Below, piece after piece: positions 1 to 64,000 of a DNA stretch of 64,000 nt. The notes beneath the pieces are model-generated. The model made no database searches. It saw only the letters and a program-made list of their open reading frames with translations, and was not told the DNA's origin. Numbering within the stretch: position 1 is the first letter of the stretch; each line of letters begins with the position of its first letter. The stretch is taken from assembly GCA_002269645.1 (NCBI GenBank), contig NIVC01000268.1, positions 1-64,000 on the forward strand, read 5' to 3'. This stretch comes from Macrostomum lignano (taxonomy: Eukaryota). The position numbers and the translations under genes were made by a program.

Positions 1-282
1 GGTGACAGGGGTGTGTTTGAGGTGACAGAGAAGTGCTTTGAGGGTGACAGGGAAGTGCTTTGAGGGTGACAGGGGAGTGCTTTGGTGGTCAGGCACAGGG
101 GTGTTTTTGACAGCGATTTGGGAGGGTTTTGAGGGTCTCCCTCAGCACAGCGGAGTGCTTTGTGGAAGACAGGGGATTGGTTTTTGAGAAGACACAGGAG
201 TGCTTCATCAAGACAGAAATGCTCTGTTAGGAGACAATTTAAATGAGACCGGTGGATAGCATAATAACATAAGGCCACAAAC

Positions 283-4851
<4,569 letters not shown>

Positions 4852-7010
4852 ACTGATTTATTGGATTTTAAGTTGTAGAAAAAATCAATGCAGGATATAG
4901 TAAGCAGATGATTCACTTTAATTTTGAGTATTGATGCAAGTCTTTAATAGTAAATAACTTCTACCATATCTTCTAGTAAGGCATGAATTGTACAATTATA
5001 TGATTATATAGATAGATACAATAGTGTTATAAACATTATACACTTTCTTTGTTATACCAATAACTAAAAATCTTTTTAGTTTTCATTATATTCAAGTTTA
5101 ACTTTTAAGTCAAATTATGGTACCATAGGTTTTAGCTATTTATTATGTTAAAATAAGCTCACTTTAAATATTATATTAAAAAATTCTATATACATAATGT
5201 TCATTATTTAAGTACTAAAATTAATAATATTAATAGTTATAGTTCTTATAGGCTAACTTTTAAAAGATTATATTATCAAAGTTAATAGCAATCCTGAGTT
5301 ATACTTTAACTGGAAATGCTAAGTTTTTTTCTTTGTTTTTGGTTAAGTTGCAACTGGCCTTCTATATAGCATTTTTAAACAAAGCCATTTTTAGTTTAGT
5401 GATAAAATTGGTATAGCTAGCAATAATGCAACTTAAAGTAGGCATATATATTATACTATTTTATACTCTGCAAGATATAGTGCATGCTAGAATTGTGAAA
5501 AGTATAAATGAAAAAAATGTATAGCTATTAGTATGCATAATGCATGTTATAGCATGCTAGTATAGGCTTATACATATTGGCTCTACCTCCCAGTTCATTG
5601 GCTCAAATGCTATGGATTTGTTTGGTATTAGTGTGTAATAACTTTGAAAGGCAAAGGCTAGCTTATAGCACAAAATAGTTTGCTTTGCTAAGCTGAGAAT
5701 TGCAGAGAGATACCAGAAAAGAGGTGCCTTTCCCAAACAGAGTTGGAAGCACATTTATGACAATATATTTGGGGTGGGTACACCCCAAGCTTTATAGAGA
5801 GAAGGCAATAGAATGCACAAACAGTGGAAAGATACAAACAATAGGATGAGTCCCATGCAGATAGACAAATAAACAAAGAGAGATAGATGAAGAACCAGAT
5901 AGACACGCAATGATTCAGACAAGGGAGTGCACACAGAAAATAGAAAAAGTGTATATGTCCATTGCACAAATGCCATAGCATATTTTAATTTTGTTTTGAA
6001 GTAAGGCCTATTCTAATATGCATTTACTATGATCTAGACTATAGAATTGTATACTATCTAAGTCTTATATTTTTCTATTTTGTTTTAATACTAAATTATA
6101 ATCATCATTTAGGTTAGGCCTACTATTGAATTTAGGCTATGATTTAGACAAAATTTTCATTTAAATAGCTAGTTATATAGCCATTGGTTTTTTGCTTAAG
6201 CATAATATAATAAAGGTAATATAATCAATATAATAAAGTCATTACTTTTAAGTGTGTAATAAATTCTAGCTCAGTATTGACTTTTGAATGACACAACTTG
6301 CACTATACAATGCAGATTTGGGCTGGGTGAGGAGGGATTGGGATGAGCAGGGGGTGAAGATTTGATGGATTGAAGCTTCTTTCCACGACCATTATTGTCC
6401 ACCTATTTTCATTATTTTTCAAACATTTTTATCAAAATGCCATGGTTGGCTAGATGATAGATTGTAGCACATATATCATTAGAATTGCTCATACGTTTTA
6501 TTCATATTCAGTATTAATAATATGAAAATTATAAAACAACATGAAACAATTTAAGAAGCAGCATATTAATCTTGATAAAGAGAGCTTGATTTATTGTTTG
6601 AGCTAGATAGCATGTGTTTTAGAGCAGATGCACCATCCGAAATCCATCATTAGCAATAGCACGGACTGTTTGTATCTGTCATCGTTCGTCCTCTAAGAAT
6701 AATGTGAGGTCCCAGTGATGATGATTTCTAAGAAAATCCAACAGTGAAACGATTTTAAAACTTCGAAGCATTGGTTGGCAACGCAGTTTAACAAGTATGT
6801 ACACGTGCTACACGAAAGCTGCAAGTAATCAAGCCATTTTCATCGTCTGCAGCATCTTTAACTGAATTGCTTCCAACAAGCAGCTTTGCAATTAGAGAGC
6901 TTGGCGTCGTGTGCAGTTGGGTACGTGAATGCACATACATGTATACATGGTACAGGCAGCTTTCGGTTAATCTAATCCTTTCCGACCGACCTTAACCCAA
7001 GGACGATTGC

Positions 7011-7013
7011 ATG

Positions 7014-7086
<73 letters not shown>

Positions 7087-7087
7087 G
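7011..7087. repeat. (TAC)n microsatellite
   Basis: Direct reading. Confidence 0.97.
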
Positions 7088-8124
7088 CTACTACTTTTGG
7101 ATAAGGTATCTCGAGCGAAATCGACTGCATGGGTGCAGATTTCACGCTAATCACCGTTTACTCCAATCGAAAAAATGCTGGTTGGTACATTACCCGAGGC
7201 CTAGTGAAATTGCGTGTGCTGATGTACTAGAACGTGTGCATATAGAAGAGGGCGCCCCCTTTAAAAGAAGTCCTGGCTACGCCCCACCCATGCCTGATCA
7301 ACCCAATGCAGCACTAGCTAGCAGCTTGCATTGCCTTTTTGAGTCTGCTAGCTATAATTTTCGTTACAGCCGTCTCTCTTATCTCCTAGTTATTTGCTGC
7401 TTCATCCTGCCTCTTTTTGAAGCAGATGCAGTGCCAGATTGTTATACATTTGTTTTTTGCTTGCGCATTTTTACATATAAATTTTAGAGAACGTGGTATT
7501 GTAAATTTTCAACAAATATTTTAATTAAGTTTGGATTTGTTTGTCAGGAACATACATGTAGGAATGCAACCAACGAAACACTGAAAATTCGAAAGGAGCT
7601 GTGAACTATTAATTTGTTAGATGAAGATAAGATTTTTGTTAACTGCAGTTAGCCTGATTTGTATCATTCGCAAAAGACTTATACATGTACATGTATTGCG
7701 TCAATTTGTCTTTTTAGATCAAGGGAGCTTGGTGAAATATGGATTATATATAATCGCACGTGATTAAATGGCTTTGGACTAGGGGATCTTGCAGCTTCCG
7801 GTCTTGAGATATATCGATTTTGTCAGGTCTTCATTACGTGCAGCCCGAATCCATGACGGTTCATATCAGCTCTGTAATCCTTCGTAGTTATAGAATGAAA
7901 GAATTCTTGAGTTGCCGGATAATTTGTGTCATGAGTTCTTTTCCAGCACTCAATCTTGCTCAATCTTGCTTTCCAATCCACATGCAATACCTATAGATAC
8001 GCTTGTACTTTGTTAAAGATGAAAAAATAGCACAGGGAATTGTTTAGAAGACCAATATATACCAGGGTATGATACAGCAATTTTTACCAGGTCACGAGTA
8101 AGACAACAAAGATAGTTTTCCTCT

Positions 8125-8662
8125 CCTCTCTCCTCTTTCTCTCATCTCCTCTCCCCTCTCTATTCTCTCCTTTCTCCTCTCTCCTCTCTCCTCTCTCCTC
8201 TCTCCTCTCCTCTCTCAGATCTCTTCTCCTCTCACCCCTCTCCTCTCTCCTCTCCCCTCTCTTCTCTCAGCTCTCCTCTCCTCTCTCCTCTCCTCTCTCC
8301 TCTCCTCTCTCCTCTCCTCTCTCCTCTACTCTTTCCTCTCCCCTCTCCCCTCTCCGCTCTCCTCTCCTCTCTCAGATCTCTTCTCCTCTCACCCCTCTCC
8401 TCTCTCCTCTCCCCTCTCCTCTCTCAGCTCTCCTCTCCTCTCTCCTCTCCTCTCCTCTCTCTTCTCCTCTCCTCTCCCCTCTCCTCTCCTCTCCTCTCAC
8501 CCCTCTCCTCTCTCCTCTCTCCTCTCCTCTCCTCTCTCCCCTCTCCTCTCTCCTCTCCTCTTTCTTCTCTCCCCTCTCCTTTCCTCTCTCATCTCTCCTC
8601 TCCTCTTCTCACCTCTCTCCTCTCTTCTCTCTCTCCTCTCTCCTCTCTCCTCTCTCCTCTCA
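8125..8662. repeat. CT-rich low-complexity tract (CTCTC based)
   Basis: Polypyrimidine tract of about 540 bp. Confidence 0.9.
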
Positions 8663-9494
8663 TCGTTTGTGTGTCTGTGGTACATAATAATTGGTAATGT
8701 ACGAGAGAAGAACTTGCTGAAGGAGAATTCAAAATTGCTTCAAGCTTTTTAAGCAGGGGCGCGAATTATGTACCCAAAGCGTTAGCTTTCTCTTGCTTGA
8801 TTTATTTATCATAAATCTACAAAATAGTTCACTAGATTTATGATAAATTATTATTATAATTAATTACTCGAACCCACAAAATGTCATACGTTATATGTAA
8901 TTAGCTAATTAAACTTAAACAATTAGAGATGCATTGATAAGATCAATAATTGTGTTTCGAAATATTTCATCAACGCAAAGCTGAAAGCTCACAAATTACA
9001 GAGCTATAATTACCGCTTCAAGCGCATAGCTAAAGCTGTGACGCAAACAACTCAACTAGCCACGCCTCCCCCCATCTGTTAATTATAATTATAGATAATT
9101 CTCGTTTTACAGCCTACAGGCTGTAAATGGGGTAAGGGATCCTGGACAATTCTCACAGTCTTTGCTTTAATTCTCTCACTGGCGATTAGTGGCTTCAGAT
9201 TAGAATCGCTTGACATGAGTGTCTGCATGCAATGTTTTGCTCGAGGTCCTAGCTCTTTCATAATTAGAGCTCCTGTGATCACGTGTTTGCTTTCGATGAC
9301 TGTTTTTAAGCTTTAAACAAAACTATAGCTACTTATTTAGGTCATGAATTGAAAAGAAACTGTGCAACCTTTTTACAAGTACGAGGCCGAGCTAACTTAA
9401 TTATTAACTGCAAAGGACTCTTTAAACAAGTAATTCCCTATTTCTTATTGAACTTACGCCTAAAAGTCCCAATCTCAAATTCCCTAATGTTTAC

Positions 9495-9655
9495 CAGTGG
9501 CGTAGCCAGGATTTCCTTCTGGGGGGGGGTCACAGTCACAGGCTCTCATAGCGGCAACCGATGGCAGGGGGTGCTAGGCCTCTGCGACGGGGGAGGGGGG
9601 TGCTGAGGCATTTGGCCTGGATCAGCCGGCTGATCCCCCCTTGGCTACGCCCCTG
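9495..9655. mobile_element. hAT-like MITE (161 bp)
   Basis: TIRs CAGTGGCGTAGCCA...TGGCTACGCCCCTG; 8-bp TSD ATGTTTAC/ATGTTTGC (one mismatch). Confidence 0.75.
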
Positions 9656-10894
9656 ATGTTTGCTTACTTAATCATTCCCAATTCCAATTCTCAATTTTCA
9701 TTACCCAAATTATTTATTTCCGATTGCATTTGCTCACTTCTAATTCCACATTTCTCGATCAATTCAAAAGTCAGCGTGACTAATTCTTTTTTTGAAGGGC
9801 CATATTTACAAGGCATTTTTTCACTGTAGATTTTGCTCGAGGCTCTGAAATTTCGATGGCCGTGCATAATTAAGGATGAGATGAGGGAAGAAAAAAGCAG
9901 TTTTTAAATTTTGTATATTTTAATAGTATAGTATAGTATTTTGTATATTAATGTATTATCAACACTTGGTAATGCTATAGAATGCTTGTATAAAGAATTT
10001 ATTTAGCTATCGATTTTAGTAAACATTGTTTTAACAATTACACTTACAGAACGATGATTATTTTTAAATTCTAGGCATAAAAATACCCTCTAAGAATTCG
10101 CAAATAAAAAAACATTTTTTGCACAGAAATACAACGTAAAGTTATAATTTAAAATCGCGTTTACAAGCACAAGTGAGGCATTTTGTTTTAGTTAAGCTAA
10201 TTACTTTTTCTAGTTATTTATCTTTAGTTATCTATTGGTTGCCATAACTAATTTTGAAATTGTTGACATGTAGAGACGAAATAATAAGTCATATATATTT
10301 TTACAATTATCAATAGTTACAGCATATACACTGGCAAGTAAAACAAAATTAGCATCGAACGGATTCAAATTCTGTCGCTTCTTGCTTTCGCACGTCTAGA
10401 TCTGTTTGTTAGTGCATACAATATAAAATTATATAAGCAATGATAATTGTTTCCTTCTAAGGAAAAATATTATACAGAAACAATTATGCGAGGCATTCAT
10501 AAAACTAATTCATTAAAACAATATATAAAGTATAGAAAAATGACAAGCCAATCAAAGATCGACCAATTTTCAGATGCTGGTAAAAATTGTTACACCAAAG
10601 TACTCGTAACTGTTTTAAATAGGAATAGGACAAACGACAGGTAGGATAGGTGACGCCAGTAAAGTTATATTTAATGATGCAAATTACTTCTTGTAACAAT
10701 TTACAAGAAGAAACACGGAGATTGCTGTAACGGAAACGGACAGAGCATTGACAGAGTGCAGTGACGGCGGTACATAGACGTTTTTGGGGTCAATTGCCGT
10801 GTGCTGACGGACAGCATTCAAAGATAATTCATTCGCTCAGATACTGCAACGTCAGGCATGCGCGTCAAACAAACATAATCTTCTTAATTGATCC

Positions 10895-13800
10895 CTAAAC
10901 TAAATTAAAACCCACGCTGCCATCGCTGCTGCTGCTCTTGTGCCAGGTCTCGTTACGCGACATTGCGCTGCTGTCGCTGAAAATTGTCGAGAGTTGATGT
11001 CGGGCTTTAGCCTTGTCGGTTGCGGCAGCGGCGGCGGCAGCATTGGCCGAGACGTTGACGGTGACGATGCCGGTGACATCGGCTGTCTCCGTAGCAGCGG
11101 CGGCAGCAGCAGCTCCGCCCGCAGAGCTGCAAGGCAGCAGCGGAATTGGTTGTTCTCGTCGACGTTCGCGTTCATTGCTCCGACCGACCACGGCACGAGC
11201 TGTAGCAGGGGCTAGTCGTCGTCGACAGCCTCGACGACATTCAACAATCAGCCGGCAGACGCCGGCTCGAAATTTCGAATCGGCGAACAGGTAGAGCATG
11301 AGAATGACCAGCGAGTGCAGGCCCGAGAGGGTCTCAACAGCTTCCGTCAAGCGAGTCCGCTGGCGGAACAGCTGCAGGCTGTCCTCGCCAATCAGATCCA
11401 CTGGCTCCTTAGATTTCAGCTCGTAGATTAACTGAGCCAGCAGCATCGGCGACTCCAACAGGATGAAGCTGGCCGAGATGGCTACTAGCTGGCGACGGAC
11501 TCGACGTTGTCGACTGCGGACCCGATGACCGCGCACCCGGTGCCAGGTGACCGCGCAGCCAGCGGCAATGACCAGCATGGGCAGGTAGACAGTAAGTTTG
11601 TAGTACACCGAGTGCAGCGCTCGAATGAACGCGCCCGACGGTGGGCAGATCTCGATTAGACGGTTGATCTGGAATGCGATTTGGCAGAGTTTAAACAGAA
11701 TGAATGACCTTGGACACCAATTGAGCATTTAATTAAATATTTTACAAGCTTGAACAGAAAAGACATCGTCCCATCGCATTACAACACCATAGCAACACCG
11801 TAGCATTACCATTGCAACACCTTAGAAACACCATAGCAACACTATAGCGACACCACAACAACATAGAAGACACACCATAGCAACACCATAGCAACACCAT
11901 AGCAACACCATAGCAACACCATAGCAACACTATAGCAATACCGTAGCAACACCGAAGCAACACGATACATAGATTCAACCCATTTATTTTTTACACTAAA
12001 TAGTGCAGCACCCATTTCCAACAATTAATTTTCTCCAAAGTAATTGAATCGCTTTGTCAATCTCTCCTGCACTTCAAATCCATTTAATTCATTTTTGGCG
12101 CTTAGGCTCACGACTGTCTTATGAAAACAGAAACCTGCTAACCCTGCTCAAACCCTTCCCAAATCCTTCGGATGGCATGGGAGCTAGCAATGAAGAGAGC
12201 AGGCCTATTTATTTGACTATTGTCGGTACAATGCAAGCTTAAGTAAAAAAGAAACAACCTTCGATTATCACCCATACAAGCTTCAAAGATCTATACTAAT
12301 TAGAGGCATTGGCAAAGATTCAGAAACGAATGATGAACAGCGATTTTCTGTCAGTACCAACCCTGCAGTTGGAGAGTCAAAAACGCAAACAAAACAGCGA
12401 ATCGATTTTTTTTCGACTCCTACAGATCACGGATCAGATCAGGATTCGGACTCAGAACAATTCACCAACAGTGCCTGCGGCCCAGGCTCGATTCCAAGTG
12501 CAGTCGCATTAATTTGGGGCTGAATTGGAATCTCGGCTTGGCTCTGCTCGTGCAATTAACGGCCTTGAGAACCAACCCCAAGGCGCAGTGAAGTGTACAT
12601 GCCTAACGATAAATAAAGTTAGGGCCCCTGTAAACTCCTGTGTGAGTGTGTGCCTGTGCGTGTGACTGCGTACGTATCCGCGCGCTTGTGTGCCTTGCTC
12701 AGGGGAGTCGGCGGAATGGGCAGTAATGTCTCTCGCCGGTTGTGTGACAATGTCGCTTAAAGTGCGCCAGGCTGCACACAGCCTTTACAAGCTAACTAAT
12801 CTAAAACTAACACCGACTTGGAACAACTCAGAACAACTCAGAACAACTCAGAGCAACTCAGAACAACTCAGAACCACTCAGAGCAACTCAGCGCTTATAT
12901 ATTCAGGCAACGAAACGAAGCCTCCTGCTCACCTGGGTGAATGCCTCAGATCTGGGCACGGCAACTCGGCTGTAGTTCACAACAGAATCCGAGCTCCAAT
13001 ATGCGGGACTGAGCAGCTCCAGCTGTTGTCCTTGCTCGCAGGCCACGAGGCTGAACCGGACCATGGCCAGTTGCCAAGCCGCCGCGGCCGCGAGCCAAGC
13101 TGCCAGGTTGACGCCAGCCGCGGCGCCGATGTAGCACAGACGGGCGCCAGACGATCGGCGCCAAAGCAGGCAGCAGCGATCGCAGACGGCCAGCATCAGC
13201 CAGATGTTGCGGGCTGGAAACAGGGCTGCCACGGCCAGCTCTGATAGGCGGACCAGGTGCACCCAAACCAGGTAGGGTGCCAGATTGCGAACCTGAACAG
13301 TGGTTGGTGGTTTAATCTGAGATTATAATTACCTATGCTGGCATCTACTTGAGACTACAAATAATTAACTGTGTTGATAACTGAGTCTTTAGTTAATTAC
13401 CTATGAGACCATAATTACTCCGATAACTACCCCAGACTATAATTACTTGTGCTGATAACTACCCCAGACTATAATTACATGAGCGGATAACTACCCCAGG
13501 CCATAATTACCTGTGCTGATAACTACCCCAGACGATAATTACCTGTGCCGATAACTAGCCCAAATCATAATTACTTGTGCTGATAACTACCCCAGACTAT
13601 AATTACCTGTGCTGATAACTACCCCAGACTATAATTACGTGTGCTTATAACTACCCCAGATCATAATTACCTGTGCTGATAACTACCCCAGAAAATTATT
13701 GCTCAGTAGTGATTAAAACCAGAGCTACTTTGGTCTCTGCAGCCCTAGGAAGCCAGTTCTAGCCAGTTCTAGAAGCCAGTTGAGTCAGTTCTGAATCGGC

Positions 13801-15041
13801 CAAGCAAATTTAATCAGGATTATTTTATTTCTCATAAATAATCCAAGACAAAAGGTCCAGTCATTGCTTTGTGCGAAATTATTTTGATGGTTTTTTAATT
13901 ATTTAGCCAGTTTTCATTTAGCCAGTTAGCCCGTAGTCCATTTTTACAGATCTATGCTTTCTTCACAGCATAGATCGTATCCCCCGCTATTGAATTTCCA
14001 TTATTTCACGAGTTGCTATTTAAATGCACTTTTAATTTAAATGCTTGTAATTGGGCTAAACTGAATATTGGTGAACAGATTTGGTTACCAAAAATAGATT
14101 TTGGGGAATCAACTTGTAAAGCATAACTTGTCCAATAGCAAACCCCTACCACTAGGTTGCAACCTAGCAACGTAGGGGTTGTAGCCTGGTGGTTAGAGCG
14201 TCGGACTTACGACTTGAAGGTCAAGGGTTCGATTCTTGACCCACTCAGAACAAGTTGTGTCCTTGAGCAAGACACTTAACTCTCTGCATTGCTTCAGTTC
14301 ACTTAGCTGAAAATGGGTGTCAGCATTAGCTGGGGTAATTGAGGGTGTGTGTGGCGACCCCCCAGTCCTTGGACTGAACAGCCGTACGCAGCCTTCAGAT
14401 GCGCCGCGCAATAGCTGCAACTGAGCTGTCGGTTGCACATCTGGCCACTAGGGCAGGTGCAATAGAAAAATTAGCAAAATTCGCATTGAGAAAATGACAA
14501 CACAGTCCCGAAACAACCTGCTTACCTGCAGAAACGGCGCTCGCCATTCCACTGTCGAACCGACCTCTCCTCCTTCATTGTCGATCTCCGTCTCCGCCTC
14601 CGCCTCCGCCGCCGCTGCCGCTGCCGCCTGCCAAGGCTGGCCGTCGACACCGAAGGCTGACCGCGAGAGAATGGCGTCCGCCCTGCTCAGCGTCAGCGCC
14701 ACCTGCAGAGCGGCCTCCAGCAGCGCCAGCACCAGCAGCAGCAGCTGCACCCGAGCTCCGCCGTCGCTGCCAACGCCGGCTCCGCGCCGTCGACGTTGCC
14801 GACCGCGCCAGAGCAGCGCTCCGTAGACAACGAAGGCCATTAAATCGCCGAAACCGACGCAGACGCTCAGGCCGCACTGCAGCAGCTTGAGCACGCGCCA
14901 GGATTCGAAATGCGCGGCTCCGAGTCTCTCGCTGTAGTTGCCATTAGCAACGAGCCACTGGCAATCGGCGACGAGGGTCACCAGTGGCTCCTTGAAGGGG
15001 CTGGAGGCCTGGTCCGAGCTGCTGCACACGTTTGCCATCAT
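10895..15041 (-). CDS. Divergent class A (rhodopsin-like) 7TM receptor, probably peptide-receptor-like orphan, 549 aa
   Basis: Exons 15041-14526, 13292-12933, 11668-10895, all phase 0 with GT-AG. Seven hydrophobic segments; DRY-like CDRC after TM3; TM6 FILLESP; TM7 LMLYLFADSKFR with helix-8 FR; low-complexity C-tail. Confidence 0.8.
11785..11965. repeat. 11-bp minisatellite (CAACACCATAG), GPCR intron 2
   Basis: Reverse complement of the array at 31395-31585. Confidence 0.85.
12470..12815 (+). mobile_element. tRNA-derived SINE, family B (5'-truncated copy)
   Basis: Colinear with the inverted copy at 21622-21977; B-box-like GGCTCGATTCC at about 12484. Confidence 0.65.
13320..13700. repeat. 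32-bp minisatellite (ATAACTACCCCAGACTATAATTACCTGTGCTG), GPCR intron 1
   Basis: About 11 tandem units. Confidence 0.9.
14176..14448 (+). mobile_element. tRNA-derived SINE, family A
   Basis: A-box-like TAGCCTGGTGGTTAGAGC, B-box GGTTCGATTC, central GTGTCCTTGAGCAAGACACTTAA resembling V/Meta-SINE core domains. Second copy at 36853-37362 (-). Confidence 0.8.
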
Positions 15042-15509
15042 GGTCTATTTTCAATTGAAATCAGTTTGAATGGGATTGCGAGTCTGAGCAGACTGGCGGG
15101 GATCTCTGGCTCTTATCTTCCCCACTCGAGCGAGTGGGAGGGGGTTGGAGTGCGAGGAGGGCAAATGCACCGGTTGAGAGCTTTGCAGGGATTCGTTGTC
15201 CAATCAGAATCGAATTGACTTCGACGCGATAAGAAAAACAAATCGAGATGTTTTGAGCGCCCACGATGCCCACTTAATGTAAAAATAATTTCCATTTTAT
15301 TTGCCAATCTGTCAGTCAAAGAAGTCGCATTTGTTGAAATTGCTCTTTTCGGATGTGAATTTTATTACGAGGCTCAAACTCGGTGATTTTATCGGGCATT
15401 ATTTAAAACAAAAAAGGGCGCTGCATTTTTCTTACTAATCAATACCCCGAATAGAATTCCGAATTAAATTTTATTTTAATCTGATACTAGCGATGTGTAG
15501 TGTGTAACA

Positions 15510-16110
15510 CTCTTACTTGACTTAGCTGCCGGGGGCTCCGTGCGTCCGGAAACAGCGAGGCGGCGTTGCCGCCCATTTCGCTAACCCCTGGCGACCACGG
15601 GCAGCTAGTGCTGCGGTGTCGCGCAGAGAGTTCCGGTGGTGCCCCTCCGGAGAGCCCTTTGGTAGCGGACGAGCTGGCAGAGATTCTCGGGCCTGAAAAC
15701 GTCGGAGAGGTCCGGGTTTGGGCCAAGGTAGGTGAGCCTGTCCTGAGTAAAGGCGGGGCATTCACAGATAAAGTGCTCCGCATTCTCGACACCGGAGAGG
15801 CAGAATGGGGCATTCCTCACTGCGGATTTTTCCCTGGAGGTGGCGATGCCTGGCAAAACAGCCATGACCCGAGAGGGTCATGGTCACCGCCCTGATGTCT
15901 CTGCGGTTGAGTCCAAGCAGGGCCCTGCGCAGGGCGGAGGAAGAACAGGGGACAGCCGCGCGGGATTGCCGGCAGTCGGGGGCGTTCACCCACCTCTCCC
16001 TGTGCTTTGAAGCCACCCACTGGTTGATCCGAGTGGTGACAAGTATGCAACACCCAGGACTAAACTGCAATATTAACAGGTTGCATGTCACCTGCGTAAC
16101 ACTCAGGGCC
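15510..16110 (-). mobile_element. 5'-truncated non-LTR retrotransposon 3' end (I/LOA/R1-like ORF2 C-terminus)
   Basis: Frameshifted peptides [24 protein letters not shown] / [21 protein letters not shown] (CCHC zinc knuckle), then a short CTAAGTCAAGTAAG tail. Confidence 0.8.
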
Positions 16111-16919
16111 AGATCACGGATTTAATAACAATTAGGCAAAGCTCCTGACTAACAAAGCCAGCTGGTTCCATCATCATTTTATCAATCGAACAAAAGGCCT
16201 GTCGTCAGCCCGCCTACGCAGACAGCACTCTGCAGGTGAGGGGTACTGCTCTCTAATAACGGCGGTAACCTCCTCCTGACTCTCTCTCTCTCTCTCTCTC
16301 TCCCTCTCTCAGGCACGCCTTCCCTCCATTGTAATCGAAAGAGCTAGCTCATTGGAAAATTGCACCGCTTATAGTCAGAGATCTCAGAGATAGAGAGACA
16401 AAGACTCTCCAGTGGGAGAGGAGGTACTTAGCCAGCCATTAATCCGTGTTCCCTCTCGCAGTAAAAATACATTCTCAACGAGGTCTATACCTTCATCTGA
16501 CTCAGGCAGCAGGGACTGTCATGTGAGTTGGAGAGTTGGGTATTATTATAGAATGGGAAAAGTGCATTAATCAAACAGACGGCATCATGAATAGAATCGT
16601 GATGGGTTGATTGATTGCAGACAAACACTCATCTTTCATTCATCGTTCAATCGCTTTAGTTTTCTTGGAAGGGCTTCAAAATAAAATTCGTGTCGCTTTT
16701 TAAAAATCTAAATCTTTGAATCTAACACTTCCGAAAGAAAAACAGGTTCATGTTATTAAATGAAAGTCTAAATTTTCGGAAAAAGAATCTGACAAAAAGT
16801 ATATTTTATTCTAAATAGGGTTGTTTGCGGATTTTGTTCAAACAAAAAACTTAAAACAAAGGCTTGCGAAATAGCAGCAGGGTTTCAATTTAAGGAGTAG
16901 TTATTGGTTATGATTAGAG

Positions 16920-17820
16920 AATGAAAAAGAATTATGGAGAAAGAAGACAGTGAGAGAAATAAGGAGAGACATAAGGAGAAAGATAAGAAGAGAGGGATAT
17001 GGAGAGAGAGATCAAGAGAGAAAGAGAGGGATTTCTAAAGAGGGATAACGAGAGGGATAAAGAGATAGGGATAATAAGAGAGGGATATAAAGAGAGAGAT
17101 AAGGAGAGAGATATATTGAAAGAAGGATAAGGCGAGTGATATATGGAGAGAAAGATATGGAGAGAGATAAGGACGGAGGGATAAGTAGAGAGATATGGAG
17201 AGAGGGAATGGGGAGAGATAGGGATAAGGGAGATGTCAGGAGATAAGAAGAGGTGAGAGTAGGGATAAGGGAGATGTCGGGAGAGACAGGAAGAGGTGAG
17301 AAGAGGGATAAGGGAGATGTCGGGAGAGACAGAAAGAGGTGAGAGGAGGGATAAGGGAGATGTCGGGAGAGATAGGAAGAGGTGAGAAGAGGGATAAGGG
17401 AGATGTCGGGAGAGACAGAAAGAGGTGAGAGGAGGGATAAGGGAGATGTCGGGAGAGAAAGGAAGAGGTGAGAAGAGGGATAAGGGAGATGTCGGGAGAG
17501 AAAGGAAGAGGTGAGAAGAGGGATAAGGGAGATGTCAGGAGATAGGAAGAGGTGAGAAGAGGGATAAGGGAGATGTCGGGAGAGAAAGGAAGAGGTGAGA
17601 AGAGGGATAAGGGAGATGTCGGGAGAGAAAGGAAGAGGTGAGAGGAGGGATAAGGGAGATGTCGGGAGAGACAGGAAGAGGTGAGAGGAGGGATAAGGGA
17701 GATGTCGGGAGAGACAGGAAGAGGTGAGAGGAGGAATAGGGGAGATGTCAGGAGAGATAGGAAGAGGTGAGAAGAGGGATAAGGGAGATGTCGGGAGAGA
17801 TAGGAAGAGGTGAGAGGAGG
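16920..17820. repeat. GA-rich tract with 43-bp tandem unit
   Basis: GGGAGATGTC recurs every 43 bp (e.g. 17611, 17654). Confidence 0.9.
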
Positions 17821-18485
17821 GACAGACAAGGAAGAGAACGGAGTGATGAAGGGAAGCAGCGCAGCTGAGCGCACGAGCAGCCATCCGTCACACGAAAGCT
17901 GACAGGGCTTTGAGTGGCAAATGGCAAAAAACACAATAGCGATATCTGGTTGGAAAAGATATGCAGTCTGTAATAAAGTAAGCATTCGTTGGAGCAAAAC
18001 AGCGCCAGAACAGAATATAGCTGATGAATGGCGAGGCTAAAGCGCTCAATTGCTCTATCAGTGTAAAACAGCATCCCAGTACACACTGCCTGTTCCCGAG
18101 TGCAATGTATCAAAAGGCTCAGTTGGAAGGCTTACATATACTTTGAGCACATCTAATTATTCGCGCTCAAGTGGTGGTGCGGGTGGCTTGGGGTTGGGCC
18201 TGTGATTAAGTTTTGCTAGACCTTTTTAACCACGCAGAAATGAGAGATTAAACCACAGGTAACGACGAGAGACGAGAGAAGCGAGCGCTGGGGTGGGGTT
18301 GGGTGAGTAGAGAGTTATAAACAACAATTGTCATTCTCACGCCGAGACTGCAGGAAAGTTTGAATATTTTTGTCAATAGTGTTGTTTTTTTAGTTCGTGC
18401 GCAATATAAAATAGTTTAAGGACTGTCTATTGAAGCCATTGATTTGAGCACAGCTGGTTTCGGTTTCTGAGTCCATTTCTAAAGC

Positions 18486-18852
18486 ATGAATGGCGGCGGA
18501 ACTCATTTTGGCGGCTCGTTGCTGTCTCTGGGCGCGTCGGAGGCCATCGCGGAAGAGTCAGATGGGGACGAGCCCAAGCCGAATAATGGACAAGTCAGGT
18601 AGTGCTTTGTTATTAATCAATTTTGCATTGCATGCGTCGACAGGAAATGAATTGCCAGTCATTGTAAGTCACGGGAAAGGTATTTAACTGAGCTTTTCAC
18701 TGACTGAGCGATGTCAGGTTATGAGTGCGTGCATAAGACAATTCTCAGTTGGATACTGAGCAATGTAGCAAATCTATTCATAAATCAATAAACCAGTCAA
18801 TCAACCAATCAATTTGTCAAATAATCTATCAATCGATCCGTCACTAAATTCG

Positions 18853-18915
<63 letters not shown>

Positions 18916-19036
18916 GTCAATCAATCAATCAATCAATCAATCAGTCACCCAATCAATCAATCAATCAATCAGTCACCCAATCAATCAATCAATCAATCAG
19001 TCACCCAATCAATCAATCAATCAGTCAATCAGTCAC

Positions 19037-19079
<43 letters not shown>

Positions 19080-22000
19080 GTCAGTCAATCAATCAATCAA
19101 TCAATCAGTCAGTCAATCAATCAGTCAGTCAATCAATCAATCAATCAATCGATCAATCAATCGATCGATCAATTTATGAACTAATTAAAAAAGCAAGCAC
19201 AAAAACAGGCAAGAAATTCACTGCGTCACCAGATCCGTCACACTGACGCTGCCAACTCAGTCAACAAATCGACGTCGGACAGCCGGACACCGCGGCGGCG
19301 GCGGCGGCAGTAGAGTCGCTGCTGTGAAGCGTCAACTTGCGGAACGATCGAACTGGCTGTCGATAGGTCAGCACTGCGGCCATGTGCGCCTGTTTGTGCA
19401 CCACAGGAACCGGACCAGTGCGACAGTGCTGCTACCCTGCCAGCTGGACACCCCGGCCGCTAAGCTGATCGCCCAATCGCGAGCTGACAACAGCGACACC
19501 GGTGGCGCGCTGTCGGCGATCTACGTTGAAACACCAGACGGTCGGTTGCGAAGGCTTGGCGCTCAGGAGCGGCCGCTGCAACTTCAGGACAGCCTGCTGA
19601 GCCAGCTGGGACACGCTGAGACAGGGCTCAGGCAGTGGCTGGGAGCCGGTCCTGAAGTACCTCAGCTGATCAGGTTTCACGTTGGCAAACCGGCGGCATC
19701 CTCTTCGCGGACGACGGCTGCCGAGGAAGAGACGACGGCCAGAGAGATTCTTCTGGCCCGTCGGTGCGGCGGCGGTGGCGGAGGCGGAAGGTGGCGGCGG
19801 AGGCTGTGCGAATTGGAGGGCCCTGTTCTGAGGATTTTTCGCGGTGAGTTGCGCTTGTGGCGCCCCCTGGTGCTGGCGCCCCTGGTGCTGGCGCCCCTGA
19901 TGCTGGCGCCCCTGGTGCTGGCGCCCCTGGTGCTGGCGCCCCTGGTGCTGGCGCCCCTGGTGCTGGCGCCCCTGGTGCTGGCGCCTCTGGTGCTGGCGCC
20001 CCTGGTGCTGGCGCCCCTGGTGCTGGCGCCCCTGGTGCTGGCGCCCCTGGTGCTGGCGCTTATTTGGACAATTGAACAAGTTTTCTCAGATATAAAGTAA
20101 TTTAGTGCTGGCTATTGAACTTATGAAAGTGAAGGAAAGTGATCTTTAGGCATGACTATGTTGTTTTGTTGTACGGATTAAGTCAGAGTCGTCAGAAGCA
20201 TTTTTACAGTTCTATGCTTTCTCATCCTCTACTCAATCTGTGACGCACTGCCAGCGCCGCCTGGAATCCTTACATACTGCCGGCTGGCGAGTGCTCACAG
20301 CTGCTCAGACAAACTTGTTAGGGATTCTTTTCTATGTTCAGTTCAAAGCAGTAATTGAGTAGCTTAGCACTCCAGCTTTAACCATGGAGCTTCAGTTGCA
20401 ATAATCTGGATTGGAGACTTTCCAATGAATATTTTAAGTCTGCTTTTCCTTTAACCTCCTCTGTTGCTGGTGCCCCCTCTCTGTAGCTGCCCCCCTCTGT
20501 AGCTGCCCCCCTCTGTAGCTGCCCCCCTCTGTAGCTGCCCCCCTCTGTAGCTGCCCCCCTCCTCTAGCTGTAGCTGCCCCCCTCTGTAGCTAGCGCCCCT
20601 TCTCTTTATCAACTGTTACAATCAAACCGCGTATCGCACTAAGCCTTAAGAGTCTGATTGAAAGAATCCTCAAGAAACTCCAGACTGAAAGTTGGGAAGC
20701 TGTTTTCTCTAAGAAATAGAAGCCCTATTTGTTAACTGATCATTGATACATAGCATCGATACAAGTCCTTTTGCTCCGTGCAATATGAAAACCGGAAAAT
20801 AAGGTCAAATAAAAGGCAATTGTCAGTACAGTGTGTACTTTTAAAACCACAAAATTCAAAACAGACACAGAAGGCACCGCCATTAAATTGGTGATTTTTC
20901 TACCTGGCGGCCGGGTCGATACTCAGACATCATCATCGAGCAAGAAGAGCAGCGGGCATCGGAGACCACCGCACCGTCTGGATGTTCGCAGCTGCGGCGG
21001 AGATCGATCGTCGCGATCGACATGTGGCGCCCAGCTCGCCTTCAATGATGAGGCCAGCATGAGAGAGTGGCAGCAGCGATTGGAGCTGGCGAGTACTGCT
21101 TTATGAGTTTTCTTTATAAGTCTGGAGTGGTGTCTGCTTTGAGTCTGCCATGATTCTGACTTTGAGTCTGGCTTTAAGTCTGCTTTGAGTCTGCCTTGAG
21201 TCTGCTTTGAGTCTGCCATGATTCTGCTTTAAGTGGCTTTGAGTCTGGCTTTAAGTCTGCTTTGAGTCTGCTTTGAGTCTGCTTTGAGTCTGCTTTGAGT
21301 CTGCTTTGAATCTGCTTTGAGTCTGGCTTTGAGTCTGCCTTGATTCTGCTTTGAGTTTGCTTTAAGTCTGGCTTTGGTCTGCCTTGACATGATTCTGCTT
21401 TGAGTCTGCTTTCAGTCTGACTTGATTCTGCTTTGACCCTGGCTTTAAGTCTGGCTTTAAGTCTGATTTGAGTCTGCTTTGAGTGTGCTTTGAGTCTGCT
21501 TTGAGTCTACTTTGAATCTACTTTAAGTCTGGCTTTGGTCTGCCTTGAAATTATTCTGCTTTGAGTCTGCTTTTAGTCTGTCTTGATTCTGCTTTGAGCC
21601 TGGTTTTGAGTCTGATTTGAGTTTTTTTTATTAGAGGCAGGGGGGTTGTGTGCACCCTGGCGCAAATTAAGCGTCATTGGCACACAACCGGCGAGAGGCA
21701 TTACTGCCCATTCCGCCGACTCCCCTGAGCAGGCATACAAGCGCGCGGATACGTTACGCAGGCACACACTCACACAGGAGTGTACAGCGGCCCTAACTTT
21801 ATCAATTGTTAGGCATGTACACTTCACTGCGCCTTGGGGGGGTTGGCTCTCAAGGCCGTTAATTGCACAAGCGAGCCAAGCCAAGATTCTAATCCAGCGC
21901 GCCCCAAATTAATGTGGCTGCACTTGGAATCGAGCCTGGGTCGGGGCACACCAGAGCAGCTGGGCTACGGCCCCCCCTTTGAGTTTGGATTTGAGTCTGC

Positions 22001-25000
22001 TTTGAGTCTGCGTTGAGTTTCTTTTGAGTATATCTTTGAGTCTGCTTTAAGTGTGGCTTAGAGTCTGGTTTAGAGTCTGATTTGAGTATCCGTAGAGTAT
22101 GGCTTTGAGTCTGCTTTGACTCAACTTAAGCCTATAATTTATACCCTGATTAAACTAACTGTCCCTCTGTGCGCATGCATTTAAATTGCTAAGGGTAGCG
22201 CGGGTTGGATAGGGGAGATGGAGCGTGGGCGGCCAATAACCAGCACTACTTAGCCCTTCAGTTTTCTGCTTCTTGGATAACTCTAATAAGACAGTCATAA
22301 AATCAGATTACATTATCCGAATTTGGAAGCCTGCAAAATCCTGCGCTGACCTGTGTAGGATTAGCGGTGAAATTTTGCCTTGAGTAATTAACTTTGGAAA
22401 TTTTATCAGGCTTCAGGCATCTCAGCATTCTAATCTTTGAAATATTTGAGACATTACAGGGCCATCAGTAAATTGAGATACACGTAGCGATATGGAAAAT
22501 ATATTCAGTTTTTTTTATTAACAGCCTTTAAGTGCACTTTTAGATTGGCGAGAAAATTTAATCAACCGATAAGGAAGTTTTAATGGCCTATATACAGATG
22601 AGACGATAGGAGAACCGGGTAATAAACAGCCCCCCAGAATAGCCGCAGTGGGTAATAAACAGCCCCCAGAATAACCGCAGTGGGTAATAAACAGCCCCTC
22701 AGAATAACCGCAGTGGGTAATAAACAGCCCCCAGAATAACCACAGTGGGTAATAAACAACCCCCCAGAATAACCGCAGTGGGTAATAAACAGCCCCCAAA
22801 ATAACCGCAGTGAGTAATAAACAGCCCCCAGAATAACCACAGTGGGTAATAAACAGCCCCCCAGAATAACCGCAGTGGGTAATAAACAGCCCCTCAGAAT
22901 AACCGCAGTGAGTAATAAACAGCCCCCCAGAATAACCGCAGTGGGTAATAAACAACCCCCCAGAATAACCGCAGTGGGTAATAAACAGCCCCCTAATATC
23001 CACAGTGGGTAATAAACAGCCCCCCCAGAATAACCGCAGTGGGTAATAAACAGCCCCCCCCCAGAATAACCGCAATGGTAATAAACAGCCCCCCCAGAAT
23101 AACCGCAGTGGGTAATAAACAGCCCCCAAAATAACCGCAGTGGGTAATAAACAGCCCCCAAAATAACCGCAGTGGGTAATAAACAGCCCCCAGAATAACC
23201 ACAGTGGGTAATAAACAACCCCCCAGAATAACCGCAGTGGGTAATAAACAGCCCCCAAAATAACCGCAGTGAGTAATAAACAGCCCCCAGAATAACCACA
23301 GTGGGTAATAAACAGCCCCCCAGAATAACCGCAGTGGGTAATAAACAGCCCCTCAGAATAACCGCAGTGAGTAATAAACAGCCCCCCAGAATAACCGCAG
23401 TGGGTAATAAACAACCCCCCAGAATAACCGCAGTGGGTAATAAACAGCCCCCTAATATCCACAGTGGGTAATAAACAGCCCCCCCCAGAATAACCGCAGT
23501 GGGTAATAAACAGCCCCCCCCAGAATAACCGCAATGGTAATAAACAGCCCCCCCCAGAATAACCGCAGTGGGTAATAAACAGCCCCCAAAATAACCGCAG
23601 TGGGTAATAAACAGCCCCCAAAATAACCGCAGTGGGTAATAAACAGCCCCCAGAATAACCACAGTGGGTAATAAACAGCCCCCCAGAATAACCGCAGTGG
23701 GTAATAAACAGCCCCCCAGAATAACCGCAGTGAGTAATAAACAGCCCCCTAATATCCACAGTGGGTAATAAACAGCCCCCCAGAATAACCGCAGTGGGTA
23801 ATAAACAGCCCCCCAGAATAACCGCAATGGTAATAAACAGCCCCCCCAGAATAACCGCAGTGGGTAATAAACAACCCCCCAGAATAACCGCAGTGGGTAA
23901 TAAACAGCCCCCTAATATCCACAGTGGGTAATAAACAGCCCCCCCAGAATAACCGCAGTGGGTAATAAACAGCCCCCTAATATCCACAGTGGGTAATAAA
24001 CAGCCCCCCCCAGAATAACCGCAGTGGGTAATAAACAGCCCTCAAGAATAACCGCAGTGGGTAATAAACAGCCCCCAAGAATAACCGCAGTGGGTAATAA
24101 ACAGCCCTCAAGAATAACCGCAGTGGGTAATAAACAGCCCCCCCAGAATAACCGCAGTGGGTAATAAACAGCCCCCCCAGAATAACCGCAGTGGGTAATA
24201 AACAGCCCCCCCAGAATAACCGCAGTGGGTAATAAACAGCTCTCCACAGTTAACAGCCTCAGCGATTTACTTAGCAACAAAAACTGCCCCACCCCAGGCT
24301 ATCAGCCAGCCTGTGGACAAGGCGGACCTGTCCAATCGGCAGCTGAATCTGATGCCGGAGTCCGTGTTTCACCTGGGCGACCGCCTACTGAGCCTCAATC
24401 TCAGGCGCAACTGTTTACAGTCATCAAAAATGACGCCAGATTCTTCAGCTTCACAGCGGGGAGACAGATTGTCTGGCCACCTGGAGGACATTCAAATGTG
24501 AGTCACATTTAAAAAAATCCTGACTCACTATCCCTGGCCCTAACTCTGCTTTATAAGTACCTTATCTATTTTTCAGATTCCGAAATTTAACTAGTCTGGA
24601 TTTGTCCGAGAACTTTCTAACCACTTTGCCCGCGTGCCTGTGCCGGCTGCGCTCTTTAACTGAGCTAAATATAGCAGCCAATCAGATTGCGGCGCTGCCT
24701 AACGAGATTTCCAATCTGATAAAGTAAGCGACTATAAAATTATCCTAATTATTATTTCAAGATTAAAGTCAGTACCTCTTCACTCAAGGTCAGATTGTGT
24801 CGAACTAGGTTGTCAGTAGTATCGAAGGACATTTATAGCTTCAGCAGTGTCAAACTATAAGTGTCAGTAAGTGTGAAAATAAGTATCAGTGGTGTCAAAA
24901 TATAAGTGTCAGCAGTGCCAAACTATAAGTGTCAGCAGTGTCAAACTATAAGTGTCAGTAAGTGTCAAACTGTAAGTGTCAGTAAGTGTCAAACTATTAG

Positions 25001-28000
25001 TGTCAGCAGTGTCAAACTATAATTGCGTCAGCAGAGTCAAACTATAAGTGTCAGCAGTGTCAAACTATAAGTGTCAGCAATGTCAAACTATAAGTGTCAG
25101 TAAGTGTCAAACTATAAGTGTCAGCAATGTCAAACTATAAGTGTCAGTAAGTGTCAGCAGTGTCAAACTATAAGTGTCAGCAGTGTCAAATATAAGTGTC
25201 AGTAAGTGTCAAAATATAGTGTCAGCAGTGTCAAACTATAAGTGTCAGCAGTGTCAAACTATAAGTGTCAGTAAGTGTCAAAATATGAGTGTCAGCAGTG
25301 TCAAACTATAAGTGTCAGCAGTGTCAAACTATAAGTGTCAGTAAGTGTCAAAATATGAGTGTCAGCAGTGTCAAACTATAAGTGTCAGCAGTGTCAAACT
25401 ATAAGTGTCAGCAGTGTCAAACTATAAGTGTCAGCAGTGTCAAACTATAAGTGTCAGCAGTGTCAAACTATAAGTGTCAGCAGAGTCAAACACTGCCAAA
25501 GTGCAAGCAATAAAATCTGTATCTAGGTGCATAAAACTCCCACTGAACCGCTCAGACTTCGGAGCCTCTACCTGTACAACAATCGACTCACGGAGCTGCC
25601 AGACTCGATGACGTCACTCGCTCAACTGTCCATGCTGCTGATCGCTTTTAATCGGTTCGAAGAATTGCCTCCCGTATTAGCCTGTCTGCCTAGCAACAGT
25701 GACGTCATTTTGCCTGGCAACCAGCTCAGTAGCATCCCGGATGCTCTGGCTCAACGCCTGGACGCTGGAGGGATTAAACGAATTAATTTGCGTTTTAATC
25801 GGCTGGTTGCGATTGACAGTGGGATCAGTTTGGGACTGGCTGGACTCACGCACCTTGTGTACCTGGATCTCAGGGATAATCTGGTGAGCTTTAGTTATTG
25901 GGATTTGAGATTTGATTAGACAGGGGTTAGATTAGATCATGGTAGATTAGATAATGTTAGATTAGATTGGGTGTCGGTACATTAGATTTGGCTATATTAG
26001 ATTTTGTTATATTAAATTGGATTATATTAGATTATGTTAAGATTAGATTTAGTTAGATTAGATTTGATTATATTAGACTTGGTTAGATTAGATTGGGTGA
26101 GATTAGAATCGGTTAAATTAGATTTGTTTAAATTAGATTCGGTTATATTAAGATTGGAGGGAGAGATTAGACTTGATTCGATTAGATTGGGTTAGATTAG
26201 ATTGGGTGAAATTAGATTCGGTTAAATTAGATTGTGTCAGATTAGATTGTGTCAGATTAGATTGTGTCAGATTAGATTGTGTCAGATTAGATTGTGTCAG
26301 ATTAGATTGTGTCAGATTAGATTGTGTCAGATTAGATTGTGTCAGATTAGATTGTGTCAGATTAGATTGTGTCAGATTAGATTGTGTCAGATTAGATTGT
26401 GTCAGCTTAGATTGTGTCAGATTAGATTGTGTCAGATTAGATTGTGTTAGTCTAGATTTTGAGGCTAAAAATTTATAAAACTACATCTGCTACGTAGTAC
26501 ATTGCTGTCAGTTAAAAATACGAAATTTCCTTTGGCTTAGCTGTAAGCACAGAAACTCATTTGCTTTTCGCAAACTATTCAAAGGAACAAAAACCTTTTT
26601 GAAGTGAAAAATAATGTGCGAGCGCGTAAATATAGTAAAATAGATATTATTAACTTTCTTTGTCGAAGCTCTTCTTCGTTGATGAAAATTCAGGAATTCA
26701 CAAGAAAATACTCATATATAGTGTGCTAAATTTAACTGGATACAGAGACAAGAATTTTAGATTTTTTCAGAAAACAGTTCAAAAGAATTTTCCAAAGTCA
26801 GCTTAGATTTTTTAGCCAACCTCCCCCCCCCCTGTCCGCTATATTTACCAGATCGAGACGCTGGATTTGCAGCCGCTGTCCCATCTGGAATTCCTGTCCT
26901 GTGACAGGAACAGGCTTGCAGACATTTTCGTCAACGGAACGGCACTGAGAACTCTGTTATTGGTTGAAAATAGTGAGTTTTGAGTACTTTCTGTTTAGTG
27001 CGAGCTATGAACTATATTTTATCCTTTATAGACTATTTTAACTCAATGATATATTTTGACTAAAACGCTACTACGCTCGTATTTTTTATAAGCCATACTT
27101 AATTACACTATTGTTGCTTACATTTTACGATTCAATACACTTAGAAAGAAAGAGACTGGCTTTCCTCAAGGTCACTGGAGAGAGACTCGCTTTCCCCAAT
27201 TATTGGAGAAAAACAGGCTTTCCCTTAAGGTCACTGGAGAGAGACTGCCTTTCTTCAAGGTCACTGGAGAGAAACTGGCTTTCCTCAAGGTCACTGGAGA
27301 GAAACTGGCTTTCCTCAAGGTCACTGGAGAGAAACTGGCTATCCCCAAGGTCACTGGAGAAAAACTGGCTCTCCTCAAGGTCACTTGAGAGAAACTGGCT
27401 TTCCTCAAGGTCACTGGAGAGAAACTGGCTTTCCTCAAGGTCACTGGAGAGAAACTGGCTTTCCTCAAGGTCACTGGAGAGAAACTGGCTCTCTTCAATG
27501 TCACTGGATCGAGAGACTCGCTTTCCGCAAGATTACTCGAGAGACTCGCTTTCCTCAAGGTCACTAAAGAGAGACTGTCTTTCCTTAAGGTCACTGGAGA
27601 GAGACTCGCTTTCCGCAAGGTTACTGAAGAGAAACTTGCTTTTCTCAAGGTCACTGGACAAAAATAGGCTTTTATTCATATCAAAGTCACTAAAGAGATA
27701 CTGCCTTCCTTAAGGTCACTGGAAAGGAATTCGCTTACCTCAAGGTCACTAAACAGAGACTGCCTTTCCTCAAGGTCACTAGAGAGAAACTGGATTTCCC
27801 CAAAGCTGATCGACAATTTCCAAAGAACCTCCCCAAGCCAATGTCTCGATCCCCGCCAACGCAGAGCTGCAAAGCCTAAAAATATCGCCGCCACCGAAGC
27901 GTCTCGAATGCCTCGACGTCAGTGACAACCGCCTTGACAGCCTGCCCGACTGTTTGTGGCCGTCTGGCCGAGCCAGCCTCCTCCGACTGCACGCCGGCGG

Positions 28001-31000
28001 CAATGAAATTCGCCGACTGCCAGCCGACATCTGGCGCTGCGTCAAGTTGCAGAGCCTCCGTCTGGAGCGAAACCGAATAGCCGAGCTGCCAGCTGCGCCA
28101 GCCGAGGCTGCCAACGGTCTGACTGAGCTGCTAGAGCTCTGTCTCCATAGCAACCAGTTAACTAGGCTACCAGCGGCTCTGTTCCACCTGACGCCAGCTC
28201 TAGTTGAGTTGAATTTAGCCAACAATCAGCTCGTTGAGTTGCCAAAACTGCCGCTTAGGAATTCCGGCAATCGACTTCAAGTCCTGACGGCTTCGTTCAA
28301 CCAATTCAGCGATGCAGATGTCAGCTTCCTTGCGGAGAACTTTGGGAGCAGCCTGCGGACTCTGCTGCTAGCGTTTAACCGGCTCACGGAGATTAACGAC
28401 GAGTGAGTCTGGGCTTCTTTTGAGTACATTGTGTGCCGCAGGATTCGAATTGTGTTTGAGGGGAATTAGAATGGTATTTGAGGGGGAATTAGAAGGGTGT
28501 TTGAGGGGAATTAGAATGGTGTTTGAGGGGGATTATATTGCTGTTTGAGGGAGAATGAGAATCGTGTTTGAGGGCAATTAGAATGGTAAGTTGAGGGGAA
28601 TTAGAATGCTGTTTGAGGAGAATTATAATGATTTGAGGGGAATTAGAATGTTGTTTGAGGGGAATTAGAATGCTGTTTGAGGAGAATTATAATGGTATTT
28701 AAGGGGAATTAGAACGCTGTTTGAGGGGAATTAGAATGGTGTTTGAGGAGAATTATAATGGTCTCATTTGAGGGGAATTAGAATGTTTTTGAGGGGAATT
28801 AGAATGGTATTTGAAGGGAATTAGAATGTTTTTTGAGGGGAATTAGAATGGTATTTGAAGGGAATTAGAATGTTGTTTGAGGGGAATTAGAATGGTATTT
28901 GAAGGGAATTAGAATGTTGTTTGAGGGGAATTAGAATGGTATTTGAAGGGAATTAGAATGTTGTTTGAGGGGAATTAGAATGGTATATGAAGGCAATTGG
29001 AATGGTATTTGAAGGGAATTAAACTGGTACTTGAGGAGAATAAGAATTGTATGTGAGGTGAATTAAAATTGGTGTTTGAGAGGAATTAGAATGGTGTTGG
29101 AGAGGAATTAGAATAGAGTTTGAGGCGAATTAAAATAGTATTTGAGGGGAATAAGACTGATGTTTGAGAGAAAATTTTAATTTTACTTGATGGGAATTAG
29201 AAGGGTGTTAAAAAGAATTGCCCCGATGAACTTTGAGCGCGTAATGTCTCATAAAAAGAAGCACCCAAAGCAAGTTCTGTTCTTGTTCTTGTCAGAATTT
29301 TTTATTAACTTCGCTCACAGTGCATGTACTTGCCACGAAATAAAAGCATTCAAACGTACCCCATCATCAAAGAACAATGCTTCAGTTTTGCGAGCTTCGC
29401 GAATTGAACATATCCGGCAACCAGCTGAAGACGCTGCCATCGACTTTGTCTCGTCTCGAACGCCTGGTTACGATCAGGGCTCACTCCAACTGCCTGCAGC
29501 GACTGCCGGACCTCAGCGACTCGCCCAGACTGCGAACTCTTGACGTTGGCTGCAATTCAACACTGAGCGGATCTGTGCGCAATCTGATGGAATCCAGGCT
29601 CAGCTTCTTGGACCTCTCCTGCAACCAGCAGATGGGCATGTCTATGCAGGACCTGGCTTCCGTGAGGTGGGAAACTGTGGTTGGACCTGTGTCTGACCGG
29701 TGATTCCCATGTCTAATCGGAGATTCCCGTGTCTGACCGGTGATTCCCTGTCTAACCGGTGATTCTCTGTCTAACCGGTGATTCCCTGTCTAACCGGTGA
29801 TTCCCTGTCTAACCGGTGATTCCCTGTCTAATCGAGGATTCCATGTTTGAAACCGGTGATTCCCTGTCTAACCGATAATTCCCTGTCTAACCAGTGATTC
29901 CATGTTTGAAACCGGTGATTCCCTGTCTAATCGAGGATTCCATGTTTGAAACCGGTGATTCCCTGTCTAACCGATAATTCCCTGTCTAACCGGTGATTCC
30001 ATGTTTGAAACCGGTGATTCCTTGTCTAATCGGAGATTCCCGTGTCTAACCGGTGATTCCCTGTCTAACCGGTGATTCCCTGTCTAACCGGTGATTCCCT
30101 GTCTAACCGGTGATTCCCTGTCTAACCGGTGATTCCCTGTCTAACCGGTGATTCCCTGTCTAATCGAGGATTCCATGTTTGAAACCGGTGATTCCCTGTC
30201 TAACCGATAATTCCCTGTCTAACCGGTGATTCCATGTTTGAAACCGGTGATTCCCTGTCTAATCGAGGATTCCATGTTTGAAACCGGTGATTCCCTGTCT
30301 AACCGATAATTCCCTGTCTAACCGGTGATTCCATGTTTGAAACCGGTGATTCCTTGTCTAATCGGTGATTCCCTGTCTAACTGGTGATTCCCTGTCTAAC
30401 CGGTGATTCCTTGCCTAATCGGTGATTCCCTGTCTAACTGGTGATTCCCTGTCTAATCGGTGATTCCCTGTCTAACTGGTGATTCCCTGTCTGACCGGTG
30501 ATTCCCTGTCTAACCGGTGATTCCTTGTCTAATCGGTGATTCCCTGTCTAACTGGTGATTCCCTGTCTAACCAATGATTACCCTGTCTAACCAATAATTA
30601 CCCTGTCTAACCAATGATTACGCTGTCTAACCAATAATTACGCTGTCTAACCAATGATTACGCTGTCTAACCAATGATTACGCTGTCTAACCAATGATCC
30701 CCTGTCTAACCGGTGATTCGATATCTAACCGGTGATTCCCTGTCTAACACACCAATATGCGTGACGTCAAGCAAACCGGGGCCTATAACTCGAAACAGCA
30801 GATAATCAAGCAGATGTCAGAATTATTAAAAATGCAATTATTTTCGTTCTCCAGCAAAGAAAGAAGTCTACGATCGACATATCACACAGAGAGAAAAATC
30901 CATCAAATCATTCGAATCCTTCAATAAATCCAACATCCTTCATTTCCTTTTAACTTCATTCGCATAATACCTATTTAGGTAAATTATGATCCAGATTTCC

Positions 31001-34000
31001 TTTGTGGCGAAATTGCTATAAAATGATTATCAAACTCAGGAAACTCAAAGTCGCTAAAATTAGCTGTCATAGCATCAAAAAATTAAACGAGATTTTTTGT
31101 TGCTAGACAAAGCTTTAAACTTCCACTCGCCCCATGCACACAGCCAGCGATGACGGCAATCAGCCCATTCCGCAGACTCCTGAGCAACATACAAGCGCGC
31201 CAATACTGACAAGAGTCAGACGGGTTCACCTCTGAGCTGCTCTTTTGCCCTTCGCTTCTAAGTTATACTTATTCCATTACTGATAGTAGCAAAATGAAAT
31301 AACACTAGCGAAAATTGAAAAAGAAAGCAACAAATTTTAATTGCCATAGTTAAAAGTCTCCGGAAAATTAAATTAAATTCGTTACAGTCATGTCCTGCTA
31401 TGGTGTTGCTATGGTGTTGCTATATTGTTGCTACAGTGTTGCTATAGTGTTGCTATGGTGTTACTATATTGTTGCTATGGTTGCTATGGTGTTGCTATAT
31501 TGTTGCTATGGTGTTGCTATGGTGTTGCTATATTGTTGCTACAGTGTTGCTATAGTGTTGCTATGGTGTTACTATATTGTTGCTATTAGCCAATAATCCA
31601 GTCAAAAGTCCCATAGGAATCCCTAAAAAGTCACAATAGAATGCCTACAGAAGTCTCATAAAAATCCCTACAGAAGTCCCATAGGACACCCTAAAGAAAT
31701 CCCAAAAGAATCCACATTTAAGTTCCATAGGAATCCCCATAGAAGTCCCGAAAGAATCCCTACAGAAGTACTATAAGAATCCCAATAGAAGTCCTAAAAG
31801 AATCCCTAAAATCCCTATAAGTTCTAAAATAATCGATGTAGAAGACCCAAAATCCCTATGGAATTCGTAAAATATTTCTTATAAAGTCAGAAAACCAATA
31901 AAAAGATAAACAAGGACAAAAAGTACTTTCAACGTGGCCTCACTTCGATTGCCATTAAACCTCAGGTGACAGCCGCCAATGCAGGTGACGTTGAAGCACT
32001 GCTTGTTCAGCGACCGCGGAATCCGGAAGCTGAAGATGGAGTTGGGCGCCGGCTCACCCGCTGCTTCCTGGCCCAGCGAGACCGTGACGAAGCAACCAGA
32101 GTCACAAAAGCTGGCGGTGTCGTCACTGACGATGGCCGCGTGAATGGCCAGTGCAGGTGAGTTCACCAACTATGTAGCGTTCACCAACTATTAGTGAGTT
32201 CACTAACTATTAGTGAGTTCACCAACTACAGATAGTTCACCAAATATAGTGAGTTCACCAACTATTAGTGAGTTCACCAACTATAGTGAGTTCACCAACT
32301 ACAGTGAGTTCACCAACTACAGTGAGTTCACCAACTACAGTGAGTTCACCAACTACAGTGAGTTCACCAACTATAGTGAGTTCACCAACTATAGTGAGTT
32401 CACCAACTATAGTGAGTTCACCAAATACAGTGAGTTCACCAACTACAGTGAGTTCACCAACTATAGTGAGTTCACCAACTATAGTGAGTTCACCAAATAC
32501 AGTGACTTCACCAACTACAGTGAGTTCACCAACTATAGTGAGTTCACCAACTATAGTGAGTTCACCAAATACAGTGAGTTCACCAACTACAGTGAGTTCA
32601 CCAAATACAGTGAGTTCACCAACTACAGTGAGTTCACCAACTACAGTGAGTTCACCAACTATAGTGAGTTCACCAACTATAGTGAGTTCACCAAATACAG
32701 TGAGTTCACCAACTACAGTGAGTTCACCAAATACAGTGAGTTCACCAACTACAGTGAGTTCACTAACTATATTGAGTTCACCAACTATAGTGAGTTCACT
32801 AACTACAGTGAATTCACCAACTATAGTGAGTTCACCACCCAAGACACCCGGATTGCGATGAAATTGGGAATATTGCAATAAAATTGAAATAATTGCCGTA
32901 ATTGCAATTTTATTTCCCTAAAATTAGTTGAAATTGCAATTCACTTGTGCAAGTCACTTGTAATTATTGCAATTCTACTAAAATGCTTTACTCTCTACTT
33001 ACAGTAGAATACTTAGAATATTAAATTGGACGAATTGCAATTTGATTGTGAACTTTAACTGTTTTATAATTTTGTGTTAGCGATAAAGGAAATGAGCCAA
33101 TAACTACAGTTTGGATAGCCATATTTTGTAAAGATTAGTTTTAGCAGCATTTTTAAGGAAACTGTTTATAATTTGTTTAAGCGATGTATTAAGATTTGCT
33201 TTGAGCAAAAATGCTGCAAAATGTCCGCCATGTTTCTTCAATCATAAGTTAGCCATACAGCCTGAAGTATAGCTTTCCCTACTTGACTTGTTGTAATAGT
33301 TATGAACTCGTCATAATTATAATCAGCATTAATTAAAAAGCTAAGCCTGTAAAAGCTAACCAAATAATTATTCTAATAATATTAATTTAGTGCTTTTAAT
33401 TTCAGTTTCAGTAGCCTAGCCCCTATTTTATTGTAGGCCTAAGCCTAGTCTTGTGTTGTGCCTCTGTTGTGTGATATGATGACATAAGTATAATCTACAT
33501 CATAGAGTTGGTCTATTATATATAGACTATAGATTGGATAGAGAGGTGGCATGTAAGGCTGGCCCTATAAGATATTACCTGTAAATTTAATGTAACCTAG
33601 TTGGCTATGGTAGCAGGCCTGTGGGCAAAGTCCTACTTTGCTGCGTTAAATTATTTTGACGATAAAAAGTTAAAATCACGCTAATTAGAGTTACAGTTAC
33701 ACTGGAGTAGAGTTAGGAGAGTAGTTAGAAGGACGTAGGCCCATGTCAGCAATTAATAGTAGTGAGCAACCCAGTACATGAAGTTGCCGAACATCTTCTC
33801 CGGGAAGAGGCGGCGCCAGAGGAACTCATTCAGGTGAGTCTCGAACAATGTGCATCCTCGTGCCATGCATCCTTCGGAATTTGTCTTTGACATGTCCCAC
33901 GATCCCTCAAAAATGGTGTTGGTGTGCACGGTGGGGTCGTTAGGGTCGACAAAGTGCAAAAAAAGACTGTTCAAAAAAGAGGTCAAAATAATTTAATGCA

Positions 34001-37000
34001 GCAAAGTAGGACTTTGCCGGCCTGTGTTGTGTCTTTGTGTTCTGTTGTGTTTTCTTATAAAAAAACTAGCAAAGGCCTATTGCTTTGTGATAGTAGCCAA
34101 GTGGGTAGGGTAGGTCTAAATTGACTTTATTGTATAATAATAATAATGCTGCAAAAAGTGCAAAAATATTCTTATTATTATTATTATTATTGGAATATTA
34201 GCAATTAGCTAATTTATTTAGACAATATGAGCAATTATTAATTGGAATTTTAAGGAGCAGGCCTTGGCTATGTGAAGCCTAATATTTAAAAAAGCAATTG
34301 CTTTTTATATTTATAATTTGCTTTGCCCAATTGGCCTTTAAATTTTACTCATAGCTCTTAAACCCAAGTATAGTTATAGGTATAATATAGCCTAGCAAAG
34401 CTTTTCATTAGCTTAGCTTTCTTAACTTTAGTGTCCAAGACTTATATTATGGCTATAATGGACTTGCCACCTAGGCTATCTTATCTAACTATTCTAAATG
34501 TCTTTTTATTCTATTATTATATTCTATTCAAATATTATTTAAGACTATATTATTTAAAACCATAATATAGCCTAAATCATAATTTATTTAGTGTCTTTAG
34601 TAGGCATAATACACCTTTTCATGATCAATTTTGATCAAAATCCAATTCTAAAAACTAGTAGAAATTCAATTTAGACAATTCAGACTAGGCCTAGGGCAAT
34701 ACTTGTGGAAAATCAATTTAACAAAATCTAGTTCAAAAAATTCTGCACCAAAGCAAGGTTTAGCCATAAATAAAATTGTCTAGTTGAATTTCTGCTAGTT
34801 TTTTAGAACTAGACTTTGATCAAAATTGAATGTGAAAAGGTGTAATAACCAAATATTGTCTTATATAGTATATATTATAGTCTAAACTAAGAATTTTTAT
34901 GCTGGTTACATGACCTTCACTAAGTAAGTTAATCTAAAGATAAAAGTCCTTAGCCTATTTCTATATTTTAGTTTTGAGTTAAAAAATTGGATTTTAACTA
35001 TACTCAAATAAGAATCGTTAAATTAAGTTTAACTAATTACAAAGCCTAGTAGAGCCAAACTAGAAGTAAATTTGATCATAGGCCCCTAATCTATACTATA
35101 GAATAAGTCTAATGATAATGGTAAGTTATCTTGGTTATTGCATAAATTTTGTAATTTTGATCTATTTTGTAAATAGATCAGCCTAGACCTAGTTAGGAAT
35201 TATATGCTTGATGACTTTAATACATAGCCAAGGGCAAAAGGCAATGTCATTGCTAAGTCATTTACTATGTAGCCTTATTTTAGAATGAGTTTTAAATAGG
35301 CATATGATTAATATGTTGTTCTTTTCTTTTACCTATCTCTAATAACAAAACTATTTAAATTTTTCCAGCTCAACAGACCAGCAAAGGAGCAGCAGCCCAT
35401 CCAGGGTCCTAAGGAAGGAAGGAAGAACCAATGGCCCAATTTATTGCTACAAAAACAGACCAGCTCAACAGACTGATTTATTTATTGCTGCAAAAACGTA
35501 TTTCCTCACCATAATCCTAAAATGCATTAGCTCTAATTAATTCATTAAAATATAAATAGTATCTTGAGTCTTGCTAAAAATGTTGTCAATTTAATGTTTT
35601 GTTGAAGTGGTTGCTTGCAATTGGCATAAGTTGGTTTTGTTTTCTGAACTTGTTTGTTATTTTCTAATGGGCAAGTGTGTATTTATGTGTATGAGGGAAT
35701 CAATTAACTGAGTACTCTACTCTCCTATGAAACAAAAATCAACGCAGTAAATTAATTGTATGTATTACTAGTAGTAGCAAGATAAAAAGCGAAATTACAA
35801 TCAGAATTGCTTAAGCAAATTGTAATTTGATTGCCAATCCTCTTGTGCTAATTACAATTTAATTGTCACAATTGCAATCTAATTGTAATCTGCTTGTCGA
35901 GATTGCAATTTAATTATAATTTGCTTATCAAGATTGACAATCAATTGCCAATTAATTTGCAATAATTGCCCAATTTTGCAAATTCAATTGTAATTAATGC
36001 GCAATTATCACAATTTTGGGCGTCTTGGGCAACTATAGTGAGTTCACCAACTATTAGTTTCACCAACGAGTAAACTACAGAAGTTTGTGAAGTCACTAAT
36101 TGGTCACAAACATGTACATTATACACACAATACTTCCTCATACAGGTGCACCAGGATGCTGGGCTGGTCCTCCCTTCATCCGGTAGTGGTGCCGGATCCG
36201 CAGGTGACTCAGCTCAACCTCACAGAGTGGGACGACGCCCTCGTCCTAGCGAACCGCGGCCTGTGGTCGCATGTCGGACACGAAGTGGTGGCAGCCGAAG
36301 TGCTGAAGGTCGCACATCCAGTGGCTGCGGCAAAACGGCTGGTGGACTTGGCGCAGGTGCGTTTAAAATCTAGCCAAGAGCGCACACGCTAGCTCCAAGG
36401 TGCCAACCCCAATGCCACGGAGAGTGCACACTGCTGGCCGCTGTACACACAAGGACTAAAATTTCAGCACAAAAATTGTTATTGCTTTTGATAGGAGGGA
36501 GACCCAACGTTTGTCTTTTGGTATTACTTGCCTTTCTTATTGCTCTATAGATATTCATAAAGCTTTTCCATTAGAAAATTATGATTCTATGTTAATCTTA
36601 TATCCTACGTTTTGGTTCTATGAATCAATATTATCATTTTGTTACACTTTTGTTACAGTCAATAAGCTAAGCATGATAAAATATTTTTCAATGAGTCAAG
36701 CTCTGCCATTTTTATCATGCTAGGCACAGTACATGTAGGTGGGATATAAAATTAACATAGAATCCAAATTTTACAAACGAAAAGCAGTATGAATATCAAT
36801 AGAGCTATAAAAAACTTTGTGCTGAAATTTTTTTAGTACACCTGCCCCAATAGGGCCAGATGTGTAACCGACAGCTCAGCCGCAGCTATTGCACGGCGCA
36901 TCTGAAGGCTGCGTACGGCTGTTCAGTCCAGTCCCTGCTGGGGGGTCGCCACACAGGGGTGCCTTCACAAGGTCGAAATTTCACAACACCGAAAACTTTA

Positions 37001-38802
37001 GCAAGAGATTTCATAAGGTCGAAGTTTCACAAGGTCGAAATTTCACAACGTCGAAAACTTATTATAACAAGAACTATGCAGTAGTTTTCGATGTTGTGAA
37101 CTTTCGACCTTGTGAAATTTCGATCTTGTCAAAGAAGGTGCTTTCGACGTGAAATTTCGAGTTTGTGAAACCCCCCCCCCGCCACACACACCCTCAATTG
37201 CCCCAGCTAATGCTGGCACCCATTTTACAGCTGGGTGAACTGAAGCAAATGCAGAGTTAAGCGTCTTGCTCAAGGACACAAATTGTTCCAGTGAGATCGG
37301 GAATCGAACCCCTGACCTTCAAGTCGTGAGTCCGACGCTGTAACTACCAGGCTACAATCCTAGTGTATTTTTTGGAAAACCTGTTTCCTAAAGTTTTTCT
37401 AGAAACGTGTTCACCTTGTGTGAGCGTGTGCTTGCATGCGCAACTCACCCGGGCGCGTGCTCAGGGATCAGCAGGTTTTGCCATAGACTAATTCGGTCGA
37501 AAAAATCGGCCTCCTCCAAAAGAGCACATTACCCCACCGACCTTCATCTCATTTTTAAGAAAACCGACTGTAGCGTCCTGCTGATCCAGCTATCCAGGAG
37601 ATTACTTTGACATCTGCTCAATCTGTGACCAGAATCCTTCATCATACATTAACTGCCTTCTTCCACTCAACCACAGTCGCACGGCTCCAGCGGCAACATC
37701 TGCGTCCTAATCGTGAAGATCCGTCCCGAACTGCTGGCCAGGGCGCCAAGTTTTGCCGACGAGGACTTCGCCGCCTCATCCTCGGTGTTCAGCTTCGACT
37801 CGGACCAGTCTGAGGACCGCAGAGACCGGCTCGCCTGCGGCATGCGCGACCGCCTAGCCAGCGAAGTGAAGCACCAGGAGCTCGACGCCGACTTGGCCGA
37901 AGCGCTCAGCGGCGACGGCGGATCCACTGTCCCCGACGATCGATCGACGACGTGGACTTGGCAGCGGCGCCGGCGGCCGTCGATGTCGAAGAGAAGCGGC
38001 ATCGGCGCCGGCATGTCCGGCCTGCTGCTGCGGCATGTCCACGCCTCGCTGACCGCCTCGGATGTCGGCATTGACATCGGCAGCGAGTGGAAAACAAAGC
38101 ATCGGCAGCGTCGCTACGACGGTGGTGGAGACAGCGGAGACGACAGCAGCGATTGGGAGCTGGACTGGCGCTGGGACGCCGGCTCGTCGGTTGGCTACCC
38201 GGCCACTCTGGACAGCCGGCGGTCGTCGATTCCCGGCAGCCAGTCGGCTTCGGGCGACGCTGTCGATTTTGAATTGAGGGAGTCGCTTAATAGTCGGGGT
38301 AATTAAGTTGATGGCGTTTCGATTCTCACTTAGGGCAAGGGGTGTAGCTAGCTATTGTGGGATATTTTGATGGGGATGGCGCATCCTTTTGGGGCTTTAG
38401 CCAGGGGCGCCCGCACCAGGGGCTTTAGCATGAGGGGCGCGCGTTCTTAAAACCCGGCGCGTTTTTTAAAAAGCAAAACTGTAATTCATTGAATGCAAGA
38501 TTGTCCTGGATTAGCTTAAAGAGGCCGGTTAAAGTAGAGAACTGGTGGAAATGCAAAAAATTAAGTTTTAATGATTAGAGATATCGCGCTTCTAAATAAG
38601 AATTCAATTTTCTACCTTCTCAGCAGCTCCATCAGCTGTTGCTACAGCAGCAGCCCCAGCATCAGCTGTGAACCTCGGCCACCCACACCGGAACCTGGTC
38701 GACACCGGAACGGAGCCGGAAGCGCCCGGGTGCGATTTCCGTCTAAGCGTGCAACTGCCCGTGCCCAATTCGGCTCAGGGAGATGAAAATACCTGGCTAT
38801 AG
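18486..38802 (+). CDS. PHLPP: PH domain leucine-rich repeat protein phosphatase (PHLPP orthologue): RA, PH, LRR, PP2C-like, PDZ ligand
   Basis: Exons 18486-18598 (start tentative), about 19233-19843 (RA, start of PH), about 20865-21088 (PH; GC donor), 24298-24497, 24577-24723, 25556-25883, 26852-26972, 27865-28402, 29373-29666 (LRRs), [exon(s) not found], 31966-32156 (TAANAGD..DGRVNG), 36146-36356 (CTRMLG..LHPVVVP..GLW..AAAKRLVDLAQ), 37677-38298, 38624-38802 (ends ENTWL*, class I PDZ motif like DTPL/DTAL). Phases match at all junctions except 29666 to 31966. Confidence 0.9.
18795..19172. repeat. (TCAA)n microsatellite, PHLPP intron 1
   Basis: Direct reading. Confidence 0.97.
19857..20058. 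repeat. 15-bp minisatellite (GCGCCCCTGGTGCTG)
   Basis: Starts 13 nt after the donor at 19844; gives spurious LAPLV repeats. Confidence 0.95.
21105..22120. repeat. 11-bp degenerate minisatellite (GAGTCTGCTTT) interrupted by a SINE
   Basis: Same unit on both sides of 21622-21977. Confidence 0.9.
21622..21977 (-). mobile_element. tRNA-derived SINE, family B (near full length)
   Basis: Minus strand begins GGGGCCGTAGCCCAGCTG (tRNA-like A-box), has GGCTCGATTCC B-box and ends CTAATAAAAAAAA. Homologous to 12470-12815; degenerate piece at about 31130-31215. Confidence 0.75.
22615..24240. repeat. About 31-33-bp minisatellite (GTGGGTAATAAACAGCCCCCAGAATAACCGCA)
   Basis: About 50 units with a variable C-run; source of the 489-aa and 415-aa spurious ORFs. 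Confidence 0.97.
24830..25495. repeat. 23-bp minisatellite (CAGTGTCAAACTATAAGTGTCAG)
   Basis: Fills PHLPP intron 24724-25555. Confidence 0.95.
25905..26455. repeat. 15-bp minisatellite (AGATTAGATTGTGTC)
   Basis: Degenerate 5' half, homogeneous 3' half. Confidence 0.93.
27150..27830. repeat. 30-bp minisatellite (TTCCTCAAGGTCACTGGAGAGAAACTGGCT)
   Basis: Ends about 35 nt before the acceptor at 27864. Confidence 0.93.
28445..29205. repeat. 22-bp minisatellite (GAGGGGAATTAGAATGGTGTTT)
   Basis: Tandem array in intron 28403-29372. Confidence 0.93.
29690..30748. repeat. 19-bp minisatellite (CCGGTGATTCCCTGTCTAA) with higher-order variants
   Basis: Starts about 25 nt after the donor at 29667. Confidence 0.95.
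31395..31585. repeat. 11-bp minisatellite (TGTTGCTATGG)
   Basis: Same family as 11785-11965. Confidence 0.85.
32157..32837. repeat. 18-bp minisatellite (GTGAGTTCACCAACTATA) beginning at the splice donor
   Basis: About 37 units; resumes at 36030-36070 after a transposon insertion. Confidence 0.97.
33624..34018 (-). mobile_element. Merlin (IS1016/ISXO2-like) internally deleted transposon, 395 bp
   Basis: About 37-bp TIR GGCAAAGTCCTACTTTGCTGC..; perfect 8-bp TSD GGCCTGTG (33616-33623, 34019-34026); retains transposase C-terminus HFVDP..HTNTI.EGSW..K..HLNEFLWRR. Confidence 0.88.
34610..34844. mobile_element. Palindromic MITE nested in the 3.2-kb element
   Basis: TACACCTTTTCA...TGAAAAGGTGTA with about 70-bp inverted arms; flanked by ATAA on both sides (or TA TSD). 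Confidence 0.65.
36853..37362 (-). mobile_element. SINE family A copy, interrupted by an insertion
   Basis: Reverse complement of 14176-14448 apart from the insert at 36955-37179. Confidence 0.85.
36955..37179. mobile_element. 225-bp MITE inserted in the SINE
   Basis: 8-bp TSD CGCCACAC (36947-54, 37180-87), single-copy in the uninterrupted SINE; inverted subterminal AAGGTCGAAATTTCAC motifs. Confidence 0.75.
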
Positions 38803-38884
38803 GATTCCAGCATGTTGCTGCTGTATTACTTATTGCTAACTGACTGCATGACTGCACTGGACATCCCATCCTATCCTAGCACGT

Positions 38885-40250
38885 GTCGTCTCTACCCCCT
38901 GACCCCTTGTTCCCCCTCTAGCACCCCTGTCCCCCTCTAGCACCCCTGTCCCCCTCTAGCACCCCTGTCCCCCTCTAGCACCCGTCCTCCTCTAGCACCT
39001 CTATCCCCCTCTAGCACCCCTGTCCCCTCTAGCATCCCCGTCCTCCTCTAGCACCCCTGTCCTCCTCTAGCACCTCTATCCCCCTCTAGCACCCCTGTCC
39101 CCTCTAGCATCCCCGTCCTCCTCTAGCACCCCTTGTTCCCCCTCTAGCACCTCTATCCCCCTCTAGCAACCCTGTCACCCTCTAGCACCCCTGTCACCCT
39201 CTAGCACCCCTGTCCCCCTCTAGACCTCTGTCCCCCTCTAGCACCCCTGTCCCCCTCTAGCACCCGTCCTCCTCTAGCACCTCTATCCCCCTCTAGCACC
39301 CCTGTCCCCTCTAGCATCCCCGTCCTCCTCTAGCACCCCTTGTTCCCCCTCTAGCACCTCTATCCCCTCTAGCAACCCTGTCACCCTCTAGCACCCCTGT
39401 CACCCTCTAGCACCCCTGTCCCCCTCTAGACCTCTGTCCCCCTCTAGCACCCCTGTCCCCCTCTAGCACCCGTCCTCCTCTAGCACCTCTATCCCCCTCT
39501 AGCACCCCTGTCCCCTCTAGCATCCCCGTCCTCCTCTAGCACCCCTGTCCTCCTCTAGCACCTCTATCCCCCTCTAGCACCCCTGTCCCCTCTAGCATCC
39601 CCGTCCTCCTCTAGCACCCCTTGTTCCCCCTCTAGCACCTCTATCCCCCTCTAGCAACCCTGTCACCCTCTAGCACCCCTGTCACCCTCTAGCACCCCTG
39701 TCCCCCTCTAGACCTCTGTCCCCCTCTAGCACCCCTGTCCCCCTCTAGCACCCGTCCTCCTCTAGCACCTCTATCCCCCTCTAGCACCCCTGTCCCCTCT
39801 AGCATCCCCGTCCTCCTCTAGCACCCCTTGTTCCCCCTCTAGCACCTCTATCCCCCTCTAGCAACCCTGTCACCCTCTAGCACCCCTGTCACCCTCTAGC
39901 ACCCCTGTCCCCCTCTAGACCTCTGTCCCCCTCTAGCACCCCTGTCCCCCTCTAGCACCCGTCCTCCTCTAGCACCTCTATCCCCCTCTAGCACCCCTGT
40001 CCCCTCTAGCATCCCCGTCCTCCTCTAGCACCCCTGTCCTCCTCTAGCACCTCTATCCCCCTCTAGCACCCCTGTCCCCTCTAGCATCCCCGTCCTCCTC
40101 TAGCACCCCTTGTTCCCCCTCTAGCACCTCTATCCCCCTCTAGCAACCCTGTCACCCTCTAGCACCCCTGTCACCCTCTAGCACCCCTGTCACCCTCTAG
40201 CACCCCTGTCCCCCTCTAGACCTCTGTCCTCCTCTAGCACCCCTGTCCCC
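38885..40250. repeat. About 19-bp minisatellite (CTCTAGCACCCCTGTCCCC) with higher-order blocks
   Basis: Variant units recur in fixed order in blocks of about 200-280 bp. Confidence 0.95.
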
Positions 40251-41124
40251 TAATATGTAAAAATCAGCTGGCATCAGCTCATCTGATTAGGGACATATTA
40301 AATTATGCTAATATCTTATTAAGCAGTAAAATTTGCGAATTTTGTATCAATCCGTAACAACTTTACCTCGAATGATATTTTATACCAATACGCATATATC
40401 GCATATACACTAATTAAAGTAAAGTAACACAAAAATCAAATATTACTAAAAAAGTTCCAACAACTGTGTTTGAGATGTTACTTTTTTGGTTGTTCCTTTA
40501 AAACAGATGGTTTATTTTTATAGTAGAGCATTAATTATCAGATTAGAACACTAGAGTAAGGAAAGCGAACGTTAGAACACAGTGTATAAATAATTAGCTG
40601 CTAGGTTGCACTTACTATATGATTATTAATTATTATTATGTGAATAAAAACCGGTGAAACTGTGCAACGCAAGACCAACATACGATAAGCTTAGGCCGGC
40701 GGGTATTCATTGTTGCCATGACAACAGCTAAATAAATAATAGTAGCTATAGACACACGCATATTGGCCAATATTTACGTTTTGCTAGTTTTTGGATACAA
40801 AAAATGACAAACAGAACTATTATTAATTAGTTACAAAAACAGAACAAAATGAGTGCTTGCAGGTAAAAACCGGCGGATTAGTGGCGTTTCGGTTGCTATA
40901 CGCAGAGTCGGTGTTTGAAGTTTTACAACAAAAATGTCCATTCCAGTTGGATTAGTTAGTGCAGAATGTCTGCAGGTAATGAATCAGTACATTGCCAGCA
41001 GTTTGATGTATTTATTAAACAATGTTCACACAGGGCTCTGGCTTAACAATTAGTATTAAGGTTTTTTAAATTTAAGACTCAAAACTTAAGCCCGATAGTT
41101 CGAAATCTTACTCTAGACAGTTCG

Positions 41125-41578
41125 GAATCTCAATCTGACAGTGGAATCTCAATCTGACAGTGGAATCTCACTCTGACAATCTGGATTCTCACTTTAACAG
41201 TCTGGAATCTCAGCCTGACAGTCTGGAATCTCACCCTGAAAGTTTGGAATCTCACCCTGACAGTTTGGAATCTCACTCTGACAGTTTGGAATCTCACCCT
41301 GACAGTTTGGAATCTCACCCTGACAGTTTGGAATCTCACCCTGACAGTTTGGAATCTCACCCTGACAGTTTGGAATCTCACTTCAACAGATAACAGTTTG
41401 GAATCTCACCCTGACAGTTTGGAATCTCACTTCAACAGATAACAGTCTGGAATCTCAGCCTGACAGTTTGGAATCTCACACTGACAGCCTGGAATCTCAC
41501 CCTGACGGTTTGGAATCTCACCCTGACAGTTTGGAATCTCACACTGACCGTCTGGAATCTCACTCTGACAGTCTGACA
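41125..41578. repeat. 21-bp minisatellite (CAGTTTGGAATCTCACCCTGA)
   Basis: Just 3' of the SR gene stop codon. Confidence 0.92.
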
Positions 41579-41706
41579 GCCTACTATAAAACTTGAGATA
41601 TAAACAGCAAACATTAAAAAATTCAGTTTAAATTCCTGTAAAAGCAGCCACAAGCCCCGCAGGTCAGTTACAAACTAAACGACAAAAGTTCGAAGAATCC
41701 AGGCAC

Positions 41707-43812
41707 TCAGCGCGAACCGGAGCGAGAGCGCGAGCGCGAACGAGAATGAGACGGCGAACGAGAGTGCGACGGCGAGCGCGACATCGAAGCGGCGCCACGG
41801 CGATCATTGTCCTCGTCGTCGTAGTTGTCGCGGCCTGAAGCTGGCGGCAGCGGTGCCATCGGCGATGGCGAGCGATGCTGAGGCGGCGGAGAGCCCGATG
41901 AAGCTCGGCGACGCCTATTATCTTCGCCGCCTCCGTTCTCGTCGGTGGCGTCACGTCGTCTGCTGCGGTCTCGGTCGCTGCGGTCACGGTCGCCGCGGTC
42001 GCTGCGGTCACGGTCGCCGCGGTCGCTGCGGTCACGGTCGCCACGGTCGCTGCCGCGATGATGCCGAGATTCGCGGTCATCGCCTCCGCCGCCTCGGCTG
42101 CCGCTGCCAGCTGGCGAGCGAGACGATCGACGGCCGCGCCCGGAGCTGCGACGCGGGGAACGCGGCGAGCGGCTGCGCAGGTAGGGGGGGGGGTGGGTGC
42201 GTCGGCGGCTGTGCTGGAAGGGGAATTACATCCCTTCTACCACTTCCTACCCGTAGTTCTACCTCTCCCACCTGTAATTCTACCACATTTCCCTGTAATT
42301 CTACCATTTGCTACCTGTTAGTCTACCATTTTCTACATGTTAGTCTACCATTTTCTACATGTTAGTCTACCATTTTCTACATGTTAGTCTGCCATTTGCT
42401 ACCTGTTAGTCTACCATTTTTTACATGTTAGTCTACCATTTTCTATCTGTATTTTTACCTCTTTTACCTGTAATTTTAGTAATTTCTACCTACAATTTTA
42501 CGAATTACTGCCTGTATTTCTACCAATTTCGACCTGTAATTATACCACTTTCTATCATACTCGTATAAACAGATTTATGCTTCTGAACCACTCCATTCCC
42601 AAGTTTCGCATTAACTTTTCATTTCTCTCTCGACCTCTGTTCTAATCGACAAGACTCTCAACTCTCACCTCCTGTCCCTACGATCCCTACGGTCTCGGTC
42701 CCTGTCCCGGTCGCGACCACGGTCCCTGTCCCGGTCGTCCCGTTCGCGCCGATGATCCATATGGTCGCGTTCCTTCTGTATGCGCATCATCTCTGCAGGG
42801 GTGCGCCTGTAGCCGCGGGCAATCTCAATTTCAATAGTCCGGCCCAGCAGCTGGGTTCGGTCCATCCGGCGGATAGCTTCGCGGGCGTCGCTCGTGCGGT
42901 CGAACGTAAACGATTGTTTTTAAATTCAATCGAATCGCGGTTAAGCCCACGACGAGAAGATTTATCGAGTTAAGGAATTTTTCAAGTTTTTTTAGGTTGA
43001 CACAGAAAATAAAACGAAAAACTTCCTAGCTTACCTACTGCCGATCAGTAAGTAGTGCAGATTGGGCGTCGAAGTATAAATAAGATAAGAAAAAAATAAT
43101 TTCACTAGCTTAAATTTCAAAGACAGCTGTAGCAACCAATGGATTTCCCAACAGATATTTTATGTATCGATCTGGGGAAATTATCAGTTTGCTACTCAGA
43201 TTAGAAATCCAGCTAGTGAAATCTTTTACAAAAAACAGGTAACGAGTGCCTCGCTTAGAAATTTAAATTGGCTGACTGACTGACTGATTAGACACAATTG
43301 CTTGGCTGTTGTTGGCCTTGGATGACAGCAGTTGCTTTTAGGACTAGGGCTTTGGCTAGGGCCGTGTCTGCAACTTCAAGCAAGCTGACAGTTGACAGTC
43401 TGGCTGTCAGTCGAACTCAGTGTTGAAACACCGGTTGCTGGTTAGTGTGCATTGGCTTTAGTCCAGAGACAGGATTGAATAGGTCTTAGTGATAGGACTG
43501 ATTGACTGATTGGTTGGTTGGTTTTCAGAATAGTTTCCTGCAGATATTTAAAGTTGATTTGGTTATTAATTTACAACAAAACAGACAACTGCAATGCAGA
43601 GCCTACAAGATATAAAAATGCGTATATTGTAAACCAGCCAGGCAAAATTATTGAACTGAAACGAGTACATTACTAAAAAATGAATTAAACTTATAGAAAA
43701 AGGATATTCTACAAATGCATACCCTTTCATTCGGCCGGTGTAGTAGTCCAATGGAATGGTTATATCCGTGATGTAGCCAAACTTGGAGAAGGCACGACGG
43801 AGATCATCTTGC
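41707..43812 (-). CDS. SRSF10: SRSF10/SRSF12-like serine/arginine-rich splicing factor (first coding exon not located)
   Basis: Exons 43812-43708 (QDDLRRAFSKFGYITDITIPLDYYTGRMKGYAFVE), 42905-42669 (FDRTSDAREAIRRMDRTQLLGRTIEIEIARGYRRTPAEM; RD repeats), 42208-41707 (RS/RD tail ending SRSRSRSGSR*). All phase 2. The RRM matches the SRSF10 pattern PLDFYT..RGFAYVQF..A..G.RKTP..M. Confidence 0.88.
42270..42555. repeat. 22-bp minisatellite (CTACCATTTTCTACATGTTAGT), last intron of the SR gene
   Basis: Tandem, partly degenerate. Confidence 0.85.
42906..43707 (-). other. U12-type (minor spliceosome) AT-AC intron, 802 bp
   Basis: Donor ATATCCTTT at 43707; branch-site TTCCTTAAC at 42977-42969 and a second CTTAAC at 42945-42940; acceptor TTTAC at 42906. 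Removal gives in-frame VE|FD. Confidence 0.92.
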
Positions 43813-44721
43813 CTGCGGATTAATGATATCAAATAAATTGAGCCAAATATCATTTCAAATATGTAAATTACAATAAGAAAAGTTTCAAATTTAAACACAA
43901 AGTAACAGAACATTGGTATCTAGTATAAAGCATTTTATAACCCAAATCCTAACACTCCATTTCATGCACCTAATTGATCATTTGCTAAGTCAAGAGTTGA
44001 GTATTGGTGTTGTAGCTCATAGATAAAGGGGTGTATTAAGATTTGAGAAAGCTTTAGAAGGAATGAAGAACTGAGAAGTTTGAGTCTGTAGAGTCAAGAG
44101 TGTTAGGGATTATGGGCTTATGGCTCATATTTTGTATGAAATGTAGCAATATATATAATATAAATATGACAAAATCCAAAAATCAAGGGGATTTTTTTTG
44201 GAAACTGTTATTTGACATTTGAAAGGAATAAGGTTATAAAATGAACTGATTTAGTTCAAACCATTTTTAAAATCTATGAAAGCACAAATTATCTGGGTAT
44301 AGCCTTATCTTCATTAAAATGAGTTGTTAAATGTTGAATTAAATTAGGACTGAAATTACTATTATAAAAATGAGAGAAAAGCTCTCATAATGCATTTATC
44401 AACTTTAAGAATGCTCTATACTAGTTGGATTCTATAACACTAGGACATATTTTGACATCATGGGGGATTCATTGAGATGTCAAGGCTTATATGGGAATTG
44501 GCTAAGACGTCAATTCTTATAAGGGGAATTGCTGAGGTTATTGCAAGAAGCTACATATAGTTTATTAAAAAATGTATTTTATTCATTGTTAGTATATGCC
44601 TATATATGCCAAATACATTATCTTATTCAAAGCTTCATATTGCCAATCTTGAGATATAATAGACTAATGAGTTTTATATTTAATTCCAATTAAATGAAGT
44701 TAAAAACTTAAAATGATTATA

Positions 44722-47400
44722 TTCGTATTTGGATTTGGCTTCTTTAGAAACTTGTGAAAATTTGTATTTGGTCTATCATTATTTGAAACAGTTTGAGTCT
44801 ATTTTGGTGAAAGCATGCTCACACTTTCAAATCTATGCCAGTGTTGCAACAATAAATGACTTTTGGATTTGGCTTTAGAAACTTGTGAAAATTTGTATTT
44901 GGTCTATCATTATTTCAAACAGTTTGAGTCTATTTTGGTGAAAGCATGCTCACACTTTCAAATCTATGCCAGTGTTGCAACAATAAATGACTTTTGGATT
45001 TGGCTTTAGAAACTTGTGAAAATTTGTATTTGGTCTATCATTATTTCAAACAGTTTGAGTCTATTTTGGTGAAAGCATGCTCACACTTTCAAATCTATGC
45101 CAGTGTTGCAACAATAAATGACTTTTGGATTTGGCTTCAGAAACTTGTGAAAATTTGTATTTGGTCTATCATTATTTGAAACAGTTTGAGTCTATTTTGG
45201 TGAAAGCATGCTCACACTTTCAAATCTATGCCAGTGTTGCAACAATAAATGACTTTTGGATTTGGCTTTAGAAACTTGTGAAAATTTGTATTTGGTCTAT
45301 CATTATTTGAAACAGTTTGAGTCTATTTTGGTGAAAGCATGCTCACACTTTCAAATCTATGCCAGTGTTGCAACAATAAATGACTTTTGGATTTGGCTTT
45401 AGAAACTTGTGAAAATTTGTATTTGGTCTATCATTATTTCAAACAGTTTGAGTCTATTTTGGTGAAAGCATGCTCACACTTTCAAATCTATGCCAGTGTT
45501 GCAACAATAAATGACTTTTGGATTTGGCTTCAGAAACTTGTGAAAATTTGTATTTGGTCTATCATTATTTGAAACAGTTTGAGTCTATTTTGGTGAAAGC
45601 ATGCTCACACTTTCAAATCTATGCCAGTGTTGCAACAATAAATGACTTTTGGATTTGGCTTCAGAAACTTGTGAAAATTTGTATTTGGTCTATCATTATT
45701 TCAAACAGTTTGAGTCTATTTTGGTGAAAGCATGCTCACACTTTCAAATCTATGCCAGTGTTGCAACAATAAATGACTTTTGGATTTGGCTTTAGAAACT
45801 TGTGAAAATTTGTATTTGGTCTATCATTATTTGAAACAGTTTGAGTCTATTTTGGTGAAAGCATGCTCACACTTTCAAATCTATGCCAGTGTTGCAACAA
45901 TAAATGACTTTTGGATTTGGCTTCAGAAACTTGTGAAAATTTGTATTTGGTCTATCATTATTTCAAACAGTTTGAGTCTATTTTGGTGAAAGCATGCTCA
46001 CACTTTCAAATCTATGCCAGTGTTGCAACAATAAATGACTTTTGGATTTGGCTTTAGAAACTTGTGAAAATTTGTATTTGGTCCATCATTATTTCAAACA
46101 GTTTGAGTCTATTTTGGTGAAAGCATGCTCACACTTTCAAATCTATGCCAGTGTTGCAACAATAAATTTTTTTTGGATTTGGCTTTAGAAACTTGTGAAA
46201 ATTTGTATTTGGTCTATCATTATTTCAAACAGTTTGAGTCTATTTTGGTGAAAGCATGCTCACACTTTCAAATCTATGCCAGTGTTGCAACAATAAATGA
46301 CTTTTGGATTTGGCTTCAGAAACTTGTGAAAATTTGTATTTGGTCTATCATTATTTCAAACAGTTTGAGTCTATTTTGGTGAAAGCATGCTCACACTTTC
46401 AAATCTATGCCAGTGTTGCAACAATAAATGACTTTTGGATTTGGCTTCAGAAACTTGTGAAAATTTGTATTTGGTCTATCATTATTTGAAACAGTTTGAG
46501 TCTATTTTGGTGAAAGCATGCTCACACTTTCAAATCTATGCCAGTGTTGCAACAATAAATGACTTTTGGATTTGGCTTCAGAAACTTGTGAAAATTTGTA
46601 TTTGGTCTATCATTATTTGAAACAGTTTGATTCTATTTTGGTGAAAGCATGCTCACACTTTCAAATCTATGCCAGTGTTGCAACAATAAATGACTTTTGG
46701 ATTTGGCTCATACATGTGCAACCTCCAAAATTCGGTCAGCCGTGCGACTTAGTTTTAACAAAAATGCGACGTAGTTTTTGGCCAAAAATGCGACTTACAT
46801 ATAAAAAAACCCGAAAGCAAAATTAACGCAACTTTGGGTAAACGGCAGGAGTAACTATGACTGTTTTATTAAGCTAAAATGCCTCGTCAGCTACTTAGTA
46901 CTACTCTTCAGGTTATTTTTTGGGTGGGCATTTTTGCGACTTCCTTGATTGGCCGCCAAATCGGTCGGCCGGATCGGCCGACTCGGCCGACTGTTGCGCA
47001 TGTATGATTTGGCTTCAGAAACTTGTGAAAATTTGTATTTGGTCTATCATTATTTCAAACAGTTTGAGTCTATTTTGGTGAAAGCATGCTCACACTTTCA
47101 AATCTATGCCAGTGTTGCAACAATAAATGACTTTTGGATTTGGCTTCAGAAACTTGTGAAAATTTGTATTTGGTCTATCATTATTTCAAACAGTTTGAGT
47201 CTATTTTGGTGAAAGCATGCTCACACTTTCAAATCTATGCCAGTGTTGCAACAATAAATGACTTTTGGATTTGGCTTTAGAAACTTGTGAAAATTTGTAT
47301 TTGGTCTATCATTATTTGAAACAGTTTGAGTCTATTTTGGTGAAAGCATGCTCACACTTTCAAATCTATGCCAGTGTTGCAACAATAAATGACTTTTGGA
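44722..47400. repeat. 131-bp satellite, about 18 near-identical copies, interrupted by a MITE
   Basis: Identical ORF starts recur at multiples of 131 bp (45387, 45518, 45780...). Confidence 0.97.
46709..47006. mobile_element. 298-bp MITE with CATACATG termini (hAT- or P-like)
   Basis: TIR CATACATGTGCAAC/GTTGCGCATGTATG; perfect 8-bp TSD ATTTGGCT; subterminal TGCGACTTA motifs. Confidence 0.88.
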
Positions 47401-47411
47401 TTGCATAAGGG

Positions 47412-48268
47412 CAGTGTTAGGTACCAGTCTGTTAATTAGCATTAATCCATTAACAAGCATTAATAGATTGCCATTAAGATTTTTTGCACTATCGGATTAA
47501 CAAATTTGCATTAATAATTTTTAGTTAACAACAAATTTATCATTAACACTAATGGCAAAGAATGACTAAAGACACAAAAAACAAAAATATAAGTATAACA
47601 AAAAGTTGCAACATTACAAATCTATTCAAATTTAACTAAATGCCTAATAAATCTCTTTGTTTGTGACAATTATCATGCAAATATAATAAATTTAATAATG
47701 AATTAAAACTATGAACTTTATTGCTTGCATGTGAGCATCTATTGTTTTGATTCACTTCTTTCCTAATCTTATGATATTTTCTGCTGTACCTGCTAATCCT
47801 ACTGAAACAACCTTCATATTTGTATTTTATTTGTACCTAATTAGCTTTCAAGTTTTAAATAAACAAGTTACTTCTTCTACAATATGCTTACTTTTAGTAG
47901 TAAATTTAGTATATTGTGATATGCCTACAAGTTTTTACAACTGTTATTTAATGCTTTTTAAGCTTGTAAATTGCTTAGATGACCTCTATGTTTTGCTAAA
48001 AAGATAGTGCATTGTAAAGTTTGTTTTTAGAAAAAAAGTGAAAGATTTCTATATTTTCTATGTTAACTTTAACAGATTATTGCTTATTAATGGTTATCAG
48101 TTAATTTTTAGTTTTAACAAAATTAAAAGTTTTGTTAGGTCCCATCTAAGTTAGGTTAGGTTCCAACTTCCATCTAACCTCTCTAAGTTAAGATTGTTTG
48201 TTTTAATGCAAAAACTTTTGCCATTAATAGAAATTAAGATTTTTTTACTGGTGCCCAACACTACACTG
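47412..48268. mobile_element. 857-bp hAT-like non-autonomous element
   Basis: TIR CAGTGTTAGGTACCAGT / ACTGGTGCCCAACACTACACTG; perfect 8-bp TSD CATAAGGG. Confidence 0.8.
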
Positions 48269-48763
48269 CATAAGGGACCCTTTAAGGCAAATAATTTGGT
48301 TGATTTTTTGCTTTTTCACCTATACTACTTATATCACTTATAAGTCAAAAAATTATGCATGCAAAGATTTGTTCAAATGCCTTATTATAAGCTTTAAAAA
48401 CCCAGAAAGATTGAAATTTATGCTTGAAAATTAACTTTTTTTATTGTTTTTTCCACTTAACAAAAACTCTTCCACATGGTTCTATAAGGTGCACCCAAGG
48501 TGGGCATGAACACTATTTTCTTAAGAGTGATGCACGCCAACTGCGCATACCTACTTTTGGTTACTGTCAAAAAGATGGCCTTTTTCATGGAAAATTCCAG
48601 CGCAAAATGGGGTTGGACATACGCCACACAGGCACATTCATGCAACAGCAGGCAAAGGAAAAAAAATCTGGCACAGTATGGCACAAGACAAAAAATTGGC
48701 ATAATTTGGTACAAGACAAAAACTTCCAACTAGACAATATTTTCTCTAATAGAAAATTAGCTT

Positions 48764-49514
48764 GTAATTTCTTTTTATTAGCACTTTTTATTTGCTAGTG
48801 TATTGACTGCTTTTTAATTATTTTACATTAACATTACATTTTCTATGAAATTGATTCAAATACAATACAATTTTACTAAGTTTTTTTTTATGGAAAATTA
48901 CTGATTTTTGCAGTTTTTTTCAGACAGATGCAATACACAGTACAAGCAAACTTTTTAAATAGAATTTATTTTGGCGCATGGTGCAATCAAACTTTTTTGA
49001 TAGGATTAATTTTGGGGCAGGCATGCCATGATGTTGACTATGGCAAGGCCAATGCATGCCCATTTTTTGGGTGTATATTACATGATCTAGAGTGTAGGGG
49101 TTACAGAAGGTGAACCTAAAGTCCAGATCATGCTGGATACATGCCCAAACAAAAATGGAATACTTGCAAATGCACACCAAAAAATTGAGTGCACACTATT
49201 GTTAGGATCATGGCACATCTGCACCAGAATGAATCCTATCAAAAAAGTTTGATTGTGCCATATGCTGGAACAAATCCTATCAAAAAAAGCTTGCTTGCAC
49301 TTGCACTGTGTGCCAAAAAAAATCCTATCAAAATTTGCTCTTGTCATGTACTGCACTTTTTGAAAAAAATGCAAAAACCAGTAATTTTCTGTTTGAAGAA
49401 TATTGGTACAACTTGTATTAGAATCTGTTTCATAGAAAATGCAATGTTAACAAAAATTATTACAAAGCCATCAATACACTGGCAAACAAAAAAGTGCTAA
49501 TAAAAAGAAATCAC
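48764..49514. mobile_element. Foldback-like element with about 330-bp imperfect inverted arms
   Basis: 48764-49050 is the approximate reverse complement of 49200-49514 (e.g. TTTCTTTTTATTAGCACTT / AAGTGCTAATAAAAAGAAA). No clean TSD seen. Confidence 0.65.
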
Positions 49515-49689
49515 ATGGTGAAATCCAAAAACCTGGGATAAAATGGTAAAACAAATCTGCGGACATTCAATGGAAAGTAATGTATCTAAAAAAGGTTTTT
49601 GAAAGATAGATAGGTCTTTAAAAAATAGTTCTGGATAAAAACTATTGTCTTCATACTTCATATCTCTACATATAAAAATCAAAACTCTG

Positions 49690-50225
49690 TGTGTGTGTGT
49701 GTGGACAATTTTGATCGCTATGGACTCCCAAACCACTCAACCAAATTACACCAAACTTTACACCCACCCTAAACTCACTATGGAGAATGTCTTAGGCTAC
49801 CTTTTAATTTCCTAGACTCAAGTCTTCCTACCTAAAAGTACAAAAAACTGCTCAAAATGCGCGATTTTTTCACTAAATCCTCCATAGCGCCGCTCCACTT
49901 TTACCGATTCTCTTCAAATTTGACACAGATAATCTTCAACTATTTTGGAACAATCATGTAAAATTTCGAGTTTCAAAGTTAATCCTGAAGGGCGCTGTGC
50001 ACTTTTAAAGTTAGGCTGCTTTTTTCAGCGTAGCAACCACCCCAACCTCCGCCCGCCTGCCTCTCTTTCTCGATCCCGATCTGGGCCCAGATGTGTAAAA
50101 GGGTTTCAAAATTGACTAACTTTCAGCTGCCATAAGTTTGCTCCAAATAAAGCGATTGACTTCAAACTTGACACAATTCTTCATTGACTCATTCTCTATC
50201 TAAATGTAAAGTTTCAACTCTGTAA
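49690..50225. mobile_element. Possible non-autonomous Helitron/Helentron-associated (HINE/DINE-like) element
   Basis: GT microsatellite followed by recurring ACCGATT..CAAATTTGACAC-type motifs typical of such elements; ends not resolved. Confidence 0.35.
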
Positions 50226-50929
50226 CTCAACAGAAAAAGAAACTGTAAGCATGTGAAGTTTGTCTGCTTTTTCTGTTGTTTGTGCCACTCTCACTCATTC
50301 CCCCAGAGCCAGACGAAGGGTCAGGCAATAGGACTGAATGTACATAGCGAATGTACAGTGTTTTGGAATAACTTTTTAATAGCCTTCTCTGCACCCCCAG
50401 AGTGGAGAGGCTATGTTTAGCCATGACAGTTTAGTGAGAAATTCTAACCACTGCCCTCCCCTCTGTATTGGCAAACTCTGCAGCAGTTTAACAGTGGATG
50501 GCAATTGGCAATTGGCAAATCGAGGGAATCCACTAACCAGCATGGTTTGTAAAAGCGAAAGATTTATGAAAAGGCGATGCGATGCAATGAAATACATACA
50601 ACCCTACTAAATTAGGCACACCATGGAAATTTTAGGTTTCGTTTAAAGGTACCGTGTAAATTTTAAATGGCCTTCTAAGAAATGCGTATTTCCTTGGTTG
50701 TTAGACTGATGCAGACTGCAGTGGAGCTGAAGATACCCAAATTCCTTTCAGGGCTGCAAATTTGCAAGAAAAATGACGTGATCAAAGCATGATAACAACC
50801 ATGAGAGTACTACATCTCACAAACTGGCTTTCCAAGCAGGGATGGGCAGACTTTTACCTCAAAGGCCAGATAAAGAATCCAGCTCATGGCTGAGGGGCAG
50901 ATGAGAGTGGAAAGAAGAAGGAATAGACG

Positions 50930-51600
50930 ATTCGAAGAGAAGAGAAGCGAAAGAGGGGATAAAAGAAAAGATAAAAGATAATAGGAGAGATGAGGGAGTG
51001 AGGACGATGAGAGAGAGGGGAGAAGAGTGGAGAGAGGAAAAGCGAGAGGAGAGAGTAGAGATGAGAGAGCAGAGAGCTGCAGATGAGAGGAGAGAGGAGA
51101 CAGCAGAGAGGAGAGCAGAGAGTAAACAGGTGAAAGAAGAGATGAGAGAGTACAGGGAAGAGAGAAGAGATAAAGATACATCTCTACATCTCTAAGGTTG
51201 TAGAGATGAGAGGTGGAAGGAGAGATGAGAGATGAGAGATAATGGATAGAGGAGAGTGGAGTGAGAGAAGAGAGGGAGACAGAGTATAGAAAAGGGAAGA
51301 GAAGAGAAAAGAAGAAAGGAGAAAGGAAAGTGAGGAGTCAAAAGAGGGGAAAGAAAAGAGTACAGAGGAGAGAGGTGAGAGAACATATAAGACAGAGATG
51401 CCAGATTAAAGAGGGGGATGAGAGAGCAGAGACGAGAGTGAACAGATAAAAGATGGGAAAGTAGAGAGAACAGAGGAGAGGTTACAGAGACGAGAGGAGA
51501 GAGGAGAGACAAAGGTAGAGAAGTGAGTGAGGAGAGGGGAGAGGAAAGGGGAGAATGGAGAGGGGATAGAGTAGAGAGAGAAGAGATAAGAGAGAAAGAC

Positions 51601-51652
<52 letters not shown>

Positions 51653-52060
51653 CAGAGAGAAATGAGAAGAGATAAGAGAGAAAAGATAAAAGAAGAGAAA
51701 GGAAAGATGAGAGAGCAAAGATGATAGAGAAAAGAGGTGAGGGAAGAGACGAGAGAAGAGGGGAGAGATGAGAGAGTAGAGGAGAGAGTTAAGAGAAGAG
51801 AGAAAAGAATAGAAAGGAGAAGGAAGATAAGAAAGAAGAGGGGGTGAGAGGAGAGAGGAGAGGGAGAGAGAGGAGAGAGGAGAGGAGAGAGAAAACAAAA
51901 AAGTAGAGAGGAGAGAGGAGAGGAGAGAGAAAAGAGACAAGAGATGAGATAAGAGAGATGAAAGAGAAGAGAGATGAGGGAAGATACAAGAGAAGAGGGG
52001 AGAGAGGAGAGAGGAGAGACGAGGGACGAGAGAGATGAGACGAAACAAAGAGACGATAGA
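50930..52060. repeat. GA-rich low-complexity tract
   Basis: Polypurine tract; source of Leu/Ser-rich spurious ORFs. Confidence 0.9.
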
Positions 52061-52693
52061 AATTTTAAAGGATCCAAGGGACATAGGGAGAGTCAGGGAG
52101 AGACCAGAGTTTAGCAATATATGTTTTAGAGTCAGACAGACATTGCCTGACATTCTGCGCAGTACCCCAGCCAACAATGTCTCAAACCCTAATTTTACAT
52201 GAATGTGCTCCATTTTATGTCTACCTCTATCCTACTAACTATTAACAAGTTTTTGTTTGTGTATGGCCTTAGATTTCAGAATACATGCAAAAGTAGTTCC
52301 GGGTATTGGAATTCCCCGGGTTCAAAATCCGCGGGTTTCAACAGCTTGTTGTTGAATAAATAAGAAAAAAACCACAAAAAAGCATTTTAAAAGTCCGAGT
52401 TGACTGATTTGCAATTTTTTACTATTTACAAAACAGAAAGTAATCTGAGTTTTACTTTTTATTTGATTCAAATATAGAAATATAGAAATATTTCTAAGGA
52501 TTTCAAAGTTTTTCTAAAACCACATAAAATTGCAAAAATTCATCCTAATTTATAGTGCAAAGTTTGCCAACAAACATCCAATATACTAAAAAAGAAAATC
52601 TTGTTTGTTTGTGTGCAATTCTTTCTCTAAAAGTAAATATATTGCTATTTCCTTGTTGCAAAATAATCTTTAAATACTTTAAATATTTATAGT

Positions 52694-55104
52694 CATACAT
52701 GCGCAACTGCTGGCCGACCTGGCCGATCCGGCCACCGTAAATCGTGGCTGACCAGGGGTAAGTCGCAAAATTGAGTCAACCAAAAACAGAAAAACACAAG
52801 AACCAAGAAAGGCAAGAGGAAAGCGAAAGAAAGAGCAGTTCAGGGAAAATGGTGAAGCAAAAGAAAAACAATTCGCAAAAGAAGCAAACTAAGTTGTAAA
52901 AATAATCAGGTAAGTCGCAAAAAGGATCAGGTAAGTCGCAAAAGAAGCAAACTAAGTCGCAAAAAGGATCAGGTAAGTCGCAACAGGAATCAGGTAAGTC
53001 GCAAAAGAAGCAAACTAAGTCGCAAAAGAAGCAAACTAAGTCGCAAAAGAAGCAAACTAAGTCGCAAAAGAAGCAAACTAAGTCGCAAAAAGGATCAGGT
53101 AAGTCGCAAAAGGGTTAGGTAAGTCGCAAAAGGATTAGGTAAGTCGCAAAAGGATCAGCTAAGTCGCAAAAGGATTAGGTAAGTCGCAAAAGGGTTAGGT
53201 AAGTCGCAAAAGGATTAGGTAAGTCGCAAAAGGGTTAGGTAAGTCGCAAAAGGATTAGGTAAGTCGCAAAAGGATTAGGTAAGTCGCAAAAGGGTTAGGT
53301 AAGTCGCAAAAGGATTAGGTAAGTCGCAAAAAGAATCAGGTAAGTCGCAAAAGGATCAGCTAAGTCGCAAAAGGATTAGGTAAGTCGCAAAAGGATTAGG
53401 TAAGTCGCAAAAGGGTTAGGTAAGTCGCAAAAGGATTAGGTAAGTCGCAAAAAGGATTAGGTAAGTCGCAAAAAGAATCAGGTAAGTCGCAAAAGGATCA
53501 GCTAAGTCGCAAAAGGATTAGGTAAGTCGCAAAAGGATTAGGTAAGTCGCAAAAGGGTTAGGTAAGTCGCAAAAAGGATTAGGTAAGTCGCAAAAAGAAG
53601 CAACTAAGTCGCAATAAGAGGGAAGTAAGTCACAATCAGAGGCAATCAGGGGTAGTAGGTGCAAGTGTGGCAAGAGAGCAAAAACAGAATAGAAGCCTTC
53701 AACCACAGACAAGATCTTTGAAATCAGAAGCCCGCGTCAACAGTTTCCCATTGATTTCTTAAACTCTGGAGCAGGGGTTGGCAAACTCCGGCTCGCAAAG
53801 CCCCTCTATCTGGCCCTCGCCCCTCGGGTTCTTTGAAACTTCCTAACCAGCAAGGTTGGTGTCTCTTCAACTCTCATCTCTCTCTTCTTCTCTACCTTGC
53901 CTCCCCTCTTCTCTCTCTCCCCCTTTTCCCTCTTCTCTCTCGTCTCATTTTTACTCTCCTCTCTTCTCCCCCTTTCTCTCTACCCTTTCTCCTCAATGCC
54001 CTCTTCTCTCCTCTTATCTTCAGCAAAAATATGTGCATATTTTCTTACTTCAAAGTAGAGGGAATAGAAGATTAGAGATAAGCAAACAGAGGAGAGGCGA
54101 GCGATGCGATGGGAGAAAAGATAGAAGAGGAGAGAAAAGCTGAGGGAGGAAAAAGAGATGAGAGAGAAGAGGAGAAGAGAGGAAAGAGGAAAGAAAAGAT
54201 GATGGATGAGATCAGAAGAGAGGAAAGAGGAAAGAGGAGAGAGTAGATGAGAGAAGAGAGGATAAAGAGGAGATGAGAGGAGAGTGAAGAGAGGAGAGAT
54301 GAGAGAGTAGAAAAGAGAGGAGAGATAAGATGAGAGAGTAGAGTGGAGAGAGACGAGAGGGAAGATAAGATGAGAGAGTAGAGTGGAATGGAGAGAGACG
54401 AGAGGAGAGATAAGAATGTAGAGAGGAGACAGAAGAGATAGGAGAGGAGAGGAAAGAGAGAAGGGATAAGGGATGAGAGAGAAAAGAAAAAGAGGATGAG
54501 AAGATTGAGGAATGGAGAGAATTTGCAAAGGCCTCAAATCTTAGTTTAACATGCATTACTCCCATCTTTGCCTTTTTCCTAACTGTTAACAAGTTTTTGT
54601 TTGAGCATGACTTCAAATTTAGAATCTATGCAAAAATAGTTCCGGGAATTAGAATTCAGTGGTTTAAAAATCTGTGGGTTTTCACAGCTTGTATCTCTAC
54701 TGGATTCGTATTCTGCATCTGATGAGCCATCTGAATCAGGGCTCTCATCTTCCATGCCAAATCGTCTAGCAAATCGTTCTTGAGCTATAGGTCACACTGT
54801 ATTCTCTTCACTTACTTCTGGACATTCATGAATCATGACTTTTGTAGTATGCTCACTACACTGTACTGACAATTTACTAATTGCTTCATGCCGCCACTAG
54901 ATGACATACTGATTAGCTGTTATAAAAACGCGAAATCTGCACGCAGCACTAATTAGCTGGCGAGGCAATTAGCTTTAAATTATGGTCATAGTTACTCCTG
55001 CCGTTTACCTAAAGTTTTTGCTTGGCTCTTTCATAGGTAAGTCGCATTTTTTATCGAAAACTAAGTCGCACGGCCAGCGTAATTTCAGAAGTTGCGCATG
55101 TATG
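52694..55104. mobile_element. 2.4-kb composite member of the CATACATG family
   Basis: TIR CATACATGCGCAAC/GTTGCGCATGTATG; perfect 8-bp TSD TTTATAGT (52686-93, 55105-12); contains a 20-bp array and a copy of neighbouring DNA. Confidence 0.85.
52900..53620. repeat. 20-bp array (AGGATTAGGTAAGTCGCAAA) inside the transposon
   Basis: About 35 units built on the family's subterminal motif TAAGTCGCA. Confidence 0.93.
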
Positions 55105-55124
55105 TTTATAGTAATCCATTAAAT

Positions 55125-55300
55125 ACTTTGGGTAAACGGCAGAAGTAACTATGACTGTCTTATTCAGCAAAAAATGCCTCGTCAGCTACTTAGTACTACT
55201 ACATGGATATTTTTTAGGTGGGTATTTTTGCGACTTCCTTGGTTGGCTGCCAAATTGGTCGGCCAGATCGGCCGACTCGGACGACTGTTGCGCATGTATG
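55125..55300. mobile_element. Truncated copy (one end) of the CATACATG MITE
   Basis: Matches about 46830-47006; ends GTTGCGCATGTATG. Confidence 0.8.
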
Positions 55301-55580
55301 ATTTGTAAACTTACTTATAAAACTTATAAATTAATAAAACTTATAAATTTTGGGTAAAAAATGGTACCACAAAATGTAAACCCAGCATCCAAATCAAATG
55401 CTTCCTATATGCTTATTAAGTGATGAAGAACAATAAAATTACACAAAAACATATATCATCGTGGCAAATATATGTATGCAGGAAAAAAAGAATTTTCCAA
55501 ATTGCTTTGGTAGAAGCTGAGTAAAATGCAATTTTCCGATCCTTATGGGAATTTGTATGTTTAAATAATAAACTTACTTT

Positions 55581-55770
55581 CAGTAGCACAACCAGAAATT
55601 TTTCAAGGGGGGGGGGCAGATTCTGAGGGTAAAGTCCCGGGAGAGAAAGGGCGGCGGAGGGGTGGCTCTGTTTTTGGCGAAAATTCGCTTGGTCCCCCCT
55701 TTGATTTTTTTTCAGTCCCCAACCTAAGGGGGGCAACTGCCCCCCACCCCCCCCTCTGGTTGCGCCATTG
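55581..55770. mobile_element. hAT-like MITE (190 bp) related to 9495-9655
   Basis: TIR CAGTAGCACAACCAG/CTGGTTGCGCCATTG; 8-bp TSD CTTACTTT/CTTACGTT. Confidence 0.7.
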
Positions 55771-58700
55771 CTTACGTTGAATACAATTTATTGCAAATTA
55801 ACTCTACAAAATACACATTGTCAAGAGTAACAAAAATGATAAACAAATAAACCCTTAAAATTAATGTTAAATATGTTGTAGAATTATAGAGTGTAACATT
55901 ATAAGATAGTTAATGTAAATAAAATACATTATTATAGCTTTTCTATCATTTTCATTATAGTCATTTTAGGTCGTAATTAAACGTACCATTTTAACAAATC
56001 ATTTTATTAAAAATAAAGCTATACATAAAAAATTTGTGCTTTTATAGACTTTTTACCTTTTGAAAACTTAAATCAATTTATTTTATAGCTTTATTGCTTT
56101 AAAATTGCCAAAAAAACAAATTTTTATAAAACTTGCCCCCAATTTTTGGATTTTGCCACATGCTAATTTATTGTCAGAGAAAATATTTTCTTGTTGGAAG
56201 TTTTTGTCTTGCACTAAAATATGCCAATTTTTTTGTCTTGCGCCGTACTGTACCAGATTTTTCTCCCTTGCCTGCTATTATGCCAGAACCAGCGTGGCAC
56301 ATGTCAAACCCCCTTTAGCACCAGAATTTTCTGTGAACTTTTGTTTAAAATTTTCTGGCATAAAAACAATCTTCTGGACTATGAAAAGTAGGAGAACTTG
56401 AGTGCGCACATACTACATGGCACATAACCATGTTGCCATAGTCAGGTGGTGGCCTTTTTTGTCGAAAATTCCGGTATGCATAGGCATAGCCAAAGATATT
56501 CGGCGTACATTCGGCGTACATTTGGTCTGCCTTGCAACAGTTGGCGTACATTCAGCATATGCCATGTACGCCGCAAATATGTGGCATGATATGGGATATA
56601 AGGTTGGCATATGAGGCAGTGCTAATTCTCTATTATGTCTACCGTATATTCTTATTCAAATCTCTGCCAAAACTTTACGGTAATTTAAAATGGTCATTTT
56701 AATTTTAACATCTTCAGTTAAACAAATTAAAAAAGACTTAACTTGTTGGTATAGTACAGCAACCAAACTTGTCGAATATTCGTTGCAACGGAAGGTTTTT
56801 ACTTCATTATAATACACCATACACGTTGTGACATCGACAATGTTACGGTCGGGCCTATATTCGGCGTGCATTACGGTATATTCGGCGTACATATGGTTAC
56901 ATTTGGCGTACATAGGTAGCCCTGCCTGAATTTCATTCCAGCGTACACATGCCACCTTCCTGACTATGGCCATGTTGAATGCATATAAAAGTCAAATCCT
57001 GTTTGTGATTCTGCAGCAAACAGCTTCTTTGTAAGCGCATATGATGGAGCACACACACACCTTCTTTAGGAGTGCGCAAGTAGGCTCCTTTTCAGCGCGC
57101 AAGTGTGCACAAATTTGACAAGCGCGCAAGTAACAACTTTTGTGCAAGAATTCTATCCTGGGGGTGAACTAGGTGAAATGACATTTTATGCCAATGGCCC
57201 AATTGCCCTTGCAAAAAGCAACATAAGAGAGAATGAATGTCTTACTTATAGGTTTATTATAGGCCTAACTAAATAATAACCCATAGGCCCTAGGGGCTAG
57301 GGCCTACCATAGCACAACAATTAATTTAATGACATGACAAAAACTTACACAGCTCGATTGGACAAATTTCTGATGTGCAAAACGCGACCCTTTGCATATG
57401 ACATCGTTCTGCCACTGCCAGTAAAACTTGACTTTTTGTTTACAAGAATAGGCTTAAATTAAGGCCTATCTCACTATTAAATAGGAAATGTATTTGGTTA
57501 CAACTTCGGGACAAAAATCGCAAAACAGTACTTGCTAATGCGCGACCGTATTTAAAAATGTTTTTTTAAAAATAGTCAAAATACACGGCTAATAAAACAA
57601 AACAACATTAAAGCAAAATAGAAAGAATTAGCATGTGACAAACTTTAATTACTGTGCGAATACAGCAGAGCTTCTTTAGAAGCCGTTATTATCTGTAAAG
57701 ATTCTAGAAAGTTTTGAATGCAAAAGTTGGTGCGTGTTTGTTTCGCCACACCAGCTGTTTTATATTCATAGGCTAATTTATCACTTTCACGTTTTCAAGG
57801 TTTCAGGTGTTTAAATAAGCCTAGCCTAGGCCCTACTATACGCAGAGGCGGACACGCAGGGCCGCCCCCCCCCCTTCAAAATAGCCTGACAGAACATATT
57901 GCGCCCCCCAAAACCTCAAGTTTGTGCCCCTAAACTTGATTTTTCGCCCCAAACACTTTTGCGCCCATAATAGCCCTAAGTTCCCCTAAGGCCTAAGCTT
58001 GATTTTTCGCCAATGCACACATTTTAGGAATTTTTATCTAGGCCTACTCGTTTTTTAAGATTATATGACAATTGAATCAATAGCTCCTGGGCCTGTATAG
58101 ATAGGCTATAGTCCATAGGCGGCTAGGCCCTAGGACTATTTATTATGACTAGGCCCTAGTGGCTGGCTAAAAATTAAAATTATTTAAATAATAAAAAATG
58201 CTTTTAACTTTAGGCCTTACATTTTTAGACTTAGGCTATATATTTGCTGTATATTAGATAAGAAATCCTAAATTAGGCCCCTAAACAATCTTAATCTCAA
58301 TATAATAGGGCCTAGTATAATCATCTTAATCTTAATACATAATCTCAATTCTCAATCGTTTGTTTTTTTGCAAAAAAAATTCTAGCACATGGTGATGGTG
58401 TAATCAAACTATTTTTATAGGATTTGTTTTGGCACAGGTATGCCATGATCCTATGGCTCACCTAATAGGCCATTACTAACCTTCAACCTATTTATATATC
58501 TTATACAACTTACAGTGGCATACAGTGGCATAGGCAGAGTTAGTGGCTTACTTTTACATATTGCTACATATATTTATTATTGTGATGATAAATTGTTATG
58601 TATGTGATGATATATTGTGATAACAATTGATATTGTTATCACAATATATTATTGTAATGGCACATTGAGTCTTTTCTTTTGTATTATTATCTACTTACTT

Positions 58701-58879
58701 ATAATATTGGCTAAATTTTACATATATCTTATAAGTACTAGGCCTTACAAATTCACAATTGTAGCCAGATTTCCAATTCTCAATCAACTTATTCTCAATC
58801 TCTTTTTTATTCTTGTTCAATCTCACTCGAAAACAAAAATCTAATCTTGGTCAAACTCTAAGCCTACCTAAGTTACTGT

Positions 58880-60440
58880 GACAAGGAGCTCCTCTTTGAC
58901 AATGTGTGGCTTTACAAAGCAAGACTCACCTAGGCCAAGCTTACAAGTCTAGGCTTCAGTGTTTTGCCCCACCTACCATACTTGCCAAACCTCTTGCCAT
59001 GCAACTATCATGTGTTTAGGTCCTTTTAGAGGCTTCCAGTTAATTTAGCAACAAGCTAATTTGGCAACAACCAATTTGGCGACAAGTCAGTTTAGGCAAC
59101 AGCCAATTTGGTGAATGCTACAAAGGCTACAAAACTAGAAAACAAAATTTAACATATTGCCATTCATCCTTGCCATTTAAATAAAGGTTTGTTTTAACCA
59201 TGCCAAATAACACGTTTTCAAAGAGGTTACATGTACGCCTGGCCTATGAGTCGCATTTTAAGGCATTAATTATTTCTTTTTGCACTGCAGTAGAGACACG
59301 GGCAGCAGCATTAGCTAAGCAGTGTAGCTCAGCAGACTTTTCTGGGACTGCAACACGGGCTGCTTTTTTCGACCTCTTTTTGCTGCCTGTATTCGTTGAT
59401 TGCATTGCTTGCATTTCCAGTCGAATGAATCAATAGACTTAAGATGAGTATAGAGTCTTTTGGAGATGCCTGCACACAGAATTGAACTGACACTTGTATC
59501 ACTGTACATGTACATTGTATACCATATGTTAACTGTATTTCATGTATTCTACCAGCACCAAACTTTGGTATTTCAGTGGTACATGTACAAATACTTACCG
59601 GAATTACATTCTATATGTTGCCACTTGTGACATACATCACAGTCAATGGCGGCAGCATCATTGGTGACAGTCTTCTTGCATATAATGCAGTGGTCCATGT
59701 TCATTTGTTACAATTATTGCAAATTCAATTTCTACTCTACCATTCTGAGTTGTTGCGCATTGACAAGCTAATATGCATCACCACATAATAGACAAAAAAT
59801 CAATCAATTGAATCCAAATGATGTACATGCTAAGACAGGCAAAGACTTCACACTCAAAATACATAGCTCATTTTTACTTTCGATCTTTGCTTTGTATATT
59901 TTAAAAGCTAACTTAACTTTGTGTTCCCTTTATTCATTATACTTTGTATAGCAGTTGTGTGATTTGATAGCTCATTTGATAGCGATTGTAAATGAGCTTT
60001 TGAGTGGAATGCAGTTCATTGTGCATTGTGCATGTAATGTACATACGATACTATGTTGATTTTGAAATCTGAGTAAACATGCAAACTCAAACTCAATGCA
60101 ATGGATGACAAAATGACAATGGATTGCTCCCCCCTCATGTCGCCAAACTGACTGTCGCCAAATTGACTTGTCGCCAAGTCAACCTGTTGCCAAATTAACT
60201 GGTTCCCCTTTTAGAGCTTTTGCAATGGACAGCAATCTGCCAACAAGCAATATTTAGAACAGGCAATGGAGAAATAGATAGATTCAAGGCCTGCAAGCTT
60301 CTAGAAAGAGAGGATCAAGGCATTGCAAGCAAGTTAGGAGAGGGTCAAGGCCTTAAATGGTAACTATATTATATTGCTATAAACTATTTGTTATAGTTTT
60401 CACTTGTTCTAATTCTAGAAACTTGTGGCTCACCCTAATA
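58880..60440 (+). pseudogene. Degenerate mariner transposase C-terminus plus right TIR, split by a MULE insertion
   Basis: LLFDN..ARLT*AKLTSLGFSVLPHLPYLPNLLPCNYHVFRS (cf. HPPYSPDLAPSDYHLF) continues after 60216 as CNGQQ..LEQAMEK*IDSRPASF*KERIKAL; TIR-like GGCTCACCCTAATA-TA at 60440. Confidence 0.8.
59032..60206. mobile_element. 1.2-kb MULE-like non-autonomous element
   Basis: 10-bp TSD CCTTTTAGAG (59022-31, 60207-16); TIRs ..CCAGTTAATTT(A/G)GCAAC with internal TTGGCGACAA repeats. Confidence 0.8.
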
Positions 60441-60713
60441 TATCTAAGAAATAAATCTAATGATATACCTAATAAAACTAAAATAGCCAAACTTTTAATA
60501 TTATTTGAAAAAATTCTGTCTAGGCCTAAAATTTTGGCCTTGCAAAAGAACCTTGGAAGAATTATTATCATCATTCTTTATTATAACCAATGTCAAAATT
60601 CTTTTTTTGTTTTATTAGTTCTACTATAACTAATTTTTTCCTATATTTATATCCATAGACATCTAGCCATATCTCAATTTTTTTCATAGCCTATTTAATA
60701 ATAGCCTAGGCAC

Positions 60714-61866
60714 TAGTGTTCCGCCGCCGCGAGTTTTGACCTCCGTAACCGTAACCGTAGCCGTAAGAAAGAAGCAACTTCCGTAGCCGAATTTTGCCGT
60801 CATTACGGGCTAAAAAAGTCCGTAACCGTAATTTGCCGTAACCGTAGCCGTAATGTATAACAAAAATTGATATTTTTGCATGAAAAGTAGGGCAGACAGA
60901 AAAGGACAGATAAAAAGGATAAAAGGATAGCAATAAAACCTACTTGTTGTTCGTTCATGCATTAATATTCATTTATTTTTTCGTAAATATAATATCTTTA
61001 TCGAAGTATTCTATAGCATTGTTGTATGCAATTGTGTGCTTGGTGCCTTTTTCAGTTTTCTGTGTCGTGATTCTGTTTTGTTTCGCTACAATATGAATAT
61101 ATGACTGACGTGCCAAGGTCAATGTGTATGTTTAATATCATTAAATAAATATATGAATTTGTTCAAATAAAACTGCTTCAAAATTTCCGATGACTAAGAA
61201 ATTGCATGTTACATTTTTTCATTTTCATTTTATTGCATTATCTATTGTATTGTCTTCTTTGGTTTCAATCAATTTTCAATCATAATTCATATTCTTATCC
61301 TATTAGTATTTATTTAGTATTTCCTTATTAATATTCTTTCATCCTTATCCTCATAATCTAAATCTAATATCCTATTTTTATGCTAAGGAGCTAAATGCTA
61401 CATATGGCTAAGAAATAAGAATGCCAGATATAGACTAATAAGAATGCCAGTCTCTTGTAGGCTTTGACTGGCTCTCTCTGTCTCGCTGCTATCATGCTAT
61501 CGCTATGCTATGCTATGCCGTATGCCTAATGAGAAAATTCGTGAAAAAATTCGTTTTTCATTTTCAAGAAGTTTCGTAGATATTTAGAAACTTAACAAAT
61601 GTAAAAAATAATAATAACTAGTAAAACAAAATGAAAACTGGTTGAAGTTGATATAAAAAAATTCTTTTATAACACTAAACAGTTAAAATAAATAATTTTT
61701 GTTACGGCTACCAATTACGGCAAGTCTAGAAAAATCTCCGTAATCCGTAACCATAACCGTAAGCTCAAAATATGTCCGTAACCGTAATCCGTAATGAAAA
61801 TACGGCTTCAAAAGTGTCGTAGCTGTAATTTGCCGTAGCCGTAGCCGTAATTACGGCGGAACACTA
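60714..61866. mobile_element. 1.15-kb hAT-like non-autonomous element
   Basis: Perfect TIR TAGTGTTCCGCCG; perfect 8-bp TSD CTAGGCAC; subterminal CCGTA(A/G) repeats at both ends. Confidence 0.9.
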
Positions 61867-62221
61867 CTAGGCACTATGTATCCATATATACAAGCCTATC
61901 TGTAACTAATAAACTTTCTATAACTTGATTGGTTTGAATTGTTTATTGTTTGAATTGTTTATTGTTTAAGTAACTAAACTACAAAATTCCAATTTTACAA
62001 GATCTACAAGCTGGGTGCCTTATGCCAATTAGTGCAATTATGCCAACCCCTGTTCTAAATGATGTCAGTTGGCATTCTAGTTATCAATTCGGCATCCTGA
62101 ATTTGGACCCTGGAGGTCAAAATCGCGCTGATATTTGGATGCTTAAAAAACCCTTGGAATACAAATTTTCCTTTAAATTCATGTCAAGAGCTTCCTATTT
62201 GACCGCTGTCAAATTGGCACA

Positions 62222-63688
62222 ATGTCCGAACAATCAGACGAGGCCATTATTGCCAACATGAAATCGTTGATGGTGACTATTGGCGATTTGAAGGCTGACA
62301 TGTTGCACATGCTGGAAAACGATGCTGGCCTTGTTGACTGTTTCAAAGCCACGCGCAGCGAGTCGGCCAGTCTGGCCCAGGCTGTGGCCGAGCTTGAGAC
62401 CCGATTAGGCCAGGCTATCGAGCGGGCCAGGTCCGAGGTGCTGCCCGAGGTGGACGCGAGATTGGCGGAATATCCTAAGGTGACTAAGATAGCTGACTTA
62501 TGAGCTGCTAGCTGCATCATTGGCACTGATTCTCTATTTGGTCTGTATTGGATAAATCAGTAACTTTAGCCAGGGCCTGAAACACGCTTGGGATTCTTAT
62601 AGTGTCTTCCCATAACCATGGAAGATTCTCAGTTTGTGAGACACCTGTGATAAAAAATATTGGATTGCTAGATTAAAATTTTTTTGCTCCCAGATCCGCA
62701 GAAGCTGGGTCACCGCCACCCTCCCAGATCCCCAGTTGCTAAGCCAGCCTCCCAGATCATCTGTTTCTGGGTCAGCCTCCCAGATCCCCAGTTGCTGAGC
62801 CAGCCTCCCAGATCATCTGTTTCTGGGTCAGCCTCCCAGATCCCCAGTTGCTGGGCCAGCCTCCCCGAGTGTCAGTTGCTGGGCCAGCCTCCCCGAGTGT
62901 CGGTTGCTGGGCCAGCCTCCCCGAGTGTCAGTTGCTGGGCCAGCCTCCCAGATCCTCAGTGGGTGGGCCAGCCTCCCAGATCATCAGTTGCTGAGCCAGC
63001 CTCCCAGATCATCAGTTGCTGAGCCAGCCTCCCAGATCATCAGTTGCTGGACCAACCTCATAGTGTCAGTTGCTGGGCCAGCCTCCCAGAGTGTCAGTTG
63101 CTGGGCCAGCCTTCCGGATCCTCAGTTGCTGGGCCAGCCTCCCAGATCATCAGTTGCTGGACCAACCTCATAGTTTCAGTTGCTGGGCCAGCCTCCCAGA
63201 GTGTCAGTTGCTGGGCCAGCCTTCCGGATCCTCAGTTGCTGGGCCAGCTCCCGGATCCTCAGTTGCTGGGCCAGCCTCCCGGATCATCAGTTGCTGGGCC
63301 AGCCTTCCATCAGTTGCTGGGCCAGCCTCCCAGAGTTTCAGTTGCTAGGCCAGCCTCCCGAATCCTCAGTGGCTGGGCCAACTGTAAAATCAAATCCTCC
63401 CTTCTAAACCGAAACTATCACAGATCCTCATTCTCAGTATTATCACAGAGTTCCCGTCTTCAGTTAATAACCGAAATGTTTGTCCCACCTTCCACAAAGG
63501 TGCTGGAGCAGCTGCGCAGTGCCGAGCTGGTCCACCAGGCCATGTCAGTCATTAGCGACATTCAGTGCCGCATGGCCAGCCTGCAGCAGAGCACTAAAGA
63601 GGGCCGATATCTGGACTGCATCGACGAAGTTGTCGCTCTCGACGCGCTGTTTCGTCGCGATTTACAACTTGTTAAAGAGGATATTCAG
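62222..63688 (+). CDS. ZW10: Probable ZW10 kinetochore/NRZ tethering protein, first two exons (continues beyond window)
   Basis: Exons 62222-62479 and 63500-63688, phase 0 GT-AG. The helical N-terminus aligns by eye with ZW10 (SEVLPEVDARLAEYPKVLEQL ~ [21 protein letters not shown]; KEGRY ~ TEKKY). Confidence 0.6.
62690..63380. repeat. About 28-31-bp minisatellite (CAGTTGCTGGGCCAGCCTCCCAGATCAT), ZW10-like intron 1
   Basis: Tandem variants; source of several spurious ORFs. Confidence 0.92.
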
Positions 63689-63769
63689 GTGGGTTCAGAA
63701 TTGTTAATTGGATAGGTCTGAATCTCGATTCGTTATATTTGAATGTAGATGTAATAGATCTGATCTAAA

Positions 63770-64000
63770 TTGTTTAAGTCTGATTCTAGATAGAATATAT
63801 GCGCATCTAGATGGGATAGATCTGAATCTACATGGGATGTATGTGAATCTAGATGGAATGGATGTGAATCTAGATGGAATAGATGTGAATCTAGATAGAA
63901 TAGATGTGAATCTAGATGGAATAGAAGTGAATCTAGATGGAATAGATGTGAATCTAGATGGAATAGATGTGAATCTAGATGGAATAGATGTGAATCTAGA
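63770..64000. repeat. 21-bp minisatellite (ATCTAGATGGAATAGATGTGA), ZW10-like intron 2
   Basis: Runs to the window end. Confidence 0.92.

What the first reader, a model, noticed from the sequence alone, without database searches (positions are those of the whole stretch)
42906..43707. AT-AC minor-spliceosome intron in an SRSF10 orthologue, with an unusually distant double branch site
Seen: ATATCCTTT donor, AC acceptor, in-frame join. The perfect TTCCTTAAC is about 65 nt and a second CTTAAC about 35 nt from the 3' end, versus the usual roughly 10-20 nt. Established: vertebrate SRSF10 has a U12 intron within the RRM that ties its level to minor-spliceosome activity, and the minor spliceosome has been lost in several invertebrate lineages. 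Inference: this organism (probably a flatworm) retains U12 splicing and possibly the SRSF10 sensor circuit. The AC of the second CTTAAC could be a frameshifting alternative acceptor (+34 nt). This is the strongest lead in the window.
Basis: partly seen in the sequence, partly recalled or inferred. Interest (0 to 1): 0.75.

Follow-up and report, generated by a model that had tools for sequence, protein, structure and literature searches.

The report
Ancient minor-type intron in flatworm SRSF10
The window holds a genuine AT-AC (U12-type) intron in the SRSF10/12 splicing-factor gene of a Macrostomum-like flatworm; animals from cnidarians to fish carry the same intron at the same codon, so it is mostly expected, and its one oddity is a branch-site motif 35-64 bases from the 3' splice site instead of about 12.

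Summary
On the minus strand, exon 2 ends ...GTAGA|ATATCCTTT (intron starts 43707). The intron ends ...TTTAC| at 42906, and the join restores the RNP1 motif KGYAFVE|F in phase 2. A perfect TTCCTTAAC lies 64 nt, and a CTTAAC 35 nt, from the 3' splice site.

The gene is an SRSF10/12 orthologue, and I built a four-exon model. Its best protein match is Macrostomum lignano, and the window shares repeat families with that genome.

The same phase-2 AT-AC intron sits at the same codon in M. lignano, two cestodes, a trematode, a leech, a cnidarian and a fish. A tardigrade, from a lineage that lost the minor spliceosome, has a GT-AG intron there. A monogenean has no intron there.

Minor snRNAs are already published for schistosomes and planarians, so retention of U12 splicing in a flatworm is not new.

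The vertebrate-style sensor module is not supported. The intron has no GA-rich block and shares nothing with the M. lignano intron beyond the donor.

The long branch-site spacing is real. M. lignano shares it (52 nt), and its transcript-based gene model uses that junction. Orthologues elsewhere show 11-28 nt. Predicted hairpins could shorten the path, but statistical support is weak. Verdict: a new member of a known kind with one modest curiosity.

The parts
57349..57404 (-). Exon 1 coding part (proposed). It reads ATG..GCTGT|GTAAGT and encodes MSYAKGRVLHIRNLSNRA(V), carrying the RNP2 motif LHIRNL.
   Evidence: An HMM of SRSF10 N-termini scores it 6.5 bits, E=0.48. It has an in-frame ATG and a perfect GTAAGT donor in the required phase 2. 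Adding it raises the Pfam RRM_1 score from 59.4 to 70.0 bits and extends profile coverage from 12-69 to 2-69. Confidence is moderate.
43708..43812 (-). Exon 2: RRM from (V)QDDLRRAF to KGYAFV-E(GA). The acceptor is ccgcag|G.
42906..43707 (-). AT-AC U12-type intron, 802 nt, phase 2
   Evidence: It is orthologous to the AT-AC introns in L001/L002, L004, L005, L006, L007, L008 and L009.
43699..43707 (-). U12-type 5' splice site ATATCCTTT
   Evidence: It is the only RTATCCTT in the window.
42969..42977 (-). Perfect U12 branch-site consensus TTCCTTAAC, with its branch A 64 nt from the 3' splice site
42940..42945 (-). Second, weaker branch-site-like motif (GGG)CTTAAC, 35 nt from the 3' splice site. 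Its AC is also a possible +34 nt frameshifting acceptor.
42911..42932 (-). Predicted hairpin CGAUUG/CAAUCG with a 10-nt loop, lying between the branch motifs and the 3' splice site. It persists when flanking sequence is added to the fold.
   Evidence: As a device for shortening the distance it does no better than shuffled sequence.
42934..42953 (-). Predicted hairpin that encloses the second CTTAAC in its loop. It is not robust to added sequence context.
   Evidence: It is predicted and lost in the larger fold.
42906..42907 (-). 3' splice site dinucleotide AC (TTTAC|G)
   Evidence: It is the only acceptor that restores the RRM reading frame.
42669..42905 (-). Exon 3: the rest of the RRM, the RGYRRTPAEM motif and an RD-rich stretch. 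The donor is AG|GTGAGA.
41707..42208 (-). Exon 4: RS/RD-rich domain ending at TGA (41709-41707). The acceptor is cacag|C.

Best explanation
This is the ancestral metazoan U12-type (AT-AC) intron of the single-RRM SR protein gene SRSF10/12, retained in a Macrostomum-like flatworm.

Inferred from established knowledge of U12 splicing (not tested here):
- The U11/U12 di-snRNP recognises ATATCCTTT and a TTCCTTAAC-type branch site.
- The intron is excised at the AC at 42907-42906.
- Functional SRSF10 mRNA therefore depends on the minor spliceosome.

Shown here:
- The consensus signals are present.
- This is the only frame-restoring join.
- The intron is orthologous in position and phase across eight species.

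The branch-site to 3' splice-site spacing is far outside the 11-13 nt optimum. It is 64 nt for the perfect motif and 35 nt for the weaker one. M. lignano shares the trait at 52 nt.

My preferred account of how the spacing is tolerated is inference only. Competing AC/AG dinucleotides are scarce: there is no AG and only two other ACs in the 64 nt. A stable local hairpin built on a shared CGATTG element removes 22 nt from the path in the window and 35 nt in M. lignano. That leaves about 15 nt from the second CTTAAC in the window and about 19 nt in M. lignano. Which A is the real branch point is unknown.
For: Sequence signals:
- The junction sequences are as described, and the join restores RNP1.
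- The AT-AC junction is the only join that keeps the frame.

Gene identity:
- Pfam RRM_1 matches.
- The top profile hits are all named SRSF10 or SRSF12.
- The window protein is 52% identical to spider SRSF10, including the GDRKTPxEM motif.

Same codon, same phase, AT-AC intron in other species:
- M. lignano
- Anoplocephala
- Helobdella and the fish Boleophthalmus
- Opisthorchis, Dibothriocephalus and Hydractinia

Further support:
- A tardigrade, from a lineage reported to lack the minor spliceosome, has GT-AG at the same site.
- The window and M. lignano introns share only ATATCCTTTT, so the signals are held by selection rather than by recent shared ancestry.
- The M. lignano annotation is RNA-seq based, and its protein P0001 (..YAFVHYNHSS..) requires the AT-AC junction 52 nt past the only branch-like motif.
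- Branch-site distances are tabulated.
- The hairpins fold more stably than shuffled sequence. In one search, z was -2.3 for the window and -2.8 for M. lignano. In one search, 5% of window shuffles and 0 of 500 M. lignano shuffles folded as well. The CGATTG hairpin survives added sequence context.
Against: - There are no transcript, lariat or snRNA data for this organism.
- Rfam finds no snRNA in the window, though none would be expected in 64 kb.
- The long spacing violates the one quantitative rule for U12 3' splice sites, an optimum of 11-13 nt.
- The hairpin-collapsed distance is no shorter than in dinucleotide shuffles. The fraction of shuffles at or below the observed value was 0.38-0.83.
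- The upstream hairpin disappears when exon sequence is included in the fold.
- Exon 1 is assigned on a weak HMM score.
Confidence: 0.88

Rival explanations
1. The full vertebrate-type SRSF10 sensor operates here. In that module the minor intron competes with a nested U2-type intron and with a GA-rich, SRSF10-bound poison exon carrying a poly(A) site, so SRSF10 output tracks minor-spliceosome activity and is autoregulated.
For: The AT-AC intron is orthologous to the vertebrate one. The fish intron shows the expected in-frame stop and a GA-rich block. The module itself is described. A trivial dependence of SRSF10 on minor splicing holds in any species that keeps this intron.
Against: - The window intron reaches at most 56% purine in any 50 nt. 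All flatworm introns stay at or below 68%, against 92% in fish.
- There is no strong GT donor in the first 200 nt, although this test also missed the fish site.
- No internal sequence is conserved between the window and M. lignano introns.
Confidence: 0.08
2. The two branch motifs drive regulated unproductive splicing. The distal TTCCTTAAC would pair with the AC inside the second CTTAAC, 30 nt away, giving a +34 nt frameshifted transcript that is a target for nonsense-mediated decay. This would be a different, lineage-specific way of tuning SRSF10.
For: That AC is the first AC or AG downstream of the perfect branch site. The +34 and +10 acceptors both shift the frame to a stop with an exon junction downstream. 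A second CTTAAC is unlikely by chance, at about 0.01-0.02.
Against: Thirty nt is still outside the preferred range. M. lignano has no second motif in an equivalent arrangement. No transcript evidence exists.
Confidence: 0.15
3. The intron is removed by the major spliceosome as a U2-type AT-AC intron, or through nearby GT-AG sites.
For: U2-type AT-AC introns do exist. A long branch-to-acceptor distance is normal for U2-type introns.
Against: - The donor is a 9/9 match to the U12 consensus, and the branch motif is also 9/9.
- The last 40 nt carry no polypyrimidine tract.
- No GT-AG pair restores the frame.
- Where the minor spliceosome was lost, this intron changed to GTAAGC...polyY...CAG. That shows what a U2-type version looks like.
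Confidence: 0.04
4. The locus is a decaying pseudogene copy whose U12 signals are relics.
For: Macrostomum genomes are highly duplicated. Exon 1 was hard to find, and intron 1 is about 13.5 kb of repeats.
Against: All four exons are open and in frame. The RRM scores 70 bits, and the RS domain and every splice signal are intact.
Confidence: 0.04

Closest known systems
Vertebrate SRSF10 intron 2 (AT-AC, U12-type), Meinke et al. 2020, PMC7244321
   Same: The gene family, codon position after RNP1 and phase 2 are the same. So are the ATATCCTTT donor, the CCTTAAC-type branch site and the AC acceptor (fish locus L006).
   Different: The fish branch site is 11 nt from the acceptor, against 35-64 nt here. 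The vertebrate intron holds a nested U2-type intron and a GA-rich autoregulatory exon 3 with a poly(A) site, and none is detectable here.
Macrostomum lignano BOX15_Mlig026735g1 (P0001; loci L001 and L002)
   Same: It is the closest protein, at 62-67% identity. It has the same AT-AC intron, a distant branch motif (GTCTTTAAC, 52 nt), a TCGATTG element inside a predicted hairpin between branch site and acceptor, and tandem-repeat-rich introns.
   Different: The intron sequence is otherwise unrelated, at 1682-1753 nt against 802 nt. It has a single imperfect branch motif. The hairpin partner of CGATTG lies upstream rather than downstream.
Orthologous intron in parasitic flatworms (Opisthorchis, Dibothriocephalus, Anoplocephala)
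   Same: They have GA|ATATCCTTTT donors, TTCCTTRAC branch sites and AC acceptors at the same position.
   Different: Their branch-to-acceptor distances of 12, 20 and 23 nt are near-canonical. Many of their public gene models read through the donor as ..VEYPF...
Structure-assisted 3' splice-site choice in yeast U2-type introns with distant branch points (from my own knowledge, Meyer et al. 2011, Mol Cell; not checked here)
   Same: A hairpin between the branch point and the acceptor would shorten the effective distance and hide decoy acceptors.
   Different: That system is U2-type and has been shown experimentally. Here it is only a prediction for a U12-type intron, with weak statistics.

Membership tests
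U12-type (minor) intron, AT-AC subtype | 5' splice site matching RTATCCTT | tested here: met
   ATATCCTTT at 43707-43699
U12-type (minor) intron, AT-AC subtype | Branch-site consensus TCCTTRAY | tested here: met
   TTCCTTAAC at 42977-42969
U12-type (minor) intron, AT-AC subtype | Short branch-site to 3' splice-site distance (optimum 11-13 nt) | tested here: not met
   The distances are 64 nt and 35 nt. Orthologues show 11-28 nt, and M. lignano 52 nt.
U12-type (minor) intron, AT-AC subtype | Terminal AC and no polypyrimidine tract | tested here: met
   The intron ends ...GAATTTAAAAACAATCGTTTAC|.
U12-type (minor) intron, AT-AC subtype | Orthologous position to an accepted U12 intron | tested here: met
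   The codon and phase match those in fish SRSF10 and six invertebrates.
U12-type (minor) intron, AT-AC subtype | Excision depends on U11, U12, U4atac and U6atac | not testable with these tools
   Only 64 kb of the genome is available, and Rfam finds no snRNA in it. Flatworm minor snRNAs are published.
SRSF10/12 SR protein | Single N-terminal RRM | tested here: met
   Pfam RRM_1 scores 70 bits over profile positions 2-69.
SRSF10/12 SR protein | Post-RRM motif G-x-R-K/R-T-P-x-x-M, with closest relatives named SRSF10/12 | tested here: met
   The motif is RGYRRTPAEM. The top hits are SRSF10/12, and the protein is 52% identical to spider SRSF10.
SRSF10/12 SR protein | C-terminal RS-rich domain | tested here: met
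   Exons 3-4 encode RD/RS repeats.
Vertebrate SRSF10 minor/major competition and autoregulation module | GA-rich SRSF10-dependent enhancer exon inside the AT-AC intron | tested here: not met
   Maximum purine content in 50 nt is 0.56 here and 0.92 in fish.
Vertebrate SRSF10 minor/major competition and autoregulation module | Competing downstream U2-type 5' splice site with a nested U2-type intron | tested here: inconclusive
   No strong GT donor lies in the first 200 nt, but the same crude test also missed the fish site.
Vertebrate SRSF10 minor/major competition and autoregulation module | Conserved intronic region | tested here: not met
   Only ATATCCTTTT is shared with the M. lignano intron.

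The most novel reading that the evidence does not exclude
Macrostomid flatworms splice a U12-type intron whose branch site lies 50-65 nt from the acceptor. They would do so either because their minor spliceosome has a relaxed distance rule, or because a local RNA hairpin built on a conserved CGATTG element brings branch site and acceptor together and hides decoy ACs. This would be a structure-assisted mode of U12 3' splice-site selection that I have not seen described.
Probability: 0.3. Interest if true: 0.55.

Novelty: new member of a known kind. Interest (0 to 1): 0.3.

Why it matters
The result shows that the SRSF10 minor intron is very old. It is present at the same codon from cnidarians to fish and across several flatworm classes. 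It behaves as expected when the minor spliceosome is lost: it becomes GT-AG in a tardigrade and is absent in a monogenean.

It gives a correct gene model for a locus that automatic pipelines often get wrong. Many flatworm and leech models read through the donor as ..EYPF...

It also flags one testable oddity. Two diverged Macrostomum sequences keep the branch motif 52-64 nt from the acceptor, well outside the range that works in human cells. If branch-point mapping confirms this, it would say something about how the minor spliceosome measures that distance.

It does not show that the vertebrate SRSF10 sensor circuit exists in flatworms.

Tried and rejected
- **Exon 1.** Regex and tblastn searches failed. 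tblastx against the M. lignano locus found only exon 2 and repeats. A weak candidate at 48550 (MKKAIFLTVTKS) was rejected as a poor RNP2. An HMM of N-termini finally gave the 57404-57349 candidate.
- **GT-AG alternatives.** The donors GG|GTATGC and TTT|GTAGAA have no acceptor that restores the frame.
- **Conserved poison exon.** blastn of the window intron against the M. lignano intron found nothing beyond the donor.
- **Hairpin-collapsed distance.** As a statistic it is no better than shuffled sequence, so I do not claim it as evidence. The upstream hairpin is lost in a larger fold.
- **Other U12 signals.** Rfam at gathering threshold found nothing in the window. No other U12-like donors occur in the window or in L001/L002.
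- **Failed look-ups.** P0004, P0095 and P0034 are not on record, so a fish stands in for mammals.
- **Papers not held.** Dietrich 2001 (PMC86782) and Levine and Durbin 2001 (PMC60238) were unavailable. The rule that spacing above 20 nt activates alternative 3' splice sites therefore rests on my memory of Dietrich 2001 and on the review read.
- **Macrostomum literature.** No paper in the library combines Macrostomum with AT-AC.

Full report
**1. Observation**

The gene lies on the minus strand. Exon sequence ...AAAGGGTATGCATTTGTAGA is followed at 43707 by ATATCCTTTTTC. The intron ends ...AAAAACAATCGTTTAC at 42906, and the next exon begins GTTCGACCGCACG. Joining GA|G TTC gives ...GRMKGYAFVEFDRTSDAREAIRRMD..., a complete RNP1 octamer, in phase 2.

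TTCCTTAAC is at 42977-42969 and CTTAAC at 42945-42940. Their branch adenosines are 64 and 35 nt from the last intron base.

RTATCCTT and TTCCTTAAC each occur once in the window, against 5.55 and 0.78 expected. The motifs alone are therefore not remarkable. What is remarkable is that each motif's single copy lies at the ends of the one intron whose removal restores the RRM.

Only three A[CG] dinucleotides, and no AG at all, lie between the perfect branch motif and the exon. The two alternatives (+34 and +10 nt) both shift the frame.

**2. Gene and organism**

tblastn with a remembered human SRSF10 sequence found two RRM exons. A database search with the spliced peptide returned one protein, M. 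lignano BOX15_Mlig026735g1, at 67% identity. A profile search returned proteins named SRSF10 or SRSF12 from vertebrates, spiders, molluscs, cnidarians and sponges. The window protein is 52% identical to spider SRSF10, including the GDRKTPxEM motif.

My gene model has four coding exons:

| Exon | Coordinates (minus strand) | Notes |
|---|---|---|
| 1 | 57404-57349 | MSYAKGRVLHIRNLSNRA(V); weak HMM score, but in-frame ATG, perfect GTAAGT donor, correct phase |
| 2 | 43812-43708 | RRM up to KGYAFV-E |
| 3 | 42905-42669 | rest of RRM, RGYRRTPAEM, RD-rich stretch |
| 4 | 42208-41707 | RS/RD-rich domain, ends at TGA |

Adding exon 1 raises the Pfam RRM_1 score from 59.4 to 70.0 bits and completes the domain.

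The window shares a 28-bp satellite with the M. lignano loci at 84-87% identity, and interspersed repeats at 72-92%. It is packed with tandem repeats, as reported for M. lignano. The source is therefore a Macrostomum genome. The gene is either an orthologue from a related species or an old paralogue, because the introns are unalignable.

**3. Comparative test of the intron**

| Species (locus) | Intron at the RNP1 codon | Donor | Branch motif | Distance to 3' splice site (nt) |
|---|---|---|---|---|
| Fish Boleophthalmus (L006) | AT-AC | CA\|ATATCCTTT | CCCTTAAC | 11 |
| Trematode Opisthorchis (L007) | AT-AC | GA\|ATATCCTTTT | TTCCTTAAC | 12 |
| Cnidarian Hydractinia (L009) | AT-AC | CA\|ATATCTTTT | CTTCTTAAC | 14 |
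| Cestode Dibothriocephalus (L008) | AT-AC | GA\|ATATCCTTTT | TTCCTTGAC | 20 |
| Cestode Anoplocephala (L004) | AT-AC | GA\|ATATCCTTTT | TTCCTTAAC | 23 |
| Leech Helobdella (L005) | AT-AC | CA\|ATATCCTTT | CCCTTAAC | 28 |
| M. lignano (L001/L002) | AT-AC | CA\|ATATCCTTTT | GTCTTTAAC | 52 |
| This window | AT-AC | GA\|ATATCCTTT | TTCCTTAAC / CTTAAC | 64 / 35 |

Two negative controls fit the picture. The tardigrade Ramazzottius has GTAAGC...ctctcgcag at the very same position, and tardigrades are listed among animals that lost the minor spliceosome. The monogenean Cichlidogyrus encodes the RRM in one exon.

Several public flatworm and leech gene models contain ..EYPF.., which is the translated read-through of GA|ATATCCTTT. 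Their pipelines missed the AT-AC intron.

The M. lignano annotation is transcript-based, and P0001 requires the AT-AC junction. That amounts to transcript-level support for splicing 52 nt beyond the only branch-like motif.

**4. What is known already**

Minor snRNAs are published for Schistosoma and Schmidtea, and minor introns for Schistosoma. Retention of U12 splicing in a flatworm is therefore not new. I found no paper that links Macrostomum with AT-AC introns.

**5. The sensor circuit**

In vertebrates the AT-AC intron encloses a U2-type intron and a GA-rich exon 3. That exon carries an SRSF10-dependent enhancer and a poly(A) site.

The fish intron shows the expected in-frame stop and a block that is 92% purine. 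The leech and Hydractinia introns also have purine-rich blocks. All flatworm introns peak at 54-68%, and the window at 56%.

Nothing inside the intron is conserved between the window and M. lignano. The vertebrate form of the module is therefore not supported here. The simple dependence of SRSF10 mRNA on minor splicing still follows from the intron itself.

**6. The spacing anomaly**

Reviews give an optimum of 11-13 nt and describe a defined distance constraint. intronIC searches only -55..-5, so it would not see the perfect motif in this intron.

Local folding predicts hairpins between branch motif and acceptor in both Macrostomum sequences. In one search these scored -14.8 kcal/mol (z -2.3) for the window and -12.7 kcal/mol (z -2.8) for M. 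lignano. In one search, 5% of window shuffles and 0 of 500 M. lignano shuffles reached the observed energy.

The hairpin containing CGATTG persists with added flanks. It would leave about 15 nt from the second CTTAAC in the window, or about 19 nt in M. lignano.

Shuffled sequences collapse to similar path lengths, and the upstream window hairpin is context-dependent. I therefore treat the hairpin idea as a hypothesis and not as a finding.

TCGATTG occurs just downstream of the branch site in the window, M. lignano and D. latus, and as TCGATTGCC in the last two. I cannot explain this.

**7. Verdict**

This is a real, orthologous U12-type intron in a flatworm SRSF10/12 gene, and an expected retention of an ancient feature. 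The only unusual trait is the long branch-to-acceptor spacing shared by two Macrostomum sequences. It needs junction reads and branch-point mapping before more can be said.

Noticed in passing
window 42927-42933; L001 about 11716-11724; L008 about 2211-2219: The 7-mer TCGATTG lies between the branch motif and the acceptor of this intron in the window, in M. lignano and in the cestode D. latus. In the last two it extends to TCGATTGCC. In both Macrostomum sequences it forms one arm of the predicted hairpin. I estimate chance sharing at roughly 1e-4 to 1e-3, and I have no explanation for it.
   Followed up: partly
L005 (leech) intron position about 486; L009 (Hydractinia) intron position about 490; L006 (fish) intron position about 226: Purine-rich blocks (84-92% in 50 nt) lie inside the AT-AC intron of fish, leech and cnidarian, but not in any flatworm. 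The GA-rich element of the vertebrate autoregulatory exon may therefore predate vertebrates and have been lost in flatworms. The leech block could simply be a (GA)n microsatellite.
   Followed up: partly
proteins P0072, P0122, P0124, P0139, P0141, P0143, P0144, P0149, P0154: Public gene models of the leech and many trematodes and cestodes contain ..(I/V)(E/Q)YPF.. at the RNP1 position. This is the translated read-through of the ATATCCTTT donor, so these models are mis-spliced or truncated because the AT-AC intron was not recognised.
   Followed up: partly
L010 1285-1390; L003 3050-3373: The intron has taken a different fate in two other lineages. It is converted in place to GT-AG in the tardigrade Ramazzottius, and it is absent in the monogenean Cichlidogyrus, where the RRM is in one exon.
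   Followed up: yes
window 44728-47402: A 131-bp satellite of about 15-20 copies at 98% identity, with a 393-bp higher-order period, lies inside the proposed 13.5-kb intron 1 of the SRSF10 gene.
   Followed up: no
window 62715-63380; L001 11939-12345: A 28-bp tandem repeat (GCCAGCCTCCCAGATCCTCAGTTGCTGG) is shared at 84-87% identity with an array inside intron 3 of the M. lignano SRSF10 locus. Other interspersed repeats (36.4-36.8 kb, 46.7-47.0 kb, 52.7 kb, 55.0-55.7 kb) match L001/L002 at 72-92%.
   Followed up: partly
window 19324-28406 (+): Exons of a PHLPP-like phosphatase gene lie on the plus strand. The RA_3 domain is at 19.3-20.1 kb, and leucine-rich repeats are at 25.5-25.9 and 27.9-28.4 kb. 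The introns are filled with tandem repeats.
   Followed up: partly
window 2239-4142 (-): Two exons of a polypeptide GalNAc-transferase-like gene (Glycos_transf_2, Glyco_transf_7C) are separated by a 22-bp tandem array.
   Followed up: partly
window 42208-42213 (-): Exon 4 of the SRSF10 gene has two AG acceptors 5 nt apart (ttccag|cacag|). Only the distal one keeps the RS-domain frame. The proximal one gives an Ala-rich frame.
   Followed up: partly
whole window: U12-signal words are under-represented relative to dinucleotide shuffles. RTATCCTT occurs once against 5.55 expected, and CTTAAC 17 times against 38.65 expected (sd 6.1). This may only reflect the large fraction of tandem repeats.
   Followed up: no
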